DNA of 32,000 nt from Moraxellaceae bacterium (GTDB lineage: Bacteria; Pseudomonadota; Gammaproteobacteria; Pseudomonadales; Moraxellaceae), in the NCBI GenBank assembly GCA_030680295.1, contig JAUXVU010000018.1, positions 677,547-709,546 of the forward strand, in the 5' to 3' direction. Position numbers and translations under genes: made by a program. How positions within the stretch are numbered: the stretch's first letter is position 1; every line of letters starts with the position of its first letter. The notes beneath the pieces are model-generated. The model was not told where the DNA came from and made no database searches. It worked only from the letters and a program-made list of their open reading frames with translations. This document shows, in pieces, positions 1-32,000 of the stretch.

Positions 1-294
1 TGCACTGTCACCATCTGCCATTCACGCACCCAAAACCTGCCCGACTTTATTAAACAAGCCGACATCGTTGTTGGCGCCGTGGGCCGTCCAGAATTTATTA
101 AAGCGGATTGGGTTAAAGACGGTGCCGTGGTGGTTGATGCCGGCTACCACCCCGGCGGTGTCGGTGATATCGAGCTGAAACCGCTGGCGAGCCGCGTGTC
201 AGCATGGACACCCGTACCCGGTGGCGTAGGCCCCATGACCATCGCCACCCTGATGGCGCAGACCGTAGCTGCGGCTGAAGCTCAACTCATCTGA
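1..294 (+). CDS. folD: Methylenetetrahydrofolate dehydrogenase/cyclohydrolase FolD, C-terminal fragment (5' end outside window)
   Basis: Frame 1 is open from nt 1. Translation ...[44 protein letters not shown]...[16 protein letters not shown] has the FolD C-terminal signature [10 protein letters not shown]. Stop at 292-294. Confidence 0.9.
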
Positions 295-318
295 TGGGGT
301 GCAGCGACGAACGCCTGA

Positions 319-427
319 GGCTGGGTGGGTGGGCTGGTGGTAAAACCGTCGGTCGCCATGGATGGCGACCGCGAGCCTACAAGGATGTATTCACGGCGAG
401 TTTTACCACCAGCCCACCCACCCAGCC
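319..427. repeat. 109-bp palindromic element: perfect 28-bp inverted repeat arms around a 53-nt centre that holds a second hairpin
   Basis: Left arm ggctgggtgggtgggctggtggtaaaac (319-346) is the exact reverse complement of right arm gttttaccaccagcccacccacccagcc (400-427). Inner hairpin ggtcgcc-atggat-ggcgacc lies at 351-370. The element sits between the convergent stops of folD (294) and cysS (439), with no flanking T-tract. Confidence 0.85.
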
Positions 428-438
428 CGAAACTGTTG

Positions 439-1839
439 TCAGTCAGCTTTACGCCAACGAATCCCTTCTCGAGAGAACTCTACAGCAACACCCATCTCTG
501 AAAGCTTAGCCCGCAGCTCATCCGAACGCTGATAATCCTTAGCCGCCCTAGCCTGCGTAATGTCAGCGACAATCGCTTCAACCTGCACAACAAAGTCCGC
601 ATCACCCGCACCGGCCTGACGGAAGCTATTGGCATCATGCTGCAGCAACCCTAACAACCCGCCCAAACGCTTCAGCAAATTCGCGTATTGATGAGCACCT
701 TTAGAATCACCGGCTTTGTCACAACGGTTCGCTTCACGCACCAGCTCATACAACACCGCCAACGCTTCCGGCGTGTTGAAGTCATCATTCATGGCAGCGG
801 CAAAACGAGTCTCGTAACTCGCGGCATCAGCTGGTTCACCATCAGCAGCATTTACCAAGGCGCCCAGCGTGGCATAAAAGCGTTCTAGGGCCTGACGTGA
901 TTGGTCCAGCGCCGCATCGGAATAATTCAGCGGGCTACGGTAATGACTGGCGGCAATAAAGAAACGCAGCACTTCCGGATGGTAGGTTTTTAATACTTCG
1001 CGAATAGTGAAGAAGTTATTTAAAGACTTCGACATCTTTTCTTCATTCACCTGCACAAAACCCACGTGCATCCAGGTGTTTACATAGGTTTCACCAGTGG
1101 CCGCTTCGCTTTGAGCAATCTCGTTTTCATGATGCGGAAACTGCAAGTCGCCACCACCACCATGAATGTCAAAACCATTGCCCAAACAGCAGGTCGACAT
1201 GGCCGAGCACTCAATATGCCATCCGGGACGACCTGCACCCCAAGGTGACTTCCAAAATGGCTCGCCTAGCTTGGCGCTTTTCCACAACACAAAGTCCATG
1301 GGGTCGGACTTGAGTTCGTCCACTTCCACCCGAGCACCGGCCTGCATGTCTTCTAAATTACGGTTCGACAAGCGGCCATAACGTGGAAAGCTGGACACAT
1401 CAAAATACACATCACCATTTTTGGCGGGATAGGCATGGCCTTTATCCACCAAGGTGTTGACCATATTCACAATGTCATCCACATGGTCGGTGGCTTTTGG
1501 TTCCAGGTCTGGCGACATCACGCCAAGCGCAGCGGCGTCTTCATTCATGGCCGCGATATAACGCTCAGTTAAGGCATTAATCGGCTCATTATTTTCATTG
1601 GCACGACGAATAATTTTGTCGTCGATGTCGGTGATGTTGCGCACGTACTTCACGTCATAACCGATATGGCGCAACCAACGCACGATGACGTCAAACGACA
1701 CCATGACGCGGGCGTGGCCAATGTGGCAGTAGTCATAAACCGTCATGCCACACACATACAAACCGACTTTGCCTGCCACACGCGGCACAAACACCGATTT
1801 CGCACGGGTCTCCGAGTTATAAACGACTAACTCGCTCAT
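439..1839 (-). CDS. cysS: Cysteinyl-tRNA synthetase
   Basis: Class I aaRS motifs HIGH (CHIGHARV) and KMSKS are present, and the length and sequence are CysS-like throughout. Start placed at MSELVVYNS (ATG 1839-1837), where ATGA overlaps the glnS stop. The track ORF extends 8 codons further upstream. Confidence 0.95.
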
Positions 1840-3491
1840 GCCCCGGCTCCTGATTTTGCCCACGAGTCACGTAAGGTCACCGTGCGGTTAAACACTAACT
1901 GACCAAGTTTGCTGTCGATGGGGTCGGCAAAGAAATAACCTTCACGTTCGAACTGATAACGGCCGCTCGCAGTGGCCAGTGATGGCTCAACACGGGCGTC
2001 CTTAATCACGGTCAGTGACTCGGGATTAATAAAGGTAGTGAAGTCGGCGTCATTACGGTCTGGCGCAGCATCATTAAACAAACGGTCGTACAGACGAATT
2101 TCGGCTGGCAGTGAGTGGCTGGCAGATACCCAATGCACCACCCCTTTCACTTTACGGCCTTCCGGATTAACCCCTAAGGTGGCCAAATCCACATGGCAAT
2201 GCAGCTCGACCACTTCACCGTCGGCATTTTTAATAACGTCGTCACAACGAATGACGTAGGCATTACGCAGGCGCACTTCACCACCGGGAATCAAGCGCTT
2301 AAAGCCCTTCGGTGGCACTTCTTCAAAGTCACTGCGATCAATATAGATTTCACGGGTAAACGGCAGTTCACGTTGGCCCATATCAACATTGGGGTGAGCC
2401 GCCGCCACTAGGCGTTCGTCATGACCTTCGGCGATGTTGGTCAACACCACTTTTAACGGACGCAGCACGGCCATGGCACGCGGTGCGGTGTGTTCTAAGT
2501 GTTCGCGAATACAGAATTCCAGCAGCGACATGTCAACAATGCCTTCGGCTTTAGAAATGCCAATGCGATCGCAGAAATCACGAATGGATTCTGGTGTGTA
2601 ACCACGACGGCGCAGACCGGCAATGGTCGGCATGCGCGGGTCATCCCAACCACTGACCAAACCTTGATCCACTAACGCTTTTAACTTGCGTTTGCTGGTG
2701 ACGGTGTAGTTTAAGTTCAGGCGTGAAAACTCGATTTGCTGCGGATGCGGCAAGCTTGGCAAGTTATCCAATAGCCAGTCATACAGTGGGCGATGCGCTT
2801 CAAATTCCAGCGTACACAGCGAATGGGTAATGCCTTCGAGTGCGTCGGAAATGGGGTGTGTGTAGTCATACATGGGGTAAATGCACCAGGTATCACCAGT
2901 TTGGTGATGTGATACATGACGCACACGATACAAAATGGGGTCGCGCAGGTTGATGTTGCCGGAAGCCATATCAATTTTGGCACGCAGCACATGTTCGCCA
3001 TCGGCAAACTCACCGGCCCGCATGCGTTTGAACAAGTCCAGATTTTCTTCTACCGAACGATGACGAAACGGCGAATCGATGCCTGCTTGCGTCAGCGAGC
3101 CACGATTGGCACGAATGTCATCGGATGACTGTGAGTCAACATAGGCTTTGCCGGCTTGAATTAGCTCAACAGCAAAGTCATGCAGCTGCTCAAAGTAGCT
3201 GGAGGCATAACGAATATCGCCCTGCCATTGAAAACCTAACCAGTTCACATCACGGGTAATGGCGTCGATGTATTCCTGCGATTCTTTTTCCGGATTGGTG
3301 TCGTCAAAACGCAAATTACACAGGCCGTCGGCCTCTTGCGCTACGCCAAAATTTAGGCAAATGGATTTGGCATGGCCAATGTGCAAATAACCATTTGGCT
3401 CTGGCGGGAAACGGGTGACCAGCTGGCTGCATTTGCCGCTGTCTAAATCGGCCACTACACGGGTACGAATAAAGTCTTTAGGTTCGATCAT
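1836..3491 (-). CDS. glnS: Glutaminyl-tRNA synthetase
   Basis: [43 protein letters not shown] matches the GlnS N-terminus, including HIGH. Start placed at MIEPKDFIR (3491) by alignment to enterobacterial GlnS. The track ORF starts 12 codons upstream (3527). Confidence 0.95.
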
Positions 3492-3632
3492 AGTCAGTTC
3501 GATTTGCGCAGGATTGAGGCATGACAAGGGACGAATCGCGCCCTATCATGTGCAAGGTTAAAAACGAGCAGTGTACCTTGCCCATCAGGACAGGCTCAAC
3601 CGCAAGACAACGACAAATATAGGAAGACACGC

Positions 3633-4133
3633 ATGAAAGTTGCTCTGAACACCAATCAAGGCCGTATCGAAATCGAATTAAACGCAGAAAAAGCGCCAAA
3701 GAGCGTGGCTAACTTTGTCGACTACGTTCGCAGCGGTCATTACGACGGCACGATTTTCCATCGCGTGATTGATGGCTTCATGATTCAAGGCGGTGGTTTT
3801 GATATCGAAATGAATCAAAAATCCGTTAAAGCGCCAATTCAAAACGAAGCAGACAACGGCTTGAAAAACGAGATTGGCACCATTGCCATGGCACGTACTA
3901 ACGACCCACATTCTGCTACTGCGCAGTTCTTCATTAACATTAGCAACAACGCGTTTTTGAACCACAGCGCCAAAACACCACAAGGCTGGGGTTATGCCGT
4001 GTTCGGTAAAGTCACTGCCGGTGATGACGTCATTGCCGCTATCAAAGCCGTGCCAACTGGCAGCCGCGGTTTTCACCAAGACGTACCGCGCACCAATATT
4101 GTGATTGAAAGCGCCGAAGTGATTTCGGAGTAA
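3633..4133 (+). CDS. ppiB: Peptidyl-prolyl cis-trans isomerase B (cytoplasmic cyclophilin)
   Basis: 166 aa. [15 protein letters not shown] and SATAQFFIN are cyclophilin signatures. AGGAAG RBS upstream. Adjacent to cysS and lpxH as in enterobacteria. Confidence 0.92.
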
Positions 4134-4138
4134 GACGC

Positions 4139-4873
4139 TTGAGCACCACGCTGCTGTTATCGGACGTCCATTTAAGTCCAGACCTGCCCCGCTGCACTGC
4201 CGGCTTGTTGTCGCTGCTGCAAACTTTGCCTGAAAACTGTCAGGCCGTTTATGTGCTGGGCGATTTATTCGAAGTTTGGATTGGTGACGACCAGCAATCG
4301 GACTATTTAGATAGTTTGTATGCCGCCTTTCAGGCAGTGACGCAGCGTGGTGTGAGTTTGGCATTTTGCCATGGCAACCGCGACTTTTTACTGGGTCAAG
4401 ATTTTGCCAAACGTTGTGGCGGTCGTTTAATGGCCGAACAAGAGTTGGTAAATTTGCATGGCCACGCCGTGTTGTTGATGCACGGTGATCAGTTATGCAC
4501 ACAAGACGCGCCGTTTATGGCGTTTCGCGAGCAGTCACGGAGTGCCGCCTGGCAAAATGGCATGTTGTCGCAGCCGCTGGAACAACGGCAGATGATTGCC
4601 AATATGTGGCGTATGCAAAGCAAACAAGCCAATAGCAACAAGCCAGAAAACATTATGGATGTGACCCCGGACGAGGTGGTACGTGTGCTGCAAGAAGCCG
4701 ACTGCAACACCCTGCTGCATGGCCACACCCATCGCCCCGGACGTTACCCGGTGGCACTTAATGGCTCATCTGGCGAGCGCATTGTCTTGGGTGACTGGCG
4801 TGAAGACGAAGGTATTGCGGTCATTGCTTGGGCTGATGCCGATGGCATTCGCCTGCAGGACTACTCTTTTTAA
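4139..4873 (+). CDS. lpxH: UDP-2,3-diacylglucosamine pyrophosphatase LpxH
   Basis: Calcineurin-like metallophosphoesterase motifs LSDVHL, GDLFEVWIGDD, HGNRDFL and HGHTHRP. TTG start 8 nt after a GGAG. Conserved ppiB-lpxH order. Confidence 0.9.
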   Translation: MSTTLLLSDVHLSPDLPRCTAGLLSLLQTLPENCQAVYVLGDLFEVWIGDDQQSDYLDSLYAAFQAVTQRGVSLAFCHGNRDFLLGQDFAKRCGGRLMAEQELVNLHGHAVLLMHGDQLCTQDAPFMAFREQSRSAAWQNGMLSQPLEQRQMIANMWRMQSKQANSNKPENIMDVTPDEVVRVLQEADCNTLLHGHTHRPGRYPVALNGSSGERIVLGDWREDEGIAVIAWADADGIRLQDYSF

Positions 4874-4897
4874 GAGCCGCTTTTTAAAAGCCGCGTT

Positions 4898-5743
4898 TTA
4901 GCGCTTTCTATACACCGACAACACAAACGAGGCCTTGGTGTTCAGTGCAGTTTGCTGAGCTAAGGCTTCTCGTTTGGCGGGTTGTGCTTTCCAAGCATAC
5001 GGTGTCATGTCCATCAGCTGTATTAACGCCGTTGAATCCAGTGTTAAATCCTGACTAATACGTTGCTGCTGCACTAACTCAAATTGCTCATCCAGCGTTT
5101 GCAGTTTGGCCATGGGCTCATGGGCTTTGACTTCGCCAAACAACGCTTCGCGAAACGACCACAAATGATCTTCAGCCGGAATGGCCAAAACCAAGTGACC
5201 ATTCGACGCCAACACGCGGTTAATTTCATCCATGGGGATGGGGCTAAACAGGCTGCTAACCAAGTTCACACTGGCATCTTCCAGTGGCAAGGCAATAGCA
5301 CTGCCCACTAACCACACCACGTTTTTAATGCTGGATGCCGCCGTGAACACCGCCGGCTTGGCAATATCAATGCCAGCCACTGAAGCACAAATGGGCGACA
5401 ACACTTGCGTGTAATAACCCTCACCACAACCAATATCCAAAGCCCGCAGCGGCTTTAAAGCGGCCACAGCTTCAGCAAAGGCATCACGCAGCACCTGATA
5501 GTGGCCAGCCGACAAAAACGCACGTCGTGCAGCCACACTCAAGGCGGTGTCGCCCGGGGTTAGGCTCTTTTTTTGCTGCACTAATAACAGGTTTAAATAC
5601 CCTTGGCGGGCCACATCAAAACTATGATTATTGCTGCATGCCCACACCCGATTACGCCAAAACGGCAGCTCGGTGCTATCTTCTTGTGCACTTAAGGGCT
5701 CAGAACATACCGGGCAACGCAGCACATCCAACAAATGCGTCAT
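4898..5743 (-). CDS. rlmA: 23S rRNA (guanine745-N1)-methyltransferase RlmA
   Basis: N-terminal Zn-ribbon CPVC...C..NH followed by FDVARQGYLNLL and RRAFLSAGHYQ, then a SAM-MTase motif LDIGCGEGYY. ATGA overlap with the miaE stop. Confidence 0.8.
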   Translation of the reverse strand: MTHLLDVLRCPVCSEPLSAQEDSTELPFWRNRVWACSNNHSFDVARQGYLNLLLVQQKKSLTPGDTALSVAARRAFLSAGHYQVLRDAFAEAVAALKPLRALDIGCGEGYYTQVLSPICASVAGIDIAKPAVFTAASSIKNVVWLVGSAIALPLEDASVNLVSSLFSPIPMDEINRVLASNGHLVLAIPAEDHLWSFREALFGEVKAHEPMAKLQTLDEQFELVQQQRISQDLTLDSTALIQLMDMTPYAWKAQPAKREALAQQTALNTKASFVLSVYRKR

Positions 5744-6378
5744 AACGCCACCGCTACGGCTTGTCGCGGCGGGCCGCTGTGAAAACGCAGCTCGTCATCT
5801 GGCGACAAAATCAGTTCACGTTCTTGTTCACGGAAAAAGGCAATTCGTGCGTCGATGTTTTCACCCGCATACAAACGTGCCAGCTCTAAATACATTTCAA
5901 AATGGCGGGATTCCGAACGCAGCAGGTATTCGTAATAGCGCTTTAACTCGTCGTCTAAAAACGGCGCTATGGCGGCAAATCGTTCGCAGGAACGCGCCTC
6001 CACAAAAGCACCAATAATCATCAAATCGACTAAATGGCCGGGTTCACTGGTGCGCACATGCTGGCGCATGCCTTGGGCATAACGCGAAGCAGTGACTGCC
6101 TCCCACGTAATGCCTCGACGCGTTAATAGTTCGCGTACCTGTTCATAATGCAGCAACTCTTCACGCGCCAACTGTGCCAAATACACTTGCAGCTCGTCAT
6201 GAAAACCATAACGAAACAGCATATTCATCGCTGTGCCCGCGGCTTTTTTCTCGCAATTGGCATGGTCACGCAGTAATAGCGGAATATCTTTTAAGGCCTC
6301 ATCTATCCACGCTTTCGGCGTGGCACAGGGCAAAAAGTCATGAACAGCTTGCAGGTCTTGCATCATTTCAAACGTCAT
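5740..6378 (-). CDS. miaE: tRNA-(ms2io6A37)-hydroxylase MiaE (non-heme diiron)
   Basis: 212 aa. LPCATPKAWIDEAL...LLRDHANCEKKAAGTAMNMLFRY and ...EELLHYEQV... are typical MiaE ferritin-like diiron motifs. Confidence 0.8.
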   Translation of the reverse strand: MTFEMMQDLQAVHDFLPCATPKAWIDEALKDIPLLLRDHANCEKKAAGTAMNMLFRYGFHDELQVYLAQLAREELLHYEQVRELLTRRGITWEAVTASRYAQGMRQHVRTSEPGHLVDLMIIGAFVEARSCERFAAIAPFLDDELKRYYEYLLRSESRHFEMYLELARLYAGENIDARIAFFREQERELILSPDDELRFHSGPPRQAVAVAL

Positions 6379-6471
6379 ATAGCCGATAAATCAGACCGAA
6401 TTGTACCGCATGACTTGGTCATACAGAGGTCATCGACTATCCTTCCGCGCAGATAAAGATAAGAGTTGAAC

Positions 6472-7371
6472 ATGGATAATCAGAAACTAAACGCTAAAGA
6501 CAAGTTATCACTTGGCCTGCTTCGATTTTTTAGCCGCTGGTCTTTGCCCGCCCTGCAACGTTTTGCCGGATTTTTAGGCGCCCTTATTGCTCGCTTTAAA
6601 AATGGTAGCCAATACCAAACCGTGATGAAAAACCTGACGCTGTGTTTTCCTGAACAGACCGATCAATGGCGTCATGAAAAAACCCAAGCAACCTTGGTGG
6701 CCACCGCTAAAACTGCCTTTGAATTTGCCAAAACCTGGGGCATGCCCACCGACTACAGCGTTGGCATGATTCGCCAAGTGCATGGTGAAGACATTTTTCA
6801 TGCTGCCTTGGCCGAAGGCAAAGGCGTGATTGGCATTGTGCCGCATTGGGGCACATGGGAATTCATGAACGCATGGGTTAACCAGTTCACCGCCCCTATC
6901 ATCATGTACAAGCCGGGCAAACAGCCGGGCGTGGACATGTTTGTAGCGGAAGCACGTGGCCGCTTAAATGCCAGTGTTGTCCCTACCGATGACGGTGGTG
7001 TGCGCACACTGTTTAAAGGACTGCGCAAGGGTGCTTTCACCGCCATCCTGCCCGACCATATTCCGAATGAACAAGGCGGTATTTTTGCGCCGTTTTTTGG
7101 CATTAATACCTGGACTGGTGTGATGGTGCCTAAGCTGGTGCATCGCACAGGCTGTCGTGTGATTGTGATGGGTTGTTTGCGACGCGAAGATGGTGACGGT
7201 TTTGATATTTACTTCTTACCGGGTGACCCAGACATCGGCCATGAAGACCTGTTAACCGCCACCACAGCGATGAATCGTTCCATGGAAATGCTCATTCGCA
7301 TGGCGCCTGAGCACTACCAGTGGAACTACAAACGCTTTAAGAAAAATGCAGAGCTGGCAAATCCGTATTAA
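6472..7371 (+). CDS. Lipid A biosynthesis (Kdo)2-lipid IVA acyltransferase, LpxL/HtrB family
   Basis: About 300 aa with an N-terminal hydrophobic anchor, the catalytic HX4E-type motif PHWGTWEF, and a C-terminal PEHYQWNYKRFK typical of HtrB/MsbB-family late acyltransferases. ATG 6472 follows an AAGAG RBS; the track uses TTG 6466. Confidence 0.75.
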   Translation: MDNQKLNAKDKLSLGLLRFFSRWSLPALQRFAGFLGALIARFKNGSQYQTVMKNLTLCFPEQTDQWRHEKTQATLVATAKTAFEFAKTWGMPTDYSVGMIRQVHGEDIFHAALAEGKGVIGIVPHWGTWEFMNAWVNQFTAPIIMYKPGKQPGVDMFVAEARGRLNASVVPTDDGGVRTLFKGLRKGAFTAILPDHIPNEQGGIFAPFFGINTWTGVMVPKLVHRTGCRVIVMGCLRREDGDGFDIYFLPGDPDIGHEDLLTATTAMNRSMEMLIRMAPEHYQWNYKRFKKNAELANPY

Positions 7372-7564
7372 ATGATAGGCCTTGCTCTACCGAGCGAGGC
7401 TTAATGTAGTGCAGCGTGGTGACCAGAAGAAACACTAGCAACATAGAAAAGCCGAGCTGAAATAATCGCTTAGCACGCACTTTGTCAAAGAAGAAAGTCA
7501 CTGCAGCAAGCACAAAAAACAACACACAGGCCACCGCGGCAAACACCACTAACATCATCAACAT
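7337..7564 (-). CDS. Hypothetical small two-TM membrane protein (75 aa)
   Basis: Two hydrophobic segments (LMMLVVFAAVACVLFFVLAAVTFFF and LGFSMLLVFLLVTTL). AAGGA lies 9 nt upstream of the ATG, and the ORF is downstream of tesA on the same strand. Against it: its 3' end overlaps the lpxL-family 3' end by 35 nt and reads through the 7379-7400 hairpin. Confidence 0.3.
   Translation of the reverse strand: MLMMLVVFAAVACVLFFVLAAVTFFFDKVRAKRLFQLGFSMLLVFLLVTTLHYIKPRSVEQGLSFNTDLPALHFS
7379..7400. terminator. Stem-loop directly after the lpxL-family stop (possible weak terminator)
   Basis: gccttgctc-tacc-gagcgaggc forms a 9-bp stem (one G-U pair) starting 8 nt after TAA 7369-7371. Only a short T run (tt) follows. 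Confidence 0.35.
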
Positions 7565-7610
7565 ACGCGCAAATCCTTTTTTCTTAGTTTATTTTGCTCG
7601 CTATCTTAAA

Positions 7611-8225
7611 CTACTTTTTCAACTTTGCTTCAACCGATGGCCACACCGCTTTTAATAATAAAGGCTGTGCTTGAGCCGACGGGTGAATGCCGTCTGCTAA
7701 GAAAAACTTGGGGTTGGTGGCAATGTCGTTTAAGAAAAACGGCACCAAAGTGACTGACTTGGCCTTGGCGACTTCAGTAAAAGTGCGCTGAAAACTGTCT
7801 GCATATCGTGCGCCGTAATTGAGTGGAATACGCATTTCTAACAACAACACTTGAGCGCCAGAGGCCTTGGACTGGTCAATCATGGCGTTTAAGTTGTCGC
7901 GCATACTATTTATTGGCAAAGCACGCAGGCCATCATTGCCACCTAACTCAATTACCACTAACGCTGGCTTATGCTCAGCTAGTAATTTGCCTAAGCGCGA
8001 ACGTCCACCCGCTGTCGTCTCGCCAGAAACGCTTCCATTGATTACCGTGTGCTTATACCCTCGGCGTAGCAATTGATCTTGCAGCAGCGCAACCCATCCC
8101 TGCTGAATGGGCATGCCGTAGGCGGCGGATAATGAATCGCCCATGACCAAAATACGTGGGGTTGTAGCCCATGCGGGGCTGCTCCAACTCACCACCAGTA
8201 ATAACAGGATAGACAAAAATCTCAT
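7611..8225 (-). CDS. tesA: SGNH/GDSL hydrolase TesA (acyl-CoA thioesterase I / lysophospholipase L1), secreted
   Basis: Signal peptide MRFLSILLLLVVSWSSPAWA is followed by SGNH blocks GDSLS, GGND and DGIHP. Start placed at the signal-peptide Met (8225), not the track start 8399. Divergent from ybbA as in E. coli. Confidence 0.85.
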   Translation of the reverse strand: MRFLSILLLLVVSWSSPAWATTPRILVMGDSLSAAYGMPIQQGWVALLQDQLLRRGYKHTVINGSVSGETTAGGRSRLGKLLAEHKPALVVIELGGNDGLRALPINSMRDNLNAMIDQSKASGAQVLLLEMRIPLNYGARYADSFQRTFTEVAKAKSVTLVPFFLNDIATNPKFFLADGIHPSAQAQPLLLKAVWPSVEAKLKK

Positions 8226-8895
8226 GACGTATGCGGTCCAAGCCAACAATGTGAGCAAGTACATTAACAGCGGCGAGCAGTCTTTGCCCATATTGCAAAA
8301 CATCAACTTACAGATATCGCAAGGCGCCACCGCTGCCATTGTCGGGCCATCGGGTGTGGGCAAAACCACCCTGCTGTCGTTATTAGCAGGCCTAGACACC
8401 GCCAGTGAAGGTCAAATCATGCTCGCTGGTACCGACATTAGCGCCTGTGATGAAGAAACCCGCACCACACTTCGCGCCGGCCGCATTGGTTTTGTTTTTC
8501 AGTCATTTCAGTTATTGCCCAGCTACAGCGCATTAGAAAATGTGGTGTTAGCCGCCGAACTAGCCAATATCCCCTCGCCCCGTGACGCCGCTATTCGTGC
8601 CTTGGAAAGTGTAGGTCTTGGTCATCGCCTAAAACATGTGCCCAGTCGCCTGTCGGGTGGGGAACAACAGCGTGTGGCATTGGCACGCGCATTTGTGGGC
8701 AAGCCCGAAATATTGTTTGCTGATGAACCCACCGGCAACTTAGACGCCAAAACCGGCGCCGGCATTATTGAGCAGTTGTTTGCCTTAAATGCCGACGCTG
8801 GCACCACATTGATTTTGGTCACCCACGACCCGGCCTTAGCCAGTCAATGCCAGCAAGTGTGGCAACTGAGTGATCAGGGGCTGACACTGTCATGA
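8224..8895 (+). CDS. ybbA: ABC transporter ATP-binding protein YbbA
   Basis: Walker A GPSGVGKTT, signature LSGGEQQR, Walker B ILFADEPT. Start placed at MTYAVQANNVSKY (8224). Conserved tesA / ybbA-ybbP arrangement. Confidence 0.85.
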   Translation: MTYAVQANNVSKYINSGEQSLPILQNINLQISQGATAAIVGPSGVGKTTLLSLLAGLDTASEGQIMLAGTDISACDEETRTTLRAGRIGFVFQSFQLLPSYSALENVVLAAELANIPSPRDAAIRALESVGLGHRLKHVPSRLSGGEQQRVALARAFVGKPEILFADEPTGNLDAKTGAGIIEQLFALNADAGTTLILVTHDPALASQCQQVWQLSDQGLTLS

Positions 8896-11372
8896 ATTGG
8901 GTTTTAACGAATGCATGGCGTCGCTGCCGACAAGCCTGGCAGCACGGTGAACTGTATGTGCTGGTATTAGCCTTAAGTCTTTCCGTTGCTGCCGCCAGTG
9001 CGGTTGGTATTTTTAATGACCGTCTGTGGCGTGCTTTAGTAGCCCAAGGTGGCGACACCTTAGGCGCTGATTATATTGTCACCAGTCGCCAGCCGTTGCC
9101 CGATGAATTAGTGCAGCAGTTAACCACTGTCGCCAATGCAAAATCTGCAACGGTGGTGATGAACTCCGTGGTTTGGCATGGTGACGAGTCGGTACTGACT
9201 GGCATTAAAGCCGTTGAGGCCAACTATCCCTTACGTGGTGAGCTACGAGTCAGTGATGAGCCCTACGGTGAAGAGCGTCGTGCCAGTGCACCCGCGATCG
9301 GTACTGCCTGGGCTGATGCCAGACTGTGGGCAGCACTAGAACTGAGCACTAACGCCATTATCGAAGTTGGTGCAAGCACACTGAAAGTGACCCAACTGCT
9401 AAGCCATGAACCAGACCGTGGTGCCGGATTTGCTGACCTAGCCCCGCGTTTAATTATTAATGCTGATGATTTAGAAACCACCGGGCTACTACAGCCGGGC
9501 AGCCGCGCTACTTATGGCTTGTTACTGGCAGCCGAAGGCAGTGCCTTAGATCAGTTAAAACAAATTGAATTACCGGATGGCATTAATGCACGTAGCACGG
9601 ACAACGCTCGTCCAGAAGTAAGCCGTTCATTAAACCGTGCTAACGACTTTTTAAACTTAGCCGCCATGGCCGCCATGCTGTTAGCCGCAGCGGCGATTGG
9701 CCTGAGTGCTTGGCAATACAGCCAGCGTCTGCAGCCAGAAGTGGCCTTATTGCGCTGCTTAGGCGCCAGACGCAAAAGCATCTTAGCCAGTCTGTTGTTA
9801 AGCATTTTTATCATCACCCTGATTGCCGGTTTGGTTGGCATCATGGTGGGTTATGGCGCGCAAATGTTGTTAGCGGAAATGAGTGTCAGTCTGCTGCAAC
9901 AAACCCTGCCCGCCGCCAGCCTGTGGCCTGCATTAAAGACCATGGTATTAGCCTTATTGTTAGTGGCAGGTTTTGTGTTGCCATCTCTGTGGCAGGCCAG
10001 CGCTACCCCACCGGTGCGTGTGCTACAGCAACAAAGCACATTGCAACACCGCACCTGGGTGTTAGTGGCCTTAGGCCTAACCAGCTTGTGCGCTGCGTTT
10101 GTGGTGCAAACCGGCCAGCTGCGTTTGGCACTACTAACCCTATTGGGCACACTCATCACGGCTGCTGTCTTAGCCGCCCTTGGTTTTGTGTTACTGCAAC
10201 TGTTGCAGCCTTTGCGCCAGCGCAGTCAGTCTGGCTTACGTCTGGCCTTAGCGAACTTAGCCCGTCGACGCAGTGCCACGGTAGCGCAAGTGGTCGCCTT
10301 CGGCTTAGGGCTATTAGCCCTGCTGCTGTTATCAGTCGTGCGCCAAGACTTGTTGTCCAGCTGGCAAGATCGCCTGCCTCTAGACACACCCAATCAATTT
10401 TTAATCGATATACAGCCGCATCAAGTGGATGAGTTAAGTACATTTTTGTCTGAACGTGAGTTAAGTAACGCGCGCTTGTGGCCCATGGCCAGAGGCCGCC
10501 TAACCGCACTGAATGGGGTTGAGGTCACTGCCGATAGTTTTGGTGATGTGGAAACACAACGTTGGATTAATCGCGACTTTAATATGTCGTGGACCACGGA
10601 ATTAAGTGAAGACAACACGCTCACAGAGGGTGACTGGTGGGGTGAAGCCGGTGTTGGCCAACCTCTGCTGTCCGCGGATAGTTATGCCAAAGAGCGCTTA
10701 AACCTAAAACTTGGTGACACCCTCACCATAAGTTTTGCCGGTGCTGAAACCACCTTAACCGTGGCTAATTTTCGCGAGATTGATTGGTCATCGTTTCAAC
10801 CTAACTTCTTTTTATTAGCGACTCCCGGCGCCCTACCTGATACACCCACCACCTGGCTGACCAGCTTTTATTTGCCCGAATCACAACGCAGTGCCTTGCG
10901 TGAGCTTAATCGTGAATTTCCAAATGTGACGGCGTTAGACTTAACGGCATTAATGGCACAAGTTCGCGAAATCATTGATCGCATTGTACAGGCCATGGAA
11001 TTTGTATTTTTATTTACGCTGGCGGCAGGCCTTACCGTGATGTTGGCCGCCATGGAAGCCAGTCGAGATGAACGCCGTCGTGAAATTGCCCTGCTGCGTG
11101 CATTAGGGGCAACACGCCAACGCATACGACGAGCGTTGCTGACTGAGCTGGCCATCCTTGGTGCGTTAGCGGGTGCGGTCGCAGCAGTGGCTGCTCACCT
11201 GATTGGTAGTTTGATCGCGCAGCAGGTTTTTTCACTGCCCTATGCGCTAAATCCGTGGTTATGGATATATGGTTGTGGAGGTGGTGCAGTATTGGTGGCC
11301 ACCTTGGGCTGGTTTAGTCTGCGCAGCACGGTGAATGTATCACCACACACAGTGCTACAAAGCGCGCGGTAA
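8892..11372 (+). CDS. ybbP: FtsX-like ABC transporter permease YbbP
   Basis: 826 aa with duplicated FtsX-type permease halves: multiple hydrophobic helices separated by large soluble loops. ATGA overlap with the ybbA stop. Confidence 0.85.
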   Translation: MNWVLTNAWRRCRQAWQHGELYVLVLALSLSVAAASAVGIFNDRLWRALVAQGGDTLGADYIVTSRQPLPDELVQQLTTVANAKSATVVMNSVVWHGDESVLTGIKAVEANYPLRGELRVSDEPYGEERRASAPAIGTAWADARLWAALELSTNAIIEVGASTLKVTQLLSHEPDRGAGFADLAPRLIINADDLETTGLLQPGSRATYGLLLAAEGSALDQLKQIELPDGINARSTDNARPEVSRSLNRANDFLNLAAMAAMLLAAAAIGLSAWQYSQRLQPEVALLRCLGARRKSILASLLLSIFIITLIAGLVGIMVGYGAQMLLAEMSVSLLQQTLPAASLWPALKTMVLALLLVAGFVLPSLWQASATPPVRVLQQQSTLQHRTWVLVALGLTSLCAAFVVQTGQLRLALLTLLGTLITAAVLAALGFVLLQLLQPLRQRSQSGLRLALANLARRRSATVAQVVAFGLGLLALLLLSVVRQDLLSSWQDRLPLDTPNQFLIDIQPHQVDELSTFLSERELSNARLWPMARGRLTALNGVEVTADSFGDVETQRWINRDFNMSWTTELSEDNTLTEGDWWGEAGVGQPLLSADSYAKERLNLKLGDTLTISFAGAETTLTVANFREIDWSSFQPNFFLLATPGALPDTPTTWLTSFYLPESQRSALRELNREFPNVTALDLTALMAQVREIIDRIVQAMEFVFLFTLAAGLTVMLAAMEASRDERRREIALLRALGATRQRIRRALLTELAILGALAGAVAAVAAHLIGSLIAQQVFSLPYALNPWLWIYGCGGGAVLVATLGWFSLRSTVNVSPHTVLQSAR

Positions 11373-11429
11373 TAAACCGCGTAAAAGCAACGCCTAGAAA
11401 CAACGCTTAAAAGCGATTAGGAACCAGAA

Positions 11430-13544
11430 ATGAGCGCGACGATATCTTCTCACCGACAGCCAAGGACTCCGGCTTTAGATAATCCCAACGCTAATGCGTT
11501 GCGAGTTGAGCTTCGTCAGTATTTTATTGAGACCTTCAGCACTTACGAACGTTTGTTTGAAGTGCTGAGCTGTGATGAGGCTTATTACAAAAAGCCAATT
11601 GCTCTACGTCATCCACTGATTTTTTATTTTGGTCATACCGCCACATTTTTTATTAATAAGCTGCTGCTGGCACGTCTTGTTGAACAACGCATTAACCCAC
11701 GTTTTGAGTCTTTGTTTGCGGTTGGTGTGGATGAAATGAGTTGGGATGATCTAAACGATCAGCACTATGACTGGCCCACCGTGGCAGAAGTGGCTCATTA
11801 TCGTCAGCAAGTACGCCAAACCGTTTTAGATGTCATCGACAACAGCCCACTGACTAGCCCCATTACGTGGGACCACCCTTGGTGGGCCATCATCATGGGC
11901 ATTGAACATGAACGTATTCACCTAGAGACCTCATCGGTACTCATTCGCCAGCATGATTTGAACATGGTGCACTCACACCCCGCTTGGGCACCCTGCCGTC
12001 AACAGGGTGTTGCGCCAACGAATCGTTTAATCCCGGTAGCGGCCGGTGACACCACCCTAGGCAAACCACGTCATGACAGCTATTACGGCTGGGACAATGA
12101 GTATGGTCAACGCCAGATCAACGTGCCTGAATTTGCCGCCAGTGAGTTTTTAGTCAGCAATCAAGAATACTTGGCCTTTGTAGAGGCTGGTGCCTACCAA
12201 CAGCCACAATGGTGGGACGAGGAAGGCCAAGCTTGGCAAGAATATAGCCAAGCCACCATGCCCACCTTTTGGCGTCGTCAAGAAAACGGACAGTACCGTC
12301 TGCGCTTAATGACCGAAGAAGTGAGCATGCCGTGGAATTGGCCGGTTGAGGTGAACTGTTTGGAGGCGCGCGCTTATTGCTTATGGTTGTCGGCTCAGCG
12401 TAATGAGCCTATACGCCTGCCCAGCGAAGATGAGTGGTATCGACTCTATGATGTGGCCCATGCAGATAGCGAACTGAAAGCGAATATTCATTTAGACCAT
12501 TTCGCCTCTTCCTGTCCGGTGAACACCTTTAAGCAAGGTGATTTTTATGATGTTACTGGCAATGTCTGGCAATGGACTAACACACCGATTTACCCCATTG
12601 CCGGCTTTGACGTACACCCTATTTATGATGACTTCACCACACCGACTTTTGATGATCGACATAACCTAATCAAAGGTGGCTCGTGGATTTCTACCGGTAA
12701 TGAATCGCTACGCAGTGCACGTTATGCTTTTCGCCGACACTTTTTTCAACATGCGGGTTTCCGTTATGTTAGTAGCCGCCATCCGGAGCCCACAGTGACC
12801 AACACCTATTACGAAACCGATCGGCAGTTATCGGAATATGCTGAATTTCATTTTGGTGATAACTACTTTGACGTGCCCAACTTTCCCAAGGCCTTGGCTG
12901 AACACGGCATAAAAGCCTGCGCCAATAAACCACACGCACGCGCACTGGACTTAGGCTGTGCCACCGGCCGTGCCAGCTTTGAATTAGCCAAACACTTTGA
13001 CCATGTCACCGGGATTGATTTTTCTGCACGCTTTATCAACCTAGCGGTGCAGCTGGCCAGTACAGGTCAGTGCCGTTACACCTTGGTGGATGAAGGTGAA
13101 TTGGTGAGCTATAAAACGCGTGATCTGAATGACTTAGGTCTTGCTGAAGTTGCCAGTAAGGTCGAGTTTTTCCAAGGTGATGCCTGCAACTTAAAACCAC
13201 AATTTAGTGATTACGACTTTATTTTGGCCGCCAACTTAATTGACCGTTTATACGACCCTGCCCTGTTCTTGGCGCATATACACGAACGTTTGCAGGTCGG
13301 TGGTGTATTGATGCTGACCTCACCCTATACCTGGTTGGAAGATCACACCCCACGTGCTGACTGGTTAGGTGGCTTTAAAAAAGATGGAGAAAGCTGGACT
13401 ACCTTAGATGCGTTAAAAGCACATCTGGCACCTCACTTCCGCTTTATGAAAGAACCCGCTGATATTCCTTTTGTGATTCGCGAAACACGTCGTAAATATC
13501 AACACTCCCTGGCCGAGGCCACGCTGTGGGAGCGTATTAAATGA
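11430..13544 (+). CDS. ovoA: 5-histidylcysteine sulfoxide synthase / 4-mercaptohistidine N1-methyltransferase OvoA (ovothiol biosynthesis)
   Basis: 704 aa with the three-part OvoA architecture. The N-terminal DinB-like domain has the iron-binding HX3HXE motif HERIHLE (nt 11907-11927). The central part is a formylglycine-generating-enzyme-like domain (GNVWQWT, KGGSW). The C-terminal part is a SAM-methyltransferase (LDLGCATGRASFEL). Confidence 0.85.
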   Translation: MSATISSHRQPRTPALDNPNANALRVELRQYFIETFSTYERLFEVLSCDEAYYKKPIALRHPLIFYFGHTATFFINKLLLARLVEQRINPRFESLFAVGVDEMSWDDLNDQHYDWPTVAEVAHYRQQVRQTVLDVIDNSPLTSPITWDHPWWAIIMGIEHERIHLETSSVLIRQHDLNMVHSHPAWAPCRQQGVAPTNRLIPVAAGDTTLGKPRHDSYYGWDNEYGQRQINVPEFAASEFLVSNQEYLAFVEAGAYQQPQWWDEEGQAWQEYSQATMPTFWRRQENGQYRLRLMTEEVSMPWNWPVEVNCLEARAYCLWLSAQRNEPIRLPSEDEWYRLYDVAHADSELKANIHLDHFASSCPVNTFKQGDFYDVTGNVWQWTNTPIYPIAGFDVHPIYDDFTTPTFDDRHNLIKGGSWISTGNESLRSARYAFRRHFFQHAGFRYVSSRHPEPTVTNTYYETDRQLSEYAEFHFGDNYFDVPNFPKALAEHGIKACANKPHARALDLGCATGRASFELAKHFDHVTGIDFSARFINLAVQLASTGQCRYTLVDEGELVSYKTRDLNDLGLAEVASKVEFFQGDACNLKPQFSDYDFILAANLIDRLYDPALFLAHIHERLQVGGVLMLTSPYTWLEDHTPRADWLGGFKKDGESWTTLDALKAHLAPHFRFMKEPADIPFVIRETRRKYQHSLAEATLWERIK

Positions 13545-14725
13545 GTCAAACGTTCGACTTTGATCGTGTTATTGACCGTCACAACACCGACTGTGAAAAG
13601 TACGATGGCCGCGAACGCTTATTTGGTCACCCAGACTTAACACCGTTGTGGGTGGCCGACATGGATTTTGCCGCACCACCACCGGTGTTGGCCGCGTTAC
13701 AACAACGTTTAGATCATGGTGTGTTGGGTTATAGCCAAGCTTCAGACAACTTGTTTCAGACCATCACCAACTGGTGCCAGCAACGCCTTAACTGGTCTTT
13801 GGCTGGCCAACATCTGCTGTTATGCCCGGGGGTTGTGCCCTCGTTATATGCCTGTGTTCAGGCCTTTAGCCAACCCGGTGATGGCATCATTGTGCAGCCA
13901 CCGGTATATCCCCTGTTATTTACTGCGGCCACCACCAACGACCGTAAGCTGCTGCTTAACCCGCTGCTTGAGCACGACGGGCACTATCAAATGGATTTTG
14001 ATGGCCTAGAACAATTGGCACCACACGCCAAGATGCTGTTGTTATGTTCACCACACAATCCGGTAGGACGAGTCTGGACTGCGGCAGAATTACAACGCCT
14101 GCTGGCTATTGCTGAGCGTCACGACTTACTTATCGTTAGCGACGAGATCCATGCTGACTTGGTATTTGCCCCACATCAGCACACCGTCATGGCCAGCCTA
14201 CCTGATGCTGGCCAACGCGTGATCACCGCCATGGCGCCCAGCAAGACATTTAATATTCCCGGCTTAGGGCTGTCATGGTTAGCCCTGCCTAGCGCATCTC
14301 AACGTGACGCCGTGAACGCTGCCTTTGCCAAACTGCATATCAGTATGAGCAACCCGATCAGCTTGGTGGCGACGGAGGCCGCTTATGGACATGGCCACGA
14401 CTGGTTAACACAGTTGATGGCCTATCTTGCCCAAACCCGTGATGAGGTCTTGGCCCTGCTAGCACCCACCCCAATCCGGGTGTCTGAACTACAAGCCACC
14501 TATTTGCTGTGGTTAGATTTTCGTGCCTTTGGTTTATCTGAAGCCGACATGATGCAGCGCTTAATTCATCAGGCCAACGTTGGCTTAAGTGCTGGTAGCT
14601 GGTTTGGCGAGGCGGGCCATGGTTTTTTAAGACTCAATATGGCCGCGCCACGTGCACTGGTTTTAGCGGCTGTTGAGCGTATTATTTCTACCACCGCAAC
14701 ACTTAATATAAGGACTGCACCATGA
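13541..14725 (+). CDS. PLP-dependent C-S lyase of the MalY/PatB aminotransferase class; candidate OvoB-type sulfoxide lyase
   Basis: 394 aa. PLP-lysine motif APSKTFNIPGLG and N-terminal DR..T.C.KY...... typical of MalY/PatB cystathionine beta-lyases. ATGA overlap with the ovoA stop. The OvoB assignment is inferred from operon context. Confidence 0.65.
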   Translation: MSQTFDFDRVIDRHNTDCEKYDGRERLFGHPDLTPLWVADMDFAAPPPVLAALQQRLDHGVLGYSQASDNLFQTITNWCQQRLNWSLAGQHLLLCPGVVPSLYACVQAFSQPGDGIIVQPPVYPLLFTAATTNDRKLLLNPLLEHDGHYQMDFDGLEQLAPHAKMLLLCSPHNPVGRVWTAAELQRLLAIAERHDLLIVSDEIHADLVFAPHQHTVMASLPDAGQRVITAMAPSKTFNIPGLGLSWLALPSASQRDAVNAAFAKLHISMSNPISLVATEAAYGHGHDWLTQLMAYLAQTRDEVLALLAPTPIRVSELQATYLLWLDFRAFGLSEADMMQRLIHQANVGLSAGSWFGEAGHGFLRLNMAAPRALVLAAVERIISTTATLNIRTAP

Positions 14726-15090
14726 TTGCTTATGTAACCGTTGGCACCAATGATATTGAAAAAGCCAAAGCCTTTTATCTAGATCTGTTCAGTGATTTTA
14801 AGGCCAGAATTCTGGTCGACATTGGTCGTCTGGCCTTAATTGGCCCATCAATGGGTAAACCCATGATTTCCGTTTGTGTTCCGCACAACCAAGAACCAGC
14901 CAATCCAGGCAACGGCAATATGATCGCGATTCCTGCTGGCTCACGCGAAAACGTTGATGCGCTGTATAACAAAGCCATCAGCTTAGGCGCTACTTGTGAA
15001 GGCAAACCAGGCGAGCGTATGCCCACCTTTTACGGTGGTTATATTCGCGACTTAGACGGCAATAAGTTAGCTTTTATTCATATGGGCTAA
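14722..15090 (+). CDS. VOC (glyoxalase/bleomycin-resistance/dioxygenase) family protein
   Basis: 122 aa. MIAYVTVGTNDIEKAKAFYLDLF... and C-terminal GGYIRDLDGNKLAF are typical of small VOC-fold proteins. ATGA overlap with the upstream lyase stop. Confidence 0.7.
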   Translation: MIAYVTVGTNDIEKAKAFYLDLFSDFKARILVDIGRLALIGPSMGKPMISVCVPHNQEPANPGNGNMIAIPAGSRENVDALYNKAISLGATCEGKPGERMPTFYGGYIRDLDGNKLAFIHMG

Positions 15091-15097
15091 AACCCAG

Positions 15098-15133
15098 TTG
15101 AATCAGTGGGCGCACTTGAGTATCATGCGCGCC
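15098..15133 (+). promoter_or_regulatory. Sigma70-type promoter with GC-rich discriminator for tRNA-Val
   Basis: TTGAAT (15098-15103), a 17-nt spacer, TATCAT (15121-15126), then gcgcgcc (15127-15133), ending 11 nt before the mature tRNA 5' end. A GC-rich discriminator is typical of stringently controlled stable-RNA promoters. Confidence 0.55.
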
Positions 15134-15143
15134 TACCCGAGAT

Positions 15144-15220
15144 AGGCGCATAGCTCAGTTGGTTAGAGCACCACCTTGACATGGTGGGGGTCAGCAGTTC
15201 GAGTCTGCTTGTGCCTACCA
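15144..15220 (+). tRNA. tRNA-Val (anticodon GAC), encoded CCA
   Basis: The cloverleaf folds by hand. Acceptor aggcgca/tgtgcct (one G-U), D arm gctc-agttggtt-agagc, anticodon arm ccacc-ttGACat-ggtgg, T arm agcag-ttcgagt-ctgct, then a-cca. The D and anticodon arms look the same as E. coli tRNA-Val(GAC), from memory. Confidence 0.95.
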
Positions 15221-15230
15221 AATTTCAGAA

Positions 15231-15267
15231 CCCGCAAAGCTACTGGCTTCGCGGGTTTTGTCGTTTT
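15231..15267 (+). terminator. Rho-independent terminator of tRNA-Val
   Basis: cccgcaaagc-tactg-gcttcgcggg (9 of 10 bp paired) followed by ttttgtcgtttt. Confidence 0.8.
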
Positions 15268-15310
15268 AGAGGTTATATTTTTACAGCTCATAAAGACGCA
15301 AAACTTTTCT

Positions 15311-15445
15311 TGGTGACCATCTGGTGACCAATTTGTGCCCAAACTTGCACTATAAAAGTGGGGGTCATTTTTAAGATCAGCCATTTTGTTCAAAAAACAA
15401 CCAAAAATGACCAGAACCATACTTTGTCACGATTGTGCGTGACCA
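15311..15445. repeat. Cluster of TGACC(A) motifs including a tandem TGGTGACCA pair; candidate integrase/excisionase arm-type sites of attL
   Basis: TGGTGACCA occurs at 15311-15319 and 15322-15330. ATGACCA is at 15407-15413, GTGACCA at 15439-15445, and an inverted GGTCA at 15363-15367. All lie in the non-coding 250 bp between the tRNA terminator and the first island gene. Confidence 0.45.
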
Positions 15446-15470
15446 AAATTAATCCAGCCTACTGTTTTTA

Positions 15471-15677
15471 TTAAGAATTATTGTCTTCTTTGATGTGCTC
15501 CATTAAATCGGAGACTTCACAATCAAAATAGGTACATAACTTATCAATTACGTCAGTCGTACAGTTATAGCCAGGAACACTAGAAACCTTTCTCAATGTG
15601 CTGCGATTTAGACCAGTCTCTTCAGCAACCTCGACTAACGTAATGTGCCTTTTTTCTTTAAAGGCTTTGTCGGCCAT
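15471..15677 (-). CDS. Cro/C1 (XRE, HTH_26-like) family transcriptional regulator
   Basis: MADKAFKEKRHITLVEVAEETGLNRSTLRKVSS...IDKLCTYFDCEVSDLMEH fits the short Cro/C1-type HTH pattern. AAAGAGG RBS just upstream of ATG 15677. Longer in-frame alternatives start at 15704 and 15752. Confidence 0.65.
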   Translation of the reverse strand: MADKAFKEKRHITLVEVAEETGLNRSTLRKVSSVPGYNCTTDVIDKLCTYFDCEVSDLMEHIKEDNNS

Positions 15678-15779
15678 CGCCTCTTTTACTCTAAATCTGA
15701 TCATAAAAAGCACCTTTAGGTCATTAAAAGCATCATTTGCTATTGACAACACCCATGACTAGGGCGAAACTAGTTCCAG

Positions 15780-15838
15780 ATGGTGCTTATAAACACCATT
15801 CGGGCATAAGAGAAATCATGTGGTGCAAATGATACCAC
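15780..15838. promoter_or_regulatory. Two related operator-like palindromes in the divergent HTH / excisionase control region
   Basis: ATGGTG-N8-CACCAT is at 15780-15799 and GTGGT-N9-ACCAC at 15820-15838. Both have TGGTGC left halves and share the TGGT/ACCA half-site with the TGGTGACCA repeats. A TTGACA hexamer lies at 15743-15748. Confidence 0.4.
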
Positions 15839-15889
15839 GATGAAAAATCCAATTGCTCTTCTATACGTCTGAATAGTTGGAGAACATCC

Positions 15890-16117
15890 ATGGGTAAATA
15901 TGAACTAATAACAGCTGAAGAACTTGGTGAGCGTCTTCGCTACAACCCCCGCTACATACTTCGTCAACTGCTTGATAACAAATTGTTTGAAGGCGTGCAT
16001 TACGTAAGGCCCTTTGGCGGAAAGAAAATTTTGTTTATATGGGAGAGAGTTTTTCAGGACCTAAATATTGTTGATGACAACGTTCCACTAGCTGCTGGAG
16101 GAACAATCAATGGCTAA
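15890..16117 (+). CDS. Excisionase / AlpA-like small DNA-binding protein
   Basis: 75 aa. ELITAEELGERLRYNPRYILRQL...GVHYVRPFGGKKILFIWERV resembles winged-helix excisionase-type proteins. GGAG lies 7 nt upstream. The 3' end overlaps the integrase start by 8 nt. Confidence 0.5.
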   Translation: MGKYELITAEELGERLRYNPRYILRQLLDNKLFEGVHYVRPFGGKKILFIWERVFQDLNIVDDNVPLAAGGTING

Positions 16118-17276
16118 TGTTCGAGCAAAGCCCAGCGGTAAGCTTTATTTTGATTTTAGGTACATGAATCAGCGTTGTCGTGAAACAACTGAGCTCTCAG
16201 ATACGGTTGCAAATCGTAAGCGACTTGAAAGCATCATGAAGAAGATCAGCGCAGAAATTATGCTTGGAACCTTTGATTACGAAGCTTACTTCCCAAATAG
16301 CAACATGGTTTCTAAAGTTAAAAAGCAAGCCTCCCCAAAGCCAACAGGCCTGCCTACTATTAATGAGTGCGCAACTACATGGTTAATTGAACATGAAATC
16401 GAGTGGAGAATTAACTATCGAAACGTCATTGTTGGCATTATCGAAAAGCATATTCGCCCACAACTAGGGGAGCTAACACTGTGTGATCTGTCTCGTGACG
16501 ATATCGTTAGATTTAGAAACCATCTCGCCAGACATAGAAGCTCAACTGGTGCCGCTTTAAAGCCTGCAACAATTAATCGAGTCATAACGGTATTAAAGGC
16601 AATCGTTGAGCAAGCATGCTTCGTGCACAAACTCCCTACTCCTTTTGAGCGGATTAAAAAACTCAAAGAGGAAAAGCGCTCGGTTGAGCCCTTCTCAATT
16701 GATGAAATGAACCGAATGTTAGCTGATGTACGAGCTGACTTTAGGGACTACCTCATCGTTAAATTTTTCACTGGTCTTCGAACCGCCGAAATTAATGGCT
16801 TACGCTGGAAATACGTCGACCTGGAACGCGGTGAAATCTTAATTCGTGAAACCTTCTGTAAGGGACGATTTGATTACACGAAAAACGATTACTCACAACG
16901 AGAAATCCGAATCACTACCATTGTGCGTGAGGCTTTGGAGCGTCAACTAAAAGTAACAGGTCACTTTGGGAAAGACGGCATCGTCTTTTGCACTAGAAAT
17001 GGCAATCCACTAGACGATCATAACTTCTGCAATCGTATCTGGAAGCCGATGTTAGAGGATCTGAACATCCCCTACCGACGGCCCTACAACACTCGACATA
17101 CCGCCGCCACGATCATGCTCGCCTCAGGTGAAAGCCCTGAATGGGTTGCTCGCCAGTTAGGTCATGCCAATACGCAGATGTTGTTCACGGTTTATAGCCG
17201 CTTTGTTCCAAATTTAACGCGTAATGATGGCAGCGCACTTGATCGCTTGCTAGCTAATACCATTCAGACTGCATAG
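16110..17276 (+). CDS. int: Tyrosine recombinase (phage-type integrase) with N-terminal arm-DNA-binding domain
   Basis: 388 aa. N-terminus KPSGKLYFDFRYMNQRCRETT is arm-binding (DUF3596-like). Catalytic residues sit in context: GLRTAEINGLRW (Arg), NTRHTAATIM (His-x-x-Arg), LGHANTQMLFTVYSRF (His, Tyr). GGAGG RBS lies 8 nt upstream. Confidence 0.9.
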   Translation: MANVRAKPSGKLYFDFRYMNQRCRETTELSDTVANRKRLESIMKKISAEIMLGTFDYEAYFPNSNMVSKVKKQASPKPTGLPTINECATTWLIEHEIEWRINYRNVIVGIIEKHIRPQLGELTLCDLSRDDIVRFRNHLARHRSSTGAALKPATINRVITVLKAIVEQACFVHKLPTPFERIKKLKEEKRSVEPFSIDEMNRMLADVRADFRDYLIVKFFTGLRTAEINGLRWKYVDLERGEILIRETFCKGRFDYTKNDYSQREIRITTIVREALERQLKVTGHFGKDGIVFCTRNGNPLDDHNFCNRIWKPMLEDLNIPYRRPYNTRHTAATIMLASGESPEWVARQLGHANTQMLFTVYSRFVPNLTRNDGSALDRLLANTIQTA

Positions 17277-17287
17277 GAGCGGACTTA

Positions 17288-17590
17288 ATGAAAGTTATTC
17301 ACTTAGATTTAGAACGTAAACGTCGCCAGCTTTCTTGTTCTCAGCAGCTTGTAGCGCGTATGGCCAAGTCTCTCTTGCAAACCTATGCAGTTAGCAAGGA
17401 TTTAGATCTATCGGTTCATTTTGGTTACGGCAAGCAGATGACTAATGAGCAGGCCATTACGATCTGGATTCTTGATGTCCTTCAGACCATGGACCAAGAG
17501 CTTGCTGACAAGATTTTTCCAATATTGTGCGACCGCTTTCAAACGAAGCTGAGCAGACTGCCAACACATATGCATGGTGGGGATATGTGA
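17288..17590 (+). CDS. Hypothetical protein (100 aa), first gene of a coupled pair
   Basis: AGGAG (17274-17278) lies 9 nt before the ATG. Stop TGA 17588-17590 overlaps the ATG of the next gene (ATGTGATG). I recognise no domain. Confidence 0.55.
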   Translation: MKVIHLDLERKRRQLSCSQQLVARMAKSLLQTYAVSKDLDLSVHFGYGKQMTNEQAITIWILDVLQTMDQELADKIFPILCDRFQTKLSRLPTHMHGGDM

Positions 17591-18558
17591 TGTTGGTATC
17601 TGTTGCTGACTTGGGAAATTACTTGAACAAGGATGTTCAGTTTTACGCGAAACTCGTTGGGCGTCGTATGTGTCGTAGTGATACGGGACATAACTTTTAT
17701 CGCCTACAGTTTATTGAAAACGGACAAGCTGTTGACGGCATTCTTTGGTGGAGCAGTCCCATCTATGCCCTAGTGGGGCAACTTGATCTGTCAGTGCCTC
17801 CACGTGTAGAGGTACTAGGTCATGTCGACGGCGATAAAAGCTCATTACGCATCCGCGTTAGCAACCTGTGTATCGCTTATCAGAGCTTAAAAATAGGTAA
17901 TAGCGCTTGGATGATACCCATCCAAGCGCTAGACGCTTACTTCACGCTCTATGGCTATCTGCAAAAGATGTCAAAAGGTGGCTTGGCAACCTTTATGTCG
18001 GCAGTGTTTTTAGATGAAGACATTACACCCGCTTATTTACGCTGCCGAGGGAGCGTGAATCATCACCATAAATTTATGGGCGGTCTATTAGTGCATAGTG
18101 TTCAGGTAGCTAATTTAGTTCAGGTTCAATCAATTTGCTTAGGGTTATCGCTAGAAGAAACCGAGCTCGGTATTGCTGGAGCACTTCTGCATGACTTAGG
18201 AAAAATTGAAGTAGTTGGCGAAGCCAATCCACGACCTAAAGACCCTGGCTTATTCTCGCATGAGGTCACGACAATTAAGCTTTTGGCGCCGCACTTAAAA
18301 CTATTAAAGGCTATCGATTCAAGGACTGCATGGACGATGGAGCACATCCTTCATCAGATGATCCCTGCTCAAAAATCAAAGATCGCTTCACTGGTCATTT
18401 GCGACCTGATACGAATGGCTGATCAGCTTTCTGCAGCGTCCAATAATAAAAAAGGTATTGATGACTTTTTAAGTATTGGAAAGCACTCGCAGCTACATCC
18501 TATAAAAATGGAAGCAATTCAAAAAAGACAATTAGCTCTATTTAATGAAGCGGTTTAA
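17590..18558 (+). CDS. OB-fold + HD-domain protein (YhaM-like 3'-5' exonuclease / metal-dependent phosphohydrolase architecture)
   Basis: 322 aa from ATG 17590 (the track ORF starts at 17527). The N-terminal ~95 aa follow the YhaM OB-fold pattern (QFYAKLVGRRMCRSDTGHNFYRLQFIENGQAVDGILWW). HD-domain metal ligands are HHHKFMGGLLVHSVQV and GALLHDLGKIE. Confidence 0.7.
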   Translation: MLVSVADLGNYLNKDVQFYAKLVGRRMCRSDTGHNFYRLQFIENGQAVDGILWWSSPIYALVGQLDLSVPPRVEVLGHVDGDKSSLRIRVSNLCIAYQSLKIGNSAWMIPIQALDAYFTLYGYLQKMSKGGLATFMSAVFLDEDITPAYLRCRGSVNHHHKFMGGLLVHSVQVANLVQVQSICLGLSLEETELGIAGALLHDLGKIEVVGEANPRPKDPGLFSHEVTTIKLLAPHLKLLKAIDSRTAWTMEHILHQMIPAQKSKIASLVICDLIRMADQLSAASNNKKGIDDFLSIGKHSQLHPIKMEAIQKRQLALFNEAV

Positions 18559-18589
18559 GTCCAGCTGAAGGCATGAAGTTCTTGGGTAT

Positions 18590-20237
18590 TCTCTAAGCTG
18601 CCTGTACGGCAGTGAACGAACTACACGCCAAAGCATTACTGAGCTTTACTTTCTAAGCTGCTTGTACGGCAGTGAACGAAGAAGTGCTGGCCGAGTTTGA
18701 CCGTTGCGATTTCTAAGCTGCCTGTACGGCAGTGAACCTAATTGGCTACGATCCGCACGAACTACACAATTTCTAAGCTGCCTGTACGGCAGTGAACGTC
18801 ATCTCTACGCCCCGTCATGACTTCGTGATTTTCTAAGCTGCCTGTACGGCAGTGAACATGCAAAGCGCCTAACTAAGCGATGGCCGCAATTTCTAAGCTG
18901 CCTGTACGGCAGTGAACTAGGTGACTACAACTTAACCGAGTTTCTAACATTTCTAAGCTGCCTGTACGGCAGTGAACTATGTAGCGCAGCGACGTGGCTT
19001 GTGGGGATTTTTCTAAGCTGCCTGTACGGCAGTGAACGATGAGAGCCGTGGGTTCTAATCCCACACTTATTTCTAAGCTGCCTGTACGGCAGTGAACCGC
19101 TCAAAACAGGCCGCTTGGGTGGCGCGTATTTTCTAAGCTGCCTGTACGGCAGTGAACTTCGGTATTCGACTATCATGCTCAATGCCTCGTTTCTAAGCTG
19201 CCTGTACGGCAGTGAACAAGAACGTCTCCGCGTGTGCCGGTAGGGTTAGTTTCTAAGCTGCCTGTACGGCAGTGAACTTGCTGAGTTGCAGCGACAACTT
19301 GCGGAACTGTTTCTAAGCTGCCTGTACGGCAGTGAACCAGTTGATCCTTATTAAATAACTCCATGAGTCTTTCTAAGCTGCCTGTACGGCAGTGAACCTA
19401 GGGCTTCTTGTGCAGTAGCAGCGATGGTATTTCTAAGCTGCCTGTACGGCAGTGAACTTCTAGTGGTGTCACTTTGTTGGCTCCTTTTGTTTCTAAGCTG
19501 CCTGTACGGCAGTGAACATGATTACCAAATGCAAATGCCCGCAGTGTGATTTCTAAGCTGCCTGTACGGCAGTGAACGAAACAGTCACCAGCGCCGTTAG
19601 AAGTGGCAATTTCTAAGCTGCCTGTACGGCAGTGAACATTGATAAATATCTTGGCGCGACATGGCGTCGTTTCTAAGCTGCCTGTACGGCAGTGAACGCG
19701 CTGTCATCAGCACTGGCTTGTTGTGGTACTTTCTAAGCTGCCTGTACGGCAGTGAACGAGTTCAATATGCCTTTGATCTATTTCAGAACTTTCTAAGCTG
19801 CCTGTACGGCAGTGAACATGGTAACTGGACAGGCGGACGCAAGGACGTTTTTCTAAGCTGCCTGTACGGCAGTGAACTTTCCACATGGGCGATGCCACCA
19901 TCAAAGCTATTTCTAAGCTGCCTGTACGGCAGTGAACGTAATAGCCGCCACCTGCGCGGCTATTTATTTTTTCTAAGCTGCCTGTACGGCAGTGAACCTA
20001 GAGCGAGAAGGCCAGCAACGCAGCGAGAATTTCTAAGCTGCCTGTACGGCAGTGAACAATCATCTGCATCATGGTTTCAGCGGCTTCTTTTTCTAAGCTG
20101 CCTGTACGGCAGTGAACGAAGCAAAGCGTAGGAAGTAGGCGCAGCACTTTTTCTAAGCTGCCTGTACGGCAGTGAACCCTTAGCGGTCGCTATGCTGATG
20201 CTGCTGTCATTTCTAAGCTGCCTGTACGGCAGTGAAC
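18590..20237 (-). CRISPR. Type I-F CRISPR array: 28 repeats of 28 nt, 27 spacers of 32 nt, transcribed on the minus strand
   Basis: Exact 60-nt periodicity. Minus-strand consensus GTTCACTGCCGTACAGGCAGCTTAGAAA is the canonical I-F repeat with the Cas6f hairpin CTGCC-GTACA-GGCAG. The leader-proximal repeat is 20210-20237. The two leader-distal repeats each carry one substitution (18590-18617 ...TTAGAGA; 18650-18677 ...GTACAAGCAG...). All 27 spacers are different. Confidence 0.98.
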
Positions 20238-20310
20238 TAGAGATATGATCTTATAAACTAATGATAATTATATAAAATCCGTAAGTTTCATACAAATACC
20301 ATTTTATAGA
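20238..20310 (-). promoter_or_regulatory. AT-rich CRISPR leader with candidate promoter and IHF-like site
   Basis: All elements are on the minus strand. A perfect TATAAT (plus coordinates 20267-20272) lies about 30 nt upstream of the first repeat, preceded at 17 nt by TTGTAT. TATCATTAGTTTA (20254-20266) matches the IHF consensus WATCAANNNNTTR with one mismatch. Confidence 0.45.
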
Positions 20311-20343
20311 AAAACAAAAAAAAAGCCCTCTATTACAAGGGCT
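20311..20343 (-). terminator. Rho-independent terminator downstream of cas6f
   Basis: On the minus strand, AGCCCT-tgtaatag-AGGGCT (plus coordinates 20324-20343) is followed by a run of 9 T, then G and 4 more T. Confidence 0.75.
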
Positions 20344-20366
20344 GCAGCACGCGATAAAAAAAAGGG

Positions 20367-20936
20367 TCAGAACCAAGGCACCGTTACTTTTTCACTTAGG
20401 CGACTCAAACCATACGAATTTAATTCCCCAAACGTGGGACTATCCATCAACGGTCCCTGCTCAACAAAAACCTTCATCACCTGTTTATTGCTCTGACTGG
20501 TCAACTGCAAAAATGGCAGCTTAAGAACGCGGGGCTTTTCCTCAAGTGACTTCATTAACGCCTCTTCATCTGTAATCCAACCTTTAATGGCAGATCTTCG
20601 ATATTTATTATGAGCGCTTTTTAGTTGTCTTCGAGCAAAGTAACGATGCTTGACAGCATTCGGGACAGGCAAGATCTCACTGCACTGACAGTAGTCTCTA
20701 AGCCCTTTAAGCCAATTTTCAGACATTAACTTCTGAAGGATCACAGCAGTACCATGAAGCCGGATCTGAGTGCCAAGGCTCTTCCCATCATCGGCATACT
20801 TGGGAAAGCTGACGCCAACCTTGCCCATAGCTATCTGCCCCAAAACCACATGTAGTTTGGAGCACAAGTTGTTCATCAAGAAGTTGGCATCAGCCTCTAG
20901 GTCAGGCAAGACCGTTATTTCAAGATAACTATCCAT
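20367..20936 (-). CDS. cas6f: CRISPR endoribonuclease Cas6f (Csy4)
   Basis: 189 aa. MDSYLEITVLPDLEADANFLMNNLCSKLHVVLGQ parallels the P. aeruginosa Csy4 N-terminus (MDHYLDIRLRPD...LMS.LFGKLH). It is the last gene of the cas operon, next to the leader. Confidence 0.9.
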   Translation of the reverse strand: MDSYLEITVLPDLEADANFLMNNLCSKLHVVLGQIAMGKVGVSFPKYADDGKSLGTQIRLHGTAVILQKLMSENWLKGLRDYCQCSEILPVPNAVKHRYFARRQLKSAHNKYRRSAIKGWITDEEALMKSLEEKPRVLKLPFLQLTSQSNKQVMKVFVEQGPLMDSPTFGELNSYGLSRLSEKVTVPWF

Positions 20937-20950
20937 AATACCCTGACTCC

Positions 20951-21955
20951 TTAACCAGCTTCACCAAATACGCCACCACGAATAAACATGGCCATTATGT
21001 AATGCTGTTGCTCCAATGAAGGCGTTATACCTTTTAAGACCCAACCATCAAGCAATTTATAAAAGTCCATATTCTCTCTTGGCTGGCGATAGGCCTTACC
21101 ACGATTGGTGACGGAGCCGTAGGGTTCAACAGCAATAGGCCCTACTTCTGTCGCTTGAGGATGCCAGGTGTCAATCGTGCGCAACGCATTGCCAATTTTT
21201 TGCGAGTGCATCGCAGCCACGCCATCTAACTGATAGAGAAACTTGCTTTTATCGCCTTTAGCGCCGCCCATTACCAACTCTTGCGATGGATAAACCGCTT
21301 GCCCTGCCCCCAGCTTGACATAAGCATTAACACTCAAGAGCGCAAAACTTTCTCCCGTCAGACCCTGCTTAATAACTTGCGCTAATTTTGCTAAATCACC
21401 CGTTGGCTCCACAAAATTACGCAGGTCAAATTGTTGGCCATTAAAAACCCAAATATCATTAGCGTGGCTAACATGGATTTCAACTGCCTCTGCACCCACC
21501 CGGTTACGCCACAAAAAACGACCATTAGCTATATTCACGGCATAACGACTGGCCAACTCGGTGAACTGGGTTTGTTGAGCATAGCCATTAATAATGTCAG
21601 CCAATGCCTTCTGATACTCAGGATCATTACAAGTAGAAGGCGTCGCCAAGTCACCAATAACTCTTAATGTAAAACTAACTTTAAGTGTGTCTTGCTCAAA
21701 CGGCAGAGCTGCGTTATCGACAGTTTGTAAATTGGCCTTTTGAACTTCGGCATCAACCTTTGCAGGGTCACTTGCCAAAGCTGACTTTAGCCGATTTGAA
21801 ATAGTGCCTCTTACCGCTTTTTCTTTAATCGATATTGGTGAAAAGCTTTTTGCATTACCGCGATCATTCCAATTGCCACTGGCCATGATGGCGTCTGAAT
21901 TTGCAAGCTTGGATTCAAAAGCCAGTACCGATGCAGTCTTAAGAGTGGTTGTCAT
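20951..21955 (-). CDS. csy3: Type I-F Cascade backbone subunit Cas7f (Csy3)
   Basis: 334 aa, with position and size as expected for Csy3. N-terminal LAFESKL...D and a C-terminal GGVFG-type ending are typical of the family. Confidence 0.88.
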
Positions 21956-21970
21956 AAGTAAGTTCCTTTT

Positions 21971-22960
21971 TTAGAAGTAAGTCAGTTCAGTTTCTGTGAG
22001 TTCAACTAAAGCAGCTTCCTGCTCCGGGTGTAGCTTTGGTGTGTTTTGTGTTGTGTTGGTTGCGCATAAATACCAAGGGCCTTGTTGCCGATAGCGCCAA
22101 ATAACGTCGCGCAGCTCAGGAACTCGGTGTGGACTTAACCACTGACCCACGCCATAAGCAGCCTCAACGAAACGAAATGGATATTGCGGATCACGGGCAT
22201 TGGCAACAGCACCAGAAGAATGCAGCGCTGAAATTGCCTTATAACCAGTAGTAATAGGCACCAAGTAACCTTTGGCTGGCTTAGGCATCAACTCCCACTC
22301 CGCAGCGTGCTCCGCTGTCGGCAAGTCAACACCCTCTGGCGCACTAGCGCGATACCTTAAAGCGGCAAAGTCCAACCAAGCATCAAGCATAGTGGCATTA
22401 GGCTGTGTCGTAATTAACTGCTCATAATGTTGCTTTAATAGCTCTGAGCGATCTGTGAGCAACCAACCCGGAAGCACTTTTCGCAGCAACTCACGACTTA
22501 TCGCTTGATCGTCGTCATTGCTATATAAACTCACGCCTTTGAGATGAATCACCTGACCACCTGCAAGCTTTTGTGTTTGCGAAAGAGAAATCAGTGCCTC
22601 AGTCAATTGATGCTGCTGGCTAGCGGTAAAAGGTTTGTTGGACTCCAAAATCAGGGAAACGGTAAGGTGCATTCTCCCTTCTTCAACAATGGGAGCTGTA
22701 TTACCCTCTTTAGTTAACGGGCTTCTAGTTAACGCAAAAACATAATCTCCCCAGCCACTCGGTTGATATGCTTGCACCTGATGGTCGTGACAAACGACGG
22801 CGCAACCCGTTAGTTCAATGCCAAACCTTTCTTGAATCTTGCGAGACAGTGCATGGGTGTACCCCAAGAAATGGGTAATGCCTGGAAAGCCGTAAGTTAG
22901 ACCAGCAATACAGTTAGCATTTTGGACTTTGATGCGCTCAAGTAAAATATAACTACTCAT
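21971..22960 (-). CDS. csy2: Type I-F Cascade subunit Cas5f (Csy2)
   Basis: 329 aa. ATGA overlap with the csy1 stop. Position and size are as in canonical I-F1 operons. Confidence 0.85.
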   Translation of the reverse strand: MSSYILLERIKVQNANCIAGLTYGFPGITHFLGYTHALSRKIQERFGIELTGCAVVCHDHQVQAYQPSGWGDYVFALTRSPLTKEGNTAPIVEEGRMHLTVSLILESNKPFTASQQHQLTEALISLSQTQKLAGGQVIHLKGVSLYSNDDDQAISRELLRKVLPGWLLTDRSELLKQHYEQLITTQPNATMLDAWLDFAALRYRASAPEGVDLPTAEHAAEWELMPKPAKGYLVPITTGYKAISALHSSGAVANARDPQYPFRFVEAAYGVGQWLSPHRVPELRDVIWRYRQQGPWYLCATNTTQNTPKLHPEQEAALVELTETELTYF

Positions 22961-24327
22961 AAAGCCTCCCTACTTTGTGCTCGATTGGTAGAAAACACAT
23001 TTGTCCCTAGCTCGTAATCTCGCAACCTAGGAGCGAAAAGCTTTGCCCAATGCCGGTGCTGTACTGTGCCAAACACTAGGCCGTCATTTTTGAGGGCATA
23101 ATTCAATTTATGGTTTAGCCAATCAGCAAAAGCCATGCAAATATCTTGCTGCCAGTTGTTGTTAGCTCTTTTTTGTTGAAACTGGAGGTCCTCGCACCAG
23201 GTATCGAGCCATAGCTGCTCAGCTGGTTTTAGTTTGTTATTCTGCAGGCTCCAACCAGCGTGCTCGATTAAGCCTTGAACTTCAGCCGCATAGTTCAGCA
23301 AAACATCAATAAGATCGTTTACATATGCGGCGATGTTTTGGCGGATCTCTAATGTGCTATCACGACCCTTTATGGCGAGCAAATACCGCTGTAACTCCTG
23401 AAAATCCCGCCATACTCGACGGTTAAATTCACGACCATAAAATATCGATTGTTCATTTTGAGGCGGTCTTAGCGTTGACTTCCAAGATGGCGGTGCACAG
23501 TTAAGCAGGTTCGTTTTACCGCCCCTCTGACTATTCAATTGAGAAATATTTTGTGGTTTAGAACCACCAAAGGTTTGAATTGCAGTATCCAAAAAACGAA
23601 CGTCAGGCTTGTCATGGTATTTGCCAGCCTTACGCGCATCTCGAATAGCTTTAGACTCATCACCATAGCGCACGGCAGATATTTTGCCGTTAAATTGATG
23701 CGCTAGAGACGACGCAAACACGGGACCTAGCAAATGGTACTGACCATCAGCTACCGGAAAATACAGCTGCTTAGCCAAGGTATGAGATGACAAGGCTTTA
23801 TCTGCCAAAGCCAACTTCAAGCCTTCAACCCACTCAGCGAGTTGAGAATGGTCTTCGGTGAATACAGCAAGTGCACTGAAATCGTTATCTGTTAATGACT
23901 GTGCAAGAGTGAGCCCGTTAAGCTCTAACAGAAGGAGCTTAGCAACATCTAATGCTGCTGCGCTCCCAACAGCATCAATCGCTAAGGTGGGTAAACTGGC
24001 TGTAACGAGATAATCCGCACCATCCATACTTTCAAGTGATAAGACACTGCTGCCTTTGGCATCGCCGTGAGTGAACTTCAACGCATGAGTAACAAGACTA
24101 ATTTGTTTTGCACGTTTTGCCGCATCATCTAACCAATTCCTAACATCAAACTGTTGGTTAATTTGCAGGATCTGAGGAGAAAATTCCGTATTGATTTGTG
24201 CTTTTTTAACATCGTCGTCAACACCTTTCAGCGCATTCTCTAGCTCTTTCTCTATTGGTTCCAGCTTCTGCAGCCTACGTTTGTCTATGTAATCAGCTAT
24301 TAATGCTGCTAATCCTTCATATTGCAT
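22957..24327 (-). CDS. csy1: Type I-F Cascade large subunit Cas8f (Csy1)
   Basis: 456 aa. Blocks shared with P. aeruginosa Csy1: VTHALKFTHGDAKGSS, AAALDVAKLL, HTLAKQLYFPV..GQYHLLGPVF, FGGSKPQNISQLNSQRGG. Confidence 0.9.
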   Translation of the reverse strand: MQYEGLAALIADYIDKRRLQKLEPIEKELENALKGVDDDVKKAQINTEFSPQILQINQQFDVRNWLDDAAKRAKQISLVTHALKFTHGDAKGSSVLSLESMDGADYLVTASLPTLAIDAVGSAAALDVAKLLLLELNGLTLAQSLTDNDFSALAVFTEDHSQLAEWVEGLKLALADKALSSHTLAKQLYFPVADGQYHLLGPVFASSLAHQFNGKISAVRYGDESKAIRDARKAGKYHDKPDVRFLDTAIQTFGGSKPQNISQLNSQRGGKTNLLNCAPPSWKSTLRPPQNEQSIFYGREFNRRVWRDFQELQRYLLAIKGRDSTLEIRQNIAAYVNDLIDVLLNYAAEVQGLIEHAGWSLQNNKLKPAEQLWLDTWCEDLQFQQKRANNNWQQDICMAFADWLNHKLNYALKNDGLVFGTVQHRHWAKLFAPRLRDYELGTNVFSTNRAQSREAL

Positions 24328-24342
24328 AACACCTCCTTGAAG

Positions 24343-27300
24343 TTATAACTCTTGATAAACGCCCAAAGTTGGGTGGTAATGCCATTTTTCGGCATCATGT
24401 TTTACTCTCAAGCGGATCTCGCCAAATTGCTTGCTGACCTCAGCAAGTGTGAGTCCCATTTGTTCTGCTCGCTGTTGATAAACAGACAACGCATCAAGCG
24501 CAAACCAAGCATGGTTGCCTTGAGTTGGCTCCCATATATCGGTTACAAAGTTTTCTGCTTCGATATATTCCAGCGGCCAGGAAGCATCATTAATTCGCAT
24601 GAATGCCGCCTCGTCTTCTTCCGATAACATCAGACAGTAAGGCTCATCAGGGGACGACTTACGAAATGGCGTGCGTCTCTGCAACTCAGCACTCCAGCTG
24701 GCGTCATGCTCCCACCACCTCGCAGCATAGTCGGATGGCCACACAACGTTATTGGGAAATGGCATATCGGGTCGGGGCAACAAATTCTGTAATAGTGAAA
24801 AGTGCTCAAACAACACTAAGCTGCTTAATATCTTAGATGGGAGCAATGATGGCTGAGTTATTCGCGGTAACGCATTAATAGCCAAATAGGCCTCTTCAGG
24901 CAGAATATCCCTCAGATCATGACTATCGAGCCGTAAATCATTGCGTTCAAAGCCGGGCTGACAGTAGGCAGGCTTGAGTTTTCCAAAACGATCAGTGGAT
25001 CCTTTTAGTGCTCTGAAATTTTGTGAAAAAATTAAGAGATTATCGCTATTAACTGCTTGCTGGCGGTGTCGCTGAATCCGCCCAGCTAACTGAATCAGTG
25101 AGCGCATAGAGCTAGGCTCAGCAATGGCCCAGTCATAATCATGATCCCGGCCGACCTCAGCAACAGAAGTTGCCAACACCACGAACACATGATTGTCTTG
25201 AGGATGCTGCGCTAATGCGCGGCTGATTTCGGCTTGCTGCCAAAGCGCTGAGGGATTATAGCGAGTCAATGCTGCATCTAATTTTTGCTCAATAGCCGAG
25301 CGCACCGCCAATGGATACTGGCTGTGATAAACACAATAATGAATATGAAAATTTTCAGGCACAGGCATTTTTAGTAGCTGCTTAGCCACCGCCACCATAG
25401 GATTAATGTTAGCCATACGCACTAGGCCGATTGACACTTTCTGAGCAGTAGGGGCTACCTGGTGGTGCTGATTGTGTAGCTGACAAATACTCTGCTGAAT
25501 CATGACTGCCAGCTGGTTAATAATCAGTTCTGGATTTTTACTTGTGGGGGTTACACCCAGCAGGCTCGCTTTACGCAGCACAGGCTGAGTTGCCAGCGAC
25601 TTAACCCGCTTTTCAACAAATGACATGTGCTGCAGCATCAACTGATTTTTATTAGCACACTCCGCTTTTACAGCGGTGAATTCATCAAACCAAGCGCAGA
25701 TAACAGGTGACTGTGACCGACCACCAGCATTCACAGCATTGAAGTGTTCTCTACCATTGCGGTAAGCCTCAAACAATGCGCACACCATTACCGGAGGCAA
25801 TGTTGCAGATGAGAACAGCACTTTGGCACCTAGCATTCCGGCCCAGTTCACCAGTCGGCATAGCGCTGGCAAATCTGCCGTATCAAAATCATCAGGCTCA
25901 TCCAAAACCAAGTCAGCCGTCAGCAAGCGAAGCATAGGGGCAATTTGTTTACCACCACGGACACCCTCCGTGGCTGGCATTAGGTGATCAATAGTGCTTA
26001 CCAATACGGGTGCGCTCACCAGCTGATTTAGCTTTGGACTACTGTTTAACCAGCCCTTTAATCGGCCATCGTACAAACTTCCCTGATAGCTAACGTATAG
26101 GTGTTCCGCGATGGGGTCAGCCAACGACTCACTACCTGTAGCGCTACTACTGACAGCTAACTCTGCTTGTAAGGCCTGCTTACTAATGTCATGCAATTGC
26201 TGAACAGCTGCTGAACCAATTAATACCGCTAGGTCATCATCTGCTAGGTGTAGTCGCTCTTTTAGTGCGTCGCCTGTTTGCAATGTTAAGGTTCTTAGGC
26301 CCAGTGCCACACTAAAACGGCATCCCAATTTTTCATCCGCTAAGCCATACATAATTCGAGCATTGGCAAAGGTTTTACCTTTCCCGGTACTGGCCATGTT
26401 GATACCAAAAAAACCTTGATTGACGCTGCTTTCCTTTACCGAACAAGCCAAGTCATAGGCTTTATCCTGCCAGCGAAACTTATCGAGCGTTGCACGTTGC
26501 TTGAAGCCTTTATGCCGTGTGATGGATGGCAATGTATTTTTTAGGGTCGGCAAACTTTTTGCTAATAAGAAGGAGTGGTGGCTAACACCGACATTATGCT
26601 CATCAAGTTTTTGATTCAGGGCTTTGCTTTTGCGATCAGAATTCGCATATGACTGATAGGAAGGATCTTGCCACTTTGCTTCAGGCTTTTGAGCCGAGTA
26701 ATAGTGGTCAGCCAGCATGAGTGCTAGGCGTGCGATATGACTGGTAAAGCGTTGCTCGAACCAATCGTGTTCAAACAGTCTGTGGCAATTTAGAGCTCTT
26801 GTTGCGATTTCACTGGCTTTTTTTCGCCAAGATGAACTAAGAAATGGCGTGCCATTAACGAAAAACCAATTTTGATTACGTCGGTGCTGATCCGCGGGAT
26901 CCAAACTGTTTACGGAATTCCATAACACATTAAAGTCATCCGATAGCCAACCCGTTATAGAGATTAATGAGGGAGATACATTTGAGCTTTTAGGAGAGAA
27001 AACAGGAAGACGATGATGGGATACGATGAGCCAAGCGACCAATCTTGAAACCGGAGTCAAACCATCAAAAGGCGCTAGATTAGTCTGCTCAGGGGCGTCC
27101 TTATGAAGCTGGGCTAAAACGCTGTGTTCAATATTTTCGGTAGTGTTTGTTAAATCAGTAAGCCATTCTTTATCCGTTTTGCCAGCAGCAAATGCCTGAA
27201 ACAATCGTAGAGATACCCATTCATGCCGATAAGGCTCATAACCCGGCGTTTTTACTTTTGGGTCTATTTTTTCCTGAAATAGTTGATTGGCTTTGCCAAA

Positions 27301-27672
27301 ATCATGAAACAAACCAGCCAAACCAGACAATAAAGCAATAACCTCGTTGTTGTGCCAACTGTTTTCATCATTACTACGCAGAATGTTTCGCAACGTCATA
27401 TTGGTTGGTGTGGCACCATCAATGTTGAATTTACGCTGATTACCCACTACCCATAACAACTCGGTATGATTTTTACTGCGGATCCAATGACAGGCCACAG
27501 CAGTATTGCGCCGTGCCGACTTTTTCAACAGTTTGCGTAATACATCAAGCCCTTGCAATGTTATTGGCGTTTGCCAGGTTCGGTCTCCTCGACGCTCAGC
27601 AAACTGGTCTATGATCCGTCTTGTTTCAATAAGGGCATTTTTCGAGCACTGCGATACCAGCATAATGTTCAT
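24343..27672 (-). CDS. cas3: Cas2-Cas3 fusion (Cas2/3f) nuclease-helicase
   Basis: 1109 aa. The N-terminal Cas2 domain MNIMLVSQCSKNALIETRRIIDQFAERRGDRTWQTPIT...SARRNTAVACHWIR is nearly colinear with P. aeruginosa Cas2/3. HD motif LFHDFGK, helicase Walker A ASTGKGKT and DExD-type VLDEPDD are present. Confidence 0.95.
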   Translation of the reverse strand: MNIMLVSQCSKNALIETRRIIDQFAERRGDRTWQTPITLQGLDVLRKLLKKSARRNTAVACHWIRSKNHTELLWVVGNQRKFNIDGATPTNMTLRNILRSNDENSWHNNEVIALLSGLAGLFHDFGKANQLFQEKIDPKVKTPGYEPYRHEWVSLRLFQAFAAGKTDKEWLTDLTNTTENIEHSVLAQLHKDAPEQTNLAPFDGLTPVSRLVAWLIVSHHRLPVFSPKSSNVSPSLISITGWLSDDFNVLWNSVNSLDPADQHRRNQNWFFVNGTPFLSSSWRKKASEIATRALNCHRLFEHDWFEQRFTSHIARLALMLADHYYSAQKPEAKWQDPSYQSYANSDRKSKALNQKLDEHNVGVSHHSFLLAKSLPTLKNTLPSITRHKGFKQRATLDKFRWQDKAYDLACSVKESSVNQGFFGINMASTGKGKTFANARIMYGLADEKLGCRFSVALGLRTLTLQTGDALKERLHLADDDLAVLIGSAAVQQLHDISKQALQAELAVSSSATGSESLADPIAEHLYVSYQGSLYDGRLKGWLNSSPKLNQLVSAPVLVSTIDHLMPATEGVRGGKQIAPMLRLLTADLVLDEPDDFDTADLPALCRLVNWAGMLGAKVLFSSATLPPVMVCALFEAYRNGREHFNAVNAGGRSQSPVICAWFDEFTAVKAECANKNQLMLQHMSFVEKRVKSLATQPVLRKASLLGVTPTSKNPELIINQLAVMIQQSICQLHNQHHQVAPTAQKVSIGLVRMANINPMVAVAKQLLKMPVPENFHIHYCVYHSQYPLAVRSAIEQKLDAALTRYNPSALWQQAEISRALAQHPQDNHVFVVLATSVAEVGRDHDYDWAIAEPSSMRSLIQLAGRIQRHRQQAVNSDNLLIFSQNFRALKGSTDRFGKLKPAYCQPGFERNDLRLDSHDLRDILPEEAYLAINALPRITQPSLLPSKILSSLVLFEHFSLLQNLLPRPDMPFPNNVVWPSDYAARWWEHDASWSAELQRRTPFRKSSPDEPYCLMLSEEDEAAFMRINDASWPLEYIEAENFVTDIWEPTQGNHAWFALDALSVYQQRAEQMGLTLAEVSKQFGEIRLRVKHDAEKWHYHPTLGVYQEL

Positions 27673-28646
27673 AGTTCGCCACCATGCACTATGGCGATAT
27701 CTTTCAGGCTGTCGATGATGAAATCTAATGCTTCGGCTTGTTGAAAGTTAGTAATACAACTTTGCCGAAACTCCTGATCATCTTGGCCAGACATTGCACT
27801 GATGAAAGCTTGAGGCAACACCAAAGCGTCTTTGATAAGGTCTGCGGCATCAAACACAAGGCCACCGCGGCGAGTTTTACCATGTAACACTGAAAAGCCA
27901 TGAGGCAAACCTAAAACCCAAGTTGCTGTAGCTCCCAAGCCATAGGCTAAATAGTTACCGTGATCTAGAAAGCGATTAGCTGGATCAATACCGCTTCCAC
28001 CTTTGGCGCGCGTAAAGCTGTCGTCATGCGCTAAGGTATTACAGGCAATTTTATACAGTAACTTGGTCAAGCGAGCTTCTGCCAACATAAGTGGCTGGGT
28101 ACCATCTACGCCATCAACATCTTGTTTAAAGCGTAATAATGCTGAATCTAATTGACTTACACTGACCACAAAACCGTTATCAATAAATGACTTATTTTTA
28201 AGCCAGTGCTTCAACGTGAAATCAATCCTAAGCTGCTGAATAGTCTTAGCTGCCTGCAGCCTTTTACTATCCACAGGCCAAAACCTCAACCATTGCTGCA
28301 AATATTCACATGGACGGTACTCACTCTGCGGAGTAAACCAAGCCACCTCAGCTTCAACATCGTTTACGCTGAATAATGGAGTACCACCACCACCGCAGAA
28401 CCCCACTAAAACACCGGCTCGCGCCAACTCCCGCATTGCAGCCTGGGTAACAGACGTACCAGTTCCTAACAACATGCACGTTGTATTGGCGATAGGAATA
28501 TTCCAATAAAGTGATTGCTTACCCTCATCAGTTACGTACTCAACTCGGCCTCCATTAACAAGCACGCGACAGTGCTGCAAGTAATAGACATTAGCTCGCT
28601 TTGAGTGAAGGATACTTTTAAGGTCAGATGGTGAAATATCACTCAT
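27669..28646 (-). CDS. cas1: CRISPR integrase Cas1 (I-F / Ypest subtype)
   Basis: MSDISPSDLKSILHSKRANVYYLQHCRVLVNGGRVEYVTDEG...WNIPIANTT...GTGTSVTQAAMRELARAGVLVGFCGGGGTPLF closely parallels I-F Cas1. Start placed at MSDIS (28646) by that alignment; the track start is 28658. ATGA overlap with the cas2-3 start. Confidence 0.93.
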   Translation of the reverse strand: MSDISPSDLKSILHSKRANVYYLQHCRVLVNGGRVEYVTDEGKQSLYWNIPIANTTCMLLGTGTSVTQAAMRELARAGVLVGFCGGGGTPLFSVNDVEAEVAWFTPQSEYRPCEYLQQWLRFWPVDSKRLQAAKTIQQLRIDFTLKHWLKNKSFIDNGFVVSVSQLDSALLRFKQDVDGVDGTQPLMLAEARLTKLLYKIACNTLAHDDSFTRAKGGSGIDPANRFLDHGNYLAYGLGATATWVLGLPHGFSVLHGKTRRGGLVFDAADLIKDALVLPQAFISAMSGQDDQEFRQSCITNFQQAEALDFIIDSLKDIAIVHGGEL

Positions 28647-28690
28647 AAAACAGTCCATGTTTTTTATGTTGATGCTCTAATTTTCTTATT

Positions 28691-28724
28691 GGTACTGAGT
28701 ACCCTCTACAATAATACTTGTCAA
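28691..28724 (-). promoter_or_regulatory. Possible cas operon promoter/operator region
   Basis: On the minus strand, TTGACA (plus coordinates 28719-28724) is followed by the palindrome GGTAC-TGA-GTACC (28691-28703), about 45 nt upstream of the cas1 ATG. No convincing -10 element at optimal spacing. Confidence 0.25.
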
Positions 28725-28845
28725 TCTATGGACTTAACCTTTGAGTGCCGATACTTTAATTGACTACTCGACCGCCTTGTTTAGGTGGTTATCAAAAAGC
28801 ATTAGTCTGACATTGCCAGACCTTAAGCATTTGCATAGCTACTTA

Positions 28846-29277
28846 TTACATGCCAGCCATCTTCTCCAGGTACAGCCTAACTTTGACTATGCCAACAAGG
28901 CGGTACTCCAGCATGACTTGGAGTGGCGACAGCTTGTTGAATGCGACGTTAGGAAATTTGATCCATTGATAAACGATGTCACGGTCGTGTGGCAAAAGTA
29001 GTCGTAGATTTTTGTGAATTGAAAACAGATGCCCTACCCGATCTAAGGTATCGATGTTGTTTGGGATTGGCGTGCCTCTTCGAAGATTTGCTAATCGTTT
29101 CCGTGAGCCTTCGTTAAAACCCAACAAACTTAGTTGCTCGGCATCTGAAAGCGCCCAATGATCAAATAGCTTCATAACCGCTTTTGAAATCTGTGCACGA
29201 GCAACTGGGTCAGCAAAGTTGGCCGGAGACAAGGCTGTGCTCTTTTCACTAGACAATCTGTTTTCTGTCAGCGCCAT
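28846..29277 (-). CDS. Xre-like HTH + DUF2384 (ParS/MbcA-type antitoxin-like) protein, no cognate RES toxin gene adjacent
   Basis: 143 aa. The middle region LSDAEQLSLLGFNEGSRKRLANLRRG...IDTLDRVGHLFSIHKNLRLL and C-terminal WIKFPNVAFNKLSPLQVMLE..LVGIVKVRLYLE follow the pattern of Xre/ParS/MbcA antitoxins of RES-Xre modules. Recognised from memory only. Confidence 0.55.
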   Translation of the reverse strand: MALTENRLSSEKSTALSPANFADPVARAQISKAVMKLFDHWALSDAEQLSLLGFNEGSRKRLANLRRGTPIPNNIDTLDRVGHLFSIHKNLRLLLPHDRDIVYQWIKFPNVAFNKLSPLQVMLEYRLVGIVKVRLYLEKMAGM

Positions 29278-29400
29278 TACTCATACCGAAGTTTTCATCA
29301 ATGAATCGACATTACCACTCGCCCAATAGAATTAAAAACACATATTGCGTTGGCCGATTGGCATCACTGACAGCCATGAACTGTTGCATCTCAATAGCAT

Positions 29401-29652
29401 CTAAAGTGCCAAATACCACCCTAGTGACAAGTGCTCTTTAACTGACCCGATGTAGTTCATTGGTTCTAAGAGGATATCGAGTGTGTTTATTGGGAGGTCA
29501 TAGAAAACATCCTTGATTTCATAAACCTCCCCTTGTGAATGAAGGCGTATGCATGCGCCCTCCTGCAATACAAAAGGCAGTTCTGTGTCATATGCCATCA
29601 TGACAGGCTGATCGTTATCAGTAAGCATGATGCGAGCAATGGTTTTGATCAT
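29401..29652 (-). CDS. Hypothetical protein (83 aa)
   Basis: AAGGA lies 7 nt upstream of ATG 29652 (MIKTIARIML...); the track ORF extends to 29715. No recognisable domain. Same strand as, and 123 nt upstream of, the antitoxin-like gene. Confidence 0.4.
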   Translation of the reverse strand: MIKTIARIMLTDNDQPVMMAYDTELPFVLQEGACIRLHSQGEVYEIKDVFYDLPINTLDILLEPMNYIGSVKEHLSLGWYLAL

Positions 29653-29813
29653 GTCTTTATCCTTCTTGTTTAAGTTTTTTGATTGTTTTACCAAACTAGG
29701 GATAGGACATCGCAAATGTAATTGCCAATTTTTATGTGTAGTTCTTCGGTTTTTTGTTTTTCATTTGATGACTTAAGTCCTGTTTGCTTGACAAGATCAT
29801 GAGTGCAATTTGA

Positions 29814-29833
29814 TACTGTACATATGAACAGCA
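29814..29833 (+). promoter_or_regulatory. LexA (SOS) box of umuDC, with candidate promoter
   Basis: TACTGTACATATGAACAGCA has the gammaproteobacterial CTGT-N8-ACAG core (CTGT 29816-29819, ACAG 29828-29831). TTGACA at 29788-29793 plus 18 nt gives GATACT (29812-29817), so the box overlaps the -10 region and the ATG at 29824. Confidence 0.8.
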
Positions 29834-30321
29834 TCTATCGCATAAAGCTCCCCATGATCGCTTGCCCAGTACCGTATTTTGATACGTCAGTACCGGCTGG
29901 CTTCCCCTCGCCTGCTGCTGATCATGTACAAAAGTCGTTAGACCTCAATGAGTTCTTAGTCGAAGACCCTGTTGCCACGTTCTTTGTCAAAGTCAGTGGC
30001 GACTCCATGCAGGACACGGGCATTTTGGATGGCACCATCTTGGTGGTTGATAGTGGACGGCAAGCGGTGCATGGCGACATTGTGGTTGCCCTAGTGGATA
30101 GCCAGTACACCGTGAAGCGTTTAATAAAAACCCGGGATGGTTTTGAGCTTCATGCCGAGAACCTAGCCAAAGCCTATCCGGTCATAAAAGCCCGTATGGA
30201 GCTACAAATCTTTGGTGTGGTCGTGGCAGCAATTAATCGATTCTCACAACCAGCGAAGGGACCTCAGAAGGAAGGACGTCGATCAAGCAGTCTTGCGCGT
30301 AAACGTGAGGCCGGAGAGTAA
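29824..30321 (+). CDS. umuD: DNA polymerase V accessory subunit UmuD (LexA-like S24 peptidase)
   Basis: VPAGFPSPAADHVQKSLDLNEFLV...FFVKVSGDSMQDTGILDGTILVVDS...HGDIVVALVDSQYTVKRL matches UmuD, including the Ala-Gly cleavage site, catalytic Ser (GDSM) and Lys (VKRL). ATG 29824 gives 25 residues before GFPSPAAD (24 in E. coli). Alternative starts are 29803 (GTG) and 29854. Confidence 0.85.
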   Translation: MNSIYRIKLPMIACPVPYFDTSVPAGFPSPAADHVQKSLDLNEFLVEDPVATFFVKVSGDSMQDTGILDGTILVVDSGRQAVHGDIVVALVDSQYTVKRLIKTRDGFELHAENLAKAYPVIKARMELQIFGVVVAAINRFSQPAKGPQKEGRRSSSLARKREAGE

Positions 30322-30327
30322 ACGTCC

Positions 30328-31611
30328 ATGGATGAGCACAAACGTCTATATGCTTTGGTAGATGCCAATAATTTCTATGCCACCTGTGAATCGATCTTTG
30401 ATCCTCGATTACAAGGTAAATCATTGGTGGTGCTATCGAATAACGATGGCTGCATTGTGGCGCGCTCGGCAGAAGCAAAAGCTCATGGCATTCCCATGGG
30501 TGCCCCACTTCATGAGTGGCGAGACTTCTGTGATTTTACCGGTACTGAAATTAAGAGCTCGAACTATGCGCTTTACGGCGACATGTCGCGTCGGATGCTA
30601 TCTGTGCTGCAAGACAATTGCGAACGAGTTGAAAGCTACTCCATTGATGAAAGCTTTTTAGACCTCACAGGTCAGTCTGATCCCACCCAGATGGGCTACT
30701 TTTTACGATCAGAAGTCAGGCGTCGTACTAAGATCACCTGTGGTGTGGGCATTGGTCCAACGAAGACACTCGCTAAGTTTGCCAACATGATTGCTAAAAA
30801 GCAGCCTTGGTATGGTGGTGTATTTAACATCGCCGACCAGCCCCATGACTTCATTACCAACTTGTTTGAGGCCTATCCCGTTAATGAAGTCTGGGGGGTA
30901 GGCAATCGACTCAAAAAATCACTGGAAGCGCATGGAATCAAAACAGTTCTGGATCTAGCCACGGCAGATCCAAAGCTGATTCGTACGCACTTTAATGTAG
31001 TGCTTGAAAAGACGGTACGTGAACTCTGGGGCGAGCCATGCTTGAGTTTGGAAGAAGTCGCACCCGATAAACAACAAATCATGGCCTCTCGTTCGTTTGG
31101 TCAGACCACGACGAACCCAAAAGACTTAGCTGCTGCTATCGCTAATCATGTCAGTCGCGCCGCAGAAAAGCTTAGGGCTCAAAACTCACAGTGTCAGTAT
31201 GTCTATGTGATGCTTCGCACCAATCCCTTTCGGGAAAAAGACCCACAATATCGTCGATCAACGATAGTACCTTTGGCTGTTCCGAGCAGTGATACACGGG
31301 TGCTATTAAAAGCCGCCATGGTGGGCTTAAAAGAGATTTTTAAATCAGGCTATCGCTACCATAAAGCGGGCATCATGCTCAGTGGCATTAGTCAGGTTGG
31401 CGTTCAGCAAGCAGATTTATTTACCGAAATTCGTGATGAGAAGTCTGATCGATTAATGTCGACAATTGATCAGATCAACCAACGCTTTGGTCGTGGGACA
31501 CTGCATGTGGCTAGTACAGACTTAACCTCTCAGTGGAAAATGCGCCAAGATCTTCGTTCACCGAGCTACACCACTAACTGGAAAGAGCTACCCGTTGTGA
31601 TAGCGAACTAA
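30328..31611 (+). CDS. umuC: DNA polymerase V catalytic subunit UmuC (Y-family)
   Basis: 427 aa. YALVDANNFYATCESIFDP.L.GK.LVVLSNNDGCIVARS and SIDESFLDLTG are UmuC/Y-family palm motifs. It begins 6 nt after umuD. Confidence 0.92.
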   Translation: MDEHKRLYALVDANNFYATCESIFDPRLQGKSLVVLSNNDGCIVARSAEAKAHGIPMGAPLHEWRDFCDFTGTEIKSSNYALYGDMSRRMLSVLQDNCERVESYSIDESFLDLTGQSDPTQMGYFLRSEVRRRTKITCGVGIGPTKTLAKFANMIAKKQPWYGGVFNIADQPHDFITNLFEAYPVNEVWGVGNRLKKSLEAHGIKTVLDLATADPKLIRTHFNVVLEKTVRELWGEPCLSLEEVAPDKQQIMASRSFGQTTTNPKDLAAAIANHVSRAAEKLRAQNSQCQYVYVMLRTNPFREKDPQYRRSTIVPLAVPSSDTRVLLKAAMVGLKEIFKSGYRYHKAGIMLSGISQVGVQQADLFTEIRDEKSDRLMSTIDQINQRFGRGTLHVASTDLTSQWKMRQDLRSPSYTTNWKELPVVIAN

Positions 31612-31615
31612 AGCG

Positions 31616-32000
31616 ATGGCTACTCAATTACCTCCACTGTATTACCTGACCCACTTTGCTTCGGTCATTGACTGGATAACAGCGCGCTATAACGACTTAT
31701 TACGGCCAGATGATCACCACTTCATCACGCTGTTCAAACAGCTCTCAGCAGACACCCAAGCCCTACTCGTACGCTTCGTGATTAGACGGCAAGAGCCCCT
31801 GCGCTGGAGTTCGTTTACCTATGCGGAAATAACGCATACTGCTCTCGCGCTAAAACAGTTGGTGGCCTTAGACCTTGTTGATAACAACCCAATGCTGACA
31901 GCAGATCAACTCATTCGATTGGCTAAAAAAGAAGAGTTATTAGCCGCACCTTGGGCCCATGCGTTTAGTAAATCGACAGCGAAGTCGGTTATTGCTGATT
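31616..32000 (+). CDS. FAN1-like (VRR-NUC family) nuclease, N-terminal fragment (3' end outside window)
   Basis: Not in the ORF track because it is open-ended. ATG 31616, with no stop through 32000. Translation MATQLPPLYYLTHFASVIDWITARYNDLLRPDDHHFITLFKQLSADTQALLVRFVIRRQEPLRWSSFTYAEI resembles the N-terminus of bacterial FAN1 homologues (YYL.NF...L.WV..RY.DLL......F...F..L....QALLVR...R.G..FR...L.Y.EI), recalled from memory. Confidence 0.55.
   Translation, partial: MATQLPPLYYLTHFASVIDWITARYNDLLRPDDHHFITLFKQLSADTQALLVRFVIRRQEPLRWSSFTYAEITHTALALKQLVALDLVDNNPMLTADQLIRLAKKEELLAAPWAHAFSKSTAKSVIAD

Follow-up and report, generated by a model that had tools for sequence, protein, structure and literature searches.

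We found that orf100 and the HD gene, which lie between the integrase and the type I-F CRISPR array of the window (the whole 32,000-nucleotide stretch of Moraxellaceae DNA analysed here; Table 1), are the closing genes of the conserved integrase operon in a family of genomic islands that insert at tRNA genes, carry interchangeable defence cargo and had not been described before. Literature searches on YhaM with islands or integrases, on OB-fold/HD mobilizable elements and on DUF3596 returned no description of this module. Surveying the neighbourhoods of homologues, as the original prediction had suggested, we found the HD gene to be the last of a fixed module with the integrase (int) directly upstream in 26 of 28 non-redundant loci, the exceptions being the integrase-less loci L019 and the second copy in L005; a small open reading frame lay between int and HD in 17 of the 28 and was absent from 11, and CRISPR lay next to HD in the window and one close relative only. 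The module, which adjoins a tRNA gene, runs from an HTH regulator on the minus strand through an xis-like gene, an IntBPP-1-type integrase and the optional small-protein gene to HD. Most sister islands lie 200-400 bp from a tRNA gene, the hosts belong to the Moraxellaceae, Nevskiales, Salinisphaerales and Rhodanobacteraceae, and several genomes carry at least two such islands at different tRNAs. A pattern scan of metagenomes added four true family loci only, the HDLGK pattern being generic. Homologue clusters at E<=1e-30 numbered 235. Upon searching with tblastn, we obtained no family match in phage records and two weak HDOD-like matches on plasmids, while IMG/VR held no close relative, its matches being generic YhaM-like or HD proteins without an integrase. 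Owing to this absence from phage records, near-absence from plasmids and lack of close IMG/VR relatives, the family is, as far as database searches tell, specific to chromosomal islands.

Table 1. Parts of the island and its surroundings in the window.
Feature	Position	Strand	Basis or remark
tRNA-Val(GAC), integration target	15144-15220	+	ARAGORN and Rfam; island starts just downstream
attL-side non-coding arm	15226-15446	.	Repeat search; putative function from the Arm-DNA-bind_2 domain of the integrase
tRNA terminator hairpin in the attL-side arm	15226-15260		
Tandem TGGTGACCA repeats in the attL-side arm	15311-15332		
Inverted repeat GGTCATTTTT/AAAAATGACC in the attL-side arm	15363-15412		
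GTGACCAA in the attL-side arm	15439-15446		
Cro/CI-type HTH_26 regulator, 77 aa	15471-15704	-	Pfam HTH_26, E 8e-12; divergent from the xis-int operon
xis/AlpA-like small protein, 75 aa	15890-16117	+	First operon gene; stop overlaps int start
Tyrosine integrase, 388 aa, IntBPP-1 subgroup	16110-17276	+	Pfam Arm-DNA-bind_2, E 7e-24; Phage_integrase, E 5e-20
orf100, 100 aa, small all-helical partner	17288-17590	+	Between int and the HD gene
HD gene, YhaM-type OB-fold/HD nuclease (predicted), 322 aa	17590-18558	+	Last backbone gene of the island
Backbone/CRISPR trailer junction, 31 nt	18559-18589	.	Same junction in sister island L085
Type I-F CRISPR array, cargo, 28 repeats	18590-20237	-	Rfam CRISPR-DR4, 28 matches
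Canonical I-F cas operon, cargo: cas6f/csy4, cas7f/csy3, cas5f/csy2, cas8f/csy1, cas2-3, cas1	20367-28658	-	Pfam Cas_Csy4/3/2/1, Cas3_I-F_Cas2 and Cas_Cas1

The two genes are arranged in the window as the distal part of one tightly packed operon, and the coordinates, the AGGAG ribosome-binding site, the overlap of start and stop, the 31-nt gap and the motifs of the original prediction all proved correct on the sequence. The AGGAG (17275-17279) begins within the integrase stop codon (TAG, 17274-17276) and lies 8 nt ahead of the orf100 ATG at 17288, and the orf100 TGA (17588-17590) shares one base with the HD ATG at 17590, giving the ATGA of ATGTGATG at 17585-17592. We place the HD start at this ATG rather than at the upstream GTG (17527), as homologues begin at the same MLV. 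From the start codon of xis to the stop codon of HD, we detected no sigma-70-like promoter on the plus strand and no terminator, with the exception of one weak hairpin inside int. When compared with two sister islands, orf100 yielded a dN/dS of 0.05-0.09 and HD of 0.12-0.13, showing that both are real genes under purifying selection. Downstream, HD converges on the CRISPR array, which has its leader on the side of cas6f; degeneracy of the two HD-proximal repeats marks the trailer end, and the trailer repeat (18590-18617, minus strand, by Rfam) begins 31 nt past the HD stop.

The upstream parts of the module fit an integration and excision system. The integrase falls into the IntBPP-1 subgroup, defined by the DUF3596/Arm-DNA-bind_2 arm-binding domain (PMC8138268), and it shares the Arm-DNA-bind_2, SAM-like and catalytic domains with the integrases of the BPP-1, Gifsy-2 and Stx2a phages; unlike these, it belongs to islands that are not phages and is followed by the small/HD pair, to which it is coupled. 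As the integrase has an Arm-DNA-bind_2 domain, the repeats of the attL-side arm are probably arm-type integrase sites. The 75-aa xis-like protein gave no match in Pfam, and sister islands have a homologue of it directly 5' of int (phmmer E 1e-14 to 1e-26). The HTH_26 regulator, presumably a repressor or switch of the island, keeps its position and orientation in nearly all of them.

The original prediction had placed the pair in the variable cargo slot of the island, a placement that the comparison with sister islands overturned. DNA homology to L031, an island at the same tRNA-Val site, extends from 13585 to 18558 and ends exactly at the HD stop codon, and all-vs-all clustering of the downstream ORFs revealed no gene common to more than 4 of 25 islands. 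CRISPR adjoins HD only in the window and its close relative L085, whereas about 25 other islands carry unrelated cargo (type I restriction-modification, AbiE/KfrA, a P450 cluster or unknown genes), with AbiEi, WYL regulators and ubiquitin-like/ThiF systems as further defence cargo. Hence, by sequence comparison, variable cargo starts right after the HD stop codon, and orf100 and HD are the last conserved pair of the backbone. Separate toxin-antitoxin-like genes also occur in the cargo, and a Cas_NE0113 gene lies nearby in L036, a distant island.

Within the backbone, modules recombine and the pair travels together. L002 and L085 match the window at 85-87% DNA identity solely over the stretch that starts inside the int 3' end and runs through HD, with diverged sequence upstream, and the amino acid identities to the window (L002 and L085, respectively) amount to 41% and 71% for the integrase, 98% and 81% for the small protein, and 86% and 90% for HD; flank homology to L085 is 96% and ends at 15271. 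The small gene and HD thus stay together where the rest of the module is swapped. Across the family, HD evolves faster than the integrase (mean pairwise identity 34% vs 50%), and the pairwise identities of the two correlate (Spearman 0.52). A search for attR at the far end of the island gave no candidate, as the tRNA 3' end does not recur in the window and 18 loci had no repeat of at least 14 nt within 10 kb, and we saw no empty tRNA-Val site among the four contigs sharing the glyoxalase flank; different island variants do, however, occupy the same site in near-identical flanks.

The HD protein was predicted to combine an OB fold with a complete HD metal site in the manner of YhaM, and this architecture held up in both structure prediction and profile comparison. 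The AF2 model (pLDDT 91.8) consists of an OB barrel, with strands at about residues 15-110, followed by a helical HD domain, and its best Foldseek match is YhaM. A profile of the 45 family members aligned with the solved YhaM structure 9h3f over nearly its full length (E 1.3e-25, residues 17-323 to 10-315) and with Cbf1/YhaM 9o7t (E 4e-17), and the single sequence reached characterised YhaM at E 5e-6. Pfam HD scored above its cut-off (23.5 vs 22), and the Pfam tRNA_anti-codon OB model matched 15 of the 45 members. W53, H159, H169, H201, D202, K205, R215, H224 and D278 are invariant in the family, and H235 reaches 98% conservation; HHHKFMGGLLVH and LLHDLGK fall in invariant columns, with HHH at 158-160 and HDLGK at 201-205. 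W53 aligns to W51 of YhaM, a nucleic-acid-binding residue of this Mn-dependent, ssDNA-specific 3' deoxyribonuclease (PMC12107432). Together, the profiles and the predicted fold establish HD as a YhaM-type OB-fold/HD enzyme at the level of superfamily membership. It shares with YhaM/Cbf1 of Bacillus subtilis and Staphylococcus aureus the length and the order of the two domains, in which an OB fold bearing the conserved nucleic-acid-binding Trp precedes an HH(H)...H...HD...H...D metal site, and, judging from these residues, probably the metal-dependent hydrolysis of single-stranded nucleic acid. By contrast, HD is only about 21% identical to YhaM/Cbf1, occurs in Gammaproteobacteria rather than Firmicutes, carries invariant residues of its own (R153, S155, GGLL, V209-G210, R215 and H235) and, unlike the housekeeping enzyme, is encoded at the end of an island's integrase operon, often with a small partner.

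The resemblance to the HD core of MobH relaxases that had also been claimed exists as a distant link, confined to the HHH and HD motifs. MobH TraI_2 domains cleave oriT ssDNA hydrolytically without a stable covalent intermediate, and their 3H and HD motifs have been defined (PMC6736028). Using hhalign, we aligned the HD family with the N-terminus of IncC MobH at a probability of 89% (E 2e-6, 81 columns), and NCBIfam MobH and, weakly, TraI_2 matched 43 and 41 of the 45 members, respectively. As in the TraI of the N. gonorrhoeae GGI and the TraI/MobH of IncC/SXT elements, an 'alternative 3H' motif is followed by GGLxxH and HDxGK, and both groups are linked to mobile elements. Neither curated threshold was reached by the HD protein, however, with 13.4 bits vs 23.9 for PF07514 (TraI_2) and 15.7 vs 200 for NF041494 (MobH), the matches covering residues 155-176 only (about 21 residues). 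In MobH the 3H motif lies at about residue 55-95, leaving no room for the OB fold that precedes the motifs in HD, and MobH proteins reach 850-990 aa with a disordered middle and a TraI_2_C domain, whereas HD (322 aa) ends after its HD domain. No family column held a conserved Tyr or His equivalent to MobH Y212, and the lack of a conserved tyrosine makes classical covalent relaxase chemistry unlikely for HD. We therefore rejected literal membership in MobH, given the missed curated thresholds and an alignment of the motif core alone.

The small partner proved to be a fast-evolving helical family that is inherited together with HD. In agreement with the claim that orf100 has no recognisable domain, we obtained no match in Pfam, NCBIfam, PADLOC or PHROGs, and a profile search gathered 16 clusters, all annotated as hypothetical. 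The AF2 model, of low confidence (pLDDT 65), has four to five helices, and Foldseek against the PDB returned nothing below E=1, the very weak resemblance to epsilon antitoxin being not significant. The orf100-type and Nevskiales-type small ORFs are related (hhalign probability 94.7%, E 6e-8), and orf100-type proteins end in a conserved C-terminal tail, RLPxHxHGG. Of the proposed coupling of the pair, co-inheritance and the junction of stop and start, which is kept tight across loci, were borne out, while the fixed stoichiometry was weakened by the 11 islands without the small gene, in which HD retains all invariant catalytic residues.

What would such an enzyme do at the end of an integrase operon? 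A relaxase-like or mobilisation function of HD remains the most attractive reading, and we tentatively propose that HD may be co-produced with Xis and Int and, as a nuclease or nickase that hydrolyses ssDNA, process the excised island for transfer or replication. In this proposal, orf100 and HD would form the distal end of a life-cycle operon, xis-int-small-HD, facing a divergent Cro/CI-like regulator. HD would be translationally coupled to the preceding gene, whether that encodes the small protein or Int, and this coupling together with the lack of an internal promoter suggests that HD is probably produced only alongside Xis and Int, at the time of island excision. Judging from the model and from its relatives, the N-terminal OB fold would bind single-stranded nucleic acid and the two-metal HD site would hydrolyse phosphodiester bonds. 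Acting on the island's own DNA after excision, HD might nick or trim one strand and thereby start either transfer through a helper conjugation system, in the hydrolytic manner of the MobH TraI_2 domain, or rolling-circle amplification, and Int would then resolve the products back to unit circles. MobH performs Mn/Co-dependent ssDNA hydrolysis, an activity that would also be plausible for an HD nuclease encoded in an excision operon. The small helical protein, dispensable in about 40% of islands, would be a lineage-specific accessory or specificity subunit of HD.

Several findings argue against this proposal. We found no oriT-like site, nic motif, conserved hairpin, coupling protein, T4SS gene or replication gene in the conserved part of the islands, nor an adjacent coupling protein or a T4SS gene within 10 kb of HD in any of them, and no attR by which an island end or an excised form could be defined. 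HD resembles the exonuclease YhaM more than MobH and misses both curated family thresholds, and an exonuclease that works processively from 3' ends would degrade its substrate instead of nicking it; a hydrolytic nickase, in turn, could not re-ligate, such that transfer would need an extra step. Furthermore, the occurrence of HD without an integrase in L019 and in the second copy of L005 suggests that it is useful or tolerated alone, and its faster evolution relative to Int would also fit a gene of conflict or defence. Although mobilisation remains appealing, the suggestion of a minimal relaxase-like function in the original prediction gained support from the 3H and HD motifs and lost it on formal MobH membership, oriT and the conserved tyrosine.

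The integrase-less copies and the fast evolution of HD lead to the principal competitor, in which HD is a constant island-encoded nuclease of defence or inter-element competition that degrades the ssDNA or RNA of an invader (phage, plasmid or rival island) or counters host defence, with the small protein regulating or targeting it, as a fixed gene heading a defence-cargo island. We regard this as unlikely, if by no means negligible. The islands are rich in I-F CRISPR-Cas, type I restriction-modification, AbiEi, WYL regulators and ubiquitin-like/ThiF genes, evolution is fast in HD and more so in the small protein, the two loci named above retain HD in the absence of an integrase, and HD bears a weak likeness to Cas3 HD models. 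However, in line with the original statement that no described defence system with the HD protein could be named, PADLOC-DB 2.0 gave no system match, orf100 matching nothing and HD only weakly and partially the HD regions of Cas3b (E 1.5e-3) and Cas10 (E 0.03). HD also keeps an invariant position while the true defence cargo swaps around it, lacks sensor or partner domains, and is coupled to xis-int behind a CI-like switch without a promoter of its own, an odd design for a sentinel. An addiction pair akin to a toxin-antitoxin system, with a toxic HD inhibited by the small protein and stabilising the integrated island, is improbable. The small gene comes first with overlapping stop and start, the two are co-inherited, the RLPxHxHGG tail could reach the metal site, and the non-significant Foldseek likeness to epsilon antitoxin would point the same way; yet, as HD keeps its catalytic residues in the islands that lack the small gene, an antidote role of the small protein cannot be obligatory; no known toxin-antitoxin family is matched, and the cargo already contains toxin-antitoxin-like genes of its own.

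The remaining possibilities fare worse. Relaxase genes are commonly preceded by a small accessory gene, an arrangement that the gene order here fits, and the shared HHH and HD motifs, the GGLLxH signature and the weak TraI_2 matches might be taken for a bona fide truncated MobH relaxase with a nearby oriT, one of the outcomes listed at the outset as refuting the prediction; we consider this very improbable in view of the short, sub-threshold matches, the position of the 3H motif, which excludes an OB fold from the 81 columns that align, and the lack of TraI_2_C, an adjacent coupling protein, a Y212 equivalent and an oriT candidate. Hardly any weight is left for the third of the original hypotheses, an I-F CRISPR-Cas accessory that trims crRNA or prespacer ends. 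Although the HD stop lies 31 nt from the trailer repeat, a junction also present in L085, and a Cas_NE0113 gene lies nearby in L036, the same module occurs without CRISPR in about 25 other islands, the neighbourhoods of which led us to reject this role; no array follows HD in L031, which occupies the same site, and HD, part of the integrase operon, runs towards the array from the opposite strand. Similarly, that HD is a plain housekeeping 3'-5' exoribonuclease of the YhaM/Cbf1 type lying beside the island by chance, named at the outset as an outcome that would undo the prediction, is almost certainly wrong. JGI labels several homologues '3'-5' exoribonuclease' and the homology to YhaM is full-length, but the score against the YhaM equivalog NF010007 was 25.5 bits vs a cut-off of 460, and synteny likewise led us to reject an orthologue: the clade is defined by integrase linkage rather than being a core gene (among about 35 weaker YhaM-like matches, one had an integrase), multiple copies occur per genome at different tRNA sites, and, relative to the chromosomal flank, HD falls within the island.

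Returning to the processing of island DNA by HD, we note a more specific form of it that is speculative and rather unlikely, namely that these form an unrecognised family of minimal tRNA-targeting 'carrier' islands for defence cargo in which the YhaM-type HD protein, as the sole conserved non-recombinase enzyme, would act as a tyrosine-free hydrolytic initiator of transfer or rolling-circle replication, intermediate between YhaM and MobH, with Int re-forming the circles. The MobH relaxases of SXT, IncC and GGI elements are poorly understood, and their missing covalent intermediate is an open puzzle; an initiator of this kind, if real, would explain both the origin of HD-type relaxases and how they work without such an intermediate. 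More generally, if HD processes island DNA, it would be an OB-HD nickase that stands alone, of a kind new among mobilisation or replication enzymes, and an evolutionary bridge from YhaM, a Firmicute ssDNA exonuclease needed for transformation, to the MobH relaxases. Should it instead be a nuclease that serves as a fixed gene of defence or addiction, the defence catalogue would gain an OB-HD effector and, with it, a new small partner.

In their overall layout, the islands resemble IMEs and other minimal islands (Vibrio MGIs, SGI1 with MpsA/MpsB, streptococcal IMEs) as well as PICI/PICMI, in that a small backbone of regulator, xis, int and one or two DNA-processing genes sits at a tRNA gene and bears swappable cargo, with a divergent repressor/xis-int switch, several related islands per genome and mosaic recombination of modules. 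They differ in the DNA-processing gene, which is a predicted YhaM-type OB/HD nuclease here and an HUH, tyrosine-recombinase-like or Rep-type relaxase or a primase-helicase there; unlike in those elements, we recognised no oriT, packaging or helper-exploitation genes, and mobility is putative. Whatever the mechanism, the five-gene module is a practical marker for a family of islands that shuttle entire defence systems (I-F CRISPR-Cas, type I restriction-modification, Abi and others) between tRNA sites in environmental Gammaproteobacteria, and the start of cargo exactly at the HD stop codon makes cargo discovery straightforward. In the Nevskiales islands only, palindromic repeats follow HD ahead of a KfrA-like gene and are probably the operator of that gene.

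We found the 322-aa HD gene to be part of a conserved module of tRNA-adjoining islands. With loci drawn from a genome scan, contig look-ups, and a metagenome scan, all re-annotated with HMMs of the window's genes, we counted 28 non-redundant loci that had a clade HD gene at a profile E ≤ 1e-47 and upstream sequence sufficient to judge. In 26 of these, we observed a common layout of a tRNA gene (Val, Lys, Met, Pro, or Arg), a divergent Cro/CI-type regulator (HTH_26), a xis-like gene of ~78 aa, an Arm-DNA-bind_2 (DUF3596) tyrosine integrase, an optional small ORF of 91-126 aa, and HD; int thus lies directly 5′ of HD in 26/28 loci, bearing out the link to integrases raised in the original prediction. 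The island integrase falls in the IntBPP-1 subgroup of Smyshlyaev et al. (PMC8138268). The two exceptions, both without xis-int, were a locus in which HD directly follows HTH (L019, 708-2159) and a second HD copy (L005, 9321-10951), which look like decayed islands, the alternative being an HD that is useful without the integrase. Some 35 weaker YhaM-like matches (E ≥ 1e-33), 13 of them on IMG/VR viral contigs, were without an integrase, L055 alone having one.

Hosts comprised the window's own MAG, Perlucidibaca, and Paraperlucidibaca in the Moraxellaceae; Hydrocarboniphaga, Solimonas, Nevskia, and Panacagrimonas in the Nevskiales; and Salinisphaeraceae/Spectribacter and Rhodanobacteraceae. Several genomes contained at least two islands at different tRNAs, for example L002 and L031 in MAG GCA_964569335.1; further co-resident islands were L012 and L014 (Solimonas sp. 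SE-A11) and L006 and L007, while L017 and L023 lie ~46 kb apart on the same contig and the two HD copies of L005 10 kb apart. Phage records gave no HD family match, plasmid records two weak matches only, and IMG/VR no close relative; members of the family occur on chromosomal islands alone, and the family is moderately large (235 clusters at 50% identity and E ≤ 1e-30 among 1.84 billion representatives). Six islands from different genera (L008, L009, L012, L013, L018, and L020) carry an opposite-strand tRNA-Met ~200-400 bp 5′ of HTH, with its 5′ end, not its 3′ end, facing the island, which is unusual for tRNA-targeting integrases.

Comparison among islands indicated that HD is very probably a life-cycle gene of the backbone, neither cargo nor CRISPR accessory. 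When ORFs lying up to 6 kb 3′ of HD were clustered all-vs-all, no family occurred in more than 4/25 islands, the sole one reaching 4 being an IS transposase. The island L031, from a related genome with the same tRNA-Val site and chromosomal flank, was 87% identical to the window over 13585-18558, ending exactly at the HD stop codon, past which unrelated genes take the place of the array. One hypothesis of the original prediction placed the cassette in the variable cargo slot, which proved wrong, given this endpoint and the lack of anything conserved 3′ of HD. In L085, whose flank is 96% identical to the window's, xis and the int 5′ half have diverged, and 87% identity runs from 16654, inside int, through orf100, HD, the 31-nt junction, and the first CRISPR repeats; two repeats only are present there, followed by an IS3-like transposase gene. 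In L002, located at a tRNA-Lys site, DNA homology to the window begins at 17076 in the int 3′ end, with identities of 41% for int, 98% for orf100, and 86% for HD. Given these breakpoints, orf100, HD, and the end of int that encodes the catalytic part form a single unit of inheritance, around which the att-specific left half (HTH, xis, and int N-terminus) and the cargo are exchanged. That orf100-HD is nearly identical in the tRNA-Val and tRNA-Lys islands suggests that islands sharing a genome have recombined or undergone gene conversion. In 231 pairs of islands, the identities of Int and of HD were correlated (Spearman 0.52), and HD evolves faster than Int (mean identity 34% versus 50%).

Coordinates of the cassette and its surroundings in the window, with the cargo of related islands
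Feature	Position (strand)	Remarks
Integrase ORF	16110-17276	stop TAG at 17274-17276
AGGAG (RBS)	17275-17279	8 nt 5′ of orf100 ATG at 17288
orf100	17288-17590	100 aa; TGA stop 17588-17590
HD ORF	17590-18558	322 aa; ATG shares its A with orf100 TGA
Trailer (first) repeat of CRISPR-DR4 array	starts 18590	31 nt past HD stop; array of 28 repeats
Xre/MbcA/ParS-type antitoxin-like gene and unknown 104-aa ORF	28846-29277 (-) and 29401-29715 (-)	just past cas1
umuD (Peptidase_S24) and umuC (IMS)	29803-31611 (+)	distal part of window island
Cargo, window		I-F CRISPR-Cas, canonical cas1, cas2-3, csy1-4
Cargo, L002		ParS-like antitoxin, WYL regulator, type I RM
Cargo, L026		KfrA, AbiEi
Cargo, L030		P450/ferredoxin cluster
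Cargo, other islands		unknown genes

Re-checking confirmed all coordinates and sequence details first reported for the cassette (int stop, AGGAG, ORFs, ATG overlap, and 31-nt gap). As HD homologues start at the same MLV in the family alignment, ATG 17590 is the true HD start, not an upstream GTG. Relative to two sister islands, dN/dS was 0.05-0.09 for orf100 and 0.12-0.13 for HD, indicating purifying selection on both; orf100 is therefore a real gene, although it had zero matches in Pfam, NCBIfam, PADLOC, and PHROGs. Moraxellaceae islands encode orf100-type proteins, and homologues of these, 110-126-aa ORFs, occupy the corresponding slot in islands of Nevskiales and Rhodanobacteraceae (hhalign probability 94.7%, E 6e-8). 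The small-protein family has a small invariant core, N53 and L88, and L41 and A56 come close to invariance. Searched against 5.8 billion proteins, its profile retrieved 16 clusters only, all without annotation, and the low-confidence AF2 model (pLDDT 65), a 4-5 helix bundle, had no significant fold match. The small gene, present in 17/28 islands, has its stop codon no more than a few bases away from where HD starts (ATGA-type overlap or 2-nt gap), and islands without it have HD just as tightly coupled to the int stop, with all catalytic residues kept. Hence, the small protein is a lineage-specific partner that HD can do without, rather than an obligatory antidote. The pairing of the two genes, as originally proposed, was right, with joint inheritance and a tight stop/start junction, and with co-occurrence in those 17 islands.

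As a single sequence, HD gave a marginal Pfam HD match and weak partial matches to YhaM and MobH. The profile of 45 homologues (A1) matched the solved B. subtilis YhaM (9h3f) end to end (E 1.3e-25) and S. aureus Cbf1/YhaM (9o7t) at E 4e-17. In the confident AlphaFold2 model built on A1 (pLDDT 91.8), residues ~15-110 form an OB barrel at the N-terminus, followed by a linker and an HD domain, both helical; Foldseek against the PDB returned YhaM as the model's best match, and the OB part matched RPA as well as the OB folds with which class II aaRS bind anticodons. The YhaM-like OB/HD architecture had thus been recognized correctly from the start. Invariant A1 columns are W53, H159 (in HHH158-160), G164-G165-L166, H169, H201-D202, K205, R215, H224, and D278, with H235 98% conserved, and they make up a two-metal HD site that is complete. 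Conservation of tyrosine reaches at most 56% in any column. W53 aligns with YhaM W51, a nucleic-acid-binding residue (PMC12107432). HD scored below the curated NCBIfam thresholds for YhaM (25.5 versus 460 bits) and MobH (15.7 versus 200 bits); it is a YhaM relative at superfamily level and belongs to neither curated family. Sub-threshold matches to NCBIfam MobH and Pfam TraI_2 were found in 43/45 and 41/45 A1 members, and hhalign of A1 against the IncC MobH relaxase N-terminus covered 81 columns only (probability 89%, E 2e-6), namely the 3H and HD motif region. As the MobH motifs begin at ~residue 95, MobH has no OB fold ahead of them, and its relation to HD is real but limited. In a Rhodanobacter MAG island (L013, 9710-10678), HD is split, with the OB-fold N-terminus as a separate 53-aa ORF, indicating a frameshift, pseudogene, or assembly error.

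The Mn-dependent 3′ deoxyribonuclease YhaM is specific for ssDNA, on which it assembles, and transformation requires it for the processing of incoming ssDNA (PMC12107432), and the TraI_2 domain of MobH relaxases cuts oriT ssDNA hydrolytically beside a hairpin, depending on its 3H and HD motifs and leaving no stable covalent intermediate (PMC6736028). HD, by fold and motifs a two-metal OB/HD hydrolase of YhaM type, comes last in a compact xis-int-(small)-HD unit, which faces a CI-like regulator and in which no internal promoter or terminator was detected. As HD is probably produced along with Xis and Int, it most plausibly acts on the DNA of the island itself, when this is excised or afterwards. 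We consider it possible, if somewhat doubtful, that HD processes island DNA for transfer or replication: HD would nick or trim one island strand, the cut could launch rolling-circle amplification or transfer through the conjugation apparatus of a helper, Int might resolve greater-than-unit-length products at attP, and the small protein may tune specificity or activity. Against this mechanism, no oriT, coupling protein, or replication gene was found in the conserved part of the islands, and HD resembles an exonuclease more than it does a nickase and persists without int in two loci. Island ends were found neither in the window nor within 10 kb in 18 loci.

Fast HD evolution likewise counts against DNA processing, as it fits a conflict gene as well. 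Together with the cargo theme, it agrees with a constant defence or competition nuclease heading a defence-cargo island, which we nevertheless deem rather unlikely, since HD matches no known system and its wiring into the integrase operon does not fit. That HD and the small protein form a TA-like addiction pair is improbable, given the 11 islands that keep an intact HD without the small gene, and there is only a slim chance that HD is literally a truncated MobH relaxase, as the family membership tests fail. Synteny rules out a CRISPR accessory, and with it the suggested link of the cassette to the array, as well as a housekeeping RNase, leaving both with virtually no likelihood.

HD resembles YhaM in fold and predicted chemistry and possibly the MobH relaxase domain in biological role. 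The island family is like minimal integrative mobilizable islands and satellites in its compact backbone, its targeting of a tRNA, and its exchangeable cargo, but its OB/HD backbone enzyme is not reported there; within the literature searched, we found no description of xis-int-small-HD islands. We regard HD as a nuclease of the YhaM/MobH superfamily that a family of integrative islands has taken on as a core gene. Its locus is not a new defence system beside CRISPR; it offers a clean, testable way into an uncharacterised island backbone and into how HD-type relaxases arose and work.

In the cargo, the window's ParS-type antitoxin-like gene is an orphan, with no RES-type toxin beside it. Homologues of this gene and the 104-aa ORF (47% and 43% identity) occur in L002 (11011-11445 and 19024-19275), where they flank the WYL/type I RM cargo and the ParS-like gene abuts HD directly, which suggests that whole defence cassettes (CRISPR-Cas versus RM) are exchanged between shared 'framework' genes. 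A umuDC pair with 67-76% DNA identity to the window's follows HD in the Paraperlucidibaca wandonensis locus (L005, ~2953-4798), and error-prone polymerase V seems to be recurrent cargo. In the window (18559-20366), the CRISPR array is transcribed toward the HD 3′ end, and no terminator-like site was found between them on either strand, so that pre-crRNA transcripts could read through into HD in antisense.

Short palindromic repeats cluster 10-70 nt past the HD stop in Nevskiales/Rhodanobacteraceae islands, of GGTAATACC type in L009, L010, L011, L012, and L026 and of GGAACGGTTCC type in L014, L017, L023, and L034; they are absent from the window's lineage. In L026, they lie just 5′ of a KfrA_N-like gene and could be its operator, an origin or oriT-like role being the alternative. 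On the tRNA-proximal side, a ThiF/Multi_ubiq/BubE ubiquitin-like system lies between tRNA-Arg and HTH in L026/L027, SNF2, N6_N4 methylase, zeta toxin, and ResIII genes in L035 (1-7472), and a Cas_NE0113 protein in L036 (575-1792); such defence-like genes suggest tandem islands or cargo on both sides. The chromosomal flank of the window (11430-14725, +) encodes a translationally overlapped OvoA-type 5-histidylcysteine sulfoxide synthase and PatB-type C-S lyase, an ovothiol-type biosynthesis pair that bears no relation to the HD finding.
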